IMG/VR virus record: IMGVR_UViG_3300020176_000010
Coordinates: 1 to 64,000 of that record
Source of the DNA: a virus
DNA length: 64,000 bases
Strand: one strand, 5' to 3'
This document shows positions 1-64,000 of the stretch, one piece after another; position 1 is the stretch's first letter; every line of letters begins with the position of its first letter. The notes beneath the pieces were generated by a model. It was not told the DNA's origin and did not search any database. It saw only the letters and a list, made by a program, of their open reading frames with translations. A program made the translations under genes and the position numbers.

Positions 1-375
1 GGCACCATTGATGATAGCGCACGGCAGTGGAGCTACTGGCCACCACATCACCCGCGCAGCAAGTGGCACCGCTGGCTGTGGCTTGGCACTCGCAACATGG
101 CATCGCGCCTTGCCTCCGATGCCGGCCCAGAGATCACACCAGAGATGCGCTCGCGCCTTCGTCACTTCGGCGACGCAGAAACCAGCAAGAGCCATCCTGG
201 AGTTGCCGTGTACGAGCTCGATGGTCACTGGCAGATCTACGCCATCGAGAAGGCCCCATTCGGCCTTGTTGTCAGGCGCAATGTCGGCGTGAAGCTGTCG
301 ATGGCTGTTGGAGCGCTGCGCCGCCGCGCGCCGCTGGTTATGATCAAGTGGAGCCTCTTGCGGGGCATGCAATAA
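1..375 (+). CDS. Phage protein, probably 5'-truncated by window edge
   Basis: Frame 1 is open from base 1 (GTIDDSARQWSYWPP...) to TAA at 375; track start at 97 may be internal. Confidence 0.6.
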   Translation, partial: GTIDDSARQWSYWPPHHPRSKWHRWLWLGTRNMASRLASDAGPEITPEMRSRLRHFGDAETSKSHPGVAVYELDGHWQIYAIEKAPFGLVVRRNVGVKLSMAVGALRRRAPLVMIKWSLLRGMQ

Positions 376-394
376 AACGATAGCAGGATCATTC

Positions 395-2308
395 ATGGCA
401 GCAATTGCATTCAAGACATTTAAGGGCGAAATCCCAAGGGAAGAGCCTCACCTGCTGCCAGACCTGTACGCCCAGCTGGCTGAGAACTGCGACTTCTCGC
501 GAGGAGCGCTCTCTCCGCTCAAGGATGGGCTGCTGCTGCGCAACATGTCCACCAACCCAACGCGCGGCATCTACACCGAGGACGGCATCTCGTTCTTCAC
601 CTGGACTGTTGAGGCGCAGGCGTTTGGTAGCCCGATCATTGACGACAAGTACAACCGGGTGTTCTACCTGATCCCGGGTGAGGGGGTCTTTCGGGTGGCT
701 TCGAAGCTACAGATGTCGTTCACCGGCGGCCCGCCAACGCAATCCTTCATCGCAGGAGTTCCAAGACCCACAGCGGCCCCAATCCTTTCGCTGATTGAGA
801 GGTCGACGTTCCCAGACTACCCAAATGTGCTCGTAAAGTGCGATGCCTGGTGGGAGTTCAACGGGAAGGCGTACGGGAAGACAGCTGTTTCGCTTACAGC
901 AGAGTCCGCGCTTAGGCAATACCGGTTCAACACCCCGCCAATGCCAGAAGGGACCCCGGAGGAGGCTGTGCTGTGCGCGAACTTCAAATTCGTGAACCAG
1001 GACGATGCATCGGATATTGCATCCCTTCAGCTGCGCTCTGGAGTGTCGACTCGCACATCATCAATCCCGGGGACCGCGGAGGCGACACTCTCTTCGACAC
1101 CTTCCGGCGCTGTGGTATCCATCACCTATGGAACAAGCGAGACCAGGGCTTACACCTACGTGCTCGAAAACACCTGGGATGAGGAGAGCGCGCCTTCGCC
1201 ACCAGCAGCCATTTCCGTCACCTACGTGCAGGACGTGAAGATTGAGGTTGCGAGCGTCGATTTCACGGGATACCAGGCATTCAAGCGCGTGAACGTCTAC
1301 CGCACCTATGGTGGTGGGGATGCGTACGTGCGCGTGAAGACGGTTGTTTCTGGCGGTACATACATCGACAACACGGTGGCCCCAACCGATGTTGGTGTTG
1401 CGCTCGAGAGCATCGACTTCTACCCGCCGCCAACAGGCCTGCAGGGCCTCACAGTCCTGCCCAATGGGTGGTTCGCTGCATTCAAAGGGAACACCCTTTA
1501 CATGTCCGAGCCGTACCGTCCGCATGCCTGGCCGTACAGCATGACCTTCCCCACTGTGATCCGCGGGCTGTGCCCTGGCCAGCAGTCGCTGGTGGTCACT
1601 GCAGCTGACGGCGTTTATGTGGTGGCCGGCTCGTTCCCAAAGTCTGCGCAGCAGGTGAAGCTGTCGCTGCCGCAGGCTGGGATCGCGCAGCGCAGCATGG
1701 CGAACATTGACGGCGCAGTGGCCTATGCATCGAATGACAACGTCATCCTGGTGTCTGGCACATCCGCCACAGCCGAGGCTGGCCAGAAGCTATTCACGCG
1801 CGACAAATGGCGTGAGCGCTATCGCCAGTCACTACAGGATGCCAGCATGCGCTTCGGCTACCACGATGGCGCATTGGTGATGACATCGAAGACCCAGAAC
1901 CAGGGCTTCGTGATTCGACTGGATGAGGGTGTGGGCTTGTTTTCGCGAACGACCATCGGGTTCGACTCGATGTTCCTTCTGCCCGTCAACGACGCCCTGT
2001 ACTACTCGCTTGGGAATGCGGTCTACCAGTACAACGCCGGTGACGCAAAAACGTTCGACTGGTGGAGCAAGGACTTCGTCTTTCCGGAGCACGCCACATT
2101 CGGCGCAGGGTACATCCGCTGCGACGGCCCGGTGATAATGAAGCTGTACGCGGAGGGCGTCCTGGTCTATGAGCGGCAGCTGACCACGGGGCACTTCCGA
2201 ATCAAGGATCTGAAGAAGCAGCTCCGCTGGTCGGTGCGCCTCACTGGGACCAACACCGTTCGCGAGCTTCACTTAGCTCGCTCCATGGGGGAATTTAAGC
2301 AAGCATGA
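395..2308 (+). CDS. Podovirus-type tail protein (nozzle/tubular protein-like, resembling 933W-type tail genes)
   Basis: 637 aa, AGGA RBS; N-terminal FKGEIPR..P.LLP...AQLAENC and ETRAYTY...W.EESAPSP and LYMSEPYRPHAWP motifs recalled from podoviral tail proteins. Confidence 0.7.
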   Translation: MAAIAFKTFKGEIPREEPHLLPDLYAQLAENCDFSRGALSPLKDGLLLRNMSTNPTRGIYTEDGISFFTWTVEAQAFGSPIIDDKYNRVFYLIPGEGVFRVASKLQMSFTGGPPTQSFIAGVPRPTAAPILSLIERSTFPDYPNVLVKCDAWWEFNGKAYGKTAVSLTAESALRQYRFNTPPMPEGTPEEAVLCANFKFVNQDDASDIASLQLRSGVSTRTSSIPGTAEATLSSTPSGAVVSITYGTSETRAYTYVLENTWDEESAPSPPAAISVTYVQDVKIEVASVDFTGYQAFKRVNVYRTYGGGDAYVRVKTVVSGGTYIDNTVAPTDVGVALESIDFYPPPTGLQGLTVLPNGWFAAFKGNTLYMSEPYRPHAWPYSMTFPTVIRGLCPGQQSLVVTAADGVYVVAGSFPKSAQQVKLSLPQAGIAQRSMANIDGAVAYASNDNVILVSGTSATAEAGQKLFTRDKWRERYRQSLQDASMRFGYHDGALVMTSKTQNQGFVIRLDEGVGLFSRTTIGFDSMFLLPVNDALYYSLGNAVYQYNAGDAKTFDWWSKDFVFPEHATFGAGYIRCDGPVIMKLYAEGVLVYERQLTTGHFRIKDLKKQLRWSVRLTGTNTVRELHLARSMGEFKQA

Positions 2309-4053
2309 CTCCATTCAAACGCACAACGCAGGTAACAACGCTGCCGCCAACCATCGGGATCAAGGATCCAGAGGTTCGCGCGTTCCTTGACGCCATGGTG
2401 AACGCCTGGGACCTGCGTAGCGGCGTCACAAATGCGGATGACAGGGAGCGATTCGTCACCCTTGGGGAGATAAAGAAGCTGACGAACAAGGCTATTGTGC
2501 AGGCGTTTTCGCGCGGCTCCGGCGTGGCCGGTGGTGGCGGCGGCATTCCAAACCCTGGTGAAGACGATGTCTCCGGGATGATCGATGGGATGGTTGACTC
2601 CATTCGCCAAAGCATTCTGTACCAGCTGCTTGGCACATCAGTTGCACCAATCGATATCACAAACCTGAGGTCGAGAATCGATGCTGCCATCGGCGAGGTT
2701 GGTGCCACCATCCTGCGCGAACAAACGATTCGCTCGAGCGCGGATGAGGCTTTCGTATCACAGATCGAAGGCATCATTGCTCGCGTTGAAGAATCGGAGG
2801 CTGCAATCTTCGAAGAGCAGGAGATTCGCCTAACCAAGGACACCGCCCTCGCAAGAGCCATCAATACGATGTGGGCAGCCATTGGCGGAGATCAGGCAGT
2901 CATCCAGGACGGGCAGCTTGCAGCCGTGACGCCGTCCGCGGTGCAGGCCTCCAGATGGACGCAAGTCGTTGCATCCGTCACCGACCCAAACACGGGTCAG
3001 ATCAACTCCACGTCGATCAAGCAGGATCTCAACTCATACGCCAGCAAGGTGGATGGCAAGTTCAACTCCATCTACTCGGTTCGAGCCCAGGTGGATGTTG
3101 GCGGCCGAACCGTCGTTGGTGGCTTTGGGCTTTCCGCAACAGCTGGAGCTGGTAGCGCCGAAGGCCCGACCATCGATTTTGGCGTGCGAGCCGACAGGTT
3201 CTGGATTGCGGCCACATCTGGCTCTGGAGATGTGGCGTCGCAGATGAGTCCAGCGAAGAACGAAATGCCGTTCATCGTTGTGACCAGCACGCAAACCTAC
3301 AACGGAATCACCTATCAGCCCGGCGTCTACATGAAGTCGGCGTTCATTGTTGATGCATCGATCACCAACGCAAAGATTGGCAGCCTGATCTACTCCAACA
3401 ACTTCGATGGAGCAATAAGCCCCGACGGGAAACTGATCATCACCAACGGGACGCAGGGGTGGGCCATCGACAAGTCTGGCAACGCTGTGTTCAACAACCT
3501 CGTCGCGAGAGGCACGCTGCTGTCTGACAACTACAGCCCAGGCTTCAGTGGGTGGCGCATAGACAGGAGCGGATCGGCAGAGTTCAATGGCATTATCCTT
3601 TCCAGGCCGAACATCATCCGATCAGGCGTTTATGATGCAAGCGGAATCACTGTCAGCGCATATATCCAGGATGGCTTTGACGGCAGAGACAATCCTATCA
3701 GCAGGCCAATCACAAAAAGTGACGTCGTTGCATCCATCCTGATTGACACCGGCTACAACACGCTAACAGACGTCGGTTTGACGAATGGCCCTGGTTTTTG
3801 CGCTCGAGTGCTAGCTATTGCTGGTGGTTGGCACATGTGGTGGGCCGGTGGAACGCCGGCAAGCCCGACGTACAATGTGTACCCAGATGTTTCTGTCGGA
3901 TTCTACAATTCGTTCGGAATCAGTGGGGTGATATTCACCGGTGAGTACGGCCGCGTGTACATTCGACTCAATGTGGCGATCGATCTGTTGCAGCCCAACA
4001 TCACGCAGATTCGCCTTGGAAACTTTCGCTGGGAGCTGGCGCGACTGACATGA
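2305..4053 (+). CDS. Tail tip/fibre protein with DUF1983-like region
   Basis: 582 aa; GGFGL...FGVRADRFWIA...PFIV...GVYMKSAFIVDASITNAKIG motif; lower-GC variable C-terminus; ATGA overlap with upstream gene. Confidence 0.7.
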   Translation: MTPFKRTTQVTTLPPTIGIKDPEVRAFLDAMVNAWDLRSGVTNADDRERFVTLGEIKKLTNKAIVQAFSRGSGVAGGGGGIPNPGEDDVSGMIDGMVDSIRQSILYQLLGTSVAPIDITNLRSRIDAAIGEVGATILREQTIRSSADEAFVSQIEGIIARVEESEAAIFEEQEIRLTKDTALARAINTMWAAIGGDQAVIQDGQLAAVTPSAVQASRWTQVVASVTDPNTGQINSTSIKQDLNSYASKVDGKFNSIYSVRAQVDVGGRTVVGGFGLSATAGAGSAEGPTIDFGVRADRFWIAATSGSGDVASQMSPAKNEMPFIVVTSTQTYNGITYQPGVYMKSAFIVDASITNAKIGSLIYSNNFDGAISPDGKLIITNGTQGWAIDKSGNAVFNNLVARGTLLSDNYSPGFSGWRIDRSGSAEFNGIILSRPNIIRSGVYDASGITVSAYIQDGFDGRDNPISRPITKSDVVASILIDTGYNTLTDVGLTNGPGFCARVLAIAGGWHMWWAGGTPASPTYNVYPDVSVGFYNSFGISGVIFTGEYGRVYIRLNVAIDLLQPNITQIRLGNFRWELARLT

Positions 4054-4406
4054 TCTACATCCTCAACAACGACGGCACGCTGAAGGCGGAGGCCTTTGAC
4101 AGCGACGATACCATCGGAGACCAGAAGACAACAACCATCGCGCCGCCGCCATGGCGCGATGGATTTGTGCGGGTCTTTAATGGGTCCAAGTGGGTGGAGC
4201 TCGAGCGCAAGCTCAGCAACGAGCACCCAGCTCAACCAGTGCGCCGAATGTACCCACCAATCACGGAGCAGCTGGACATGCTGTGGCACGCCATGGATCG
4301 AGGCGATATACCAAAGGCTGGCGAGTTCTACGAGACGATCAAGGCCGTCAAGGAATCAACCCCTGCGACGCCAAAGATTTTCGAAGTTGGAAGGATGCCG
4401 GAATGA
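4050..4406 (+). CDS. Tail fibre assembly chaperone-like protein
   Basis: 118 aa directly after fibre gene; RRMYPPITEQLDMLWH motif. Confidence 0.6.
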   Translation: MIYILNNDGTLKAEAFDSDDTIGDQKTTTIAPPPWRDGFVRVFNGSKWVELERKLSNEHPAQPVRRMYPPITEQLDMLWHAMDRGDIPKAGEFYETIKAVKESTPATPKIFEVGRMPE

Positions 4407-4909
4407 CGTGGTACAGGTTCAGATCAATCCCAGTGCCAGGCTTCAACCTTGTCGAGTCAACGCCATCAGTTGGCGATGAGCATGCCAAGCGATTCGGCTT
4501 CGGCGTGACGCCAAAGAATCAAGCCACTCTGAACATCTACATCTCCGGCGAGTTCACGGTCGAGATCATCGACGCGTCCTTCTCGCAGACCATGCGCCCT
4601 GGGGATACGAGCCTCGACATGTCAATTTCCGAGTTCCCAAGTGGATCCCTGTGCACGGAGCGCGCCACTGCGGGGCCGGCGAAGAGGCTTTGCCTGTCGC
4701 CATCAACCTCAAGCGGAAGGTGGAGGCGCAGGATTGAGATGCTCCCGCCAGGGGGGTCGATTGCCATAGAGACTGGCGCAATCGTGATCGTGGCGTCAGG
4801 GTCTGCGGTTGCGTCTGGCCGCAAGATGCAGCCAGGAGACGCGGCCGTCGACTGTAGGATTGTGGAGTCTCCAGCCGGCGCAAAGCTGGTGGTGGCGAGT
4901 TTGATGTAG
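4403..4909 (+). CDS. Hypothetical protein (cupin-like, tentative)
   Basis: ATG 4403 overlaps previous stop (ATGA); MTWYRFRSIP... Confidence 0.6.
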   Translation: MTWYRFRSIPVPGFNLVESTPSVGDEHAKRFGFGVTPKNQATLNIYISGEFTVEIIDASFSQTMRPGDTSLDMSISEFPSGSLCTERATAGPAKRLCLSPSTSSGRWRRRIEMLPPGGSIAIETGAIVIVASGSAVASGRKMQPGDAAVDCRIVESPAGAKLVVASLM

Positions 4910-4980
4910 CCAAAAGCCCAACATCTTGTTGTTTCAGGGTACAATCCGCGCGCGCGTTTGTTGCGCATGGAGGTGCGCCC

Positions 4981-5433
4981 GTGATCAGAAAAGCCGAGTT
5001 CTCCGATGTGCCAGCCATGTTGGAGATCGGCCGCCGATTTCACTCGGCAACGCTGTATGCAACGTACGGCGCAACCTTCAGCCCCGAAAAGCTCGGGGAA
5101 TCCCTCTCGAACTATCTGAGCTCCAGCGACGCATGCGTCCTGGTTGCTGAAAAGAACGACGTCCTGGTTGGCGTCGCATGCGCCGTCAAGACGCAGCTCT
5201 ACATGTCCGACGACGACGTCGCCGTGGAGCTCTTCTGGTGGGTTGAGCCAGAGGCTCGCGGCGGTACGTTGGCCATCCGGCTGATGAACCAGCTCGAGCA
5301 GTGGGCCGCCCAGGCTGGATGCAAGTGCATGGCCATGTCGTCCATGGCCACCATCGAGGGGAGTCCAGCTGACGAGATCTACTCTCGGCGCGGCTACCGC
5401 AACATCGAAAAATCGTGGATCAAGGGTTTGTAA
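4981..5433 (+). CDS. GNAT-family acetyltransferase
   Basis: GGAGG RBS, GTG start; MIRKA..D, ELFWWVEPEARGG, YSRRGY motifs. Confidence 0.8.
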   Translation: MIRKAEFSDVPAMLEIGRRFHSATLYATYGATFSPEKLGESLSNYLSSSDACVLVAEKNDVLVGVACAVKTQLYMSDDDVAVELFWWVEPEARGGTLAIRLMNQLEQWAAQAGCKCMAMSSMATIEGSPADEIYSRRGYRNIEKSWIKGL

Positions 5434-5434
5434 C

Positions 5435-6199
5435 ATGGCAGCAATCACAGCAGCCGTCGTTGGGGCAACTGCAGCGGTAGCCGGTGTGGCGAACGCTTCT
5501 AAGGCCCGCAAGGACGCAAAGAACGCCCAGGCGCAGCAGAAGGAGGCGGCCGACCGCCAGGCGGACATTGCCGAGCGCCAACAGGAGATGGCGGAAGAGC
5601 AGTACCAACGGTACAAGACCACCTTCCAGCCGCTCGAGGACCAGTATGTCGCAGAGTCTGCGAACTACGGCTCCATCGCCAACCAGAACAAGAAGGCCAA
5701 GGAGGCTGCATCTCTGGTTCGCGGCAACTTCGCCACGGCGCGTGAACAGCTGTCGCGCACACCAGGCATCAACACCAACAGCCAGGCCTACCTACAGGAG
5801 GCCAACCGGCTGAACCTTGCTGAGGCAGCAGCCAGCGCATCCACGCAGAACAAGGCGCGCGAAGACACTGTAGCCAAGGGTCGCGCCTACGCCACAGACG
5901 CACTGAGCCTTGGCAAGGGCCTGTCGGCAAATGCCGCATCCTCGCTAGGCGCTGCAGGCTCCGCTTACAGCAGCATCGGGTCCACATACGGGAACCTGGC
6001 ATCAGGCGCGCGAGCGAGCGCAGCAGACTCTATCAACGGCATCGGCACGATTGGACGGGCTGTTGGAGGCCTGCACCAGAGCGGGGCTCTGGACAGGATC
6101 GGCAGCACGGTTGGCGGCTGGCTTGGGTCCACCAACAGCAACACGCCAGCAATGATCGACACCAACACGACCGTAATCCCTGACACGATGTTCGCATAA
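5435..6199 (+). CDS. Internal virion / DNA ejection protein
   Basis: 254 aa Ala/Gly/Gln-rich helical protein with hydrophobic N-terminus, after GNAT gene as in podoviral ejection clusters. Confidence 0.65.
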   Translation: MAAITAAVVGATAAVAGVANASKARKDAKNAQAQQKEAADRQADIAERQQEMAEEQYQRYKTTFQPLEDQYVAESANYGSIANQNKKAKEAASLVRGNFATAREQLSRTPGINTNSQAYLQEANRLNLAEAAASASTQNKAREDTVAKGRAYATDALSLGKGLSANAASSLGAAGSAYSSIGSTYGNLASGARASAADSINGIGTIGRAVGGLHQSGALDRIGSTVGGWLGSTNSNTPAMIDTNTTVIPDTMFA

Positions 6200-6208
6200 G
6201 GAAGCAGC

Positions 6209-7927
6209 ATGGCACTCTTTGAACTAGCCCGAGGCCTTGCCGCCGGATACAACGGATTCAACGAAGGTGTTGACGCCGAGAAGAACCGCCAGCAGGCCGA
6301 TGCTGACCGCAAGTACCAAGCCGAGCAGCGCGCCTACCAACAGAGTCAGCAGAAGCGCACGATCGACGACCAGCGCCGCGCAGACGAGGCGCGCACCGCA
6401 CTGCAGGGTGTCGACATCATGCGGCCACAACCGCAAGTGCTGCGCGACGTCGCCAGCATCCAGGCCAAGGCTGGCAACATCGTTGAAGCACTGAAGACCC
6501 AAGAGGCGGCAACCGCGTCTGCTTACAAGCAGTCCGCCGAGCGCTTTGCGCAGATCCGCGCCGCGGCGCCAAGCATGACCGCTGAGCAGCTAGCCAAGGC
6601 GGCCGCTGACGCATTCAACTCCGACTACCTTCCGTCCAAGCTGAATGGCTACCAAGTCAACCCCGATGGCTCCATCGACATCGACGTAGCATCGCCAGAT
6701 GGCCGCTCACTGAAGCACCGCTTCAAGGACAAGAACGAGCTCCTGACTGGCATGGAGGCGCAGTACAGCCCTGACACCTACAACGCCTTCATCAAGGCCC
6801 AGCGCGACGCTGCGATCAAGGCGCAAGAGAAGATCGCCGAGCCTCGCGTGGTCTCCCCTGGGGCAACGCTCACAATCGGCGGCAAGCCCGTCTACGAAAA
6901 CCCGAATGGTCGCAATGTGATTGGCCAGGCCGAGGATGGAAGCCTCGTCTACGGGCAGCCAACTGGCGGCGGATCTCGCGCAAGCTCCGGCGGGTCTGGC
7001 GGAAAGGCTGCGAAGCCGGCTGACCCGCTGGCTCCGTACGTAGACGCATTTGAGTTCTCTTCCACAAAGGGTGAGAACAAGCTGCAAGAGGACGCTCTGG
7101 CGCGCGGTCAGAGCTACCTGCCAGCCCTTGCTCAGCAGGGCGTCAACCCGCAGGTTGCCGCGCTCATTGCTCGCGACGCAGCTGTTGATCCTACCAAGAC
7201 GGAGCTGCAGATTGATCACAGAACTGGCCGCGTTGATCGCATCTACCGCAACAAGGATGTCAATGGCGGGGAGCCTGTTCGCATTGCTGAAAACGCCGGG
7301 ACCGTAGAAGACCTCGTCAAGCAGGCCGGCGGCAAGCCAGAAGTGATCAAGAAGGATGTGGAGACGATGCTCTCCAGGATGGTCTCTGAAGCGCCATCCG
7401 AAAAGCGCCAATCGATCATGGATAGCTACATCAAGCTGGCATCCGATCCTGCGAAGCGTCAGGAATTCTTGCAATCGCAGCTCAACGCCGGCAAGTCACC
7501 GGAGGCTATCAAGAACCTCGAGAGGCAGCTGTCCTTGATTGGCGCCTATGTCAAGCCTCAGCAGGAGGTCGCCAAGAGCGGCAATGCAAACAAAGGCGAG
7601 TCACTGCTTAGTCGCCTTCGCAGCACAGGAGGGTTGTTTGGTCAGCAGCAAGCCATGCCGCAAACAGATCCAAACTCACCAGCCGGAAGGGCTCAGGCTC
7701 GACAGCAAGAGCTGCGCACACAGAAGGCAGAGAGCGAGCGGCAGTCTGCTGCACAGAAGGCGGAGCGCGAAAAGCTCACAGCCGCAGAGTACAGCGCAGA
7801 TCGCCAGGCTGTTGCCGATGGCAAAATGACAGCCCTCGAGCTTGCGCAAAAGTGGGACTCACGTCGCCGCGAGCTCTCCGTAAAGGATGCCGCCGATCTG
7901 CAAAATGCAGAGCGCCAAATTCGCTGA
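6209..7927 (+). CDS. Internal virion / DNA ejection protein
   Basis: 572 aa helical Q/A-rich protein; GLAAGY N-terminus; position before giant gene. Confidence 0.6.
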   Translation: MALFELARGLAAGYNGFNEGVDAEKNRQQADADRKYQAEQRAYQQSQQKRTIDDQRRADEARTALQGVDIMRPQPQVLRDVASIQAKAGNIVEALKTQEAATASAYKQSAERFAQIRAAAPSMTAEQLAKAAADAFNSDYLPSKLNGYQVNPDGSIDIDVASPDGRSLKHRFKDKNELLTGMEAQYSPDTYNAFIKAQRDAAIKAQEKIAEPRVVSPGATLTIGGKPVYENPNGRNVIGQAEDGSLVYGQPTGGGSRASSGGSGGKAAKPADPLAPYVDAFEFSSTKGENKLQEDALARGQSYLPALAQQGVNPQVAALIARDAAVDPTKTELQIDHRTGRVDRIYRNKDVNGGEPVRIAENAGTVEDLVKQAGGKPEVIKKDVETMLSRMVSEAPSEKRQSIMDSYIKLASDPAKRQEFLQSQLNAGKSPEAIKNLERQLSLIGAYVKPQQEVAKSGNANKGESLLSRLRSTGGLFGQQQAMPQTDPNSPAGRAQARQQELRTQKAESERQSAAQKAEREKLTAAEYSADRQAVADGKMTALELAQKWDSRRRELSVKDAADLQNAERQIR

Positions 7928-7943
7928 TCAACAAAAGTAATAC

Positions 7944-10900
7944 ATGGCACAGCAAGACTTCTCCGACATCGCATCACTCATTCCCGATGCGCAGCCGAGC
8001 GCCGCAACGAAGCCCGCAGCACAACAGCAGGCATCCGAGTTTTCGGACATCTCCGCTCTGTTGCCAGATGCGGCCCCTGCGCAGTCCGGTGTTGATGGCT
8101 TCGTTGCCCAGTACCGACCACTTGCGGAGCGCGTTGCAAAGCAGGCCGGCGTGGCGCCCGAGGCGATTCTCGGCCAATGGGGTCTTGAGACTGGCTGGGG
8201 CAAGAGCGTAATCCCTGGCACAAACAACCTTGGGAACATCAAGGACTTCAGCGGCGGCGGCGTTCTGGCAACCGACAACATGACCGGCAGCCGAGATGCG
8301 TATCGCAAATACGGCTCTGCAGAGGACTTTGGAGATGATTTTGCAGGCCTGCTTGCTCGCCGCTACAAGTCCGCCATTGGGTCTGGCCAGAATGCGGAGC
8401 GCTACTTCACTGCGCTGAAGACGTCCGGCTATGCGGAGGATCCAGACTATGTGAAGAAGGGCGTCGCGGCGACACAGATGGCTGCCCGCGCCATGGGGTC
8501 AGCAGCGCCTGCGTCTTTACAGGCGAAGAGCGAGTACGGCTCCATCCAGCCGCAGCCCCCGCGGTCAACCTTCGATGCCATCAAGGACATGGGAAGCGCC
8601 TTGTGGCAAGGCGCCAAGTCGACCGCCAGATCTGTTGGCGCAACTGGCAGCGCATACATCGGCAATCTGTCGGATGTTGAGCTGGCAGCAGAGGCGCAGA
8701 AGTCGGATGTTGCGAACAATCCAGCGGCGCTTCAGTCGCTCCAGGGAGAGATCGCTCGCAGGAAGGCCGCAAACCCAAATGCAGGCATTCTAGATGCCGC
8801 CGCCGACGTCATTGGCGCCGCGCTGCAGAACAAAGAGGGCATGGCGCAGATGGTTGCAAACCAGGCGCCAAACTCTGCTGTGGCGCTCGGAGGAGCCTGG
8901 GCTGGCGGCAAGGCCGGCGCTGCCGTTGGATCTGCGTTTGGCCCAGCTGGCACGGTGGTTGGCGGCGTGCTCGGCGGGCTCGCCGGCATGTTCCTCGGCA
9001 ACGCGGCAATGGAGACCGGCGGCAAAGCCATTGAGAAGGCTGAAGGCGGGTTTACCCCACAGGAGCGAACAGAGGCCATCGAGGAGGGCGCCGTAAAGGC
9101 TGGCGTCATTACAGCCGTCGATGCCGCAACATTCAAGCTCGGCGGCGCCATTGCGAGCAGCCTGAACAAGGGGGCAATCCGCGCTGGCGCTCGAGCCGAG
9201 GCGAAGGTGCTTGCAGATGCTGGCATCAATATCGCTGACGGCGCAGAGATCGTTGCTGCGCTGGCAAAGAATCCAGCACTTCGCAAAACAGCCATCGAGG
9301 CAGGAGAGAAGGCTGCAAAGGCGGCAAGCTCCACGGCTTCAAGGATTGGCACGGCCGGCACGCTACTGACCACAGAAACGCTCGGCGAAGGTGTCGGCGA
9401 GTACGGCGGCGAGCTTGCCGCAACCGGTCAGGCTGACCCGTACGATGCAGCACTGGAGGCCATCTCCAGCTTCTCGCAAAGCGCACCGCAGGCCGCCATG
9501 TCCATGGTGCAGTCTGCAAGCAACAGGCTCGACACAAAGGCGATCGTTGCCGCGGCTCCAGAGATGGCACCAGTCATCGAGAAGGCCGCAACTCCAAACT
9601 CACCACTGTCGCGCGCCGCCATGGCTGCCAACACGCCAGAGGTGGTGGCGCAACGCCAGGCCGAGCGGTCCGCGCAAGCTGGCGCTTTGGGCGATGCGTC
9701 TGCAGCAGAAGCGGCTCCAGCGGCGGCGAAAGATGCTGGCGTTCGACTGGCAGAGCTCGAGGCTATCGCCAAGGGCACGCCGTCGCAACAGGTGACAGAC
9801 GAGTCCGGCAATCCGTTGACGATTCCAGGCGAGCCTGGCCGCTTCTTCACCCAGGAAGAAAAGGCGGAGTATGACCAGCTTGTGCAAATGCGCGACGCCA
9901 CCGAAAAGGTGCGCAACGCAGACAAGCCGCAGGTCGACGAGATCTCCACCCGCGTGGAAGAGATCTCTGCATCGATTCGCGAGAATGGCACACTGCAGGC
10001 CATGCGCGACGCAGGCGAGAACACCAACGCCCTGCTGAAAGACTTGGCCATCGCCAAGAGCAAGTCCACGGCCGCCGCGCAACGCGAGCAGGCCCTGGCG
10101 CGTGTCGAGTTTGCACTCGGCATGTCCGACCAGCTGATGCCAGCCCGCCAGCCGCGCGAGGCCGCAGACCCCATCCAGGCTCAGCTGAGCAACCCACAGA
10201 TTTCAGAGGTCGATCGCGAAGAGTTGAGCATCAACTACTTTGCGTCGAAGAATCAGGCCTTGCCAGAGAAGACGCGCCAGCGTGCACTCGAGCGCGCGCA
10301 GGAGATCGTTGGCCGCTATGCGGCGCCTTCGACGGGTCGCGCAGAGGGTGATCTATCGCCGGCCGTGCTTGCTGACATCGCTCCGCAGCCCGGCTCTCCA
10401 GAGGAGGCTCTGCGTCAGGCTGAGCGCTTCGACAGTGGCGCCTACCAGTTCAAGGCCGAAGGCTTCCCCGACGAGGCTGCAGAGCTCGAGCTGCAGGCTG
10501 ATGCTGCGCGCAAGGAGGCTGCAGTTCGCCGCGAAGCGATCGAGCTGGCAAACCGCGTTGAGCAGGTTCCAGCACCCGCCGTGGCCACGCCAGCCGGCCC
10601 GGGCCCTGCGGCGCTACGAAAGCGCAAGGCAACTCTGCGCCAGCTGGTCGACAATGGTCTCGGCCGCGTTGAGCGCCGCAACGATGGCTTCTTCCTGGTG
10701 AGCCAGAACGGACGCCAGGAGTTCAAGCTGGACGGCATGGCCGACGCGCAGCTGGCACGCACGGCGATCGCAGACTCCATCCGCGACGGCGCAGCCAAGG
10801 CCAACACCAACCCCACAGAAGGCCAAAAGCAGGCCGGCAACTACAAGGTCGGCGAGATCAAGTTCGATGGCCTGACGCTGGCCGTCGAGAACCCGCAGGG

Positions 10901-13900
10901 ATCCACCCGCAGCGGCGTCGACCCAAACGGCGAGCGCTGGGAAACCGTGATGCCAGCCAACTATGGCTACATCCGCGGATCTGCCATGGCGGCCGACGGC
11001 GACAAGGTGGACATCTACCTGCCGAACAACGCTCGCTCCGGTTCTCCAGCGTGGATCATCGACCAGTACAACGACGACGGCTCGTTCGACGAGACCAAGA
11101 CCGTGCTGGGCGTGCGCACCGCAGAAGAGGCGACGCGCATCTACGACGCAGGCTACTCGGATGGCTCTGGCCCGCGCCGCCGCGGCGCCGTGACCGAGAT
11201 GTCCATCGAAGACTTCAAGGCCTGGGCCAACTCCGCAGCCGCCAAGAAGCCAGCCGGCGCGCCGCGCGTGATGGATGAGCAGGCGGCGATCGCCGCCAGC
11301 GCCGCAGCCGACGGCCTGCGGGTCACCGGAACCATGCCCGTTCGCATCGATGGCGAGACCAGGAACATCGGCCTCGTGTCCGAGTTGCCTGATGCCGAGT
11401 CGATCGCGCGCGGCGGCCGCGCCACGCGCATCTCCAAGAAGCAGGGCGAGGTGCTGCAGGCAATCGCTCAGGCGTTTGGCAAGAGGGTTCAGTTCTTCTA
11501 CGAGCCAAAGAACGTCGGCGCCGGCGATGGGTTCATCATGAACAACGACCGGTCGACGATCTACCTGAACACCGTGTCAGGCCGCTCGCCGATCGTCGTG
11601 TTCGGCCACGAGCTGATGCACCAGCTCAAGCGCGACAACCCAGAAGCGCACGCAGCCATTGCGGCAGTCGTTGAGCGCCGCGTGAACCGCCAGGCCGCCG
11701 ACAACCTGTACGGCAAGGAGCTTGGCTACTCCGGCGACTCGGTGATGGAGGAGCTTATCTCCGACATCGGCGGTGACCTCATGTCTGACAAGACCTTCTG
11801 GTCCGACGTCATGGATGAGGTGCACGCGCAAAACGACACCAAGGCTGCGCGCAAGATCATCGTCAAGCTGGCTGATTTCCTGATGCGCTCGATCGAAGCG
11901 CTGTCGCGGAACCTGCGCAGCTACGCCGACACCGGCGCAGGCTCGAAGCTGGTCGACGACATGACCGAGATTCGAGCCGCCTTCCGAGGCGCCCTGGCTG
12001 ACTACATCAAGCAGCAAGGCATCAGCAAGCCAGCCATGCAGGCTGAGATCCTGAAGGCCGGACAGGATGCAAAACGGTCTGCCGGCCGCACCACAAAGAG
12101 CGACGTTCAGGGCGACATGTTCCAAGGCGACATGATTGGCCCGGACGAGAAGGTTGCAACAGGACGCGTCATTGACAGCAAGGGAGGCACCGAGGAAGGC
12201 GGGAATGTCGACAGCGCTGGGCGCCAGATTGCCCCAACACGCCAGGCTCTCGAGAACTTCTGGAAGTGGTTTGGCGATAGCGATGCGGTTGACGACAACG
12301 GCCGCCCATCCTTGTACCACCACACCACGCGCAACGACTTCGATAAGTTCGAGGCGAATCGCGTTACAAAGAACAGCGGCACATTCGACGAATGGGAGAC
12401 ATCACGCGCCGCGATCTTCTTCACGGAATCGCTGGAAGATAGCCAGGCCTACGGTAAGGCCGGAAAGGGCTTCGAGCCTGGCGCCAACGTCATGCCGGTG
12501 TACCTGAAGGCTGAGAACATTCTTGACATGACGAGCGGCTATCTGCCCAGCTACGGAAGAGATGCAGCCCGCATCGAAGAGGCCGGACTGAACCCGCGCT
12601 ACATGGATCGGTTCGACTGGTCCAAGTTCGACGACGAAGATGGCAAGGAGATGGTCGATGCACTCAAGCGCGCCGGCTATGACGCGGTCAAATTCTGGGA
12701 TCAGAATCCAGACACGCAAGAAGACTTCCAGGCGCTCGCCGTCTTCTCGCCGGAGCAGATCAAATCAGCTCTCGGCAACCGCGGAACATTTGACAGCGCG
12801 GATGCCAACATCACACGCAGCGCAAGCCGCGATGACGCCCTGACCGTCGAGGCCTACCACTTCAGCCGCCAGCCGCGCAACGTACTCAGCACCGGCGCGT
12901 ACGGCTCGGGCCTGCAGGGCAGCGACCGTGACGCCATCATGGACCACCCAGACAAGCGCCTGCGCAAGCGCCTCTACTTCTATGTGAACAAGGGTACTGG
13001 CGTGCGCCCAGAGTCTGGCGTTGGCGGCATTGCCCATAAGGCCATCCTGTCGAACATCTACGACAGCGACGCTGACGCAAAGCGCCTCAAGCAGGGCCGC
13101 GACAAGCGCGCCTTCGAGAGCGCCGTGCTGGATGCTGGCTATGACGGCTACCTGGCCCGCCTGGACGGCACCCAGCCCGGGCAGGTCATCCTGCTTGGTC
13201 AGAAGACCGTGGAGCCAGAGGTGCTGGGCCAGCGCACGCAGATCCCAGAAGCCAAGGCTGTGCCGCAGCCAGCGCAGCGGAGCATGGATGCTGGCGATCG
13301 GATCATGGCCAACAGCAGCCTGCCGGCTGGCCGCATGGACCTCGGCATGTGGTCTCGCGTGCTGCGCGGGATGATGCCTGACGTGCATGCGCAGCTGGAC
13401 GCGGCAGGCGTGTTTGATGGCGACGGCTCGTTCTACAAGGATGAGTTGGTTGCCCGTGCGCGCAAGTCGCAACCCATCGCCGCCCAGAGTAAGGGGCGCG
13501 AGGCCAAGATCGAGAAGCTGGCGCCCGTGGCGCAGCGCGGCCAGCGCGTGGTTGGCCAGCGCGTCACACTGTCTGCCGATGAGAAGCAGGCCATCGAGTT
13601 CTCCGCAGAAACGACCGGCGTCTCCGCCAAGGAAATCACGCGCGTCGTTCGAGAGCACAAGCTGGCGCATCCAACATCGCAAGGCTGGGCCCCGCTCAAT
13701 TTCGCCAAGACAAAGATCGAGAAGGGAAAGATCGCCTACGAATATGACAAGGTGCCATACAGCTTCAATGCTGACGCGGATGGCCGCGCGCTGAAGCCTG
13801 GCACTACGGAGTACGACCGCCGTGTTGGCGCCGTTGCGCGTCGCATGACCGACGAGGTGCGTCGTGTGCACCAGCGCGCAGCAGATGGCGACAAGAATGC

Positions 13901-16900
13901 AGAGAACATCCTGGCCCAGGCCGGGTGGTACAAGTCGATGCGCGCCCGCCTTCGCCATGAGTTCGGCGGCCTGGGCGACCTGTTCGCAGACCTGCTTGGC
14001 GCTACCAGCCCCAACACTCCAGTGCGCGACAACTGGACCAACGCCGTGGACTCTCTGCGCCGCGCCACGCGTGGCGACTTCGACCAGCTGATCCCTGCAT
14101 GGGAGGCGTGGGCGGATGACATCGATGCGCGCGAGACCGAGCTGCGAGCCTGGTTCAATGGCCAAATGGCAGACGGCAAGAGCAAGAAGGCCATCAAGGA
14201 ATCCGCTGAGTACAAGGAAAAGCTGGACAGCCTGATCGCTGCGCGCGAGCTGCCTGACGCCCTGCTGCCTACCAAGGAGACCGGCAAGAAGTACGGCTTC
14301 AACGGCCGCAATGTGGCGCGCGCCATGGTCGATCTGTGGCGTGTCGTGCGCGATGCGGACCCCGACGTCAAGCGCGGCGGCACGGCGCCAAAGGCAGTGA
14401 ACTTCAGCGGGAACCTGATCGGCTTCCGTGAGCGCGCAACCATCGACGTGTGGGCGGCCCGCATGCTGCAACGCCTGTCTGGCGGATTGCGCGTGCCGAG
14501 CATGGCTGAGGTCGGCGTGAGTGGCGAGATGCGCGCAGATGGCGCCACCACACTGCAGTTCGGGTTTGGCCAGGACGTCTTCTCGGATGCGGTGAAGCGC
14601 ATCCGCAAGGATCCAGAACTCAAGACCAACGACACGCTGGCCAAGATCAACGATGACGACCTGCAGGCTGTGGTCTGGTTCGTTGAGAAGGAGATCTGGA
14701 CAGCCAACAACTGGACCAGCGCAGCTGGCGAGGGCGGGTCGTTCGAGCTCGAGGCCAGCCTGTCTGGCTCCGCGGAACAGGAGCGCATCAAAGAGCTGCG
14801 CCGCATCATCGACTCCAGCAAGTCCAAGCCGGACGCAAAGGCCAAGGCCCGCGCGGAGCTGGCCAAGCTGGAGCGCACCGTGGACCGCTTTGTGGGCGGC
14901 CTGTCTACGCAGATGTCGATGGACACCCAGGGCATCGACTTTGTGCCACAGGACTCCGACATGGCTCGCCTGTCCAACGAGGTGACCACCGCGATCTACG
15001 AAGACGATAGCGCCACCGCCGTGCTGGCATCGAAGGCCCTGGCCACCGAGGGCCGGTACGGAGGCATCGAGCGCTCACTCGACCTCGAGGTTGTTGCGCG
15101 TGAAGGCTACAAGCCGGCGGCGCTGTGGAAGAAGATGCTCGAGATCGCCGATCGCGCCAAACAGGACAGCACGTTCCTGTCCCGCGTGCTGCGCGACGAC
15201 GAGGAGGTTGATATGCTGCGCCACCGCCCTGGCGTGGAGATCTATTTCCGTGAGGCCGCATCGCGCGAAAAGCTCGAGCGGGTGCTTGGAGAGTTGGCCA
15301 ACGAGGGGGTCGAGTTCCTGACTGTCATCGTTGATGGTCGCCGCATGTCTGACGCCGTCAAGGGCCAGATGCCACCGGCCGTCGGTGTGCGCATGCAGTA
15401 CGTTCCAGAGTTCGATCAGCGGTATGGTTTCGACGACCTTAGCTCCTTGGATGATGCTGCTCTTGCAGCTAAAATCCAGGACAAGGCCGCGGAAATGACC
15501 GCACTTGCAGACCGCGTCGCAAAGGCGGTCGGGAATGTCTCATTTGCCAGCCAGTTCTGGTACGAGACTGATGTGGCGTTTGGCCACGAATACCAGGAGA
15601 AAATTGATGCCATCACAACTGGAAGTGCTGAAGGATCAGCTGCGCAGGCTGGAGGCCGAGAATGGGCCGGACGGACCGCTCGCGCGGGGCTTGAAAGCGC
15701 GAATCGCCAAGCTCGAGAAACCGCACGCACCCAACCCGGTGGAGATGTACTCGATCGGAACCAGGCCGGCACCAATGACGCAGGACGGCCAGGCGCTACC
15801 GGAAGCGCCAACTCGGGATCAGTTCAAGACGCAGGCGGAGTTCGAAGAAGCGCTCGGCGGATGGCGCTCGATGGTGGGCAGGATCAGAGGATTGAAGGCC
15901 GGGAAGAAGACGGAAGCCTGACCGGCCTGCCGCGCGACTTCAACATCGCCGGCCAGCAGATCCGCGCAAGCCACTGGGCGCCCGCCGAGGCTGTCGCGCG
16001 CAAGTACATGGCTGATGCTGGGCTGGAGTACACACCACCAGCCCGCTACGCCAAGGTCGATCCAGAGCGCGCAAAGCGCATCGCGGCCGAGTACGACAAG
16101 CTCAAGCACGACCCACAAAATCCGCAGGTCAAGGCGGCCTATGAAGCCCTAGCCCGCGAGACGATCGCACAGTACAGCGCCGTCATCGATAGCGGCCTGC
16201 AGGTCGAGTTCATCGACTTCGCCAAGCAGGGTGACCCATACGCAGCAAGCCCGCGCCTCATGACGGAGGATGTGCGCAACAACAACCACATGTGGCTGTT
16301 CAGCACACGCGACGGGTTTGGCTCTGACGCCGAGTTTGACCCGATCGACAACCCGCTGCTCGCCGAGACGGAGTTCACCATCAGTGGCCAGAAGGCCTTG
16401 GTGAATGACTTGTTCCGCGTGGTGCACGACTACTTTGGCCACGTCAAGGAGGGCGTCGGCTTCCGCGCAGACGGCGAAGAGAACACCTGGCGCGCGCACA
16501 GCTCGATGTTCTCACCACTGGCGCAGCGCGCACTCACCACCGAGACGCGGGGGCAGAATTCCGCAGTGAACTTTTCCTCGAAACCTCTGTTCCAAGTGAT
16601 TGGTGAACACAGGGCGAGGATGCTTTATGACGAAGGATATGCGCGGAGGGTTGCGCGAGACGAAGCCGGTGACGTACGCCGGCGTGACGTACAGGACGTC
16701 AAGGGATTGTCCGGTGTATCCGGTCTGGAACGGGATGATGTATCGGTGCTTCAACCCCAAGGCTCCGAGCTTCAAGCACTACGGCGCCCGGGGAATAACG
16801 GTGGATCCACTGCTGCAGACTCTGCAGGGGTTCCTGGACGTGATGGGGCTTCCGCCGACACCGGCACACCAGATCGACAGGATCAACAACGACGGCAACT

Positions 16901-17303
16901 ACGAGCCGGGCAATCTGCGCTGGGCAACGCCAACGGAGAACCTTCGCAACAAGCGAACCTCTCGGATGTTGACGCACAACGGCAGGACGCAGGCGATGTC
17001 GGCATGGGCCGAGGAGCTAGGGCTGTCGACGCAGGCACTCAAGGCTCGGCTCGACAGGTACAACTGGACAGTCGATCAGGCACTCGAGACGCCTCTGGGG
17101 ACGGGCGGGAGCCGCTTTGGAAAACGATCACCGTAGGTGAGCACAACAGAACCGCCAGCTCCGGCGACACGCACTACGCCGACCAGAAGGTTGGCCTGCT
17201 GCCACAGTGGGTCAGCGAAGAAGGTCGTCGCGATTCAACGCCGGCCGAATACAATCAGCGCATCGAGGCGATGAAAGATCTGATCGCCTGCCTCCGCAAC
17301 TAA
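7944..17303 (+). CDS. Giant polyvalent virion protein 1 (glucosaminidase, InPase-like, HExxH metallopeptidase, ART-PolyVal, further unnamed domains)
   Basis: 3119 aa; GQWGLETGWG..NNLGNIK..GYAEDPDY (GH73-like, ~8090-8500); ENPQGSTRSGVD..YGYI..DGDKVDIY (~10800-11250); HELMH (11607-11621); FWKWFGDS..YHHT..EQIKSALGNRGTFD (~12250-12830). Confidence 0.85.
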   Translation: MAQQDFSDIASLIPDAQPSAATKPAAQQQASEFSDISALLPDAAPAQSGVDGFVAQYRPLAERVAKQAGVAPEAILGQWGLETGWGKSVIPGTNNLGNIKDFSGGGVLATDNMTGSRDAYRKYGSAEDFGDDFAGLLARRYKSAIGSGQNAERYFTALKTSGYAEDPDYVKKGVAATQMAARAMGSAAPASLQAKSEYGSIQPQPPRSTFDAIKDMGSALWQGAKSTARSVGATGSAYIGNLSDVELAAEAQKSDVANNPAALQSLQGEIARRKAANPNAGILDAAADVIGAALQNKEGMAQMVANQAPNSAVALGGAWAGGKAGAAVGSAFGPAGTVVGGVLGGLAGMFLGNAAMETGGKAIEKAEGGFTPQERTEAIEEGAVKAGVITAVDAATFKLGGAIASSLNKGAIRAGARAEAKVLADAGINIADGAEIVAALAKNPALRKTAIEAGEKAAKAASSTASRIGTAGTLLTTETLGEGVGEYGGELAATGQADPYDAALEAISSFSQSAPQAAMSMVQSASNRLDTKAIVAAAPEMAPVIEKAATPNSPLSRAAMAANTPEVVAQRQAERSAQAGALGDASAAEAAPAAAKDAGVRLAELEAIAKGTPSQQVTDESGNPLTIPGEPGRFFTQEEKAEYDQLVQMRDATEKVRNADKPQVDEISTRVEEISASIRENGTLQAMRDAGENTNALLKDLAIAKSKSTAAAQREQALARVEFALGMSDQLMPARQPREAADPIQAQLSNPQISEVDREELSINYFASKNQALPEKTRQRALERAQEIVGRYAAPSTGRAEGDLSPAVLADIAPQPGSPEEALRQAERFDSGAYQFKAEGFPDEAAELELQADAARKEAAVRREAIELANRVEQVPAPAVATPAGPGPAALRKRKATLRQLVDNGLGRVERRNDGFFLVSQNGRQEFKLDGMADAQLARTAIADSIRDGAAKANTNPTEGQKQAGNYKVGEIKFDGLTLAVENPQGSTRSGVDPNGERWETVMPANYGYIRGSAMAADGDKVDIYLPNNARSGSPAWIIDQYNDDGSFDETKTVLGVRTAEEATRIYDAGYSDGSGPRRRGAVTEMSIEDFKAWANSAAAKKPAGAPRVMDEQAAIAASAAADGLRVTGTMPVRIDGETRNIGLVSELPDAESIARGGRATRISKKQGEVLQAIAQAFGKRVQFFYEPKNVGAGDGFIMNNDRSTIYLNTVSGRSPIVVFGHELMHQLKRDNPEAHAAIAAVVERRVNRQAADNLYGKELGYSGDSVMEELISDIGGDLMSDKTFWSDVMDEVHAQNDTKAARKIIVKLADFLMRSIEALSRNLRSYADTGAGSKLVDDMTEIRAAFRGALADYIKQQGISKPAMQAEILKAGQDAKRSAGRTTKSDVQGDMFQGDMIGPDEKVATGRVIDSKGGTEEGGNVDSAGRQIAPTRQALENFWKWFGDSDAVDDNGRPSLYHHTTRNDFDKFEANRVTKNSGTFDEWETSRAAIFFTESLEDSQAYGKAGKGFEPGANVMPVYLKAENILDMTSGYLPSYGRDAARIEEAGLNPRYMDRFDWSKFDDEDGKEMVDALKRAGYDAVKFWDQNPDTQEDFQALAVFSPEQIKSALGNRGTFDSADANITRSASRDDALTVEAYHFSRQPRNVLSTGAYGSGLQGSDRDAIMDHPDKRLRKRLYFYVNKGTGVRPESGVGGIAHKAILSNIYDSDADAKRLKQGRDKRAFESAVLDAGYDGYLARLDGTQPGQVILLGQKTVEPEVLGQRTQIPEAKAVPQPAQRSMDAGDRIMANSSLPAGRMDLGMWSRVLRGMMPDVHAQLDAAGVFDGDGSFYKDELVARARKSQPIAAQSKGREAKIEKLAPVAQRGQRVVGQRVTLSADEKQAIEFSAETTGVSAKEITRVVREHKLAHPTSQGWAPLNFAKTKIEKGKIAYEYDKVPYSFNADADGRALKPGTTEYDRRVGAVARRMTDEVRRVHQRAADGDKNAENILAQAGWYKSMRARLRHEFGGLGDLFADLLGATSPNTPVRDNWTNAVDSLRRATRGDFDQLIPAWEAWADDIDARETELRAWFNGQMADGKSKKAIKESAEYKEKLDSLIAARELPDALLPTKETGKKYGFNGRNVARAMVDLWRVVRDADPDVKRGGTAPKAVNFSGNLIGFRERATIDVWAARMLQRLSGGLRVPSMAEVGVSGEMRADGATTLQFGFGQDVFSDAVKRIRKDPELKTNDTLAKINDDDLQAVVWFVEKEIWTANNWTSAAGEGGSFELEASLSGSAEQERIKELRRIIDSSKSKPDAKAKARAELAKLERTVDRFVGGLSTQMSMDTQGIDFVPQDSDMARLSNEVTTAIYEDDSATAVLASKALATEGRYGGIERSLDLEVVAREGYKPAALWKKMLEIADRAKQDSTFLSRVLRDDEEVDMLRHRPGVEIYFREAASREKLERVLGELANEGVEFLTVIVDGRRMSDAVKGQMPPAVGVRMQYVPEFDQRYGFDDLSSLDDAALAAKIQDKAAEMTALADRVAKAVGNVSFASQFWYETDVAFGHEYQEKIDAITTGSAEGSAAQAGGREWAGRTARAGLESANRQARETARTQPGGDVLDRNQAGTNDAGRPGATGSANSGSVQDAGGVRRSARRMALDGGQDQRIEGREEDGSLTGLPRDFNIAGQQIRASHWAPAEAVARKYMADAGLEYTPPARYAKVDPERAKRIAAEYDKLKHDPQNPQVKAAYEALARETIAQYSAVIDSGLQVEFIDFAKQGDPYAASPRLMTEDVRNNNHMWLFSTRDGFGSDAEFDPIDNPLLAETEFTISGQKALVNDLFRVVHDYFGHVKEGVGFRADGEENTWRAHSSMFSPLAQRALTTETRGQNSAVNFSSKPLFQVIGEHRARMLYDEGYARRVARDEAGDVRRRDVQDVKGLSGVSGLERDDVSVLQPQGSELQALRRPGNNGGSTAADSAGVPGRDGASADTGTPDRQDQQRRQLRAGQSALGNANGEPSQQANLSDVDAQRQDAGDVGMGRGARAVDAGTQGSARQVQLDSRSGTRDASGDGREPLWKTITVGEHNRTASSGDTHYADQKVGLLPQWVSEEGRRDSTPAEYNQRIEAMKDLIACLRN
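15447..15475 (+). promoter_or_regulatory. Sigma70-like promoter internal to giant gene
   Basis: TTGGAT-N17-TAAAAT about 130 nt upstream of nested ORF 15607. Confidence 0.55.
15607..15921 (+). CDS. Nested overprinted protein (+1 frame within giant gene), 104 aa
   Basis: AGGAGA RBS 6 nt before ATG; protein-like MPSQLEVLKDQLRRLEAENG...; host-frame translation over this span is low-complexity G/A/R-rich. Confidence 0.65.
   Translation: MPSQLEVLKDQLRRLEAENGPDGPLARGLKARIAKLEKPHAPNPVEMYSIGTRPAPMTQDGQALPEAPTRDQFKTQAEFEEALGGWRSMVGRIRGLKAGKKTEA
16627..17136 (+). CDS. HNH homing endonuclease overprinted in +1 frame within giant gene
   Basis: GAGGA RBS; W..MMYRC.NP....FKHYGARGITV...IDRINNDGNYEPGNLRWAT...N.RNKR motif. 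Confidence 0.85.
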   Translation: MTKDMRGGLRETKPVTYAGVTYRTSRDCPVYPVWNGMMYRCFNPKAPSFKHYGARGITVDPLLQTLQGFLDVMGLPPTPAHQIDRINNDGNYEPGNLRWATPTENLRNKRTSRMLTHNGRTQAMSAWAEELGLSTQALKARLDRYNWTVDQALETPLGTGGSRFGKRSP

Positions 17304-17315
17304 GGACCGAAGTAC

Positions 17316-20300
17316 ATGGCCCAGATTACGAACTGCCTGAAGCTCATCTCCCGCATGCCTGAGAGCGACCAGGACGCACTGGTTTCTCGACTTGACGAGC
17401 TGCAGGCTCTCGGCGTTCCTGCGCAGCGCGCACAGGTGCAGGCGGCCATCGACCTGATGTCGCGCCTGGAGCGCGAGGCAAACCCGCAGGGTATTCAACG
17501 CAGCGCAGCGCGCGACGTCACCGAGACGCCGGAGTTCCGCAGCTGGTTTGGCGATAGCAAGGTGGTGGATGCCGATGGCAAGCCGCTTGTCGTGTACCAC
17601 GCAACCACATCGAACATTAAAAAGTTCTCGACGAAGAAGTCAGCAGGCGGCTTCTACTTCACGCCAAACGCCGAAGATGCATACCCAAGCAAGCGCGGCG
17701 AAATGACGTCCGAGCGCGGTCTCAATGTGATGCCAGCCTACCTGGCCATCAACAGCCCACTGCGGACCAGCGACCCAGCCGATTGGCACAGGCTTGACGC
17801 AGACCGACGCTCCAGCATCGAGGATCGCGGATTTGACGGCGTCATTGTTGAAAACGAAGACGGGTCTGTGCGCGAGTACATCGCCTTCGAGCCCAGCCAG
17901 ATCAAGTCCGCCATCGGAAACCGGGGCACCTTCGACCCGGCCGACCCCGACATCACCCGCAGCGCATCCCGCCTGCCCGCCGGTGTTGAAATCATCGAGG
18001 TCGATGATGGCTTCGACGCCATGCAAGACGGCAAGCGCATCGGCCGCCTGCGCGACAACCTGCCACGCGGCGCCGCTGAGCGGCTGGACGAAAACGCCAG
18101 CGTCGACATCGTCAAGGTCGAGAACGAGTTCAAGGGCCAAGGTGTTGGCGCGGCCCTGTACGACGCCTTCTACGAGAAGCACGGCGGCCGCATCGCGCCA
18201 TCCGGCAAGACCTCGCCAGAGGCCTGGGCCCTGTGGAAGCGCAAGTTCCCTCAGAAGGTGCAGGAGTTCGTGCAGGCCGAAGCTCAGCGCATCCGCGACG
18301 GCGCAGACCCATTCATGGTCATGCGCAACATCACCGACAAGGACGTAGCGCGCGACGTGGCCATTGCGGCGGGCGACAACGTTATCCGCAGCGTGGCGCG
18401 GAATGTGGTCGATAGCGCCGAGTTCAAGCGCTGGTTCGGCGACAGTAAGGTGGCGGATGCCGAGGGTAAGCCGCTGGTGGTGTATCACGGCAGCCGATAC
18501 AACGCCGACATCAAGAGGTTCAGCGCAGCAAAGTCCGAGCAATCGGCGGCGGAGCGCGGAATCTACTTTACCGACAGCGCAGATCATGCAGATCAATACG
18601 CGAGCCAGTGGGGAGACGCCAGCCCAGAAGACGGCGGCTCAATTTACCCCGTCTATCTGAAGATTGAAAACCCCTACGTTTCCAATGCGTGGGAGTGGAA
18701 CATGGGCACAGACATCACGCCAGCCCAAGCTCGCAAACGAGGGCATGATGGCTACGTGATTCAAAACCACGAGGGCGGCACAACCTACATCGCCTTCCGC
18801 CCCGAGCAGATCAAGAGCGCCATCGGCAACCGCGGCACGTTCGACCCATCCGACACCGACATCACGCGCAGCGCCGCGCGCCCCGAATTCTTCAGCCAGC
18901 TGCAGCGCTCCATCGAACAAGTGCCAGACCGCCTGGCCACCATGTCTGCGCCACAGTGGAAGCTCTGGCTTGACGCCAATGCAGCCAAGCTGGGCGTAAA
19001 GAAGGACGAGATTGAGTGGTCAACAATCAAGGATTACTTGACACTTCGTGGCAAGGACAAGGTCACGCGCGACGAGTTGGCGGCATACCTGTCTGACAGC
19101 GGTGTGCGGGTGCGGGAGGTTGTTCTTGGTGGCGGCGGCACTGAAAAGGTAACCTTGGTTCGAGACTCAACCAGGCAGGACGCATGGGGAGAAGTCGTCG
19201 TCTATCGAAGCTCCGACGGGGCTTTCGTTGTCGAGAATGGAATTGGTGGGCAGAGCTGGTCGGTTCAGGATGCCGATTCATACGACAGCGACTACTCAGA
19301 AGACGATGGAAGCTACGCAGGAAGCTTCAGCTCACGCGAAGCTGTAGAGTCTTTCATCAATGGCCAGACGCAGGCCGCCGACCCATATTACTCCGGCGTT
19401 GGATCGAACCCAGCAACCAAGTATGGCGCCTATACCGTGCCCGGCGGCCCGCTCTCGCGCGATACTGAGATCCTGACCCGTGATGGCTGGATGCGGATGG
19501 ATGAGGTTCAGATCGGCGACGAGGTCATGACGCGACGAGATGAAGACGGCGGCCTGGAGTGGCAGCCAGTTGAAGCGCTGCCGACCGTTTACGCAGAAAA
19601 GCTATACCACTTCAAGAATCAATCGATCAACATGCGCGTCACGCCATGCCACAAGATGGTAGTCAAGCGTCGGCGCAGATCAACGGGCGAGATCGTTCGC
19701 GTCACGGCAGAGCAGCTTTGGGGCATGTCGGAGATGGTAGCCCCACTCACGGGGTCATGGGGCGGCGGTGAATTCTCTGACCTGTTTGATCAAGATCCTG
19801 GAGATGTCGCTGAGCTGCTTGGGTGGTTTATTGCAGAAGGCCACTACAAGACGGAGGCGGATGGCAAGAAGTCAACCATCGGTATTGCTCAGTGCCGATC
19901 AGCAAACAGCGACAAGTGCGCCCGTATCGAGTCCCTATTGGGGAGGATGGGTATCGCCTGGAATTACTCTGGCGGTCAGTATTGGCTGGGTGTCAAGAAG
20001 ATGTCTGCCGATCTGGTGCAGCTTCTGCATGCACAAGGGAAATCTGCTGAAAAGTATGTGCCTGGCTTCATGTTCAATGCGCCAGCCAGCGTCATTCAGC
20101 GCATGCTTGATGGCCTCTTGCTTGGCGATGGCTGCCTTGTAAAGCAGAATGGCCGAAAGCCTCGGTGGACATACCACACGAAATCCAAGCAGCTGGCAGA
20201 TGATGTCCAGGTGCTTGCTCTTCTCGTTGGTAAACGTGGATCCGTGTCTCGGCGCAAGACGGGTCTTTACACGGTCACCATCAATGATAAGCAGTGGGCG

Positions 20301-20879
20301 AGCATCGATGATGCGAAGCACGCGGTCGTCGATTACAACGACATCGCGTACTGCGTCACTGTGAAGAATCACTCGATCTACGTTCGTACCAATGGCGTCG
20401 CAGCGTTCACTGGAAACTCCAACTACCGCGAGGTGCTGATCACGTTGCCTCCGATTGGCCGGGTGAGATACACCGAGGAAAATGTCGTCGCCATCGATGA
20501 CGCGGACGACCCAAATCGTTCCCGCTACTTCTGGCGCTTCAAGGTTCCAGGCAATGAGCTACAGATCTCCAAGCAGGTTTACCGCACCCAGGAGGAGGCG
20601 AAGGCCTACATCCTGAGCGAGAAGCAGCCAGAGCCTCCGGCCGACAAGAACTACCGCTCCAGCCACTGGGATGCGCTGAATGTTATCGCGCATATCAGGG
20701 TGGATGATAGGGTGGACTCCGATGGAAAAAAAGTGCTCTTTGTGAATGAGCTGCAAAGTGATTTTGGCCAGGACTATCGCAAGGCAAAAGAAGCAATCGA
20801 GAGCGCTGTTGACACCGATTTTATGGGCATCGTCGAGCGCATGAAAAAAGCAGGCGTACTGGAGGTTGTTTGTGATTAA
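17316..20879 (+). CDS. Polyvalent virion protein 2 (ART-PolyVal, GNAT, ART-PolyVal, N-terminal part of an LPD-type domain; contains intein)
   Basis: 1187 aa; AAGGA RBS; two F..WFGDSKV.D..GKPLVVYH...QIKSAIGNRGTFD units; FKGQGVGAALY; YTVPGG/SNYREVLITLP...SSHW...ELQSD. Confidence 0.85.
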   Translation: MAQITNCLKLISRMPESDQDALVSRLDELQALGVPAQRAQVQAAIDLMSRLEREANPQGIQRSAARDVTETPEFRSWFGDSKVVDADGKPLVVYHATTSNIKKFSTKKSAGGFYFTPNAEDAYPSKRGEMTSERGLNVMPAYLAINSPLRTSDPADWHRLDADRRSSIEDRGFDGVIVENEDGSVREYIAFEPSQIKSAIGNRGTFDPADPDITRSASRLPAGVEIIEVDDGFDAMQDGKRIGRLRDNLPRGAAERLDENASVDIVKVENEFKGQGVGAALYDAFYEKHGGRIAPSGKTSPEAWALWKRKFPQKVQEFVQAEAQRIRDGADPFMVMRNITDKDVARDVAIAAGDNVIRSVARNVVDSAEFKRWFGDSKVADAEGKPLVVYHGSRYNADIKRFSAAKSEQSAAERGIYFTDSADHADQYASQWGDASPEDGGSIYPVYLKIENPYVSNAWEWNMGTDITPAQARKRGHDGYVIQNHEGGTTYIAFRPEQIKSAIGNRGTFDPSDTDITRSAARPEFFSQLQRSIEQVPDRLATMSAPQWKLWLDANAAKLGVKKDEIEWSTIKDYLTLRGKDKVTRDELAAYLSDSGVRVREVVLGGGGTEKVTLVRDSTRQDAWGEVVVYRSSDGAFVVENGIGGQSWSVQDADSYDSDYSEDDGSYAGSFSSREAVESFINGQTQAADPYYSGVGSNPATKYGAYTVPGGPLSRDTEILTRDGWMRMDEVQIGDEVMTRRDEDGGLEWQPVEALPTVYAEKLYHFKNQSINMRVTPCHKMVVKRRRRSTGEIVRVTAEQLWGMSEMVAPLTGSWGGGEFSDLFDQDPGDVAELLGWFIAEGHYKTEADGKKSTIGIAQCRSANSDKCARIESLLGRMGIAWNYSGGQYWLGVKKMSADLVQLLHAQGKSAEKYVPGFMFNAPASVIQRMLDGLLLGDGCLVKQNGRKPRWTYHTKSKQLADDVQVLALLVGKRGSVSRRKTGLYTVTINDKQWASIDDAKHAVVDYNDIAYCVTVKNHSIYVRTNGVAAFTGNSNYREVLITLPPIGRVRYTEENVVAIDDADDPNRSRYFWRFKVPGNELQISKQVYRTQEEAKAYILSEKQPEPPADKNYRSSHWDALNVIAHIRVDDRVDSDGKKVLFVNELQSDFGQDYRKAKEAIESAVDTDFMGIVERMKKAGVLEVVCD
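19449..20417 (+). mobile_element. Intein (class 3-like, Pro1) with LAGLIDADG endonuclease, 323 aa
   Basis: Block A PLSRDTEILTRDGW; block B VTPCHKM; LLGWFIAEG and MLDGLLLGDG; block F AYCVTV; ends FTGN|S; removal restores YTVPGGSNYRE. Confidence 0.85.
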
Positions 20880-21507
20880 GACCTTCTATGTTTACAGGCA
20901 CTACCACACCGACAGCGGACTCCCATTTTATGTTGGCAAGGGGACCAGACTATCCAAGAGTGACGGCTATCGCAGGGCTTTTGATGTGCATCGAAGGAAG
21001 GCCTCATGGAAAAGCGCGTCCGCAAAGCACGGCCTAGTGGTAGAGGTTGTGGCCGAGTTCTTTGCTGAGGCGGATGCTCTTGCGTTTGAGGCCGATTTGA
21101 TAGCTATGCATGGTCGCCGGGATCTTTGTGCTGGCACGCTCATAAATCACACCGATGGGGGTGAGGGGTGCTCTGGGTTTAAGCACAAGCCGGAGTCAAT
21201 CGAGCGCATTCGGATGGCAAGCCAAGGGCGCCGCCTTGGCGATGCGTCACGCCGCAGAATCTCCGATGCGCTAACCGGTAGTCGGCACCCTGGCTACGGC
21301 CGCCGGCAGTCGGCAGAAACGTCCGAGCGAAAAAGGGTGGCGATGCTAGGTAAAAACTTAAATGGTCGCTCTGTGCTGGATCGCTCAACAGGCGCTGTGT
21401 ACAAATCAGTTCTTGCGGCATCAAGAGCAACAGGAATACCGGCACGAACACTCGCCAACTATCTGCATGGCGAGAGGAAGAATAGAACAGAAATGGAGTT
21501 CGCATAA
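20872..21507 (+). CDS. GIY-YIG-like homing endonuclease with NUMOD3-type repeats
   Basis: GGAGG RBS plus GTG overlapping upstream stop; FYVYRH...PFYVGKG...E..LI...INHTDGGEG; H.PESIERI, S.ETSERK. Confidence 0.8.
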   Translation: MIKTFYVYRHYHTDSGLPFYVGKGTRLSKSDGYRRAFDVHRRKASWKSASAKHGLVVEVVAEFFAEADALAFEADLIAMHGRRDLCAGTLINHTDGGEGCSGFKHKPESIERIRMASQGRRLGDASRRRISDALTGSRHPGYGRRQSAETSERKRVAMLGKNLNGRSVLDRSTGAVYKSVLAASRATGIPARTLANYLHGERKNRTEMEFA

Positions 21508-24500
21508 TGGCCTGCCGATACACCTACCAGGGCAAGACCTACGAGGCCCACGAATTCGACGACGTGCTGCGCGCTATGGCGCCAATGGATGCGGAGAAGT
21601 TCATGCCTACCGTGAAGAGCATTCCATCAGCGCCACTGATCTCCGACACCAAGGCCTGGGCCGGCCTCGCCCTGAAGCGCGCCATCATGATGGCCGTGGA
21701 GGAGGGGCACGACAAGATCGCTTTGATCACCGGGCAGCAGGCCGCGGATCTCTATGACCTGAGCAAGCAGATCAGCAGGGTCGAGTTCTCGGACGCCAGC
21801 AGCGGAGGCGTCAGTGATGCCAACCTTGGCGCGCCAGATGGATCTGGGAATCTGTCGGCATTCGACCTTGACGGCAAGCGTGTCATCGACACCTATGTCA
21901 GCGCCGACAAGATCGAGGACTATGTTGGCAAGGAGGTTGCGCGCAAACTACTCGAATCCGAGCCAAGGGCCGTCCGCGCCGCCGGAGTTGGCCTGCGTCG
22001 CCGCTCCCTTGATGGCCTAGACCTCAAGGTCGGTGGCGAAGGCATGCGCGCCTTCTACGACCAGATCATCCCCCAGGTGGCGCGCGACGTGCTGAAGAGG
22101 CTGGGCGGCGGGCAACTGGCCACAGCGAAAATCACAACCGACAAGAATGGCTGGCACATCACGCCACCCAGCCAGACGGCCAGCGGAAAGTGGATGGTCA
22201 AGAGCAGCGACTACAACTCCGTCGGCCTCAAGTTCGACACAGAGGCCGAGGCGCGCGCCGCCCTGGCCGAGAAGCAGGAAACGAGCGAGCAGGTTTCGCT
22301 CGACATCACGGACTCCATGCGCGAGAAGGTGGCCTCCGGCGTGCCGCTGTTCAGCCGCCGCCGTGGCTGGGATGCATTCCCTGACGCGATCATCGCGACA
22401 CCGCCGTCCACACAATCAAGCGACCCATCGTACGCAGCAGCCAAGGGCGGCGACATGAAGGCCGCGCTCGAGCTCGTGGACCGCGTGATGCCCGATGACA
22501 TCGAGCAGCGCGTGCGCGCAACCATTGGTGATGCCAAGCCTATCGTTGCCGCCGTGCACGCCGAAGAGGCCGCCGGCCGCAACAAGATCCCCTTGGCCAC
22601 CGCCTTCGTGCTCGGAGAGCGCATGGGTCTGCAGGTCGACGAGAAGCTGGTTCAGGCATCACGCGCCAAGCGCACCGGCTCCGACGGCATGGCCCGCCTC
22701 GGCGTGCAGCCAGAGTTTGCCGGCGAAGTGGAGCGCGACGCAGACTACCTGCTGGTCGATGACACCCTGGCCCAGGGCGGCACGCTGGCGCAGCTCAAGA
22801 CCCACATCGAGGACAACGGCGGCCGCGTCGTGGGGGTATTCGCGCTGAGCGGCAAGCAATACTCTGCTAAGATTTCCCTTGATAATGCAACACTTAATGA
22901 TGTCAGGGCGAAGTATGGATCGATCGAAGACTGGTGGAAAGGCGAGCTCGGCTACGGCTTCGAAGGCCTCACACAGTCCGAGGCCCGCTACATGCTCAAC
23001 TCCGGGCTTTCGCCTGAAGCCCTGCGAGATCGAGTCGCTGCAGCACGACAAGCGGCTGGCGCTGGAGATGGCGCGCAGCGTTCGGAAAGCGTTGGCGATC
23101 AAGAAGTAGTACGCAGCATGCCGCGCGTTCCTGGTTTGAACGCCGGGCCTGTCGAGAGCACGACAGGAGACTATGGCCGCGAGTACACGCCGCAGCAGTT
23201 GGCCATGTTCAAGAACACCGGCCGCACCACGCAGAAGCCGTCCCTCGTTGAGCGCCTAAAAGAGGCTCGCAAAGACTTGGGCAAGAAGATGGCCCAAGGC
23301 ATCGTCGATCAATTCCGCCCGCTGCGCGATCTCGGCGGCAACGCCTACACGCTGGCCCGCTTGTCAAAGGGCGCGGCCGGCGCGTTCGAGGCGCTGCTTG
23401 GCCACGGCAAACTGAAGATCGTCGATGGAGCCTACGACGCAGACACCAGCGGCGGCTTCATTGACACCGTCGGCAAACCCCTTGGCCGCGAGATCGAAGA
23501 CTTCATGTGGTGGGTAGCCGCCAACCGCGCGGACAGCCTTTCTCTGCAGGACCGCGAGAACCTCTTCACTGACGACGACATTGCCGCGGGCAAATCGCTG
23601 GCAGACGGAGACCTCGAGTTCGACTACCTCCTGCAGAGCGGCGCAACAACGCGCGACCGCAAGGCCGCCTACGAGGACTCGCTGAAGAAGTTCAACGCGT
23701 TTGGCAAGAATGTGCTGGACATCGCCGAGGAGAGCGGACTGATCGATGGAGAGAGCCGCAAGCTGTGGGAGAGTGAGTTCTACGTGCCGTTCTACCGCGT
23801 GAGCGAAGAGGATGGCTCATTCATTGGCGCAAAGATCAAGGGCGGCCTGGCTCGCCAGCGCGCGTTCCACGAGCTCAAAGGCGGAAGCCAGAAGCTGAAC
23901 AGCGACCTGCTGGCGAACACCATGCGCAACTGGGCGCACCTGATCGACGCGTCTGCGAAGAACCGCGCAGCCAAGGCGACGCTTGAGTCTGCGCAGAATG
24001 TCGGCATCGCGCTTGAGGCTGACGCTGAGACCGTACGCCAGCTCGGAAAGTCGATGGGCGGCAAGGGTGGCACCGTTTGGTTCATGGACGGCGGCCAGCA
24101 GCGCCACTTCCTGGTTGGCGACCCATACGTGCTCGAGGCAATCAATAGCCTGGAGTACGCCGGCCTGCGCGGCCCACTGATGGACGCCCTTTCCACAATG
24201 AAGCACTGGCTGACCGTCGGCGTCACGGCGTCGCCAGCGTTCAAGATCCGCAACTTGATCCGCGACTCGATTCAGGCCATCAGCTTGAGCGGCCTGAGCT
24301 ACAACCCGGTGACCAACCTGGTTGAGGGCTACAAGGCCACAGATCGAGCAAGCCAGGACTACGTCTCTACGCTGGCATCTGGCGGCCTGATTCGCTTTGG
24401 CTCCATGCTGGAAGACAGCGCATCAGAGCGCGTACGGAGGCTTGTGAAGAAGGGCGTCGATGGCAACACCATCCTGGACAGCGAGAGCAAGGTGCAGGCC

Positions 24501-25712
24501 TTCTATGGGAAGTACCTTGAGCCAGCGATTGAGGCCTACCAAGAGATCGGCAACCGCGGGGAGGAGATCAACCGCGCCTCGCTGTACAAGCAGCTGCGCG
24601 CAAAGGGCGTAAGTCATGCGGAGGCATCCCTGATGGCGCGCGACCTTATGGACTTCAGCATGCAGGGAACGTGGACCAGCATTCGGTTCCTGACCCAGGT
24701 TGTGCCGTTCATGAACGCCCGCCTGCAGGGTATGTACAAGCTGGGCCGTGGAGCCATGGAGGATCCTCGTCGATTCGCCCTGGTTACCGGCGCCGTGGCA
24801 CTCATGTCTATCTCGCTGCTGGCGGCCTACGGCGATGACGACGACTGGAAAAAGCGCGAGGACTGGGATCGCGATGGATTCTGGTGGTTCAAGTTCGGCG
24901 GCACAGCATTCCGCATTCCGAAGCCATTCGAAATTGGCGCCATCGGCAGCCTTGCCGAGCGTGGAGTTGAGCTCTTCACCAACGACGAGTTCACCGCAAA
25001 GCGCTTCGGCAGCCGGGTGCTCCACCTGCTTGGCGACAACCTGGCCATGAACCCAATTCCGCAAGCTGTGAAGCCAATGCTGGACATCTACGCCAACAAG
25101 GACAGCTTCTCCGGCAGGCCGATCGAGTCGATGGGCATGGAGCGCCTGCAGTCCGAGTACCGCTACAACGTGCACACAAGCATGATCGCCAGGGGCGCCA
25201 GCTCCGCGCTGAATGCGGCAACGCGCACCGTTGGCGCGGAGGCCCTCAGCCCGGTGCAGATCGACTCACTGATCCGCGGATACTTTGGATGGCTTGGAAC
25301 CTTTGTGGTTGCAGGAGCGGATATGGCAGTGCGCCCACTCACTGACGAGCCAGCACGCCCACAGGCCGATTACCTGAAGGTGGTGTCACAGGGTTTCTTG
25401 AAGACCTTGCCAGAGCCTGGCTCAAAGTACGTGAGCGCCATGTACGACCAGGCAAAGGTAATCGAGCAGGCCTACGCCACGCACCGGCAGATGGTCAAAG
25501 AGGGCAAGGTCGACGAGGCGCGCGAGTTCGCGGCCGAGAACAAAGATCTGCTGGAGCGCCACCGCAGGATCGAGGGCGTCAAAGAGGCCCAGTCCAAGAT
25601 CAACAAGCGCGTGCGCGAGATCGAGCTCAGCGACATGGACCCAGCTCGCAAGGCCGAGGAGATCCAAAAGCTGCGCGATCAGTCGGGCAAGATCGCTCGG
25701 AAGGTTTACTGA
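21507..25712 (+). CDS. Polyvalent virion protein 3 (C-terminal part of split LPD-type domain, PRTase-like domain, LPD38)
   Basis: 1401 aa; P.AP...AW..LALKRAI..A.E.G.D...GEGMRAFYD; YLLVDDTLAQGGTL (PRPP-binding loop); RIPKPFEIG (LPD38 hallmark). Confidence 0.85.
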   Translation: MACRYTYQGKTYEAHEFDDVLRAMAPMDAEKFMPTVKSIPSAPLISDTKAWAGLALKRAIMMAVEEGHDKIALITGQQAADLYDLSKQISRVEFSDASSGGVSDANLGAPDGSGNLSAFDLDGKRVIDTYVSADKIEDYVGKEVARKLLESEPRAVRAAGVGLRRRSLDGLDLKVGGEGMRAFYDQIIPQVARDVLKRLGGGQLATAKITTDKNGWHITPPSQTASGKWMVKSSDYNSVGLKFDTEAEARAALAEKQETSEQVSLDITDSMREKVASGVPLFSRRRGWDAFPDAIIATPPSTQSSDPSYAAAKGGDMKAALELVDRVMPDDIEQRVRATIGDAKPIVAAVHAEEAAGRNKIPLATAFVLGERMGLQVDEKLVQASRAKRTGSDGMARLGVQPEFAGEVERDADYLLVDDTLAQGGTLAQLKTHIEDNGGRVVGVFALSGKQYSAKISLDNATLNDVRAKYGSIEDWWKGELGYGFEGLTQSEARYMLNSGLSPEALRDRVAAARQAAGAGDGAQRSESVGDQEVVRSMPRVPGLNAGPVESTTGDYGREYTPQQLAMFKNTGRTTQKPSLVERLKEARKDLGKKMAQGIVDQFRPLRDLGGNAYTLARLSKGAAGAFEALLGHGKLKIVDGAYDADTSGGFIDTVGKPLGREIEDFMWWVAANRADSLSLQDRENLFTDDDIAAGKSLADGDLEFDYLLQSGATTRDRKAAYEDSLKKFNAFGKNVLDIAEESGLIDGESRKLWESEFYVPFYRVSEEDGSFIGAKIKGGLARQRAFHELKGGSQKLNSDLLANTMRNWAHLIDASAKNRAAKATLESAQNVGIALEADAETVRQLGKSMGGKGGTVWFMDGGQQRHFLVGDPYVLEAINSLEYAGLRGPLMDALSTMKHWLTVGVTASPAFKIRNLIRDSIQAISLSGLSYNPVTNLVEGYKATDRASQDYVSTLASGGLIRFGSMLEDSASERVRRLVKKGVDGNTILDSESKVQAFYGKYLEPAIEAYQEIGNRGEEINRASLYKQLRAKGVSHAEASLMARDLMDFSMQGTWTSIRFLTQVVPFMNARLQGMYKLGRGAMEDPRRFALVTGAVALMSISLLAAYGDDDDWKKREDWDRDGFWWFKFGGTAFRIPKPFEIGAIGSLAERGVELFTNDEFTAKRFGSRVLHLLGDNLAMNPIPQAVKPMLDIYANKDSFSGRPIESMGMERLQSEYRYNVHTSMIARGASSALNAATRTVGAEALSPVQIDSLIRGYFGWLGTFVVAGADMAVRPLTDEPARPQADYLKVVSQGFLKTLPEPGSKYVSAMYDQAKVIEQAYATHRQMVKEGKVDEAREFAAENKDLLERHRRIEGVKEAQSKINKRVREIELSDMDPARKAEEIQKLRDQSGKIARKVY
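22885..23109 (+). CDS. Possible nested overprinted peptide (+1 frame) at end of PRTase domain; start uncertain
   Basis: Ends LKPCEIESLQHDKRLALEMARSVRKALAIKK; preceded by local AT-rich patch with TGcTAAGAT (22865-22873). Confidence 0.35.
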   Translation: MQHLMMSGRSMDRSKTGGKASSATASKASHSPRPATCSTPGFRLKPCEIESLQHDKRLALEMARSVRKALAIKK

Positions 25713-25915
25713 CAGCACGGGGCTGTGATGGCCCCGTATCTGATTGCCTGGAGGATGGATCCAACGATCCATCCGGCAGCCCCGAGGCAAACCATCCAGA
25801 CGACAGCCGTGCCAAACAAGTCCTTGATGCGAGCCTTTGTGGCACCGCCAAGGATTGCAAAAAGACCAAAGAAAGCGAGTAGTGCGAGCATTGCCGATTT
25901 TATAGAGGTCGGCAA
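25706..25915 (-). CDS. Small two-TM membrane protein
   Basis: 69 aa with two hydrophobic stretches, convergent with giant gene. Confidence 0.5.
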   Translation of the reverse strand: MPTSIKSAMLALLAFFGLFAILGGATKARIKDLFGTAVVWMVCLGAAGWIVGSILQAIRYGAITAPCCQ

Positions 25916-26169
25916 TGCTTGAGTCTCTTTTCTGCGCTAAATCGTGCAGAACTCGTGCAGCTGTCGCTTTTTTAAGACGTATGCCTCATGAGCCTTTTCT
26001 GGTGCCTCGTAGAAGCCTGCGTGGTGCTGCTTGCCATTCAGGTTCACCTTTGCTCCCCATGCGTTTCGCTGCGCAGACCAGTAGACGCCAAGCAGGCCCG
26101 ATGCCTTGTTGTGCGACCACGCCTTCCGCGTGTTCTGCGCATTCTGGGACTTTTGACATCCTCTCCGGC

Positions 26170-27243
26170 CTAAACGCCGGAGATTCCTTCTGCAAGACGG
26201 CGATGTCCCGCCGCGAGAATGTTTTTTGCTGCATTCACGTCCCGGTCGTGTACCGCGCCGCAGTCGCTGCAAACCCATTCTCTTATTCGCAAACCTGCTC
26301 TACCTTTCGGACTGCTGGCGGGTATGGCCCCGCAGCACGAACAAGTCTGGGTGGTGTAGCTTTCGTTGACTACCTCGAAGACGATACCGGCCTGCTGGCT
26401 CTTGTATTCCAACATCGTCTTCAAACTGGCCCAGCCCGCATCCAGCGTGCTCTTGGCCATCTTGGTTTTGACCAGCTTGGCGCTGGCCACGTCGCCCACG
26501 AAGATGGCGGCGTTGTTTTTCACAAGGTTCGTGGTGAACTTATGGATTGCATCCTTGCGGCGATTCGCAATCTTGGCGTGTATCGCCTTGACGCGCTTTT
26601 TCTTCCGCGCCCGTTGCGCGACCGCCAGATGCGGCTCAAGCTCACGGAACCACCGTCCTTGCAGCTTGTCGCCGTCGCTTGTGGTGGCGCACTCTTTCAG
26701 ACCCAAATCGATGCCAACAGCCGATGCCCCCTGGCTGGGAAGAGCCTCGACCTCGACGGCAACATTGAAATACCAGCGCCCACGGCTGTCTTCGTTGAAC
26801 GATCCGGCTCGCAGCTCAAAGCGGCTCAGGCCATAGCTGTCCCACAGGCTGAATTTGTGCCCACCAAACTGGACTTGGCCCGACTTGTACTTGGCGTGCC
26901 CGCCCTTGAATGGAATCCAGCCAAGCGAATACTTGGGCGACTTCGGGTTGCTGACGCGCCAGTTGAGGCGGGTCTTCTTGAACTGCTTGCGGCGTGTGGC
27001 GTACTCCACGCACACCAGTTGCACTGTGCCGCTGCCGACCGTAACGCCATCGCACCTGCTGTAGCCGGCGGTGAGCTTCTGTAGGTCGTAGGCGCTCAGC
27101 CACTTGCCACGCTCACGGATGGCGCGGCTGCTGGTTTCGTTGGCGAAGTTGAACACCTGATTCACGTCGCGCGCCATGCGCCGAAGCACACTGGCGTGCT
27201 TGTCCTTGATGCGAATCTTGAGTGTCTTCACTGCCGTCTGCAT
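26170..27243 (-). CDS. tnpB: TnpB RNA-guided nuclease
   Basis: GIDLG, VNESYTTQTCSCCG, WVCSDCGAVHDRDVNAAKNI motifs; 357 aa from MQTAVKTLKIRI. Confidence 0.9.
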   Translation of the reverse strand: MQTAVKTLKIRIKDKHASVLRRMARDVNQVFNFANETSSRAIRERGKWLSAYDLQKLTAGYSRCDGVTVGSGTVQLVCVEYATRRKQFKKTRLNWRVSNPKSPKYSLGWIPFKGGHAKYKSGQVQFGGHKFSLWDSYGLSRFELRAGSFNEDSRGRWYFNVAVEVEALPSQGASAVGIDLGLKECATTSDGDKLQGRWFRELEPHLAVAQRARKKKRVKAIHAKIANRRKDAIHKFTTNLVKNNAAIFVGDVASAKLVKTKMAKSTLDAGWASLKTMLEYKSQQAGIVFEVVNESYTTQTCSCCGAIPASSPKGRAGLRIREWVCSDCGAVHDRDVNAAKNILAAGHRRLAEGISGV

Positions 27244-27307
27244 GGCGTTATTGTGGCACGAAAATACGACGCTTGCAATCTGTTCTCGTGCCACGGATAA
27301 TTCGGGC

Positions 27308-27469
27308 ATGGAAGAACGAAAAAAGACCGGGCGCCCGCCTGTCGCGCCGGATAAGGAATTGGTGCATGGCACGCTGCGGCTCACGCGCTCGCAGTGGGAA
27401 AAGGTTCGCATAGCTGGTGTTCCTGCACTACGGCTGCTGATTGATCGATGGCGCCCGAAGAAGCCCTGA
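27308..27469 (+). CDS. Small DNA-binding protein (GRP hook plus RHH-like) inside IS
   Basis: MEERKKTGRPP...TLRLTRSQWEKV...LRLLID, divergent from tnpB. Confidence 0.55.
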   Translation: MEERKKTGRPPVAPDKELVHGTLRLTRSQWEKVRIAGVPALRLLIDRWRPKKP

Positions 27470-27526
27470 CGGGCTTCGCGCTTTCCTTCCCCGGCCTGAA
27501 GGCCGAGGCTTGACGCGCATTCTTGG

Positions 27527-28093
27527 TCACGGATGCGGGTCATACACAAAGTCCTGCTTGCTCTTTGGCTCTTCTGATTTCAGGTGGCGCTCGATCTTCG
27601 CGGTGGCTGTGATGTGCATTCCAGACATGTAGCCATTAATGCTCACGGGGTGTACTGTGATCAGCTTTTGCGAGTCGATGAAGTAGGCCTGTACGCCTCC
27701 TTGCGTGATGATATTCAGCCGACCAAACAGGTCGCCAGGCCCCCACCCCGCGGTGCCGAGATACTGGGTGATAGTGTCGCGAAGCGCTTCGTCAATCTGG
27801 CGCGCGATGCGCATGCCGAGCTGACTTGATATCTCATTGCTGACGTCGACAATACCCCGCGAATTTGGGACGCTCTCGACGCGGAATACTTCAATACCAA
27901 GACCCGCCGCGTACCCCAGAACCCCCTCAACAGCGCGCTGTTCCATGCCCTGCTGAAAAAGAAGAAGCGTCGCGCCGCGGCAGCCGGCCATATCGGATGG
28001 CACTCGCACCATTCGGTATTTCTGTATAAACATCTTCTGCGCAAACATTTCTGCAGTAATCGTGTTCCGCGCGCAAATCAAAAGCTGACTCAT
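27527..28093 (-). CDS. Hypothetical protein
   Basis: 188 aa ORF, GGAG RBS, coupled to neighbours. Confidence 0.6.
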   Translation of the reverse strand: MSQLLICARNTITAEMFAQKMFIQKYRMVRVPSDMAGCRGATLLLFQQGMEQRAVEGVLGYAAGLGIEVFRVESVPNSRGIVDVSNEISSQLGMRIARQIDEALRDTITQYLGTAGWGPGDLFGRLNIITQGGVQAYFIDSQKLITVHPVSINGYMSGMHITATAKIERHLKSEEPKSKQDFVYDPHP

Positions 28094-28386
28094 AAAACCA
28101 CTCCTTCACTCCATGCGGCCACGTATTCAGCGCCGCGAATGCTGTCCGTCCTGCGCACCATGCGCCACGCTGCGCGCCACGCCTTGCGTCTTGTCGGGTA
28201 CATCTGCATCCAGCCCCAATGGCTGGTGATGCGATGGTCGTGCCCGTCGAAATAGTGCACAGCGCACCAGGTCTCCTTTGTCACGATGCACTCGTACACG
28301 TAGACCAGGTCCGCGTGCCCGCCATGGCCGCGGATCACATCGAGCCGCCACCTTGTGTGGCCCTGCTTAATCCGGCGCCTTGTCAT
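28090..28386 (-). CDS. Hypothetical protein
   Basis: 98 aa with 4-nt overlaps on both sides. Confidence 0.55.
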   Translation of the reverse strand: MTRRRIKQGHTRWRLDVIRGHGGHADLVYVYECIVTKETWCAVHYFDGHDHRITSHWGWMQMYPTRRKAWRAAWRMVRRTDSIRGAEYVAAWSEGVVL

Positions 28387-28979
28387 TTCGGCTGTATGCG
28401 AATACGCCGGTCATCGCCAAGCAGCCTGCGAATTTCATTGAATGCCACCATACGCTCCGATTCGACGTGCCTCGCAACCTTCAGTGCGACGTACCTGTTT
28501 GGCTTTGTTCTCAGCCGCTCCAGATCCTCCATGACGCCAATGAGCTCAATGATCCTGTCTATCTTCTGGTAGTCGCTCTCGTTTCTGCCATCGAGCAGGG
28601 TTGACCTTTCGTTGCCAATCTTCTGCATGCGAGCTTCGAGCATCCTTGCCGCCTCCGCGTCAGCCTTCGCCTTATTCTTCGCGAGAAGCTCTTCGTTGCG
28701 CACGGCGGCTGGCGTCTTTGGCTTGGACTCCTGTGCAGAGGTCTCCTCTGGCGGGTTAAGAACCAGGGACCACACAATGCGTCCGCTGGCACTCTTTGAA
28801 GCCTCTACAACTCCGGCATCAAGTGCTACCTTCATTGCATCAACCAGGTCTTGAGGCCGGTCGATGCAGAGAGCCTCCGCGAGATCCGGGCTTCGCATAG
28901 CGCAGTCGCACTCCCGCAGGTATGCAACCGCGCGGTGCGCGATGGTCCCTGGTTGCAGAATGTTTTCTCCAGTCGCCAT
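28383..28979 (-). CDS. Hypothetical protein with N-terminal winged-helix-like region
   Basis: 198 aa; AVAYLR...MRSPDLAEAL...L..G.V pattern. Confidence 0.55.
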   Translation of the reverse strand: MATGENILQPGTIAHRAVAYLRECDCAMRSPDLAEALCIDRPQDLVDAMKVALDAGVVEASKSASGRIVWSLVLNPPEETSAQESKPKTPAAVRNEELLAKNKAKADAEAARMLEARMQKIGNERSTLLDGRNESDYQKIDRIIELIGVMEDLERLRTKPNRYVALKVARHVESERMVAFNEIRRLLGDDRRIRIQPK

Positions 28980-28990
28980 TGCCTTAGCCC

Positions 28991-29938
28991 TTACGCTTGA
29001 GTGGATGCCGCAGCTTCAGCAGCGCTGGCTACGCCGCTTTCCGCCTCGCCCCCAAGAGCTTCGATCAGGTCTGGGATGAGCTTTACCAGCTCGCCTGTTG
29101 CAATCGCCACGTCAGTGTCAAAACCGCCGTCATCGACTTTAGCGCCCTCAAACACGGCGTCCAGGAACTGCAGCCTCTTCAGCTGACAGCCCTCGGTCAG
29201 CATGAACGAGACGCGGTCGCCCCAGGTCAGTGCCAGCTTGGTTGGCAGCTTGCCATGCTGGATGTGCTGCTGCACTTCGGCAATGTCCAGCGGGTGGCGG
29301 CCGTAGCGCACCACGGCCTTGCTTTCATCGCAGGCCTTCAGCTCACACTCGCGGTCAATGGTGAAGCTGTGCATCTCGTAGAGGTCGTCATCTCCGCCAG
29401 ACAGCCAGTGCGCCATGGCGGCCTGCGGGCTTGTTTGCGTGCTGAGCAGCGACAGAGATAGACCGGGGATCGCATCAACCAATAGCGTCACGATCTCGTC
29501 GGCGCGGCTTTGGCTGGATGCATCAACCAGCAGTGTGCGCGCAGCAGGGTCGATCCACACCCAGGTGCTTGCCTGCTTCGTGAATGCGTACGGCAGCAGG
29601 TCGAGCAGAGCCTCTTCCTTGAGCTCCTTGGTCTCTTTGCGGCCAGGCTTGCGGCCAGTTTCTTTCTCGATGAGTGCGACCTTCTCCGCAACCTTGCGAG
29701 CCAGCACAGAGCCTGGCACAACCTTGGCCTCCGACATGAAGCGCAGGATCCACTGGCCAGCAACACTCTCAATGAGTGCTCCGTTCTTGTCGCCGCGCGG
29801 CGGAATCCACCCGTAGGACTTCTGCTGGGTTGCGCCGCACTCCAGGAACGGAGCCTTGGCCAGAGAGCTCTCGATGGCGCTTAGGTCATCGCCCACAAGA
29901 CTGTTGGCGATGCGATAAATGATTGCTTGTTTGAACAC
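28991..29938 (-). CDS. rdgC: Recombination-associated protein RdgC
   Basis: MFKQAIIYR, GWIPPRG, LLPYAF, LALTWGDRVSFMLTE, FDTDVAIATGEL; AGGAG RBS. Confidence 0.9.
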   Translation of the reverse strand: MFKQAIIYRIANSLVGDDLSAIESSLAKAPFLECGATQQKSYGWIPPRGDKNGALIESVAGQWILRFMSEAKVVPGSVLARKVAEKVALIEKETGRKPGRKETKELKEEALLDLLPYAFTKQASTWVWIDPAARTLLVDASSQSRADEIVTLLVDAIPGLSLSLLSTQTSPQAAMAHWLSGGDDDLYEMHSFTIDRECELKACDESKAVVRYGRHPLDIAEVQQHIQHGKLPTKLALTWGDRVSFMLTEGCQLKRLQFLDAVFEGAKVDDGGFDTDVAIATGELVKLIPDLIEALGGEAESGVASAAEAAASTQA

Positions 29939-29942
29939 TTGA

Positions 29943-30140
29943 TTACTCCTTGTTGCTTACTTCTGGAACCTGTGTTGCCGCCTCTTTTTGGTGTGCGCTC
30001 AGCTTGAGCTGCTCGCGCAGCCTGTAGATCATCGCCTCACGCTCGAGCAGCATTTTTTCTTGCACGCTGATGTGCCGCGTTGCCATTGCCAGCGAATTCT
30101 TCAGGGCCCGAAGGCGCTTCGTCGTGATGACGGTGATCAC
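29943..30140 (-). CDS. Hypothetical protein
   Basis: 65 aa, GGAGG RBS. Confidence 0.5.
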   Translation of the reverse strand: MITVITTKRLRALKNSLAMATRHISVQEKMLLEREAMIYRLREQLKLSAHQKEAATQVPEVSNKE

Positions 30141-30141
30141 G

Positions 30142-30498
30142 TCAGCCTCCGTTCATCTTCTTGATGAATTCCGCGTACAGGTCGCCGAGCGTTTTTGCGA
30201 TCGACCCAACCTCTTCTGCCTGCTTCTCCTCAAATCCAGAACCAAGAAGTGCAGCCGATGAGGAAGCGCTTTCGGCAAGGATGATGATGCCTGGAATCTC
30301 TGGTAGATCATCCAAGACACACCTGCCCTCATTCTCGAGCTTCGAAGTCATTGATGCCAAAGCGAACATCATCTGATGCATGTTGAAGATGATCGAAACA
30401 GCTGTCACAAACTGCTCGCCCTTGATCTTCCGTGTGTTGCTTACGATTTCGTTCACAGATTCATGGAAGTCGTGCTTGATCTTTTCCGGGTTGCTCAT
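30142..30498 (-). CDS. Hypothetical protein
   Basis: AGGAG RBS before MSNPEK; downstream of predicted promoter. Confidence 0.6.
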   Translation of the reverse strand: MSNPEKIKHDFHESVNEIVSNTRKIKGEQFVTAVSIIFNMHQMMFALASMTSKLENEGRCVLDDLPEIPGIIILAESASSSAALLGSGFEEKQAEEVGSIAKTLGDLYAEFIKKMNGG

Positions 30499-30521
30499 TG
30501 AATCTCCTTTTGATGGCGCCA

Positions 30522-30550
30522 ATTATCACACGAAAAGTTGGCGCCACAAC
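30522..30550 (-). promoter_or_regulatory. Leftward promoter with GTTG-N6-CAAC operator
   Basis: GATAAT -10 on minus strand, 9 nt from palindrome GTTGgcgccaCAAC. Confidence 0.55.
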
Positions 30551-30584
30551 AAAAACTTGCGTTCGTGGCGCAAAAAAGCAACGG

Positions 30585-31226
30585 CTATTTCGGCAGCTGC
30601 TCCTTGAACCAGCTGTCGTATGCGATATGCACGCCTGCCAGGTAGTTGATCGCACCAAGGATCTCCGCCTGGGCCCGGCCATCCTGCAGGCGGCGCGACT
30701 CGCCAGCCTTCTTGGAGGCCTGGTACAGCATGCCATCAACGCTGCCGAGTGTGCGGCTGATGGAGCTCATCGGCTGATCCTCGAACTGCACGCCAGCGCT
30801 TGCGTGGCGGTCCTTGCCCTTGCCATTGGCGGCCTGATCCAGTGCTGCCACCAGAACGTTCAGCAGCTTCTCGTAGCCCTTTGGCACCTCGATCGTCAGC
30901 ATGCTGCGGTCAGGCTTGCTGGCAATGTCGACGCCAAAGGCGACTGGCTTGACTTCTTCGCCCTCTTGCTCTGCGGGTGTCTCGACACTCTTCGCCGGCT
31001 CATCTGGCAGCAGGTGGGTAAGGTCGTCTGAACTGTCCCCGGCATCACCGAGGTCGCCCCACGCCTTGCCGTTTTTTCCGCAGCTGCCAACATCCTCGCC
31101 AGTGCGGTCGCTCAAAAGATTTACCGGGAAGTCATGATGACCATCGATCGAACCAATCCGAACAACATCACCACAGCGCGTGCGCCACCGCTGCCCAACA
31201 GCGATCTCAATTCCGTTTACTGCCAT
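30585..31226 (-). CDS. Conserved phage protein (GKGKDRH-type C-terminal domain)
   Basis: GAGG RBS; ALDQAANGKGKDRHA...YQASKK..ES...EILGAINYLA. Confidence 0.6.
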   Translation of the reverse strand: MAVNGIEIAVGQRWRTRCGDVVRIGSIDGHHDFPVNLLSDRTGEDVGSCGKNGKAWGDLGDAGDSSDDLTHLLPDEPAKSVETPAEQEGEEVKPVAFGVDIASKPDRSMLTIEVPKGYEKLLNVLVAALDQAANGKGKDRHASAGVQFEDQPMSSISRTLGSVDGMLYQASKKAGESRRLQDGRAQAEILGAINYLAGVHIAYDSWFKEQLPK

Positions 31227-31228
31227 AG

Positions 31229-31399
31229 CTACTTCCTCTTCGAATTGAATAGGCGCCAGCATGCTGCGCAGCGCCACTTGCCAGGCGTCAGCTCGACGCC
31301 GCTTGCCTGCTCCTTTTTCTCGCCACACTGCACGCATTCGCGAAGTGGGCGAGCATCACGGAGCGACCCATCAAGAGCGTGATACTGGTGATGGGCCAT
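31229..31399 (-). CDS. Small zinc-finger protein
   Basis: CVQC...CAAC. Confidence 0.45.
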   Translation of the reverse strand: MAHHQYHALDGSLRDARPLRECVQCGEKKEQASGVELTPGKWRCAACWRLFNSKRK

Positions 31400-31403
31400 G
31401 GCG

Positions 31404-32096
31404 TTAGAACGACTTGCCGCCCTCTGTTGTGCGGTTCTCGATCTTGTGATCTGGCCGGTGAGCGTTGTAGCGAATCTTTTCTGCAATTGCGCCGCCGAGA
31501 TCCATTTCCAATCCGCCCGCCAGATCGCAAATGCGAATGACAGCATCTGCCAGCTCAACCTCCAGCATTGGGCGGTGCGGCAGCTTGTCGTCCATCAGGC
31601 CCTTGCGGTGGCCCTCCAGACCTTCGGAGACCTCGCTGTGCACCAGGGCCAGCTTGGTGCCAATCCACAGGCTGAGGAACTTCGTAGGCCACAGGCGCAC
31701 ATCCTCGCCGGTCTCTGTGTCTTTCCACCAGCCGGAGCTTGCTGCAGCGCCGTGGCACACGGCCACCAGCAGGTTGCCTGAGTTGGCCACATCGTCTGAC
31801 GATACATCGGCAGAGCCTTTGTTCTCTGTCACGGAGCCGAGCAACGAGAGCAGCATGTTGTAGGCGTACTGCATGTCCGTGGCGCGCTCGTCGTCATCGA
31901 ACTTGATGTCGCTCAACAGGTCCGCGGCGATGCCCAGGCGGTCGGCTGCAGGCGATTGATCCTTCACTGCGGTGACGTACGCCTTGACCAGCTCCTCTGC
32001 ATCGGTGATGTCGATGCTGGACTTGCGTGGGCTGAGAACGATGGAGGCAGCAACTGCGTGCTGCAAGGCGGTCTGGCTGATTGGTGCGTGGTTCAT
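31404..32096 (-). CDS. MazG-like nucleotide pyrophosphohydrolase domain protein
   Basis: LALVHSEVSEGLEGHRK...EVELADAVIRICDLAG...K..YN. Confidence 0.8.
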   Translation of the reverse strand: MNHAPISQTALQHAVAASIVLSPRKSSIDITDAEELVKAYVTAVKDQSPAADRLGIAADLLSDIKFDDDERATDMQYAYNMLLSLLGSVTENKGSADVSSDDVANSGNLLVAVCHGAAASSGWWKDTETGEDVRLWPTKFLSLWIGTKLALVHSEVSEGLEGHRKGLMDDKLPHRPMLEVELADAVIRICDLAGGLEMDLGGAIAEKIRYNAHRPDHKIENRTTEGGKSF

Positions 32097-32287
32097 TGTG
32101 TGTCCTTGTCGTCCGTTCTGGACGTGAGATTGAAATTGGGGCCGAACTCAAGGCCATCGCGCGGACTGGCTGTGATTCGGTTGCGGTGGGTGCAGTCCAC
32201 GTGGCTGCACTCCCATGTTGCATTGCTTCCAAGAGGCTTCCCTGCGGAGGCCTTCTTGCTGCAAATGGCGCACTGCTGCTGTTGCAT
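32093..32287 (-). CDS. Small Cys-containing hypothetical protein
   Basis: CAIC...CSHVDC; coupled overlaps. Confidence 0.45.
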   Translation of the reverse strand: MQQQQCAICSKKASAGKPLGSNATWECSHVDCTHRNRITASPRDGLEFGPNFNLTSRTDDKDTQ

Positions 32288-32508
32288 CAGCGCAGCGTGG
32301 CGAGGCCCAGGCGATGCTTCTCTGCCTTACGCGTCAGCTTGCTGCCTGCTGGGCGCTTAGGGCCCTTGGTGCGCGAGCGGAAGACGTACCCGCCACGTGA
32401 GTTGACGGGCGCAGGGCCAAATGGCGTGAAGCCGAGTGGGTTGAGAGATGTCGGCGCACCGACGCCAAACATGGCCGCAATGGATGCAAGGATGGTTGCT
32501 GCTTTCAT
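32287..32508 (-). CDS. Hypothetical protein
   Basis: Short ORF, stop overlaps next start. Confidence 0.45.
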   Translation of the reverse strand: MKAATILASIAAMFGVGAPTSLNPLGFTPFGPAPVNSRGGYVFRSRTKGPKRPAGSKLTRKAEKHRLGLATLR

Positions 32509-32580
32509 GGGTACTGCTTTCAAAAGTTGATGGGCCGAAGCCCATATTCTAACGCAAGTTTTTGTTGCTACTGCAGAAAA

Positions 32581-33150
32581 TCAGAAGGGGACATCTTGGT
32601 CAAAATCATCAAACCCACTTCCACCACCGCCGCCTCCGCCGTAGTTCTGCTGCTGGCCCTGCTGTTGGCGCTGCTGCCCGCCCTGCTGTCGCTGATGCGG
32701 CACGCCGTACCCGCCGCCACTCCCTTGGGGTGCCTGGCGCTGCTGCTGCCGCTGCTGGCCGCCGCCGTAGCCGTCATCATAGCCACCGCCATCGCCACCG
32801 CGGCCGCCGCCGTCTTGGCGCGGGCCCAGCATCTGCATCTGGCCGGCGCGGATCTCGGTGCTGTACTTTTCAACGCCGGACTGGTCCGTCCACTTGCGGG
32901 TGCGCAGGCTGCCTTCCACGTACACCTGCGAGCCCTTGCGCAGGTACTGGTTTGCGATTTCGGCCAGCTTGCCGTTGAATACGATGCGCACCCACTCGGT
33001 GTGCTCCTTATGCTCGCCGGTTTGTTTATCCTTCCATTTCTCCGTGGTGGCCACGGTGATGTTGCAAACCATGTCACCCGAAGGGAACGTCCTTGCTTCT
33101 GGGTCGCGGCCAAGGTTGCCGATGATTTGAACCTTATTCAGACTTGCCAT
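32581..33150 (-). CDS. ssb: Single-stranded DNA-binding protein
   Basis: [18 protein letters not shown]...[12 protein letters not shown]...DFDQDVPF. Confidence 0.95.
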
Positions 33151-33607
33151 TTCTCTTCACTCCGTTTTTTATTGCGATCCGTCCAGCGTACTGCCGACTG
33201 ATTCCAAACTGCCTTCCAATATCTGCGTACGGGACCCCATTCCTTGCCAGCTCAACGATCGCTAACTCGTCTTCAGCGCCGATGACTGTGTGCGGCAACA
33301 TGAATCCCTTTGCTTGGCGCCCTTTCTTCACGGCGTCCTGCATGTTCTCCTTTCTCGTTCCGGCGAATAGATGGAGCGGGTTGATGCACTTTCTGTTGTC
33401 GCACAGATGGCACACATCAAGCCCATCAGGTATTTCCCCGTTGACAAGCCTGTATATGTGCCGATGTGCCCCATCAGCCTTTCGGTTGACTGTCGCCCTG
33501 GCGTAGCCGTTGCCTTGGACGCACCCCGTGTACTCCATACACCCGGCTTCTGTTGTTACTGTTTTCCTCAGCAGCGTCGCCGCGCTGCCGCAAACATCAA
33601 GCAGCAC
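33134..33607 (-). CDS. HNH endonuclease
   Basis: AHRHIY....[28 protein letters not shown]. Confidence 0.85.
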
Positions 33608-33617
33608 AACCGAATCG

Positions 33618-33887
33618 CTACAGCGTTTCGTTCAGGTTCTTGCTGGGGCGAAACTTCGCCACCCGCTTGGCCTTGATCTTGATTGGATCGCCAGTGCCAG
33701 GGTTGCGGCCGGTGCGCGCAGCACGCTTTGCCAGCTCGAATGTCCCGAAGTTTGTGATGCTCACACTGCCGCCGCGGCGCAGCGACTTCTTTGTGCGCTC
33801 CACAAAGGAATCGAGCATGCGCGCGGCCACTGCCTTGCTCACATCCGCGTCCGCGGCGATTGCCCCGATCAGTTCTGACTTGTTCAT
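33618..33887 (-). CDS. HU-family DNA-binding protein
   Basis: MNKSELIGAIA...FGTF....RAARTGRNPGTG..IKI.A.....F.P. Confidence 0.9.
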   Translation of the reverse strand: MNKSELIGAIAADADVSKAVAARMLDSFVERTKKSLRRGGSVSITNFGTFELAKRAARTGRNPGTGDPIKIKAKRVAKFRPSKNLNETL

Positions 33888-33915
33888 TGCTTGCTTCTTT
33901 CTGCCCTGCGGGCGG

Positions 33916-34122
33916 TTACTGCGCACCCTTGCGCATTTTCTTGTAGGCCTTCTTCAGCTGGATCTCCATGCCTCGGACGGTCAGTGGGTTGTTGATCACT
34001 CGGTCGTGCCCTTTGATGTTCGCAATGACGAGCTCTCGCTCGGGTGCTGCGTACATCTGCTGGTCCATGGCCATCTCTTCGCGCGCCAGTTTGCGCAGCC
34101 GCTTGGCCACGCGCCCGCTCAT
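33916..34122 (-). CDS. Hypothetical protein
   Basis: 68 aa, GAGG RBS; MSGRVAKRLRK. Confidence 0.55.
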   Translation of the reverse strand: MSGRVAKRLRKLAREEMAMDQQMYAAPERELVIANIKGHDRVINNPLTVRGMEIQLKKAYKKMRKGAQ

Positions 34123-34169
34123 TTGAGAACCTCGCTCTTTTTCATCTGCTACTTTCGACGATATTGAAA

Positions 34170-35078
34170 CTATGCCAGCAGCAGGGCCGCCAGCGGTGAA
34201 GAAAGCTGCGCAGGGGCCGCAGCTGCAGCCTGACTCACAACAGCCCGCGGCTCAAGGTCCGTGGGCGCATCGGTCGACAGGATGTTTGAGTTCAGTCCGT
34301 CGCGACGGAATGGCTTGGACCAGAACTTAATGGCCTCCTCGACGCGCGCATTGAATGCCATGAGCTCCATCTCCATCTTCTCGATGAAGTTGTCGTCTCG
34401 GTACACCCGCTTGACCAGGAGCTCGTTGCGCACGTTCTTGAGCTGCGGCATCCAGATGATGTTGTCAACCCACTCCCACCCGCGGATCCACATTCCGCCC
34501 TGCACCTGGTGCTCGTACTCAGAAAGGTCGAGGCTCTGGACCATCTCGCGCAGCTTTGCCGTGCTGGACGGCGTCTTGATCTCGATGCCGCCGTTCTGGC
34601 CGCGCACCTTGCCATCAGTGCTGTAGCCGAACAGTCGATCTTCGGTGAGCGCGATACCGCTCTCCACAATCTCGACGTCGTACAGCTCCTCGTAGCGAGC
34701 GCGGGCCCACATCTCCTCCTCATTGCCGCGGCGCATAGCCTGCGTCTGGTAGGTATCGCCGTATGGTTTGCCGCTGATGCGCTCGAACGCGAGCTCGTCG
34801 CAGTAGGCGATCGACGCACTGCTTGGGCCGACTGTTGGCTTGCCAGCCAGCGCGTCCGCCACAGACTGAGCTTTGGGGTCAGCCTTGTAGCCGGCGATTG
34901 CGCGAGCCTCAGCCTTGTCCTTGCCAGCCAGGATGGCGTCGACATAGGCGCGCTGCTTATCGTCCAGCGTGGACACCGTGGAGATGGCGGTGCTGAACAT
35001 GCTCGCGGTAATCACACCGACGCGCGCCAAATGCCACTCTGGAGTCCCTTGTTCACACTCGATGATGTGGTAGCTCAT
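34170..35078 (-). CDS. YqaJ/lambda-exonuclease family protein
   Basis: EQGTPEWHLARVGVITAS...M.RG..EE..AR...STDG...IEIK.P...QVQGGMW. Confidence 0.85.
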   Translation of the reverse strand: MSYHIIECEQGTPEWHLARVGVITASMFSTAISTVSTLDDKQRAYVDAILAGKDKAEARAIAGYKADPKAQSVADALAGKPTVGPSSASIAYCDELAFERISGKPYGDTYQTQAMRRGNEEEMWARARYEELYDVEIVESGIALTEDRLFGYSTDGKVRGQNGGIEIKTPSSTAKLREMVQSLDLSEYEHQVQGGMWIRGWEWVDNIIWMPQLKNVRNELLVKRVYRDDNFIEKMEMELMAFNARVEEAIKFWSKPFRRDGLNSNILSTDAPTDLEPRAVVSQAAAAAPAQLSSPLAALLLA

Positions 35079-36004
35079 TTCGATGACCCTTCTGCATCAA
35101 TGACAATCCCAAGCTCCTGGCGGCGCTTCAGCACCGCCGCGCGGATGCGGTCGTACGCGCCCTTGTCGCGCGCCTCGCTTGCGGCTGTAAGGCCCTCCTT
35201 GCGGATGGCGTCGATCTCCTTGCCGCTCTCTGCGCCGTCGAGTCGAGCAAGAATGTTGCCGACATTGAATGCTGGCCGATCCGGCTCGATGACCTGCTCG
35301 GACGCGAAGTCGATACCCTCTCCGCCGTCGGTGTTGAGGTGGTGCACAGCCTTGTCCAGGCGCTCGGTCTTTGGCCACATCTTTGATGCGCGCTTCACCA
35401 GCGTCTTCTTCACCATCTCGCTGTAGTCCGTCACCCATGGGCATGGACGCTTCTTTGCGATCCAGGCCTGCCACGCATCAGACCGATCGCGGATGGCATT
35501 GACCTCGTCGATGGACATGGTGTCTGTGAGGTAGTCGCCGTCAGCGGTCTTTGCCACGCAGTACACGCCAACGATGTCGCCGCGATCTTTGGCGAACGGG
35601 TCGAACTCATGGACCGGCGGCTTGTCGACGCCCTTCAGAATCAGGCGGTCCGCCTGACGAACAACCTCGCACTTCACCCAGCGGATAGACCCGCTCTCGA
35701 CAGCCAGGTCGGCAAGCCCCATGTAGGAGATCACGAGCGTGATTCCACCCTTTCGCGGCACCAGGTAGGCTTGCTTCTTTGCAGGGTTCAGCGAGATACC
35801 GATGGCAGCGACATTAATCACCGCATCGCGCACCGACTGCGGGTTCTTCAGCGCGATCTGGCGCGCATAGTCGTTGCTGTAGATGGACTGCAGCGCAAAC
35901 TCCTGCTCGCGCGCAAACTCGATTGTCTTGTCGACGCGGACCCTTTCGAATACCGGCGCGGCAGAGTCGATGATCGACTCGATCGTCATTACTTCGTTGC
36001 TCAT
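35075..36004 (-). CDS. recT: RecT-family single-strand annealing protein
   Basis: GISLNPAKKQAYLVP...ISYMGL...GVYCVAK...PW.TD..EMVKKT..KRA.K.WP. Confidence 0.85.
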   Translation of the reverse strand: MSNEVMTIESIIDSAAPVFERVRVDKTIEFAREQEFALQSIYSNDYARQIALKNPQSVRDAVINVAAIGISLNPAKKQAYLVPRKGGITLVISYMGLADLAVESGSIRWVKCEVVRQADRLILKGVDKPPVHEFDPFAKDRGDIVGVYCVAKTADGDYLTDTMSIDEVNAIRDRSDAWQAWIAKKRPCPWVTDYSEMVKKTLVKRASKMWPKTERLDKAVHHLNTDGGEGIDFASEQVIEPDRPAFNVGNILARLDGAESGKEIDAIRKEGLTAASEARDKGAYDRIRAAVLKRRQELGIVIDAEGSSK

Positions 36005-36020
36005 GGATTGCTCCGCTTTC

Positions 36021-37259
36021 TCAGAATGGAACTTGCATGTCGACGCTCAGCTTTCGCAGGTCCATCGACATGAGCCAATCGAGGGCAACCGCCTCCGACA
36101 CCTTGTAGGCATTAGCCATTACGCGAAGGATGTCTGCGTCGGATGGGCGGCCTGGCAACTCAGCCGCTGGATCCGAATCAACGGTCTCGCGCACAGGCTG
36201 GTCGACAGCCTGCTCAACCGCGTGCGATGGCTTTGCTGACTCCTCGGCAGCCTTTTGTGCGCGCCCAGCCTCTTCGGCCTCGGCGCGCTTGCGCTCGCGC
36301 AGCTCGACCTCCTGCTTGCGGACGGCCTCGCGCTCTGCATTCAAGCGATCCTGCTCTTCGCGCAGCACGCGCTCAGCCTCGGCGCGCTCTGCTGCGAATG
36401 CGTCCTGTTGAGCCTTCAGCTGGGCGGCCGCGTCGGCGGCATCGCGCGCAGCCTTGTCTGCTGCTTGGCGGCGCTGCTCTTCTGCCAAGATCTGCGCGTT
36501 GCGCGCCTCTTCCTCTTGCCGCTGGCGCGCCTCATCCAGTTCGCGCTGCTGGGCGGCGATGCGCTCGCGCTCTGCCGCGGCCAGCGCTTCCTGCTCTGCG
36601 CGGGCTTCTTCGATGGCCTTGCGCTCTGCATCGAGTCGGGCGGCCTCCTGCTCGCGGCCGAGCACAGAGTCGCGCACCTCCGTGAGCTTGACCTTCATCT
36701 GGTCAACCAGCGCAACAGCCTCTTCCAGAAACTCTGCGAAGCGCTCCTCGTTGATTGGCATGGCTCCGAGGTCTGCAATGACCGCAGAGATCTGGGCACT
36801 GTTCATGTTAATGACGGCGAGCGGCAGGCCTGCAATCACGGCGATGCGGTCGCGGATGGTCTTCACACGCGCAGCCTCGGCCTCTGCTTTGGCTTTTCGC
36901 TCCGCTTCGCGCCGAGCCTCGTCTGCAACGATCTGCTCATCGATCGGCTTCTCGAGTTTTTCGACTTCGTCCTTGATGAACTTAACCTTTTCGCGAGCCA
37001 GGCGCTGCTGCTCTAGCACAGGCTTGTTCCACTCGGAGTAGGCCTTATCGGCGCTTGTGCGAATGCGGACAAGTTCGGCGCGAGCTTGGCGCGCCTCTTT
37101 GTCGCCCTTGGTGGTGGTCAGGTCGAACACCGCGTTCTGGTACTTTGTGCGTGCGTCGTTGAGGATGGTCTCGATTGGATCGAGAACGGTCAGCGCGCCC
37201 TTGAAAGAAACCACTTCTTCCGCCGACTGCTCGCCGGCGGGTGCTGCTTCAGATGTCAT
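36021..37259 (-). CDS. Coiled-coil protein of recombination operon
   Basis: AGGAG RBS; long E/A/R/Q-rich helical sequence. Confidence 0.7.
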   Translation of the reverse strand: MTSEAAPAGEQSAEEVVSFKGALTVLDPIETILNDARTKYQNAVFDLTTTKGDKEARQARAELVRIRTSADKAYSEWNKPVLEQQRLAREKVKFIKDEVEKLEKPIDEQIVADEARREAERKAKAEAEAARVKTIRDRIAVIAGLPLAVINMNSAQISAVIADLGAMPINEERFAEFLEEAVALVDQMKVKLTEVRDSVLGREQEAARLDAERKAIEEARAEQEALAAAERERIAAQQRELDEARQRQEEEARNAQILAEEQRRQAADKAARDAADAAAQLKAQQDAFAAERAEAERVLREEQDRLNAEREAVRKQEVELRERKRAEAEEAGRAQKAAEESAKPSHAVEQAVDQPVRETVDSDPAAELPGRPSDADILRVMANAYKVSEAVALDWLMSMDLRKLSVDMQVPF

Positions 37260-37296
37260 TTGATCTCCTGTTAACCGATGCGTGTCGGCAGGAGAA

Positions 37297-37325
37297 ATTA
37301 TAGCGGCAGTTGTTGGTGACACAAC
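37297..37325 (-). promoter_or_regulatory. Leftward promoter with GTTG-N6-CAAC operator
   Basis: Perfect TATAAT on minus strand (37297-37302); GTTGgtgacaCAAC. Confidence 0.65.
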
Positions 37326-37353
37326 AAAAAGTTGCGCCACCGTCGCAAAAAAA

Positions 37354-38157
37354 TCACACAGCCACCGGCATGGGAACGAAATCCCGAGGCGTGTACCCGA
37401 CGATGCGGAAGTCGTCGATGGTGTACCCGTCGATGTCCGTGTTGTCCGTCAGGATCTCGAGCTGGGCTCTATCGCCCCACACGGGCCCGGCCTCCACAAC
37501 CTTGCGCATCTGCTCGACGTGGTTCAAGTAGATGTGCGCGTCGCCGTAGTTGAACACCAGGCGGCGCGGCTTTCGACCTGTGGCGCGAGCATAGAGATGT
37601 AGGAGTAGGGCGTACGCGCTTATGTTGAATGGAGCCCCAAGGGCGATGTCCCAGCTGCGCTGGTAGACCTGCATGTCGAGCCACTCGTCTCCGCCTGCGT
37701 AGCACTGGTGCCAGGCATGGCATGGGGGTAGGGCCATGTACGGAATCTCCGATACGTGCCACGCTGTTACGATGTGCCGCCTTCCATGCGGGTCTTTCTT
37801 GATGCCGTCGATCAGCCCGGCAACCTGATCAATCTCCTCTCCGCGCGGCCCGACAAAGCACCTCCAGACGGAGCCATAGACTGGCCCAAGGTCTCCACCC
37901 TTGTTGGCCCATGGAGTCCACAGCTTGCTTCCGCGATCCTCGAGCCACTTGACATTTGTCTGCCCAGCCAAGAAGAAAAGCATTTCAAGAAACGCTGTGC
38001 GCCACCGCGTCTCCTTTGCCGTCACCAGCGGGAAGCGATGGCGCAAATCCCACTCAATGCTGCCACCAAAGATGCTGAGCGTGCCGACGCCTGTGCGATC
38101 TTTCCGCTCCTCGCCGGTCATGAGGATATTCTGTGCGAGCTCAATGTAATTCTGCAT
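37354..38157 (-). CDS. thyA: Thymidylate synthase
   Basis: DRTGVGT, DLGPVYG, RRHIVTAW, MALPPCH, YQRSWD..LG.PFN, GDAHIY. Confidence 0.95.
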   Translation of the reverse strand: MQNYIELAQNILMTGEERKDRTGVGTLSIFGGSIEWDLRHRFPLVTAKETRWRTAFLEMLFFLAGQTNVKWLEDRGSKLWTPWANKGGDLGPVYGSVWRCFVGPRGEEIDQVAGLIDGIKKDPHGRRHIVTAWHVSEIPYMALPPCHAWHQCYAGGDEWLDMQVYQRSWDIALGAPFNISAYALLLHLYARATGRKPRRLVFNYGDAHIYLNHVEQMRKVVEAGPVWGDRAQLEILTDNTDIDGYTIDDFRIVGYTPRDFVPMPVAV

Positions 38158-38195
38158 ATCGTCCAATCAGCTGTTGTTGCAATAAATTCTATTCG

Positions 38196-38669
38196 TTAAT
38201 TGGCCATCGGCCTGGTTGGCTTGAACCATGCTGGGTCCATCCACCCCCCGCCACCGCCGGGAACGTCGGGGTGCACCTTGATAAGCACACCCGTGTACGA
38301 TACCTGCACCTTGCGCAGCTGCCCCGGCGGCGCCTTGCCGAGCTCGAAGTCTGGCTGGCGGTGTGTGACGGTGTGCTGCGTCACGCGGCCTGAGAACCTA
38401 GTGAACACCTCATCGCCAACAGCAATGGCCCGTGCAGCATCGCGGTTGCACCCCATCCACTGAGGGCTGTCGTCCCAGGCGCCAACAGCACCAGATGGCT
38501 TGTACATGACGACTCCTGCTGCCGACTGGATCCACAAGCGCCAGTGCTTTCGCTCGCCGGCGGCGGCAAGCTCGGCGGCCCTCTCGGAGCTTGGCGCAAC
38601 GATGGTCATGATGTCCCAGCCAGCCGCGCCGCTCCATGGGTGGCCAGCGTTGCGCTCTACGGTTATCAC
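38196..38669 (-). CDS. Hypothetical protein
   Basis: GTG start overlapping upstream stop; Trp-rich. Confidence 0.45.
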   Translation of the reverse strand: MITVERNAGHPWSGAAGWDIMTIVAPSSERAAELAAAGERKHWRLWIQSAAGVVMYKPSGAVGAWDDSPQWMGCNRDAARAIAVGDEVFTRFSGRVTQHTVTHRQPDFELGKAPPGQLRKVQVSYTGVLIKVHPDVPGGGGGWMDPAWFKPTRPMAN

Positions 38670-38878
38670 AGCCTGCCCTTGCTCTCTGCTGTCATGCGGC
38701 CCTTCACACTCTTTGGAATGACGGGCTTCTTCGACCAGCAGAGCGCGCCATCGTACCAAGGCATCACCGCCAGCCGGCCGCCCTCGGTGACGACCAGTAG
38801 CTCACCGCTTGGCGGCGGCTCGATGGCTGGGTCTTTCATGACCCAGTCCTTGTTCGTTGGGTGCTGTGGATCTGACAT
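38666..38878 (-). CDS. Hypothetical protein
   Basis: AGGAG RBS, 70 aa. Confidence 0.55.
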   Translation of the reverse strand: MSDPQHPTNKDWVMKDPAIEPPPSGELLVVTEGGRLAVMPWYDGALCWSKKPVIPKSVKGRMTAESKGRL

Positions 38879-38902
38879 TGTTTTAACTCCTTTTATTTAC
38901 AC

Positions 38903-39127
38903 TTATCGCTGGTTGTTGCTATTAGTTTTGACGTCCTTGAACGATCGCCTTGGGTAACCCTGGGCCGAGATTCGGCTCCAGATTTCATCCTTCTTGGTCC
39001 GGTCCAACTGGTTCCAGTTGGCCACCTCGAGGTAGTGCCTCCCGCAGGCGCGACAGTTCTCGTCATAGAGCGTCGTGCACACACCAACGCAAGGGCTGTC
39101 AGGACGCTCCGCATTCGATGTGGTCAC
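38903..39127 (-). CDS. DUF1289-like Cys-rich protein
   Basis: SPCVGVC.......C..CGR...EV..W. Confidence 0.7.
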   Translation of the reverse strand: MTTSNAERPDSPCVGVCTTLYDENCRACGRHYLEVANWNQLDRTKKDEIWSRISAQGYPRRSFKDVKTNSNNQR

Positions 39128-39345
39128 CGGGCTTCCCTTTTGCAGTATTCGCAGGAGATTACGCCAAAGCGCAGAGGGGCTCCGCAGCCTTCGCAACACG
39201 AGAAAATTCCACCTCGACGCAATGCGCCGCTGGTGGTGTCATTCCCTCTTTCTTGCGTATAACCCGCAATCACCCTCTTCACCTCGTGCGATTTAACAGC
39301 AGACACCGCTGCCGCTGCCGCTGCCGCAGTCGAAATGGCCGCCAT
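39124..39345 (-). CDS. Small zinc-finger protein
   Basis: CEGCGAPL.....CEYC. Confidence 0.5.
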   Translation of the reverse strand: MAAISTAAAAAAAVSAVKSHEVKRVIAGYTQERGNDTTSGALRRGGIFSCCEGCGAPLRFGVISCEYCKREAR

Positions 39346-39347
39346 GA

Positions 39348-39611
39348 TTATTGGCCTTCGCCATCTTCCGTCTTGCGCTCACGCATCTTGCGCGCGGCGA
39401 CGGCGCCACTGAGCACATCGTTCGCATACTCCAGGATGGCCATCGGCCGGTACTCCTGAGTCTCGCCGCCGTCAGCGTCTGGGGGCATGCGCTTTATTGG
39501 CAGCGGGAAGCCTTTGCGCTCCCAGTCTGGCTCGTGGCGAACGGTGATTGTCCGTTGCTCGATCAGTGCCTCTGTCGCCTGTCGCGCGAGCGTTTGAATG
39601 TCTGCTGTCAT
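39348..39611 (-). CDS. Hypothetical protein
   Basis: 87 aa in tightly coupled early operon. Confidence 0.55.
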   Translation of the reverse strand: MTADIQTLARQATEALIEQRTITVRHEPDWERKGFPLPIKRMPPDADGGETQEYRPMAILEYANDVLSGAVAARKMRERKTEDGEGQ

Positions 39612-39820
39612 GCTGCTGGATCCTTCCCCGTTGAATGAATGATCGGCACCAGGGTGCCTTTGTCCGTCAGTTGGCTACCCCACTCGTGCGCATAACCATG
39701 CTTGATGAGCCCCTTCGCGATGCGGTCGACAGACCCTCGCCTCAGGCTCAGCCGCTCCGCCAGCTCTGCGCGCGTGGCAGGCAGTGCCGCCTGCGCCTTG
39801 CTTATGGTCTCTGGAGTCAT
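39608..39820 (-). CDS. Small winged-HTH protein
   Basis: PATRAELAERLSL...V......LIKHGY. Confidence 0.55.
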   Translation of the reverse strand: MTPETISKAQAALPATRAELAERLSLRRGSVDRIAKGLIKHGYAHEWGSQLTDKGTLVPIIHSTGKDPAA

Positions 39821-40044
39821 GTATTTTCTCCAAGCCTTGCTTTGGCTGCGGCAACTGCCGCCGACCGCTTGATGACAAAGGCTTCCGGCTTCCAGGCGAA
39901 GGTGGCATCTGTGTGCGGAGAGGACTGCTCAAGAGCATCCAGAAGCTGCCGAATCAGCGCATCGTCCTGCTTGCGCGCAGCCTCAAGAATTGCGATTGAC
40001 TGGTACGCAAAAGCTAATTTTCCGGTCGGTTTACCCAGCGCCAT
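39817..40044 (-). CDS. Hypothetical protein
   Basis: GGAGG RBS, 75 aa. Confidence 0.5.
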   Translation of the reverse strand: MALGKPTGKLAFAYQSIAILEAARKQDDALIRQLLDALEQSSPHTDATFAWKPEAFVIKRSAAVAAAKARLGENT

Positions 40045-40219
40045 GCTGGCCTCCTACCGGCCTGATGGATAAGCATTGCCCCGCATCTGTGTTCTTGTAA
40101 GCAGCCCACCATTTGTTGGCGCAGTCATTGCAGAAGGTTGCCGACTGAGGTCCCTTGCTTGTGGGCCATTTAAAATTCTGAGTTGCCAGCTTTTCGCACT
40201 GGCTGCATTTTTCATCCAT
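40031..40219 (-). CDS. Small zinc-finger protein
   Basis: CSQC...FCNDC; GGAGG RBS. Confidence 0.5.
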   Translation of the reverse strand: MDEKCSQCEKLATQNFKWPTSKGPQSATFCNDCANKWWAAYKNTDAGQCLSIRPVGGQHGAG

Positions 40220-40775
40220 GCTGACCTCCTTTGATGCCGTGTTCGGCTTCTGTTGTGCGAAGCAGCCGCAGCATGTCGTCCTTTTCTTGATCGTCTAGCG
40301 ACCACCCCATGGAGTCGATGAGCGCATATGCCTTGCAATCCGGCAGCGGCTCCCTCGCAGCTGGCTGCGTGACGCCCCGAACAAAGGCCATCGCATCCAA
40401 GATGGCGGAGTAGGCATCTGGGTGTTGCGACTCGTCAATAAAGCCGCTGCCCTCAAGGATCTTTGAGAGGTTGTGTAGACTCCAGTAGAGGTCTTCGCTT
40501 GACTCCCGTGCAACTGGCTGACTTGCCATCAACCTTGCGTTCTCATTCTCCAGCCGCGCAATCTCTGTTCGCAGCAAACAATAGCCGCTCATGTCTTCAT
40601 GGGGGTGGCTGCGGGTGCAATCTGCTGGCTGTGATGCGCCCCACTTTTCGAGGGCTGCGCGGGCGAATTCCACTTCACCCTCAAACCAAACTTCACCTGA
40701 GCTGAATTGTGCAAAGGCTTTTAAGTGTTGTTGCGCCAGCGCCAGAATCTCCGCATCGCTCGGTGTGTTGCTCAT
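40212..40775 (-). CDS. Mosaic hypothetical protein
   Basis: 187 aa; CTRSHPHE module; QP.AREP-type linkers. Confidence 0.6.
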   Translation of the reverse strand: MSNTPSDAEILALAQQHLKAFAQFSSGEVWFEGEVEFARAALEKWGASQPADCTRSHPHEDMSGYCLLRTEIARLENENARLMASQPVARESSEDLYWSLHNLSKILEGSGFIDESQHPDAYSAILDAMAFVRGVTQPAAREPLPDCKAYALIDSMGWSLDDQEKDDMLRLLRTTEAEHGIKGGQHG

Positions 40776-41281
40776 GGTGTGTCTCCTGTGTGTAAAGGAG
40801 AGTATGGAGAGTATTCACCTTTTATCCTTATGGATGCCTCCCTGTAGCGCTCCCACGCGGCTTCCGGTGTTTTGAACGTTCCCAAGTGAATCACCTTTCT
40901 GCAGTGACTAATAGTGGCTTTGTATTTGCCATTAGCCAACCTAGAAACTCCGCGAAAACCACTTTGGCTTTTTGTCTTCACAATGTTTGCACTGTTCTGG
41001 CTGCAATTTGAAGGCCTCAAGTTGCAAATGCGGTTATCCAGCCTGTTTCTATTTATGTGGTCTAAAAACATGGGTGGCTTCTCCCCATAAAAAATCATCC
41101 ACGCGACACGATGTACTAAATAGGTTTTCCCATGGCATATGACCTTTCTGTATCCGTGTCGATCGAAGCTGCCAGCGACTATTCCCTTTTTGTTGTGGCC
41201 TCGCTGAATACGCCATCTAAGCTCGCCACTTTCAGGGTCGTAAACAAAGCAGGAGCGCAAGAGTTCAATCTCGTCCGTCAT
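40772..41281 (-). CDS. HNH-AP2 homing endonuclease
   Basis: YDPESG.L.W...HRVAW...[16 protein letters not shown]...SGFRGV...HLGTF; AT-rich relative to flanks. Confidence 0.85.
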
Positions 41282-42654
41282 ATTCCTCCCTGTGCGGCTA
41301 GAGCTGCGTCGATGGCAGCATCCCATTCGCACCCGCACAAATTCACAGCAACGTACCATGCTGCGCCGTGTTTTGCGTCATTACCTTCGCGCAGCCACCG
41401 ATACCGCGCAGCATCCTTCGCGTCATCACTCAGCGGCTCAGGCGCTCGCTGGGGTGCTGCTTGTTGTTTACCGATGGCTTCAGCGGCCATAACCGCAGCT
41501 TTGATCGTTGCGTTTACACAGATCAAGTCGTGAAAACGCTGAATTGCTGCGTGTAGGTCTCCGACCCTGCTAGCAGGGCCAATGAGACCAACGCTTTCCG
41601 CAAGCTCCATCGTCTTTTTGACAACGGTAGTAGGCTCCTGCGCCTCCTGCTGGGGTGCTGCCTCAGCTTCCATCAAAGCCCTTTTGAGCAGCGCAATCTC
41701 TGCCTCGCGGGATGCCAAAACACCACGCACAGAAAGCAGCATTGCGCTCAGGGATGCCTTTTCATCGTGTGCCCAACGAGCGGCTTGAACAAACTTGCGC
41801 ACAGCCTCACCGCTGACAGTCTTGCCACTCAAAAAGTCTGCGGCAGTCTTGTGGTCAAAGCCGCTATTCCCCACCCCTGGCGCTGCCTCGGGTGCGGCTT
41901 GCTGCTCTGCTTGTGTGTGTAATGCTGCACAAAGCTGCATACCGTTCACCGCCTCAATTGCGGCAGCCCACACGGTTCGAGGATCGGGGTTCCCCTTGTA
42001 CGGGCACCAATCGTCAAACATTTGCTGTTCTTCAAGTGGCGAGATAGTCAACGGCTCCCCTGGCGCTGCCTTGGGGGCGGCTTGCTCCATGCGCAGTGCA
42101 TGGGTGCGGTCTGTGAAGTTGCGGGCTTGTTCGGTGGTGTAAAGCGTGCGCTTTGGGTGCATCGACGCATGGAATGACTGGTGCGATGGCTCCACCCGCC
42201 ACCCAACGATTGCGTCTCCGTGTTCGCATGCTTTGAGCTCCGCAATCTGGTGGGTAGTTGGCTCAGGCAGCTCCGCATAAACCGCGCCGGATTCGGATGT
42301 GATAGCTGACTTCTCTGCCTGCGCCACCTCGACAAGCTCCAGCGCTGCGGCCGGGTATATCTGAACGGAGCCGCGCTCCGTGTTGCTCTCCACTGCATAA
42401 CCTTCAGGTGCGAGGGCGGTGGAGTACGTGCCAACGACGCGCCCTGTCCACTGGCTGCCCTTGACCTTGGTGACCAGGACGCCAACTTTGAACTTGGCTG
42501 CTGGCGCTGCGCTGAGCGCATGCACACCGCTCAATGCCTTGATCACTGCCTTGCGCGCCGCCTCGGTCTTGGCGTTGTAGGTCGCGCATCCGCAGCGGTG
42601 CCGCGTCTCTGCGTATTCGTCGATCAGCTCGATCAGCGTCTTGGTGTTGCTCAT
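41278..42654 (-). CDS. Mosaic early protein containing a DfrB/R67 dihydrofolate reductase-like SH3 domain
   Basis: [53 protein letters not shown] closely resembles R67 DHFR; C-terminal DAARYRWLR...DAAIDAA module. Confidence 0.8.
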
Positions 42655-42932
42655 TGCAAGCCGCCTTCCGTATCGTCCGCCGGAAGGCGCTTCACTGAAA
42701 TCGCGCCACCAAGCTCCTCGGCCGGTATGAACTCACCGGACTCGAGGGCGACCCCGGGGCGAAACGCAGGCGCCTTAGCGCCAACGCGCTCGAGTGATTC
42801 GATAGCCGGTCCAAGCAGGCCCTCCGCAATGCGTTTGGCGCTTGCTGTGTCGCGCACCTGTCCGCCGATCATTTGCGCATACAGGTGCCGCAGGTTTGCG
42901 ACAGCTGCGCTGCTTGTTGTGGCATTAGCCAT
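42651..42932 (-). CDS. Hypothetical protein
   Basis: 93 aa, coupled operon. Confidence 0.55.
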
Positions 42933-43167
42933 TCTTCTTCTCCTTGCTTGCGCCCGTGGCGCTCAATGCGAATACATAGTTGCTGTGGCTGTCTATGCCT
43001 GACGGCCGAAGGGTTCCGTCGGTCGCCAGGCGCTTTGCCTCACTCTGGTCGACGGGTAGCTGCTCGCTGTTTTTGACCAGGAAGAAGGTCTGGCTGCGCG
43101 CCCCGAACTTGAGCACGCCGCCATCGCGCAGCGCTGGCAGGATCTTGATGCTGCCTGCCGTCATCAC
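42925..43167 (-). CDS. Hypothetical protein
   Basis: 80 aa, coupled operon. Confidence 0.5.
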   Translation of the reverse strand: MMTAGSIKILPALRDGGVLKFGARSQTFFLVKNSEQLPVDQSEAKRLATDGTLRPSGIDSHSNYVFALSATGASKEKKNG

Positions 43168-43565
43168 ACGCCACCCAGCGATGCGATGAGCTTTTCAACC
43201 CTCTCACCCACGTTGTCACGCATGTACGCGAACAGCGCTCGGTTTTGCTCAGCCAGCTTGCGCACCTCTCCGGTCAGCTCTTCAATGCGCTCCTCGAGAA
43301 CATCCAGGCATTGCGGAGAATGCTCCTGCTGCCGCTGTGGATTTTCGTTCTCGCGCTTCTGGAGCGCTGCACGGATTGCATTTCGCGCAGCCTCTGGCTC
43401 GTACAGCCGCATGAGACCCCGGCCATACGGAACTGAGTGCACCGGCGCAATGCCAGCCTCGTCGAGAATCTTGTTTGCCTGCGCGTTGAATATGCCGAAC
43501 TCCCTGGCGAGCTGCCCTGGGTTCATGAGGTCTGTCGTCTTTGTGCTGCTTGCCGCCTGGTTCAT
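43164..43565 (-). CDS. MerR/HTH-like protein with coiled coil
   Basis: MNPGQLAREFGI....N..L...GI...RLYEPE; C-terminal heptads. Confidence 0.5.
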   Translation of the reverse strand: MNQAASSTKTTDLMNPGQLAREFGIFNAQANKILDEAGIAPVHSVPYGRGLMRLYEPEAARNAIRAALQKRENENPQRQQEHSPQCLDVLEERIEELTGEVRKLAEQNRALFAYMRDNVGERVEKLIASLGGV

Positions 43566-43584
43566 TTAAATCTCCCGCATGCAA

Positions 43585-43869
43585 TCAGATGTCCGTAGCG
43601 TGCGAGCGGTGAAGGCGGTGACCTTCCTTGAACTCGCAGCATGCAGGGAACTGCCGGCCGGTGAATTGGTTGTGAGACACGCACCCGTGGATCGTATTGC
43701 AGGATGGGCAGCACCATGTTCCGCCAACGAGGCGCGAATCCAGGCACTCGTAGGTGTGCACTCGGTTGTGTGCCAGGGCAGTCTTGAAAGACTTGCGCTT
43801 GGCCGCGGCACGGCGCCATTTGTGCCATGCTGCCGTGATGAAAAGAATCGGGATGTCCAGCAATTTCAA
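43585..43869 (-). CDS. Hypothetical Cys/His-rich protein
   Basis: AGGAG RBS downstream of predicted promoter; CPSC, CCEF..GH. Confidence 0.45.
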   Translation of the reverse strand: MKLLDIPILFITAAWHKWRRAAAKRKSFKTALAHNRVHTYECLDSRLVGGTWCCPSCNTIHGCVSHNQFTGRQFPACCEFKEGHRLHRSHATDI

Positions 43870-43890
43870 CTCCTTGTTGTTGATGATTCA

Positions 43891-43919
43891 ATTATAGGAG
43901 GAAATGTTGGCATCGCAAC
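43891..43919 (-). promoter_or_regulatory. Leftward promoter with GTTG-N6-CAAC operator
   Basis: Perfect TATAAT on minus strand; GTTGgcatcgCAAC. Confidence 0.65.
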
Positions 43920-43942
43920 AGAAAGTGTGTGCGGCAGGCAAC

Positions 43943-43966
43943 AAAAAGCCCGGACTTGCCGGGCTT
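43943..43966 (-). terminator. Intrinsic terminator
   Basis: AAGCCCGG-acttg-CCGGGCTT hairpin followed by T-run on minus strand. Confidence 0.7.
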
Positions 43967-44096
43967 AGTGTCTTTGACGTAGTTTGTGCTGCAGTATTAA
44001 CGATTCATAGGCATTGCTCCTTGGGGTGCTGATGATGGTCGCTTCAAATAAAGAAGCTCCATTCTCTACAGCTCAAGACCCGTGTCAATAGGGGTT

Positions 44097-44249
44097 GATG
44101 GCGGCCGGCGCTGAACTCCGGCATCTCTTAGACGAACGGCCCATTTGGGCCATACCCGGGCCAGTTTCCGGGATCTCCCCATGCGGGGAATCTTTACTGG
44201 AGAAGCCCTTTTGTATCAGGGGCGCATCAGCCTGCGGATTCACCATCAT
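44097..44249 (-). ncRNA. C4-antisense-like / tRNA-like structured RNA
   Basis: Minus strand TGATGGTGAATCCGCAGGCTGATGCGC...GCCGGAGTTCAGCGCCGGCCGCCATCA with closing stem and several internal hairpins; recalled similarity to phage C4 RNA motif. Confidence 0.55.
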
Positions 44250-44880
44250 TGAAGCGGGCCGGACGGCCATTCCCGGCTATGACACTGTTTGACGTGCCTC
44301 ACAAGCCATGCCTCCCGCGCTTTCGCGCCGCCTGGAGCATGAACTCCAATTCTTCCCCGGGTATCGACTACCGGCTTCTCGGCTGTTTTGCGACCCCGTT
44401 GCAGGTTTCCCGCACTTCGTCGCGTCCGCTTCAATGATGGCCCTCGTCTTTCCGAGGCGTCTCCTGCCGCGAGTGCACCAGCCGAAGCCGAGGCGTCGCT
44501 AAGTTGCAAGCATCGTGGTCAGGACACCACCAGCGTCACAGGTGCAACTCCCGCTGACCGTTATCCACTCTATGTTTCAGGTCAGAAAGCCAAACCCCTT
44601 TCGGGTTGTGGAGGCTGGATTCACCATCGTGGCGGAGCACTGCCCGACGGGTTGCAAGCAGGCCAGGCTGCAAGAACCCACAATGCTCCGACACGATGGC
44701 TCTGCTTTCGCAGAAATCGTGGCGGTGTTTTTCAATCCACCGCTGCCCCAGATGCTTGGGCCTTATCGCCGTGCTCGCCCGTTTTCTGGCACTTCGTCTT
44801 CGGTACTCGCCGAGCTTTCCCTACTGGCTTCGCCATACTTCCACGACGGTCCGCACTCTTTTGCGCTCCGCCGCCAGTTA
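44244..44880 (-). ncRNA. Further structured non-coding units
   Basis: Inverted repeats CATCATTGAAGCGG/CCGCTTCAATGATG and CCATCGTGGCGGAGCA/TGCTCCGACACGATGG; no convincing ORF. Confidence 0.4.
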
Positions 44881-45507
44881 GGCGGCAATGCGATCATCAC
44901 TCATCCTTGGCATGTGAGCGTGGTAGTTGCTCAGTATTGCCAGCTCGTTTGCATAGAAGCTCCTACGCCTCTCTACAAAGATGCCCTCATCGTGGTTTGA
45001 CAAGCGGCCGGATTTTCCACTTACTCCAATAATGTCTATCAGCTTCGACTCAAGCATCAATGCTTCGAGCTCTGTGAGCCCATCCCTCATGATGACGGGC
45101 ACAACCCTGTGGCCAGAATCCTGAATTCTCTGCTTCACCTTTCTGTGGAGGCCATTTCTGTTCATGTTGAGCGCCCTATCTCCAGCCCCCTTGCCTATGT
45201 AAAATGGGTTGAACTCGGCCCCAAGCGATGCCAAGAATGTTGAAACTGGGTGCGCTCCTGCACGTATCGGCTTCGATGAATCGCAGTGTGCATACACGTA
45301 GAACTTACGCTCATCTGATAGTCGAACGGACTCGTATATCGAGCTGATGTCACAGTCCCAGATTGCGTTCGCAGCCTCAAACTTCCTCTTGTAGTCTTTA
45401 TTCTTGCTTACCGGGCGAAGACATCCGGCCGCAGATTTCAGCTGGTTAATTGCCCGCACGATTGAGTCCAGGTCATCAAGGTCTACTGAGAAATTCTTGA
45501 TCTTCAT
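44878..45507 (-). CDS. GIY-YIG-like endonuclease
   Basis: FYVYAH...PFYIGKGAGDRA...H...LTE.EAL.LE..LI...G...L.N; AT-rich. Confidence 0.75.
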   Translation of the reverse strand: MKIKNFSVDLDDLDSIVRAINQLKSAAGCLRPVSKNKDYKRKFEAANAIWDCDISSIYESVRLSDERKFYVYAHCDSSKPIRAGAHPVSTFLASLGAEFNPFYIGKGAGDRALNMNRNGLHRKVKQRIQDSGHRVVPVIMRDGLTELEALMLESKLIDIIGVSGKSGRLSNHDEGIFVERRRSFYANELAILSNYHAHMPRMSDDRIAA

Positions 45508-45879
45508 GCTGCTACTTCGATCACGGAATCGGGCTCTCGCGAACCGGATTTCGTGATGCACATCTTGCGATGTGCGCCACGGCTGCCGACGCATGTAGGG
45601 ATGCAGCGCTCCCCAGGAGATCCCCACCTCTCGGTGGCCGGATGCGTCTACCGGTGTGGACTGATCAAAGTATAGCCGCAGCTGCAACAAAAAACGCGCC
45701 AGCAAAACATTTTTATGTGAACTTGTTGCAAAGACGCACTGCCGTCGCAGCCATTTGGCTCGAGCTCTCGACAAGCGGCCAGCCGTCGGTGCATGCGCCG
45801 CGGCAACAAGGATCACTCAGCGCAGCCGAATTGCCCAGCCAATCCGCACACCCGTGGCCATAATACAACACAACAAACC

Positions 45880-45909
45880 GTTGGCGCGGCAACAATTACA
45901 AAATACAAT
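45880..45909 (+). promoter_or_regulatory. Rightward early promoter with GTTG-N6-CAAC operator
   Basis: TTGGCG-N17-TACAAT, overlapped by GTTGgcgcggCAAC. Confidence 0.65.
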
Positions 45910-45956
45910 GCCTACTGCGCTGCAGGCGTGCAGTGCATTTGCAACAAGGAGTATTC

Positions 45957-46319
45957 ATGACATTTGTAAACATCCACGGCCAGCCGATCGACATCGCAGC
46001 GCTGGTCACCAAGAAGACCTCCAAGGTGAAGATGCCAACTGTCTCCGTGCACAAGGGCTTCCAGCCCATGGGCTACAGCCAGGAGCAGATCTCCGAAGCC
46101 CGCCGCAAGCACGAGTCCGACAGCCGGCTCGAGATGCAGGCCGGTCGCCCGCCGCTGGAGCCATTCTCGCTCGATGGGTTCCTGCGCAAGGCAAGGCCGA
46201 AGAAAATCGGCAAGCCGCTCTCTTCACACGACGCAGCAAGCGTGGCCGCAAGCCTTGCCGAAAAAGGCGGATGGGTGAAGGTCCATGTTGTTGAGCTGAA
46301 GAAGGGTGGAGCAGCATGA
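45957..46319 (+). CDS. Hypothetical protein
   Basis: AAGGAG RBS, first gene after promoter. Confidence 0.65.
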   Translation: MTFVNIHGQPIDIAALVTKKTSKVKMPTVSVHKGFQPMGYSQEQISEARRKHESDSRLEMQAGRPPLEPFSLDGFLRKARPKKIGKPLSSHDAASVAASLAEKGGWVKVHVVELKKGGAA

Positions 46320-47437
46320 CACTCACACCAAAGGGACAGATCGACCGCGCCGGCCGCGTCAGCTTCGGTGATGCGAGCCTTGACGTGTGGGAGGACACCA
46401 TGCCACCCCTGTCGGGCCTCGATGCCCACAAAAAGCGCGACGCATGGGAGGCCGCATTCAAGCGGCAGGTCTTCGCCCGCATCATCCAGCAGCTGAACCG
46501 CATCGGCTGGACAGTCCAGAAGCCGCCAGTCAACCCGCACGACGTGAAGCACTACGGCGGACGGGTGGCTCGGTGGGCTGCAGAGCGGCATCGCAACTGC
46601 AGCAAGGGCGACCTAACAGGCGAGCTGAAGATCAGTGGCCGCTCCATCAATTTCCAGATGTGGCAGGGCGTCAACACCCCCACCCGCCCAGACCACGGTG
46701 GTCGCTACGAAAGCGACCTCGAAGGCTGCATGCCTTACGTGCTGCGCCTGGAGATGGAGCGCACGCGCCGCCGCATCCGCGACTACCTGTGCGCGGTTTT
46801 CGCTGGCTACACTTTTGATAGCAAGCGCCGCACCATCTACAGGCGCCCGCTACAGTTCACAGCCATGGACTTGATCGAGCAGAGCTACGCAAAGAGCTGC
46901 CACTTCAAGGGGGACATGGCCGACTACCTCAAGCGGAACGGATACACCGAGCTGCCCAGCTACAACTGCACCAGCCGCGACGGACATCGGATCCAGCACG
47001 GCCAGCGCGTCTGGTTTCAGGATTACAACGGCCGCATCTGCGAGGGCATCGCCTACTACAACATCAACAACATGTGGTGGGTGGTCACTGGACGCTACGA
47101 CCGGCGCAACATCGGCACGAGCGACATCTGGGTGAAGTGCCCAGAAAACCCGCGCGTCAAACGCAACGAGCGCCAGCGCCGCAAGCGCCTGGAGGGCCTG
47201 CTGGCCGACGCCGTGAAGGCCATGGACTTCGACCGCGCGAAGGTGCTCAAGCGCATCCTTTGGCCTGAGCCCGAGCCACTGTTCCACATCATGAAGGGCG
47301 ACGCCTACTTTGCGCCGAACTACTGCGGCTACCGCAGCAGCCCGATCGACGCCGGCAAGTACACCAAGGCTGAGCTGCGCCCCTACCAGGACCAGATACA
47401 GCGCGGCACCCTGCGCGCCATCCCTGCCTCAGAATAA
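46316..47437 (+). CDS. Conserved hypothetical phage protein
   Basis: 373 aa, strong GC3 bias; YYNINNMWWV and YFAPNYCGY motifs. Confidence 0.75.
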   Translation: MTLTPKGQIDRAGRVSFGDASLDVWEDTMPPLSGLDAHKKRDAWEAAFKRQVFARIIQQLNRIGWTVQKPPVNPHDVKHYGGRVARWAAERHRNCSKGDLTGELKISGRSINFQMWQGVNTPTRPDHGGRYESDLEGCMPYVLRLEMERTRRRIRDYLCAVFAGYTFDSKRRTIYRRPLQFTAMDLIEQSYAKSCHFKGDMADYLKRNGYTELPSYNCTSRDGHRIQHGQRVWFQDYNGRICEGIAYYNINNMWWVVTGRYDRRNIGTSDIWVKCPENPRVKRNERQRRKRLEGLLADAVKAMDFDRAKVLKRILWPEPEPLFHIMKGDAYFAPNYCGYRSSPIDAGKYTKAELRPYQDQIQRGTLRAIPASE

Positions 47438-47452
47438 CCAACGAGGAATCAC

Positions 47453-48484
47453 ATGAGTGCTACAGAAAAGATATCTGCCGGCGCAGATCCCGCAAGCGCT
47501 GGCGGCGAAATACACCAGGATGGCGGCCCGCCGGGCTCGGGTGGATGGAGGGCTCACGCTGAGAACATGGAGCGCGAGCGCGACCACTGGCGCGAGCGTG
47601 CCCGGACCATGGAAGATCACCAGCGCTGCACGGTCTGGTACTGGCAGGGCGATGGCAACGACCACCCTGAATCGATGGTGAACAGCTTGCCAGTGGTCAT
47701 CCGCGCAGACCAGCTGCGGGCGCTCATCGCTGGCGGGGTGCAGTCGCTTTCACAGAAAAAAGCTACGCCGGCAAGCGTGGATAAAGCGCAGGCAGCTATC
47801 AATTCAGGAGCGGCGGCGGGGCCGAGCTGGTGGAGCAAGCGCGCCGACGAGATCGAGGGTCAGGTGGCGCTCACGGGCAGCCCGGAGGCCATGCGCTGCT
47901 ACACCGACATGCGGACATTGCTGCAGGCTGCGGCTGGGGCAGCACCCCAGCAGGAGGCGCAGGAGCCGGGAGAAATTCCCGAATCAATCGAGCGCATGGC
48001 TACCGGCAGATACAAAGTGGTGCCTTCACATGAAAGCATGTTCCATCGATGGGCTGTTGTCGCAGGCTCTGGAACGCAGCAGCTCTATCTAGGGCGCGAA
48101 GTTGAATGCCAAAACATGGCGCGCAAGTTTGCTGGCGCATTTCTCGACGGCGCATTTTTTGCCATGCAGCAGCCAGCACCCCAGCAGGAGGCGCGGGAGC
48201 CTGTGGCATTCAGGTGCTTGCATGAATGGGATGGACTGATCCGAACATCCATGCCTCCAAAATATGCGTGCAAGCACTGCCACAACTTCTTCGATGCGCC
48301 GCCCTCACCCGCACTCCAGCCAGCGCCTGCGCCGCTGAGTGATGACGTTTTCCAAAAAACATGGAGGCTGCTCGACGAGCTGGAAAAGCTGCGCAGCGCA
48401 AACCGTGACGAGGAAGACTGGGGTGCGCTCAACAGGCGCGATAGCGAACTGCGCGCAGCGCTGGCAGAACGGGAGGGCGCATGA
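47453..48484 (+). CDS. Mosaic hypothetical protein
   Basis: 343 aa; VWYWQGDG.D..ES module; PQQEA.EP linkers. Confidence 0.7.
   Translation: MSATEKISAGADPASAGGEIHQDGGPPGSGGWRAHAENMERERDHWRERARTMEDHQRCTVWYWQGDGNDHPESMVNSLPVVIRADQLRALIAGGVQSLSQKKATPASVDKAQAAINSGAAAGPSWWSKRADEIEGQVALTGSPEAMRCYTDMRTLLQAAAGAAPQQEAQEPGEIPESIERMATGRYKVVPSHESMFHRWAVVAGSGTQQLYLGREVECQNMARKFAGAFLDGAFFAMQQPAPQQEAREPVAFRCLHEWDGLIRTSMPPKYACKHCHNFFDAPPSPALQPAPAPLSDDVFQKTWRLLDELEKLRSANRDEEDWGALNRRDSELRAALAEREGA
47767..47811 (+). repeat. REP-like element copy (GCAGCTATCAATTCAGGAGC)
   Basis: Matches copies at 60125-60169 and 60436-60483. Confidence 0.55.
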
Positions 48485-48741
48485 CCACCAGAACAATTCC
48501 GGCGCATACGATCAAGACCTGCGACTGCTGCGACGTGATCATGAATAGAGAGAACTCGCGGCAGGATGGAAGCCTGACCCTCAAAGCTGACGCGCTGGAC
48601 ATGCATGGCCACGCGGTTGCAAGCGCAACCCGCAAGCTGGACCTATGCGACTCGTGCCCGCATGACATGGAGAAGGGCATCGGCGCAGTCCTGCGCAGCA
48701 AAGCTGAGCAGCGAAAGGCCAACGAAGGAGCAACGAAGTGA
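48481..48741 (+). CDS. Small zinc-binding protein
   Basis: CDCC...DLCDSC. Confidence 0.55.
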   Translation: MTTRTIPAHTIKTCDCCDVIMNRENSRQDGSLTLKADALDMHGHAVASATRKLDLCDSCPHDMEKGIGAVLRSKAEQRKANEGATK

Positions 48742-49052
48742 CTCACTTTTTCGACGACATCCAGGTCATCAAGAAGCGCGTGCGCGCGAGCGATCCGGTG
48801 AGCAGCGTGCAGGCCGCCGAGCGATCAACGAGGTTCTCAGAGACCCACAAGGGTCGGATCCTGGCGGCCATGGAAAGGCTGGGCGGATCAGCTACAGCGC
48901 ACGAGATCAGCATATCCACAGGACTGTCCGTGGTCCAGATCGACAGGCGACTGCCAGAACTCGAGCGCGACAATCTGGCGGGTGTGGTTGAGCTGGCCGG
49001 AGAAGATGTTATGCGGGGCGGCTTTCGCTTGTGGCGGCTGAAAAAAATTTAG
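48738..49052 (+). CDS. Winged-HTH protein
   Basis: RASDPVSS.QAA...TAHEI...GL......RRLPELER; AGGAG RBS. Confidence 0.65.
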   Translation: MTHFFDDIQVIKKRVRASDPVSSVQAAERSTRFSETHKGRILAAMERLGGSATAHEISISTGLSVVQIDRRLPELERDNLAGVVELAGEDVMRGGFRLWRLKKI

Positions 49053-49273
49053 CCGTAGGGCGGCAAACAGTTGCGCTGCCAAGCGCTTGTTGCACTACAA
49101 TCCAATCGCGGCGCGCAATGCGCTGCACCATAGCTCCCGCACGAACTTGGCCGTGAGTGCGGGGTTTCAGTAGTCGTAGAGGGCTCAGGGAGAGGGAGCT
49201 GTGCGAAAGCACGCCCCGATCTGCGACGGGGAGGCCAAGAGCTTCTCTCTCACCCTGAGCCCGGGAAGTAGTA

Positions 49274-49699
49274 ATGAATCACGAAAACGAAGAGCAATTT
49301 GAGGCCACCTACAGGAAGCGCCTCGCGGAATCGATAGCCGAAGAGCGCTCCCATACCGAAGCCATCGAACGCATGGCGCGCGATAACGCCGAGTCAATTC
49401 GCTACCTATGGGAGCGCGGCAACGGGTACGGCGGATGGATTCATCGCGTTCTTGCGAGCGCCGCCGGTCGCGCAACCGGGCCCGCGGGATGCGCCGACTC
49501 TGGCAGAAAGAAAAAAATTGATGGCGCACTTCGAACAAAAGTGTTTGAGCGCGATGCCTACCGATGCGTTCACTGTGGGGCGCACAAGGATCTTTCCTGC
49601 GACCACATCCTCCCAGAGTCAAAAGGCGGAGAGACAACCTTCACCAACCTGCAGACGCTATGCCGCCCGTGCAACAGCAAGAAGGGGGCGCGTCAATGA
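49274..49699 (+). CDS. HNH endonuclease domain protein
   Basis: VFERD.YRCVHCG....L..DHILP.SKGG.....NLQTLCRPCNSKKG. Confidence 0.85.
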   Translation: MNHENEEQFEATYRKRLAESIAEERSHTEAIERMARDNAESIRYLWERGNGYGGWIHRVLASAAGRATGPAGCADSGRKKKIDGALRTKVFERDAYRCVHCGAHKDLSCDHILPESKGGETTFTNLQTLCRPCNSKKGARQ

Positions 49700-50619
49700 C
49701 CATCAGGCGAGGTGCCCGGCGAAATGGGTTCACGGTTCTCGATAACGCCGTCTTTAATTCCGGCCTCAGCTTTCGAGCAATTGGACTTTTGACGTACCTG
49801 CTGAGCAAGCCGGACCACTGGGAGGTCTCTGTCCAGCAGCTCGTCAACATATCCAGTGGAACGCTGCGCCCAGACGGGCGGGACAGCATCTATTCGATCA
49901 TCGATGAGCTCATGAAAAAGGGGTTCATTCGTCGCGAGAGAAAGCGCGACAACGGGCGCATGAATGGCTACGACTACGAGGTTCACGACGTTCCTCAGAG
50001 AGAGTTCCCATCACCGAAAACGCCTCTGCCGGAAACGGCGGCGCCGGAAACGCCTCTGCCGGAAACGGCGGCGCCGGAAACGCCTCTGCCGTCTACGGCA
50101 GAATCGACACAAGTAAAGACTGACTTGGAAGTAAAGACTGAATTGGAAGTAAAGACTGAATTGCCGGCAGCTTCGCAGCCGCCCGCAGTGAAGGTGGTCG
50201 CTGAGCCTGTTGATGAAAAAGAGACAGCCCTGCAGTCGGCATGCCGAGCGACATGGGCGGCCTACGGTGAGGCGTACGCAGCGCTGTATGGCGCCCCTCC
50301 GCTGCGCAACGCGTCAGTGAACGCGAAGATCAAGCAGTTCGTGCAGCGGATTGGCTACGAGGAATCTCCGGAGGTTGCCCGCTTCTACGTGGAGCGCATT
50401 CGAGAGCGAATCGTCTCCCAGAGGTTCCATGACGTTGGGTTGCTGCTGTCTGGTGCTGAGGGCTATCGGACCCAGTGGTACACCAACACCACGATGACCG
50501 GGACGCGCGCCCAGCAGATTGACAAGACGCAGAGCAACGCCGACGCGGCCGATGAGGCGCTTGCAATCCTGATGGCCCGCCGCCGCGCGCAGGCGGAAGG
50601 GGGTGATGCATGGCACTGA
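49696..50619 (+). CDS. Replication initiator (lambda O-like, HTH)
   Basis: FTVLDN......LSFRAIGLLTYLLSKPDHW...L...GFI; internal iterons. Confidence 0.8.
   Translation: MTIRRGARRNGFTVLDNAVFNSGLSFRAIGLLTYLLSKPDHWEVSVQQLVNISSGTLRPDGRDSIYSIIDELMKKGFIRRERKRDNGRMNGYDYEVHDVPQREFPSPKTPLPETAAPETPLPETAAPETPLPSTAESTQVKTDLEVKTELEVKTELPAASQPPAVKVVAEPVDEKETALQSACRATWAAYGEAYAALYGAPPLRNASVNAKIKQFVQRIGYEESPEVARFYVERIRERIVSQRFHDVGLLLSGAEGYRTQWYTNTTMTGTRAQQIDKTQSNADAADEALAILMARRRAQAEGGDAWH
50014..50164 (+). repeat. Probable replication origin: 15-bp-period iterons plus three 18-mers
   Basis: CCGGAAACG-type units at 50014, 50029, 50044, 50059, 50074, 50089; AAGTAAAGACTGA(A/C)TTG x3 at 50111-50164. Confidence 0.75.
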
Positions 50620-51413
50620 GCGACAACGATCTTGCCTGGCTGGTGCGGCAGCTGGCGGCAACAGCCGAGCTGCTCGGGCAGGAGATGAGGCCAAACGCCG
50701 CAGCGCTGCTTGCTGACGACCTGTCAGCCTACGACAGGCCAACTCTTGCTGCAGCGCTCCAGAGGGTTCGCATGGAGCACACCGGCAAGCTTACGCTCAA
50801 GGCAGTCATTGACCGGATTGACGAGGCGGCTGGCCGACCTGCGGCAAATGAGGCGTGGGCAATGGCGATGAGCGCCCAGGATGAGCGCAACACCGTTGTT
50901 TGGACGCAGGAGGCTTCGGATGCCTGGCTGGTGGCAAAGCCCATTGCAGACAGTGGCGACATGGTTGGCGCTCGCATGGCGTTCATTGCGGCGTACGAGC
51001 GGCTTGTGCGCACCGCGCGCGAGGAGCGCAGGATGCCAGCCGTTACCGTGTCCCTTGGTTGGGATGAGCAGCTGCGCGCCTTGGCCGTCGAGAAGGCGGT
51101 AAAGGCTGGATACCTAACGAAGAATGCAGCTCTCGAGTATTCGCAGCCGGCCGGCCGGCTGACATGGGTTGACCCCGTGAAGCTGCTTGCCGGGGATGTG
51201 CAGCCAGGCCACACAGCAACCCCAGAGCAGCGTGAGAGGCTGAAGAAATTGCGCGACGAGATTGCCTCAAAGGCCGCCCGCAGAGCTGAGGAGTCTGCAG
51301 CAAAGGCGAAGGTTGAGAGAGATGCACTTACCGAGCGAAAGCGCCTCGCGCAAAAGGCTGTTGATGAGCGCTTAATGAATGGAGCTGAAGATGTACGCAC
51401 AGAACACCGCTAG
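50610..51413 (+). CDS. Replication accessory protein (P/helicase-loader-like)
   Basis: Follows initiator; RPAANEAWA...VVWT.E...ARMAF..AY.R....VSLGWD. Confidence 0.65.
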   Translation: MALSDNDLAWLVRQLAATAELLGQEMRPNAAALLADDLSAYDRPTLAAALQRVRMEHTGKLTLKAVIDRIDEAAGRPAANEAWAMAMSAQDERNTVVWTQEASDAWLVAKPIADSGDMVGARMAFIAAYERLVRTAREERRMPAVTVSLGWDEQLRALAVEKAVKAGYLTKNAALEYSQPAGRLTWVDPVKLLAGDVQPGHTATPEQRERLKKLRDEIASKAARRAEESAAKAKVERDALTERKRLAQKAVDERLMNGAEDVRTEHR

Positions 51414-51897
51414 TCATTGGGCGGAGATCCGAGAGATCTACTCTGGAATCACCGATGGAATTAGCAAGTCTCCCGCAAACCGGTACGCAGTGGATCCATA
51501 TTTTTGGTGCGGGACAACGATAGAGCTCAGCCCAATTGAGCGGATTGTCTGGGACGAGGCGCGCGCTTTTGGTCTCGTTCTCTACCCGCAGTTTCCGATA
51601 GATAGGTTCTTCGCTGACTTTGCGAGCCCGGCTGCAAAGGTGGTGATTGAGTGCGATGGTGAGGAGTTTCACAAGGACGCAGCAGCGGATCGTGCGCGCG
51701 AGCGTGTCATGGAATCTCTTGGGTGGCATGTGTATCGAATCAGTGGGGCTGCGCGCCACCGGGCAATGCGCGGAGAGGGGCACAGGATCAACGAGATGGA
51801 CTGGTTGTTCAATCGAATTTGCTCCGAGCACCCGGAGGTGGTGTCAGCTCAGATGGTCTCTCGCATTCGCTCCGGTGGCCGAGAGTTCCAGCAATGA
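51391..51897 (+). CDS. DUF559/Vsr-like PD-(D/E)xK endonuclease
   Basis: SPIE...W...PQFPI..FFADFA......IECDG..FH...D..R.......GW.VYR. Confidence 0.8.
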   Translation: MYAQNTASHWAEIREIYSGITDGISKSPANRYAVDPYFWCGTTIELSPIERIVWDEARAFGLVLYPQFPIDRFFADFASPAAKVVIECDGEEFHKDAAADRARERVMESLGWHVYRISGAARHRAMRGEGHRINEMDWLFNRICSEHPEVVSAQMVSRIRSGGREFQQ

Positions 51898-52067
51898 CAA
51901 CGAAGCAACGCGCAAAGCAAGCGCTAGCCGACCTCCGGCCAAACGCCACGATCAAGTGCCTGCAATGCGACCGGCAAAAGTCGCATGCTGGCAGCGTGAA
52001 GTTTCACGCCCACCACATCTGCGAAGAGTGCGCGGCAAATCTGAAGGCAAAGGAGGTCGCAAAGTGA
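51894..52067 (+). CDS. Small zinc-finger protein
   Basis: CLQC...ICEEC. Confidence 0.5.
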   Translation: MTTKQRAKQALADLRPNATIKCLQCDRQKSHAGSVKFHAHHICEECAANLKAKEVAK

Positions 52068-52378
52068 CCGTCTCAAGCACGCTTCCGCAGGTTCTTGGAG
52101 CCTACAAGCCAACGCCTCGCCCGCCGCGCAAGCAGCAGTACCGCGGTTACTCCGTCGAGCCAAGGCGCACCTCCGAGACCCTGCTCTCCGACCACCAGGT
52201 GCGCGAGGCTCGATGGCTCAGCCAGTACGGCGGATGGACGCACGCCATGGTCCGTGATCACTTTGGGCTTACGGCTCAGTACACGAACCGGCTGCTGTCC
52301 TATGTGGTCAGGTCGAAGATCTACACAAAGGAGGGTGATTTCCCTCCAGGGTACAAGCCAGGAACGGCGACAAACTAA
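52064..52378 (+). CDS. Hypothetical HTH-like protein
   Basis: GGAGG RBS, GTG start; LSDHQVREAR. Confidence 0.5.
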   Translation: MTVSSTLPQVLGAYKPTPRPPRKQQYRGYSVEPRRTSETLLSDHQVREARWLSQYGGWTHAMVRDHFGLTAQYTNRLLSYVVRSKIYTKEGDFPPGYKPGTATN

Positions 52379-52392
52379 GACACAATCGCAAC

Positions 52393-52605
52393 ATGAAATT
52401 ACTTCACATCGATGAGTCCCGCTGCGCGGGCCGCGACACAAAACCAAACCCCACGATCTGCGCCGAGCGCCAGTCCTGCCTGCGTCACACCCAGATGACC
52501 AAGGACCGGGAGATGGGCCTTGAGAGCCTCAAGGTCATCAAGGTGATGACCCTGCCACGCGTCGGGGCGCACGCGTGCAACTACCGCCTGCGGCAGACGC
52601 CATGA
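52393..52605 (+). CDS. Hypothetical Cys-rich protein
   Basis: D.SRCAG......C.ER..CLR. Confidence 0.5.
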   Translation: MKLLHIDESRCAGRDTKPNPTICAERQSCLRHTQMTKDREMGLESLKVIKVMTLPRVGAHACNYRLRQTP

Positions 52606-52817
52606 GCGCCACCGACACAACGAGCGCCGAGTGCATGCACCAGTGCCTGGTACGCCATGTGCTGAAGATGCGCGCCGCGCGTGGTGGCGCAGATCGTGCG
52701 CGCGACTTCCTGGATGGCTGGGAGAAGAAGCACCCTGGCGAGAAGACGCTACGCGCGGATGTCATGGACCAGTGGGGTCGAGGCAACCGTGGCGCTGACG
52801 GCGACTGGAGGTCGTGA
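52602..52817 (+). CDS. Hypothetical protein
   Basis: HQCLVR.......L..D...QW..GNRG. Confidence 0.55.
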   Translation: MSATDTTSAECMHQCLVRHVLKMRAARGGADRARDFLDGWEKKHPGEKTLRADVMDQWGRGNRGADGDWRS

Positions 52818-53290
52818 TGGCTGAGATCCTGATGATCAAGACAGCAGCCGGCGGCCTAGCTCCAGCAAACGACGATGAGGCCGAGAAGCTGCGGCGCATG
52901 AAGACCGGCGCCACGGTGAAGGTCGCCGTCTCCGAGATGCGCAACGGCCGCTTCTTCCGCAAGTGGTGGGTGCTGGCCAAGTTCGCGTTCGACACATGGG
53001 CGGAGACTGCGCCGCGCGCCATGTACAAGGGCGAGCCAGTGGAGCACAGCTTCGACAGGTTCCGCAAGGATCTGATTGTGCTCACAGGCCACCACCGCTG
53101 TGTGTTCAACGCCCTGGGAGAGATGCGCCTGGAGCCGGAGTCCATCAGCTGGGCAAAGATGGACGAGGACTCGTTCGAGAAGCTGTACTCCAGCACGATC
53201 AATGTGATTCTCGGGAAGATCCTGCATCGTCCCGAGCTGACAGAGGATCGCTTACGCAGCCTTATCGACCAACTGATGAGCTTCGACTGA
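52817..53290 (+). CDS. DUF1367-family protein
   Basis: G.L.PA...RN..F.RKW..L...FDRFRK.L.V.TG...PESISWAKMDE..F..LY. Confidence 0.8.
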   Translation: MAEILMIKTAAGGLAPANDDEAEKLRRMKTGATVKVAVSEMRNGRFFRKWWVLAKFAFDTWAETAPRAMYKGEPVEHSFDRFRKDLIVLTGHHRCVFNALGEMRLEPESISWAKMDEDSFEKLYSSTINVILGKILHRPELTEDRLRSLIDQLMSFD

Positions 53291-53367
53291 GTGTTGTGTT
53301 TTTGCACGTTGCTTTTCTGCGACGCTATTCTGTGTTAAAACCTGCCGTCACAACAAAATGTTTTCAC

Positions 53368-53646
53368 ATGAATAAGCAAGAACTCATCGCAGCAGTAGCC
53401 AAAGAATCTGGCCAGGCGGCCAACACGGTGCGCGCCATTCTCGACGCCACCGACAGCGTCGTGCGAAGAGCTGTCGGCGCCGGCGACGAGGTGTTCCTGT
53501 TCGGGCTTGGCAAGGTCTTCACAAAGCGCCGCGGCAAGACAGTTGCCAGCAACTTCGGCAAGTCGCAGCCGATTGTTGTGCCGGAGCGCAACCTGGTCCA
53601 GTTCCAACCATCTTCGGGCCTGAAGCAGGCCGTCAACCAGAAGTAA
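53368..53646 (+). CDS. Second, divergent HU-family protein
   Basis: MNKQELIAAVA...V.LFGLGK....R...VP.R..V.F.PS..LK..VN. Confidence 0.8.
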   Translation: MNKQELIAAVAKESGQAANTVRAILDATDSVVRRAVGAGDEVFLFGLGKVFTKRRGKTVASNFGKSQPIVVPERNLVQFQPSSGLKQAVNQK

Positions 53647-53649
53647 CGC

Positions 53650-54084
53650 GTGCTGGTGCGTTTCACCGTACCGGGCGACCCGGTGGCAAAGGGGCGGGCC
53701 AGGTCTGTCGCGCGCAGGGGCAAGGGCGGTGCCTCGTACATCGCCCACATCACGCCAGAGAAGACGGAGCGGTACGAGGCGCGCGTAGCCGTGTTTGCGC
53801 AGCAGGCTATGGCTGGCCGCCCGGTGATCGAGGGACCGGTGGCGCTGTCGGTGACCGCGCTTTTCCCGATCCCGACCAGCTGGACGAAGAAGCGCCAAGC
53901 CGCCGCGCGCGCAGGCACCGAGCACCACACCAAGCGACCAGACGCGGACAACTGCGCAAAGGCAGTCCTTGACGGACTCAATGGGGTGGTTTGGAAGGAC
54001 GACTCTCAGGTCGTAACGCTGTCAATCGAAAAGCGATACGCGGAAGTCCCGCGCGTCGAGGTTATTGTTGGGGCCGTTGAATGA
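53650..54084 (+). CDS. rusA: RusA-family Holliday junction resolvase
   Basis: PG.PVAKGRAR...KRPDADN..KAVLDGLNGVVWKDDSQV. Confidence 0.9.
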   Translation: MLVRFTVPGDPVAKGRARSVARRGKGGASYIAHITPEKTERYEARVAVFAQQAMAGRPVIEGPVALSVTALFPIPTSWTKKRQAAARAGTEHHTKRPDADNCAKAVLDGLNGVVWKDDSQVVTLSIEKRYAEVPRVEVIVGAVE

Positions 54085-54596
54085 GTGGCGGGATCACAAC
54101 CCTAGAGAGGATCGCTAGGGCATACAGCTCAAGCGACCTCGGCATGGAGAGCTACGAGCGGCAGCGCATCAAGGATGTAGATGTGCTCACCGCAACAGGC
54201 ATTGCGGCAAAGCGCAACAGCCTATCGGCGGCCATCATGGCGGCCCAGGCTGGCGGTGGCGTGACAGCCCTCAAGCACGCGCGCGAGTCCATCCTTGGCC
54301 TTGCTCGCAAGCTGAGCATCCGGCGCAATTGGCAGGTATCCGAGGGTGATCTGGTTCGCATTGCGGAGCTCTCCCTGGTGCACCACATCAGCCCGGCATG
54401 CAGGCACTGCGGTGGACTCGGCTACCACGTCACACCAGGCGCTGACAGCCTATCCAGTCGCAAGTGCAGCCACTGCAAGGGCACCGGCAGACACCCAATC
54501 CAGAAGAGACACAGGGCCCACGTCGAGGTTGTTCTTGGGTCTCTTGCAAGCATCGACTCGCTGGCCGAGTACCACGTAAGAAAGCTGCTCAGATGA
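54081..54596 (+). CDS. Putative late antiterminator (Q-like, zinc finger)
   Basis: CRHCGGLG...CSHCKGTG; position after rusA. Confidence 0.55.
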   Translation: MSGGITTLERIARAYSSSDLGMESYERQRIKDVDVLTATGIAAKRNSLSAAIMAAQAGGGVTALKHARESILGLARKLSIRRNWQVSEGDLVRIAELSLVHHISPACRHCGGLGYHVTPGADSLSSRKCSHCKGTGRHPIQKRHRAHVEVVLGSLASIDSLAEYHVRKLLR

Positions 54597-55150
54597 CGGG
54601 GCTCATCACGATCGACGAAGCTCTGGCCGACCCCATGGCTGGCCGCGCAAAGATCCTGGGGGGAACGTTCGAGGACATAGTCAATCCGGTTGATGGTGTC
54701 GTCTACCCAGCTATCAACCGCGACCCGCACCAGGATGTCGTGCGCGAATTCCACTCCAAAATTGAGAGCGCAATTGGTCGCAGCATCAGTCCAAAGGTGA
54801 CATTTTCCAGGGCAATGTTCCTGGGCATGAGCGCGCCCAACAAGATCCACAGCGATCGGATCATGGCGTCTCATGCTGCCCATATCTACCTATCGACGGA
54901 CTGGCCGGAGGGGTCTGGAACCAGCTTCTGGGAGCACAAGGTGTACGGCCCCGTGCACGACGATCGTGTTGTTCCGGCCGACATCAGGACCAACGAGATG
55001 AGCGACTGGAACAGGCTCTATCTCGCGCAGGCGGCTTTCAATCGCATGCTGGTGCACCGCGGTGACCTGTGGCACTTAGCAGAGCCAATCGGTGGGTGGG
55101 GCGACAAGCCGGAAAACGCCCGCTTGGTCATCACCTGCTTCTTCGACTGA
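54593..55150 (+). CDS. 2OG-Fe(II) oxygenase-like protein (DUF6445-like)
   Basis: IHSD...IYLS......GTSFW...FNR.L......WH.....G.G.....RL....FF. Confidence 0.7.
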   Translation: MTGLITIDEALADPMAGRAKILGGTFEDIVNPVDGVVYPAINRDPHQDVVREFHSKIESAIGRSISPKVTFSRAMFLGMSAPNKIHSDRIMASHAAHIYLSTDWPEGSGTSFWEHKVYGPVHDDRVVPADIRTNEMSDWNRLYLAQAAFNRMLVHRGDLWHLAEPIGGWGDKPENARLVITCFFD

Positions 55151-55638
55151 TGCTGCGCCGCACTCCATTCAAGCGCACTATGCCAGCCTCGCAGGCGGGA
55201 TCCCGAGAGGAGCGCCTACAGTCCCGGGCGGCGGCCGCGCTGAGAAATAGGGCCACTAGGGCTGCTGTGGTTGTTGCGTCACAGGCCGCTGTGGTGTCGA
55301 CGCCAAAGCGAGAGTACGTCAGGAGCAAGGAACTGCGCGAGGCGTACCGCCTGATACCGTGCCAGCACTGCGGCAGAGACGATGGCACGGTGTGCTGCGC
55401 GCACAGTAACTGGGGGGCTCACGGCAAGGGTGGCGGAATCAAGGCTGATGACAGCCGCGGTGCCAGCCTGTGCTCTGCATGCCATGTGCCGGTGCTCGAC
55501 CAGGGGTCGAAGCTGAGCAAGGCCGAGCGGCAGGATATGTGGTGGCGGGCCCATGTAAGGTCTGTTGGCCTTCTGGTGAAGCGCGGACTGTGGCCACATG
55601 GCGTGGCCGTTCCTGACATCTCGTCACCGCCCTGGTGA
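55150..55638 (+). CDS. HNH-like nuclease (DUF1364/DUF968 type)
   Basis: PCQHCG.......AHSN....GKG.GIKADD......CSACH. Confidence 0.7.
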   Translation: MLRRTPFKRTMPASQAGSREERLQSRAAAALRNRATRAAVVVASQAAVVSTPKREYVRSKELREAYRLIPCQHCGRDDGTVCCAHSNWGAHGKGGGIKADDSRGASLCSACHVPVLDQGSKLSKAERQDMWWRAHVRSVGLLVKRGLWPHGVAVPDISSPPW

Positions 55639-56010
55639 CAGAGCGTATGGGTGTCTGCGAAGGTCCATGACCGGAACGCCTGCGGACGCTGCCCTTGACA
55701 CCATGTCGTCAGTCCCGTTTCCGCCGGGGAATGCCACGACGCCGTCTGGCTTTCCCTCCCGTAGCATCCTTTCGTTGCGACTGCTGCCTGCGCGTCTTCC
55801 GAGCATGCGCCACATCTCTGGAGTAACTGGAAATGCGATATGCTCTACGCCTCGATAGATCGCCCAGTCTTTTGCCAGGGTGTCTGCGCCGCGGGCGTCT
55901 CCATGGATCAGCAGTGAGATTCCAGACTTCCTGAACACTGCATCCAGCGCTGAATAGACAGCGCTGCGGTTGCTGTAGTTTCTGCCTCCTGTAACCAGCA
56001 CCCTTTTCAT
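55624..56010 (-). CDS. SLOG-family protein (DUF2493/YspA-like)
   Basis: RVLVTGGRNY...LIHGDARGAD.LA..WA...AG..RN..ML....D.VVAFPGG.GT..M. Confidence 0.85.
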   Translation of the reverse strand: MKRVLVTGGRNYSNRSAVYSALDAVFRKSGISLLIHGDARGADTLAKDWAIYRGVEHIAFPVTPEMWRMLGRRAGSSRNERMLREGKPDGVVAFPGGNGTDDMVSRAASAGVPVMDLRRHPYALSPGR

Positions 56011-56291
56011 GCCGCTGTCTTGCTCGCGTTCTTCTTCAGAGCCTTCTCCCGCGCCTCCTGCGGCAACGCTGAGAACCAAGCCCTGGCCACCGACATCTTG
56101 AACTTGCGACTCTGACCGGTTCCGCTGTTGTTGTTGCGCTCGAATTCGTGGGCCATGTGGCCATAGTGCTTTCCGAGTGCCACGATCTGCTGCCTGGATA
56201 TGCCAAGCTTTTCGGAGATCTCTTCCATGGTGTAGAGCGGCTCGCGCTTTACACCGCTTCGGCGGTAATTGACCAGCGACGCGTAGTTCAT
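56007..56291 (-). CDS. HTH-like protein
   Basis: LYTMEEISEKLGIS. Confidence 0.55.
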   Translation of the reverse strand: MNYASLVNYRRSGVKREPLYTMEEISEKLGISRQQIVALGKHYGHMAHEFERNNNSGTGQSRKFKMSVARAWFSALPQEAREKALKKNASKTAA

Positions 56292-56625
56292 TTGATGCGG
56301 ACCCCCGGAAGCGTCAGCCGACTGATGCGCGCACCAATGTCGGTGGCGTAGTGTGGCGTGTAGCGGAAGTCCTTGTTGGCCAGCCCGCCGTTGGATGGCT
56401 CAATGCGGCTGCGCACGCGTGGCGCCTCCGTCTTTTGGTTGGTTGTCTGTTGCACGATGATCTCCTATTGATCAGCCTGGGTAAGCGTTGAATTCAAGCT
56501 CGCGCTCGAGCGCCTTGTCTGCCGAAGATTGGCGGTATGGATCCAGCTCTTTTGCGCGAGCCCGCAGAATGTCTGCAGCTGCGAGCTCCTCCTCTGTTGG
56601 GATTTGGAGCTCGGCTGGCGCCTTG

Positions 56626-56856
56626 TTAGGCTGCAGCATGCTCTGGGCTGTGGATGCGGCCGGATCGATCTGGCGACACCGCGGTGTACTCATTGCGAGC
56701 AACCTCGGCATCCTCGCGGGTGGCATGCTTGCTGAAGTCGATGAAAGTCAGGCCGGCGTACTTGGCCAGGACGTGGTGCCCCTGGGCGACAGCCTTGGGG
56801 ATTTCGGCCTCAACAGCCTTGGCGTTTTGGCGAGCGATAACGTTCAGATCATTCAT
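56626..56856 (-). CDS. Hypothetical protein
   Basis: GAGG RBS before MNDLNVIARQ. Confidence 0.55.
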   Translation of the reverse strand: MNDLNVIARQNAKAVEAEIPKAVAQGHHVLAKYAGLTFIDFSKHATREDAEVARNEYTAVSPDRSGRIHSPEHAAA

Positions 56857-56932
56857 GGTGTACCTCTTAAAAGTTTGGTGGTGACGCAGGGATTTGCATC
56901 GGTGAGTGCGGCTCGCCACACTCACAGCTACA

Positions 56933-57208
56933 TCATCCTCGCTGTGCTGCGTATCGGCTCCACTGGCGCTGGTTGTGTGCCATGGCGCGTGATGCGCCGA
57001 GGTTTCGATCTTTGGCGCTCTTCAGCGCGAAGGCCTTTTCGACGGCGCTGTCGTAGGTTCCAGTCCAGATGTACTGCCCGCCTGGAGTGACAACACCGTA
57101 CTCGAGCTTGCTGCCAGACTGGCGAGCTGCAATCACGTATGGGTAGAGGCCTCCTGCGCTGTGGCGCTGAATCGAGCTTCCGTCTGAGAGATGTCCTTGA
57201 TACTGCAC
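56933..57208 (-). CDS. Hypothetical protein
   Basis: AGGAG RBS, first gene after predicted promoter. Confidence 0.55.
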   Translation of the reverse strand: MQYQGHLSDGSSIQRHSAGGLYPYVIAARQSGSKLEYGVVTPGGQYIWTGTYDSAVEKAFALKSAKDRNLGASRAMAHNQRQWSRYAAQRG

Positions 57209-57234
57209 TTTGAGCTCCTTGCTGCGATGACCTC

Positions 57235-57263
57235 ATTATGCACGAAAATGTTGTGGCACCAAC
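57235..57263 (-). promoter_or_regulatory. Leftward promoter with GTTG-N6-CAAC operator
   Basis: CATAAT on minus strand; GTTGtggcacCAAC at the same 9-nt spacing as other copies. Confidence 0.6.
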
Positions 57264-57276
57264 AGAAAGTTCAAAT

Positions 57277-57483
57277 TCACGCATGCGCCGTGTGGGTATT
57301 GGCCTCGTTCCATCGACCACCCTCGTAGAAGCCAATAAACGGACCGACGCAAAACACCAGCGTGCTGGTGGTTCGCAGAAAGACTCGGTCGCCTGATGCT
57401 GGTCCTCCGCTCGCACGGTACGCCCTTGCGGGCCCCAGCTTGCGCGGCACGCGGCGACGACGTGGCTTGATCTCCTTTGCCAT
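57277..57483 (-). CDS. Hypothetical protein
   Basis: AGGAG RBS, 68 aa. Confidence 0.45.
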   Translation of the reverse strand: MAKEIKPRRRRVPRKLGPARAYRASGGPASGDRVFLRTTSTLVFCVGPFIGFYEGGRWNEANTHTAHA

Positions 57484-57581
57484 AGTTGGCTCCTATGCTG
57501 TGATGGTGATGATGACCGCAGATGCGATTGAGACGGCGGTGATGGCCGCCCACCACACCTTCGAGTATTGGCGGCCGGAAC

Positions 57582-57974
57582 TCATGTGGTTGGCCGCTTC
57601 TGGGCCGGCTTGGGCCTCGCCTCCCCAGCAACGCAGATCATGACAGCAAGGATGTCGTAGACGCGCGTTCCGTCTTCCGTCCACTCCTTCACCGTCCCCT
57701 GGATGACACCGCCCTGCAGGTCGACGCGGCCAATCTGGCCATAGCTTGTGCCGCATCCGGTGACACCCATTCGGACGCGGAAGTCGCCTTTGTCGGACGT
57801 CAGGTCGACCAGGGCGTCTGACTGCTTGGCCTGGTTGCTGTTGGTGTACGTGCGCACAGACGACTCCAGCACCTTAGCCTTGCCGCCATCGAAGTGCACG
57901 ACCCAGAGGTCTTTTGTCTGGGCGTGGGCTGCGCCGGATAGGATGGCGGCAGCAATGATGAGTTTCTTGATCAT
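57582..57974 (-). CDS. Secreted/periplasmic protein
   Basis: Signal peptide MIKKLIIAAAILSGAAHA; two Cys. Confidence 0.6.
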   Translation of the reverse strand: MIKKLIIAAAILSGAAHAQTKDLWVVHFDGGKAKVLESSVRTYTNSNQAKQSDALVDLTSDKGDFRVRMGVTGCGTSYGQIGRVDLQGGVIQGTVKEWTEDGTRVYDILAVMICVAGEARPKPAQKRPTT

Positions 57975-58207
57975 GATTTTTTCACTGTGTATTTGCCCTG
58001 GTACTCTCCACCAATGCGCTGCAGGTGCGGGTTGTTCTTGGGCTCGTTGAGGTCGGCTGTGGTGTAGGGTTGCAGCTCGGATGCGCCAGCCTTTTCGCGC
58101 ACCCAGCCGTTGTCGTTTCCGATGACGGAGAAGAGGATGCCGCCCTGCACGAATGCGCGCAGTCCATTCCACTTGCCGTACACGCGGCCCGGGTTAGGCT
58201 GATGCAT
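57971..58207 (-). CDS. Hypothetical protein
   Basis: AGGAG RBS before MHQPNPG. Confidence 0.5.
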   Translation of the reverse strand: MHQPNPGRVYGKWNGLRAFVQGGILFSVIGNDNGWVREKAGASELQPYTTADLNEPKNNPHLQRIGGEYQGKYTVKKS

Positions 58208-58580
58208 GCTCTGTCTCCTGTGAAGCCTGCGCCTTGAGCGCTCGAATTTCAGCGAGGCGTGCAAGCAGCTCATCCTCCTCGTCGGCCATCGATAGATTCA
58301 CGCGCTGCCGCAAGTCATCCAGCGCCTGCGCCGCAAGCTCTTCGAAGCGCCTGGCGATCACCTCCGCCAGCGCGACATCGAAGATCTTGCTCCTCCAGTA
58401 GTTTTGCGCACCGTGGCTTGCTTGGTGCCCAATTTGCGTTTCAACATTGATGGTGTGAAGTTTCCCAACAGGGCTGCCATCGAAGTGCGGCTGAGGCTTT
58501 TTGAGGAGGCTGACGTAATGCGCTGCGATGTCGTACTCGCGCTTCAGCTCGTCTGTTTTTTCGAACTTGCGCATGATCAC
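58194..58580 (-). CDS. Hypothetical protein
   Basis: 128 aa coupled to ACP gene. Confidence 0.55.
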   Translation of the reverse strand: MIMRKFEKTDELKREYDIAAHYVSLLKKPQPHFDGSPVGKLHTINVETQIGHQASHGAQNYWRSKIFDVALAEVIARRFEELAAQALDDLRQRVNLSMADEEDELLARLAEIRALKAQASQETEHASA

Positions 58581-58861
58581 GCCCCTGGGATTTTCGACTG
58601 GGCCAAGCTCGTCAGCTTCTGAACTAGCGTGACGGCGTCGCCGATGGTTGCAACCGCGGAGCCCTCTTCGTCGGACACCTCGATCTCGAACTCATCCTCG
58701 AGCGCCATGACCAACTCCACCAGGTCCAGGCTGTCGCAGCCCAGGTCTTTTTCTAGTGACTGCTCGGCGGCGATCGAGGCTTGCTCAATGCCGAGCTGCT
58801 CTGAGACCAGCTTGGTGATCCGCGGCAGGATCTCTTGCGTTGAAATTTCTGCAGTGCTCAT
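58577..58861 (-). CDS. acpP: Acyl carrier protein
   Basis: EQLGI.......L..DLGCDSLDLVELVMALEDEFEIEVSDEE.....TIGDAV. Confidence 0.9.
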   Translation of the reverse strand: MSTAEISTQEILPRITKLVSEQLGIEQASIAAEQSLEKDLGCDSLDLVELVMALEDEFEIEVSDEEGSAVATIGDAVTLVQKLTSLAQSKIPGA

Positions 58862-59028
58862 GTAATGCTTTCCAATGCAGGGCAACATCGCCCGCAACAA
58901 CCCTGCACGCAGGGCTGGCGCGGATGTGGTCACGCCATGTTTATCTCTTTTTAAGCGAATGAGATAATTATTGCAGAAGCAACATAAAACGCAAGTTCCG
59001 GCTGTTCCGGTGTTGCGTTTTTGTTGCG

Positions 59029-59373
59029 TCAGATCCTGATAAATGAGATCTGGCAGTCGCAGATGTCTTCGCAGTCAATCCTGCTGGACGCCGTGAGCTG
59101 CTCGTAGGTGGGGCGAGCGATGCGGTAGCCGGCGCGCCTCACATCTTCCAGGCAGAACTGCTCGCGGAACCAGACATCCAGGCCATCGGTTTGCCTGGCC
59201 AGCTCCGTCGCACGCCCGAGGCTCATGCCGTCCAGCTGAATGTGCATCAACGCATAGTCGTCCTCCACTGCAACGCGGCTGACGATGTAGGTGTTGCCAT
59301 CTGGGCACTTCACGCGAACGGCGTTCCATGCTGGATTGGTGGGTTTGGTGGTCTTCGTCCAGTAGTTGGCCAT
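59029..59373 (-). CDS. Hypothetical protein
   Basis: GAGG RBS, 114 aa. Confidence 0.55.
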   Translation of the reverse strand: MANYWTKTTKPTNPAWNAVRVKCPDGNTYIVSRVAVEDDYALMHIQLDGMSLGRATELARQTDGLDVWFREQFCLEDVRRAGYRIARPTYEQLTASSRIDCEDICDCQISFIRI

Positions 59374-59375
59374 GG

Positions 59376-59807
59376 TTAGATTTCCTCACTTTCGATGCCA
59401 TCCATCCGCTCGCGCTCGGCACGTAATGACTGGGCGGATTCCCAGCTGTCGACCCACTCCTGGAAGTGGTTGCGTTCATCGGTTTGCTCTCCGACGGTGG
59501 CCATATGGCTCTTCACCTGCTCGACCAGCGCGGCGCGCAGTGGCATGGTGGCGCGGTGGATGATGACGCCGGCGAGCTTCTGCTTCACCGGGAAGGCTGC
59601 GCACATCATCACCTCAGCTATCGCCTGACGCAGCTTCGGGTCTGCTGGGTTGAAGCCGTAGTGGCGCAGGATGCTGGCCACGCCCGGGGCATCCAGGCTC
59701 GGCGGTTTGAAGGCATCATCGATTGCGGCATCCACCGTGGGGCAAGTCTCGGGCACCAGCTCGAAAGAGCGACGCTCGGCGGCGGTGTAGTTGATCCTGG
59801 TGGCCAT
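59376..59807 (-). CDS. Hypothetical protein
   Basis: MATRINYT...VPETCPTVD. Confidence 0.55.
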   Translation of the reverse strand: MATRINYTAAERRSFELVPETCPTVDAAIDDAFKPPSLDAPGVASILRHYGFNPADPKLRQAIAEVMMCAAFPVKQKLAGVIIHRATMPLRAALVEQVKSHMATVGEQTDERNHFQEWVDSWESAQSLRAERERMDGIESEEI

Positions 59808-59809
59808 GG

Positions 59810-60100
59810 TCAGCCCGCCTTCCGCAGCGCCAGCAGGCGCGCAGTGATGTCGTTGGCAGCCTTGGAGCCGCCGTGTTTGTCCGGGTGGCACAGGCGCACC
59901 AGGGTGTCGATCTCGTCGGGCGTGAATGTGCCGCGCTGCATCTGTGACTTTGGCACCAGGTCGCCGCGGTTGACCCGCCGCACCAGGTCATTCCACTTGT
60001 TCAGCAGCTCTTGGTACTCGAGCTCGGTGATGCGCTTCGCGATATCAAGCTCGGCAGCTGCGCGCAGCAAGCGGTTGTAGCTCTTCTGTGTGACGAACAT
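59810..60100 (-). CDS. Protein with truncated J-domain (HPD motif)
   Basis: LVRLCHPDKHGGSKAANDITARL. Confidence 0.65.
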   Translation of the reverse strand: MFVTQKSYNRLLRAAAELDIAKRITELEYQELLNKWNDLVRRVNRGDLVPKSQMQRGTFTPDEIDTLVRLCHPDKHGGSKAANDITARLLALRKAG

Positions 60101-60124
60101 GCGGGCCTTTCTGTACGGAGCTTT

Positions 60125-60169
60125 GCTCCCGAATTGATAGCTGCAAGCGCTTTCTGAATAAGCGCTAGA
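60125..60169 (-). repeat. REP-like element copy
   Basis: TCTAGCGCTTATTCAGAAAGCGCTTGCAGCTATCAATTCGGGAGC on minus strand. Confidence 0.6.
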
Positions 60170-60179
60170 CGTGAATTTG

Positions 60180-60431
60180 TCAGTCGAACTTGAAGACCAA
60201 GCCGCCGGCCAGCGGCTGGCAGTCAACCAACTCCTGGCGCTGCTCATCGGCTCCGCTGAAGCACACCAGATTGCCCTGGTAGTTCACCAGTCCGACTTCA
60301 GACCAGAGCTCAGGGTTCTGCCGGTAGTGATCTCCAGCGGATGCGGAGACGTAGCCCGGGAATTCGTACACCCGACACTGCGGGTGGTGGACGTCGCCGG
60401 ATGGTGGCGCGATGTAAAGAGTGGTGGTCAT
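60180..60431 (-). CDS. Hypothetical protein
   Basis: AAGGAG RBS lies within the REP-like element. Confidence 0.55.
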   Translation of the reverse strand: MTTTLYIAPPSGDVHHPQCRVYEFPGYVSASAGDHYRQNPELWSEVGLVNYQGNLVCFSGADEQRQELVDCQPLAGGLVFKFD

Positions 60432-60435
60432 AATT

Positions 60436-60483
60436 GCTCCTTAATTGATAGCTGCTTGCGCTTGCTAATCAAGCGCTAGAGGC
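60436..60483 (-). repeat. REP-like element copy
   Basis: TCTAGCGCTTGATTAGCAAGCGCAAGCAGCTATCAATTAAGGAGC on minus strand. Confidence 0.6.
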
Positions 60484-60527
60484 AGATTTCACTGGGAAAC
60501 CCTGGCACGCAGGGCTTCGCGGTGGAA

Positions 60528-60914
60528 TCAGGCCGCCTGCTTCAGTTCGCCGCGACCCAGGCGGGTGCCGTCGAGCTGGAAGAAGTACACGGGGTTGAAC
60601 TCACCCCAGGCGGCGGCGCGCGGGCCGTACAGGTGACCTTCATCCTTGGATGGGATGTAGACCGCGATGCAGTCCTGGTTCAGCTTCTCTGCCAGCCAGG
60701 TGGTGCACACACGGACGTCACCGGTGTGGGATGCGCGCACCACCAAAGTGGGCTCCGTGTCGCTGGCCACGATGGCAAAGCCGATGACCTTGAAGTTCAG
60801 GCACTTCACAGATGTGAGTGCTGTTTCGAACAATGGGATCTCGCGGCCAACCGAGTAGACGTTGTCGAACTCTTGTGGGATTCCGTTCAGGCCAATATTG
60901 AGAATGACTTCCAT
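60528..60914 (-). CDS. Conserved phage early protein
   Basis: LNIGL...TEPTLVV...L.QDCIAVY.....G.LYGP.A..WG.FNP.YF; AAGGA RBS. Confidence 0.65.
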   Translation of the reverse strand: MEVILNIGLNGIPQEFDNVYSVGREIPLFETALTSVKCLNFKVIGFAIVASDTEPTLVVRASHTGDVRVCTTWLAEKLNQDCIAVYIPSKDEGHLYGPRAAAWGEFNPVYFFQLDGTRLGRGELKQAA

Positions 60915-61046
60915 GATGTTTCCTTTACTACTGCAACAAAAACTTGCGATAGAGTGATTATGCACGCCAAGGAAAAATCAAGGAAATAAATAACCTTGCG
61001 ACTTTGTCTGGTATTGGTGAAGATCGTTGTCTTCGCGCAACGTTTG

Positions 61047-61075
61047 TTGCGAACACGACAGGATGTGTGTAGAAT
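61047..61075 (+). promoter_or_regulatory. Late promoter (pR'-like)
   Basis: TTGCGA-N17-TAGAAT upstream of lysis genes. Confidence 0.7.
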
Positions 61076-61151
61076 CGCGCGCAGTCAGAATTGACCACGG
61101 CCATCAACAGGCCCGGCGCCAGCGGAACCCGTCTTTCGCTGACGTACTGTT

Positions 61152-61210
61152 AACCCGGCAGCGCGCCCATCACATCTTGATGCGCGAGCTCGTCCGGGTT
61201 TTTTGTTTTG
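61152..61210 (+). terminator. tR'-like terminator
   Basis: AACCCGG...CCGGGTT stem followed by T-tract about 130 nt after promoter. Confidence 0.55.
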
Positions 61211-61291
61211 CGGCGCCCGCTGAAGTGATGGCGGGTTTGGGTTGGGGGTTCCTGGCCGGTGGCCGCAGCTATATCGCCAACCGGAATATCC

Positions 61292-61426
61292 ATGCGCTAC
61301 AAAGCCAAGTTCCAGAATGGCGTGTGGAAGTTGTTTGACAGCCACACGTACACCGACATCGACACCTTCGATACGCAGAAGGCTGCCGAGCTGGCGGCCG
61401 ATCGGGCCAACGCTCGCAGGCGTTGA
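61292..61426 (+). CDS. Small hypothetical protein (44 aa)
   Basis: MRYKAKFQNGVWKLFDSHTYTDID...; below ORF-track cutoff. Confidence 0.45.
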   Translation: MRYKAKFQNGVWKLFDSHTYTDIDTFDTQKAAELAADRANARRR

Positions 61427-61591
61427 TCGCAAACCCAGCAAGCGATTGACACCGCGCCCGCTCAGGGTGTGGTGAAGACAAAGCTGGCCCAAGCAAACGG
61501 TGGGCAAACCGCTTGCCACCGGATGCGCCCGGCATCAGCTCCCACCACCACGGGACGCCGGGCGCAAGCCGCAGAAGTTAAGAGGTGCCGC

Positions 61592-61903
61592 ATGCAGGAC
61601 AGCCCACGCCGCCCTGATGGGGGATCGGATAGACGTGTCGGTCAGGCGTTGACGACTGAGATCGTCAAATACATCGACCACGCTGTCGAGAGCAAGGTGC
61701 GCGAGTTTGCGAACTCAGCAATCCCAGACGGAGACGTCGCCAAACACAAGGCAGGGCACCTACAGAGGATGGAGTCCGAAAAGGACCGGCAAGCCCTGTG
61801 GAAGAGCGTGCGGGAGAAGGTACTCGCAGGCGGCATCTGGTCCGCTGTGGCGCTGCTTGCAACGGCTGCGGCCGAAGGAGCAAAGCAATGGCTTCAACGT
61901 TGA
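61592..61903 (+). CDS. Holin-like membrane protein
   Basis: GAGGT RBS; C-terminal hydrophobic helix; start of lysis cluster. Confidence 0.5.
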   Translation: MQDSPRRPDGGSDRRVGQALTTEIVKYIDHAVESKVREFANSAIPDGDVAKHKAGHLQRMESEKDRQALWKSVREKVLAGGIWSAVALLATAAAEGAKQWLQR

Positions 61904-62352
61904 GGCACAAGCTGCGGTGCATGCTTGTGAACACCATCCCGTTCGCGGTTGTTCTTGGGTTGCTTTCCACTGTGAAGATGCTCGAGCCAGTTGTGCTGCC
62001 TGTGGTCACTGGTTTCGTGGTGCACGAGATCTCCCAAGCGGGACAGCTTGTGACCATCTCCGGCACGATGATCAAGGAGCGCGAGAGTTGCAAGTTCGAG
62101 AGTGTGACTGCGTACAGCGTGTTCCCTGCCGGTATCGAGAAGCAGCGCGTGCCGATCTTGTTCCTGGACTCCCGCGGTGATGACATGTCAAACCGCACCA
62201 GTGGCGCCCAGAAGTGGGGTCCGTGGCGCATCACCATACCGGTGTCACCCAAGACGGTGGCCATCGAATTAACAAGCCTTCACACCTGCCATTGGATGTG
62301 GGGGCAAACAACGCTGCTCGCTACGGTGCCACTGGTCAGCGAGACCCACTGA
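61888..62352 (+). CDS. Membrane-anchored protein (antiholin-like, tentative)
   Basis: AGGAG RBS; N-terminal TM then soluble domain with two Cys. Confidence 0.5.
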   Translation: MASTLRHKLRCMLVNTIPFAVVLGLLSTVKMLEPVVLPVVTGFVVHEISQAGQLVTISGTMIKERESCKFESVTAYSVFPAGIEKQRVPILFLDSRGDDMSNRTSGAQKWGPWRITIPVSPKTVAIELTSLHTCHWMWGQTTLLATVPLVSETH

Positions 62353-62364
62353 GCGAGGTAGCGC

Positions 62365-63228
62365 ATGGCACAAATCAACAAGGCTGGAGAGGATCTCGTC
62401 TTCAGCTACGAGCAGTACCGTGAGTTCGCGTACCCAGACCCAGCAAGCCCCCTGGCCAAGGCCACCCGCGGCATGCGTGTACGCTGGGGCTATCGCCCTG
62501 CTCGAGAAATCATTGCGGAGCTCGACGAAAGCGTTAAGCATCTGCACGGCAACCCATGGACCTGCGGCATCGGCCGCACGCGTGGCGTGACCATCGATAC
62601 CCGCATGTCCAAGGCTGAGGCCTGGAAGGACATGAGAGCCGAGCTCGACATGGTCGCCACCCAGGTGCGCGACGCGTGCAAGATCGAGCCCAACGAAAAC
62701 GAACTGGCCGCCATGACCAGCCTGGCCTACAACATCGGCATGGGCTGGAGTGGCTCCAAGAAACCAGCCGGCGCAAAAGACGGCTTCCGCCAGTCCAGCG
62801 TCCTGCGCGCCCACAACCGTGGCGACAAGCAGGCGGCCGCCCGGGCGTTCCGATTGTGGAACCGCGCCGGCGGGGTGGAGATGGATGGGCTGACCAAGCG
62901 CCGGGTGTCAGAAGCTGACCTGTACCTGAAAGCGCCGCGAGTGCTGATGGACCCAGCTGTAGATGATGGCGATGACCCAACGATGCCTCAGACGGTGGAT
63001 GCCGAGCGCCCCATGACGCAGAGCTCCATCAACCGCAGCGCCTTGGTGGCCGGCGGCACGGCCGCTGCAGCCACGGTTGCTGAGACGGCCCGCACGGCGG
63101 CCGAGGTGAAGTACAGCGTGGCCCAGCTGGGCGACTGGCTTCTGCCCGTTATGTTGCTGGTGATTGTGGCCCTGTGCGGCTACATCATTTACGAGCGCGT
63201 CCGCGTGCGCAAGCAAGGCTGGTACTGA
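62365..63228 (+). CDS. Endolysin, GH24 lysozyme-like, with C-terminal TM segment
   Basis: E.....AYPD...WTCGIGRT...A..SLAYNIG...SS.LR..N.GD..AA..F..W..AGG....GL..RR..E. Confidence 0.85.
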   Translation: MAQINKAGEDLVFSYEQYREFAYPDPASPLAKATRGMRVRWGYRPAREIIAELDESVKHLHGNPWTCGIGRTRGVTIDTRMSKAEAWKDMRAELDMVATQVRDACKIEPNENELAAMTSLAYNIGMGWSGSKKPAGAKDGFRQSSVLRAHNRGDKQAAARAFRLWNRAGGVEMDGLTKRRVSEADLYLKAPRVLMDPAVDDGDDPTMPQTVDAERPMTQSSINRSALVAGGTAAAATVAETARTAAEVKYSVAQLGDWLLPVMLLVIVALCGYIIYERVRVRKQGWY

Positions 63229-63683
63229 TGACGGTTATCGCCTGGGATGGAAAGATACTGGCAGCAGACAAGCGCTGCTTGAGCGCCTGGCGCGCCGGCA
63301 CGGTAACCAAGCTGCACAGCATCAACAACAAATCCGTTGCCGCCATTGCCGGTGATCTGGCCAAAGGCATGGAGATGATCCAGTGGTTGCGCGATGGTGC
63401 AATACCGGGCTCATTCCCAGCTGCGCAGCGCACCAGCGAATACGTGCTTGTTGCCGAGCTCCGGCACGGTGGACTGCTGTACCTCTACGAGGACTCGCCA
63501 GTGCCGTTTCGAGTCGAGGACAAGGTGTGGGCTGGTGGGAGTGGGCGCGACTTCGCCCTGATGGCCATGCACCTTGGGCACAGCGCTGTTGATGCGGTGA
63601 AGCTGACGTCCGTGCTCACCCAGGGGTGCGGCAACGGCGTGAACTCCGCATGGTTCGAGCGCGGCAGCCTGGAGATGAGATGA
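63228..63683 (+). CDS. Ntn-hydrolase (proteasome-beta/HslV-like) protein
   Basis: MTVIAWDG..LAADK...K...AG...GSG..FA..AM..G..A..AV; N-terminal Thr nucleophile. Confidence 0.7.
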   Translation: MTVIAWDGKILAADKRCLSAWRAGTVTKLHSINNKSVAAIAGDLAKGMEMIQWLRDGAIPGSFPAAQRTSEYVLVAELRHGGLLYLYEDSPVPFRVEDKVWAGGSGRDFALMAMHLGHSAVDAVKLTSVLTQGCGNGVNSAWFERGSLEMR

Positions 63684-64000
63684 CCAAGATATTCGACCTG
63701 ATCCCCAGCTGGGTGTACGCCGCTGCTGTCGCGCTGCTGTCGACCATGCTGCTCCTGCAATGGAGCGCCAGCAACGTCGAGATCCAGCGCCAGAAGATGG
63801 CCGTGCTGGCGGAGCAGAAGAAGCACAGCGACTGCGTCGCCGAGCAGCTGAAGATCAACACCAAGGCCAAGGACGAAGCCCGCCAGCGCGAGCAGGACCT
63901 GCAGGCCCAAGCCGACAAGGATCGCCATGAATCGCAAACTCGCATCAATCGCCTGCGCACTGAGCGCGATGCTGCTCTTGCCAAGCTGCGCGACCGCCCC
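63680..64000 (+). CDS. Rz-like inner spanin, 3'-truncated by window edge
   Basis: GGAG RBS; N-terminal TM followed by coiled coil. Confidence 0.6.
   Translation, partial: MTKIFDLIPSWVYAAAVALLSTMLLLQWSASNVEIQRQKMAVLAEQKKHSDCVAEQLKINTKAKDEARQREQDLQAQADKDRHESQTRINRLRTERDAALAKLRDRP

Follow-up and report, generated by a model that had tools for sequence, protein, structure and literature searches.

Endonucleases that split a gene and leave new protein ends behind have been described in several systems. In Aeh1, mobE, a free-standing homing endonuclease gene of the HNH type, splits nrdA, which codes for a metabolic enzyme and is continuous in relatives. As described there, unique C- and N-terminal tails of NrdA-a and NrdA-b arise with the insertion, act as protein-interaction domains and are essential for activity (Crona et al. 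2010, PMC3045599). MobA, found in T4-like topoisomerase genes (gene 39/60), is presented as a mobile cassette which splits its host protein at a constant site and adds conserved tails (CTE and NTE). These tails outlast the endonuclease, which is progressively lost or replaced by other genes while the split is kept, and the insertions are discordant with the host phylogeny (Manning and Atkins 2022, bioRxiv 10.1101/2022.08.31.505936). The "fractured genes" reported in 2009, mainly from phage metagenomes, have the order half-gene plus tag, endonuclease, tag plus half-gene; their tags are intein halves, which ligate the exteins and are removed (PMC2677866). Seg-type GIY-YIG genes of T4-like phages are intergenic and polymorphic in presence; they overlap the stop of the gene before them, which suggests translational coupling, and in that account they lie mostly between whole genes (PMC2988022).

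We have analyzed a locus related to all of these in a viral stretch of 64,000 nt (the window). As in Aeh1, a free-standing endonuclease gene splits a gene which is continuous in relatives, and new tails are present, probably as interaction domains; we infer this function, shown at the bench in Aeh1. The endonuclease is here of the GIY-YIG type, and what it splits is a GNAT-like domain in a polyvalent protein of the virion. Unlike those of Aeh1, the tags belong to a large, conserved family with 191 clusters, carry one Cys each in giant proteins otherwise free of Cys, and also occur at further junctions between genes, with no endonuclease there. The constant split site, conserved tails, loss or replacement of the endonuclease and discordance with the host phylogeny are shared with MobA, but there is no translational bypass cassette, host gene and endonuclease family are different, and the tags are not limited to one host gene. 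The order is that of fractured genes, but the tags, 69 residues in total, lack a Hint signature and presumably are not removed. Intergenic position, presence/absence polymorphism and stop overlap recall Seg genes, but the gap is inside one structural domain. The first-pass annotation proposed a third alternative to introns and inteins. In view of Aeh1 NrdA (PMC3045599) and MobA (10.1101/2022.08.31.505936) this is not a new principle: endonuclease-borne tails reassembling a split gene are already published, and we describe a larger and odder variant.

The account we favour, with only slightly better than even confidence as a whole, is the following. A free-standing GIY-YIG gene occupies the stop/start gap between two genes jointly encoding one GNAT-like domain, in a phage polyvalent protein of the virion which is probably ejected. 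The ends made by the split would be a cognate connector pair, a 31-residue tail (...GVLEVxCD) and a hairpin-helix head (MACRYTYQGKTYEAHEFDDVLRAM), whose docking most likely unites the two half-domains; the single Cys of each tag would probably form an intermolecular disulfide once the particle leaves the reducing cell. Tail, endonuclease and head would be one cassette, put in place of a variable loop on the domain surface through gene conversion driven by the endonuclease. The endonuclease would then be dispensable, so that it decays or is replaced while the tags remain. In short, a selfish nuclease appears to split one domain of a giant virion protein, and conserved Cys-bearing ends probably rejoin the halves.

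The split domain and its continuous relatives

The features of the locus are collected in Table 1.

Table 1. Features of the split locus (positions in the window).
Feature	Position	Strand	Content or basis
p1, upstream polyvalent-protein gene, 1187 aa	17316..20879	+	two ART-PolyVal domains, intein, first half-domain, tail
LAGLIDADG intein in the same split domain, at the invariant PGG/NYRE motif	19449..20417	+	Pfam
First half of GNAT-like domain, after the intein (SNYREVLITLP...SSHW...ELQSDFGQDYRK)	20418..20783	+	aligns with continuous homologues; fold model of continuous relative
C-terminal tail, 31 aa (AKEAIESAVDTDFMGIVERMKKAGVLEVVCD), plus stop codon	20784..20879	+	alignment; profile search; pN; GC3
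GGAGG, Shine-Dalgarno-like, within tail LEV codons	20861..20865	+	6 nt ahead of endonuclease GTG
Free-standing GIY-YIG/NUMOD3 homing-endonuclease gene, 211 aa	20872..21507	+	Pfam; 16-member alignment
p3, downstream polyvalent-protein gene, 1401 aa, LPD38 at residues 1111-1282	21507..25712	+	
p3 head at the N-terminus (beta-hairpin + helix, residues 1-30), then flexible linker (31-38)	21507..21620	+	
Second half of GNAT-like domain (IPSAPL...LALKR...GGEGMRAFYD...PLFS)	21621..22355	+	

The similarity of p1 to continuous relatives stops near ELQSDFGQDYRK (ELQSDF begins at 20748). It is followed by the tail residues AKEAIESAV...GVLEVVCD (20784-20876) and a TAA stop (20877-20879). The head of p3 begins with MACRYTYQGKTYEAHEF / MACRYTYQGKTYEAHEFDDVLRAM, and similarity picks up again at IPSAPL (21621). 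The GTG start of the endonuclease (20872) shares 8 nt with the p1 stop, and its TAA (21505-21507) overlaps the ATG of p3 (21507) as TAATG; both overlaps are conserved among relatives. The split domain with a coupled GIY-YIG gene in between, as first annotated, is borne out by these coordinates, the overlaps and the extra tail and head.

The middle gene matches NUMOD3 in Pfam above the cut-off (E 1.6e-07), while GIY-YIG gives a weak match in its relatives only. The alignment of 16 members has invariant Y8, H10, F19, Y20, G22, R35, W46, E73 and N92, among others. The ORF list starts this gene at TTG 20866; we prefer GTG 20872, because most relatives likewise have a GTGATT that overlaps the stop of the preceding gene.

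That the domain is normally continuous, as had been stated, is half right: 63 of the 120 nearest homologues are continuous, and 57 are split at the same point as the window. The nearest relative of the window is the continuous protein P0014 (2417 aa), 89% identical to residues 39-1401 of p3 and 80-85% to parts of p1, with an unrelated loop of 73 residues in place of tail, endonuclease and head. Continuous relatives in general have an unrelated variable loop at the split point. Of the 51 motif pairs found in IMG/VR, from loci some of which duplicate one contig, 50 are within a single open frame; their loops measure 87-402 nt.

In an AlphaFold (AF2) model of the continuous relative L039 (pLDDT 85, pTM 0.76), both halves are predicted to fold as one GNAT-like domain, and the loop is a weak block (pLDDT 66). 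The top 50 chains found by VIA-align all have GNAT-type or GNAT-like acyltransferase folds (Z 8.9-6.5), in alignments covering model residues 1-326, that is, both halves. With Z under 9, the predicted likeness to GNAT is middling. Foldseek finds no match to the model at E<=0.001, nor Pfam any family for the split domain at E<=0.01.

The statement that there is no intron or intein holds in part. Rfam gives no match between 15500 and 23000, even at E of 1, but the same domain contains a LAGLIDADG intein (LAGLIDADG_3, E 1.5e-09; Hint_2 weak), 330 nt upstream of the start given in the first-pass annotation. The intein has a GC3 of 64% and is missing in P0014. Introns or inteins are the usual seat of endonucleases within genes. 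An endonuclease-carrying group I intron, or trans-splicing by a very small split intein, might restore continuity. Fractured genes indeed pair split inteins with a free-standing endonuclease (PMC2677866), and a Cys lies close to each new end. We find splicing barely credible here, in view of the Rfam result. Three overlapping reading frames leave no non-coding core, the tags come to 69 residues together, and Pfam Hint and LAGLIDADG matches are confined to the separate upstream intein. The tag Cys are not at extein-intein borders, and the tags appear to be selected as protein and are kept where the endonuclease is gone. No joint was seen in public contigs aligned to the stretch, which are short, so that one could be missed.

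Tail and head as conserved terminal tags

Conservation is highest in tail and head across the 18 loci compared (all pairs pooled). Amino acid identity is 60% in the tail and 67% in the head, with 41% in each flank. Values of pN are 0.28 and 0.23, against 0.44 and 0.42 in the flanks, while pS is saturated throughout (0.67-0.81; 0.76-0.81 in the tags). Since synonymous sites are saturated where the protein is best conserved, selection on the tags is, by these comparisons, at the protein level. A constraint on DNA or RNA (homing site, immunity to self-cleavage, Shine-Dalgarno site, translational coupling), with the peptides as functionless read-through, is therefore very improbable. It would agree with the conserved stop/start overlaps and with the GGAGG in the tail and a second such motif, GGAG at 21495 within the LEF codons of the endonuclease, each serving the following start. 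Part of the conservation of LEV may in fact be at this level, as its codons double as a Shine-Dalgarno site. Nevertheless, non-synonymous change runs at roughly half its level in the flanks, and conservation spans about 30 residues on each side of the junction, far more than such a site. The cassette is also present in an AT-rich phage (L084), and the tags keep their residues both there and in the 63%-GC window.

A profile of the tail matches 191 protein clusters out of 1.84 billion at E<=0.001. The best 150 of them all have the match within one residue of the C-terminus, so the family is far beyond chance. The head motif is not found inside any of 120 proteins and 127 loci, and sensitive local HMM searches for an internal tail or head in continuous relatives give no match above 6 bits. 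These searches support the tags being extra sequence, as first noted, and not ordinary residues of continuous homologues. In the AF2 model the head (E4-7, E10-13, H14-23, pLDDT about 80) is a separate predicted unit on a flexible linker (about 50-60 in residues 31-47).

The tags are equally characteristic in their Cys, which lies second from the end in the tail and third from the start in the head. All of the 150 best tail matches have a Cys within the last three residues. Its codon is TGC where no GTG overlaps (L060, L097, L100, L076, L124-126), so the Cys is not forced by the overlapping start. Elsewhere these proteins, which reach 4812 residues, have almost no Cys. The 70 tail-bearing proteins of at least 800 aa contain 30 inner Cys in 134,162 residues (none in 61 of them), and the 61 head-bearing proteins have 9 outside the head in 87,131 residues (57 have exactly one Cys, in the head). 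In the window, the sole Cys of p3 is residue 3, and p1 has Cys at 7 and 1186, plus five within the intein. The pattern is partly a general trait, as such polyvalent proteins are poor in Cys whether split or not: among 59 homologues without a head, Cys is absent from 20 and single in 33. The tag Cys may lock the junction by a disulfide or a metal. Particle assembly happens in the reducing cytoplasm, which counts against our preferred explanation.

Predicted docking of the two tags

When tail and head are folded together, median ipSAE is 0.58 (runs 0.56, 0.58 and 0.64), and the best of three controls scores 0.00. The partners have pLDDT values of 80 or more, and 98% or more of the contacts are common to the runs. 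In the tool's calibration, 58 of 80 solved complexes attain the pass mark, as do 2 of 110 mismatched pairs; passes at 0.60 or less include only 7 of these solved complexes and both mismatched pairs. The prediction thus lends weak support to the interaction of the two peptides suggested from the first.

Tail and head could also work separately, without binding each other, as signals for capsid packaging, ejection or proteolytic maturation, or through Cys attachments to a third partner, for instance portal or capsid. We regard this as unlikely. The tags are at free protein ends, as targeting signals are, proteins coded after other genes also begin with the head, and the co-fold pass is weak. In addition, a phi24B preprint (10.64898/2026.04.10.717836) reports polyvalent proteins with LPD38 in virions and mentions a proposal that they are ejected. 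On the other hand, a tail precedes a head, both of this type, in all 25 junction lineages with a visible upstream gene, in a sample which was seeded with heads. The Cys distribution, one per tag and hardly any elsewhere, agrees with a pair, the controls scored nil, and the halves of one fold need some way to meet. We should also note that none of 50,697 phage records matches the head and no cultured phage carries the cassette, which counts against the docking account we prefer; among GTDB species genomes the head is found in one MAG contig.

Probable mobility of the cassette and age of the junction

In a FastTree tree of the downstream half, built on 246 columns without those of the head, split and continuous states are intermixed. 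They require 26 changes, at least 7 of them forced by strongly supported branches; shuffled states require 40 on average, and none of 500 shuffles is as low as 26. The cassette is discordant with the tree of its host gene.

Of the 21 in-domain junction lineages, 17 have an intact endonuclease; in the other four it has decayed, is absent or has been replaced. The tags are retained in spite of this (L097, L100-103, L114, L128). For example, L100-103 have a 63-nt remnant with both ends of the endonuclease, and L114 has a 3' remnant next to an unrelated reverse-strand ORF. Tags also join other gene pairs without an endonuclease (L076, L124-126), with stop and start overlapping or separated by 0-3 nt. 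The first interpretation is thus to be kept for extra, selected and terminal tags on a cassette discordant with its host gene, and given up for the bond between tags and endonuclease, as well as for the new principle.

Free-standing homing endonucleases usually invade existing intergenic gaps. The tags might then be general connectors at gene boundaries of polyvalent arrays, older than the GIY-YIG gene, which would have entered an existing gap; we consider this doubtful, though the least improbable of the alternatives. In the junctions without endonuclease, the heads precede other domains: ART-PolyVal (L076), SLT_2 (L125) and LPD37 (L126). Some matches to the tail profile also come after other sequence, such as the end of an ART-PolyVal-like stretch. 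Such a history has a possible parallel in phage 25, where a seg gene may have entered an already split gene 43 (PMC2988022). What stands against it is the intact endonuclease in most in-domain lineages, with remnants in two more, and the intermixed states on the tree together with a continuous nearest relative. The last two indicate that the junction itself moves, with the homing enzyme as the obvious motor. In any case, older connectors would alter the history of the cassette, not the docking function which we propose.

Base composition bears on the same question. GC3 is 47% in the tail and 56% in the endonuclease, which look imported, with 73-84% in the surroundings; the head, with 84%, is host-like. 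In view of this and of the junctions without endonuclease elsewhere, the junction may predate the endonuclease in the lineage of the window. A second type of Cys-bearing junction, also without an endonuclease, is found between p0 and p1, in favour of general connectors.

Gene layout and the split domain

The window carries a phage structural region in which three giant polyvalent-protein genes (p0, p1 and p3) follow each other, with the endonuclease gene between the last two. The GTG start of the endonuclease shares bases with the stop codon of p1 (TGTGATTAA), and its TAA shares bases with the ATG of p3 (TAATG); two SD-like sites are also present. Everything the first-pass annotation stated about the sequence of this junction is correct. 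The HNH/AP2-like ORF shown in the table does not break the frame of p0.

Features of the window and of related loci
Sequence	Feature	Positions	Length	Content
Window	p0	7944-17303	3119 aa	glucosaminidase, InPase, ART-PolyVal
Window	HNH/AP2-like ORF	16600-17136	178 aa	other frame within the last part of p0
Window	p0/p1 junction	17260-17360		second Cys-bearing junction type
Window	p1	17316-20879	1187 aa	two ART-PolyVal domains and LAGLIDADG intein
Window	LAGLIDADG intein	19449-20417		within p1
Window	SD-like site	20861		GGAGG
Window	endonuclease gene	20872-21507	211 codons	between p1 and p3
Window	SD-like site	21495		GGAG
Window	p3	21507-25712	1401 aa	LPD38
L001 (Dolichospermum phage Dfl-JY45, PP438435.1)	continuous protein	66403-73566	2387 aa	two tandem continuous copies of the domain
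L018	separate second half-domain	7001-8056	351 aa	head at N-end
L019	separate second half-domain	7001-7969	322 aa	head at N-end
L019	gene with second head type	10881		MSLTGCLKKAG...
L087	half-domains in different frames	6913-7166		no tags
L114	gap between tail and head	2467-3000		reverse-strand ORF of about 100 codons, with hairpin terminator
L128	gap between tail and head	2025-3000		207-codon ORF

The best 120 homologues of the p3 N-terminus include 63 continuous proteins and 57 which are split at the same point. The domain had been described as normally continuous; continuous forms do exist, but the number of split ones does not allow this as a rule. Continuous forms have a loop, variable in sequence and length, between the motifs E.QSDW.Q.GKKKGF and VP.APFV. 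The span from motif to motif is 87-402 nt, and it is a single open frame in 50 of 51 motif pairs. The continuous protein P0014 (2417 aa) is 89% identical to residues 39-1401 of p3 and 80-85% identical to parts of p1, and has an unrelated 73-residue loop in place of tail, endonuclease and head. When cultured phages are searched with the half-domains, only continuous forms appear; they belong to Dolichospermum phage Dfl-JY45 and to one uncultured Caudoviricetes record. A spring-water phage has one continuous copy of the domain. The Dfl-JY45 protein has six Cys, unlike most relatives. In locus L087 a stop follows GREKGFA and the two half-domains do not share a frame; a frameshift, a sequencing error or a split without tags may explain this.

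Pfam finds no family in the split domain at E<=0.01, and Foldseek finds no match to the domain model in the PDB at E<=0.001. The AlphaFold model of the continuous domain of locus L039 (29-row alignment) has pLDDT 85 and pTM 0.76, with the loop as a weak block. Each of the top 50 chains found with VIA-align has a GNAT-type or GNAT-like acyltransferase fold, with Z 8.9-6.5, rmsd 2.7-6.1 and 94-128 aligned residues. These alignments start at model residue 1 and extend past residue 300; a single fold thus draws on both halves. From this model we tentatively consider the domain as GNAT-like; the split point is a surface loop within it. The same domain holds the LAGLIDADG intein, inserted between PGG and NYRE of an invariant motif. 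It starts with PLSRD and ends in FTGN, followed by S; its GC3 is 64%, with about 74% around it, and the close relative P0014 has no intein. The domain has therefore been struck by two different selfish elements.

The terminal tags and their cysteines

The tags are the tail, a 31-residue extension at the C-terminus of p1, and the head, an extension of 38 residues at the N-terminus of p3. The head motif M-x-C-x-Y-T-(Y/F)...G-K-T-Y...E-F opens 61 of the 120 homologues, while over the remainder identity is only about 40%. The junction loci come from IMG/VR, from JGI/ENA metagenomes and from one MAG, and a tail (AI.KAVD.DF.GIV.RMK.AGVLEV.CD, followed by the stop) ends the gene upstream of the head in all 25 junction lineages with a visible upstream side. 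In a search of 1.84 billion representatives, a profile built from 19 tails finds 191 proteins at E<=0.001, 98 of them at E<=1e-10, and in the best 150 of the 191 the match ends at most one residue from the C-terminus.

Both tags are strictly terminal in our material. No internal head motif is present among the 120 proteins and 127 loci, and no tail fused to a head in a single chain is found there, among the best 150 of the 191 tail matches or in the HMM searches. The head alone gives no match at E<=1 among 50,697 phage records. The first-pass annotation considered the tags to be extra with respect to continuous homologues. This is confirmed, since they cannot be aligned with the ordinary residues of these proteins, and sensitive local HMM searches for an internal tail or head in continuous proteins give nothing above 6 bits. 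With no more than such noise, the reading of the tags as ordinary loop residues is rejected. Some continuous loops hold a stretch which looks by eye like a hairpin plus a helix, with no detectable similarity to the tags.

Synonymous sites are saturated in every part of the junction (pS 0.67-0.81, 18 loci, all pairs), while pN is about twofold lower in the tail (0.28) and in the head (0.23) than in the flanking half-domains (0.44 and 0.42). Recent DNA transfer is thus ruled out as the cause of the likeness between tags, because of the saturation, and a purely nucleic-acid constraint is excluded as well, since saturated pS goes together with a lowered pN in the tags.

The single Cys of p0, in 3119 residues, is at position 3116; p1 has C7, C1186 and five within the intein; p3 has C3 only. 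Exactly one Cys is found in 57 of the 61 homologues with a head, and all 61 together have 9 Cys outside the head in 87,131 residues. All 150 best tail matches (of 191) have a Cys in the last three residues; 117 of them end in CD and 19 in a bare C. Tail-bearing proteins with 800 residues or more number 70, up to a length of 4812; together they contain 30 inner Cys in 134,162 residues, and 61 of them have no inner Cys at all; several of the exceptions look like inteins. Each tag has one Cys, whereas the other residues, more than 100,000 of them, have almost none.

It had been suggested that the tail Cys might merely be forced by the overlapping GTG. This is not the case, as the codon is TGC in relatives where no GTG overlaps. 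Continuous relatives are Cys-poor too (among 59 without a head, 20 have no Cys and 33 have one), so depletion is general. The distinctive point is that the only Cys retained are in the tags, a sequence pattern which points to a possible covalent lock. In 28 of the 33 relatives with one Cys, this Cys is among the first 12 residues and belongs to a second head type, which resembles the p1 one; many of these 28 have an N-terminal Cys motif similar to the p1 start. The p0/p1 boundary is a second Cys-bearing junction type: p0 ends in AMKDLIACLRN and its stop, and p1 begins MAQITNCLKLISRM 12 nt further on. This pair is also found in locus L079.

Splicing, possible docking and other genes split by endonucleases

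A group I intron carrying the endonuclease ORF would remove the interruption from the RNA. It is rejected: Rfam has 0 matches at E<=1 over positions 15500-23000, and there is no non-coding core, since all three frames overlap and leave zero non-coding bases at the junction. A split intein or fractured gene would rejoin the proteins by splicing. A Hint fold has about 130 residues or more, and its nucleophiles are the first intein residue and the first C-extein residue. The tags have 69 residues in total (31 plus 38), with their Cys second from the C-end in the tail and third from the N-end in the head; they are too short and have no Hint signature, and this explanation is rejected too. Pfam finds Hint and LAGLIDADG at p1 residues 714-992 only, that is, in the separate upstream intein. 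The absence of intron and intein motifs noted in the first-pass annotation holds for the junction itself, with the intein further upstream in the same domain. One salt-marsh metagenome run, possibly the source of the stretch, contains all of it. In four public runs, the short contigs on this stretch show no joint and leave the border between tail and endonuclease without cover. One RNA-library contig falls within the endonuclease gene; DNA carry-over is possible, so it is silent on expression and splicing.

Co-folding of the tail alignment with the head alignment gives ipSAE values of 0.56, 0.58 and 0.64 (median 0.58), against 0.00 in three controls. Partner pLDDT is at least 80, and the runs share at least 98% of contacts. 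In the calibration of this method, 58 of 80 solved complexes pass the mark, as do 2 of 110 mismatches; those that pass with values up to 0.60 comprise only 7 of the 80 solved complexes, together with both mismatches. This amounts to weak support for binding between the two peptides. Modelled together with the second half-domain (pTM 0.57), the head has a hairpin (residues 4-7 and 10-13) and a helix (14-23) with pLDDT about 80, followed by a linker with pLDDT 50-60, as expected for a tethered docking unit. On balance, we lean towards the tags being a docking pair which serves a mobile endonuclease cassette.

Genes split by free-standing endonucleases are already known: Aeh1 nrdA has mobE, gene 39/60 of T4 has mobA, and gene 43 of phage 25 has a seg gene (PMC2988022). 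The C- and N-terminal tails which arose with the mobE insertion are essential (Crona et al., PMC3045599). MobA elements have conserved CTE/NTE tails, which are retained after endonuclease loss, and their endonuclease may be replaced by GIY-YIG or VSR genes (Manning and Atkins, bioRxiv 10.1101/2022.08.31.505936). Our case is like Aeh1 NrdA and MobA. The host gene is continuous in relatives and split exactly at an endonuclease which has its own start and stop, inside neither intron nor intein, and the extra tails, conserved among carriers, are kept where the endonuclease has been lost. On the other hand, the tails of Aeh1 NrdA have been shown to be essential, while the role of the p1 and p3 tags is a prediction from the co-fold.

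The interpretation in the first-pass annotation, a third alternative to introns and inteins, is therefore partly supported: the tags are extra, terminal and conserved, but as a principle it is not new, because Crona et al. and Manning and Atkins had described such tails. Our case differs in its host (virion polyvalent proteins, with the split in a GNAT-like domain) and in the family of the endonuclease; also new are how large and how conserved the tag family is, the use of tags at other junctions, and the single-Cys pattern. Iyer et al. 2017 (PMC5512222), in their survey of polyvalent proteins, nowhere use the terms cysteine, disulfide, split, intein, homing or GIY-YIG in the full text. Literature searches on phage polyvalent proteins with disulfides and on ejection proteins gave no report of the tags or of the Cys pattern, and none of the papers listed on ejection proteins contains the term 'intermolecular disulfide'.

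The endonuclease and the movement of the cassette

The window endonuclease contains NUMOD3, a NUMOD / I-TevI-type DNA-binding module (Pfam, E 1.6e-07, 31.5 bits with a cut-off of 20.4). Pfam GIY-YIG gives no match at E<=0.1 in this copy, and weak ones, below cut-off, in the relatives from L113 (E 0.0052) and L105 (E 0.019). GIY-YIG catalytic domains have conserved Tyr, Tyr, Arg, Glu and Asn. An alignment of 16 copies has Y8, H10, F19, Y20, G22, R35, W46, E73 and N92 invariant, among others; by eye, Y8, F19, Y20, G22, R35, E73 and N92 may correspond to the GIY-YIG catalytic residues. With the window endonuclease as query, IMG/VR gives six distant loci, which are outside the set analyzed.

The same endonuclease family is intact in 17 of 21 in-domain junction lineages, and is a remnant, replaced or absent in the other 4. 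Its start overlaps the tail stop in 14 of the 16 copies listed. L100-103 keep 63 nt, with the first dozen codons and the last few; the gap of L114 has an unrelated ORF on the reverse strand, together with a 3' endonuclease remnant; that of L128 has another ORF, without GIY-YIG motif; that of L097 is only 11 nt long, with a SD site. The junction, able to hold other cargo in L114 and L128, looks like an insertion hot spot. The tag pair also joins other genes without any endonuclease, with stop and start 0-3 nt apart or overlapping, and with ART-PolyVal (L076), SLT_2 (L125) or LPD37 (L126) after the head. Tagged adjacent genes thus occur both with and without endonuclease, the two kinds envisaged in the first-pass annotation, and we read the tags as a connector independent of the endonuclease, because the same pair joins these other genes.

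In a tree of the downstream half, built without the head columns, it takes 26 changes to account for the split and continuous states, and strongly supported branches force at least 7 of these. As all heads are homologous and the states are intermixed on the tree, the cassette has moved relative to its host gene. Over positions 20784-21507, GC3 is 47% in the tail and 56% in the endonuclease, while the flanks have 73-84% and the head, like them, 84%. This points to a later arrival of tail and endonuclease compared with the head, or to a different source for them.

The endonuclease may only have invaded junctions which were already in place. We rank this below capture, in which the endonuclease would have taken up an existing connector and carried it into the domain loop; endonuclease remnants and the tree give the edge to capture. 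A wider proposal, which we regard as possible and rather doubtful, takes the tail/head pair for a portable connector that is sufficient in itself. Alongside at least one further, orthogonal Cys-bearing type (p0/p1), it would chain giant, otherwise Cys-free virion proteins head to tail. Single intermolecular disulfides would hold the chain in the particle and release it in the reducing cytoplasm of the host. One such connector would have been captured by a homing endonuclease, the cassette cutting the gene harmlessly at a tolerant loop.

If the tags dock, they would form the largest natural family so far of genes split by an endonuclease and rejoined by tails, a solution for which bench knowledge comes from one enzyme. 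They would also be a small natural connector pair, each side about 30 residues long, with the prospect of being portable between proteins and covalently lockable. These results bear on the packaging and cohesion of giant ejected proteins, and on how selfish nucleases enter coding sequences without killing the gene.

In L018 and L019, the second half-domain is a separate protein with a different Cys-bearing C-terminal tail, which ends in LLDCL and RTCLG, respectively. The L019 gene with the second head type is 2.9 kb further on, with three ORFs between.
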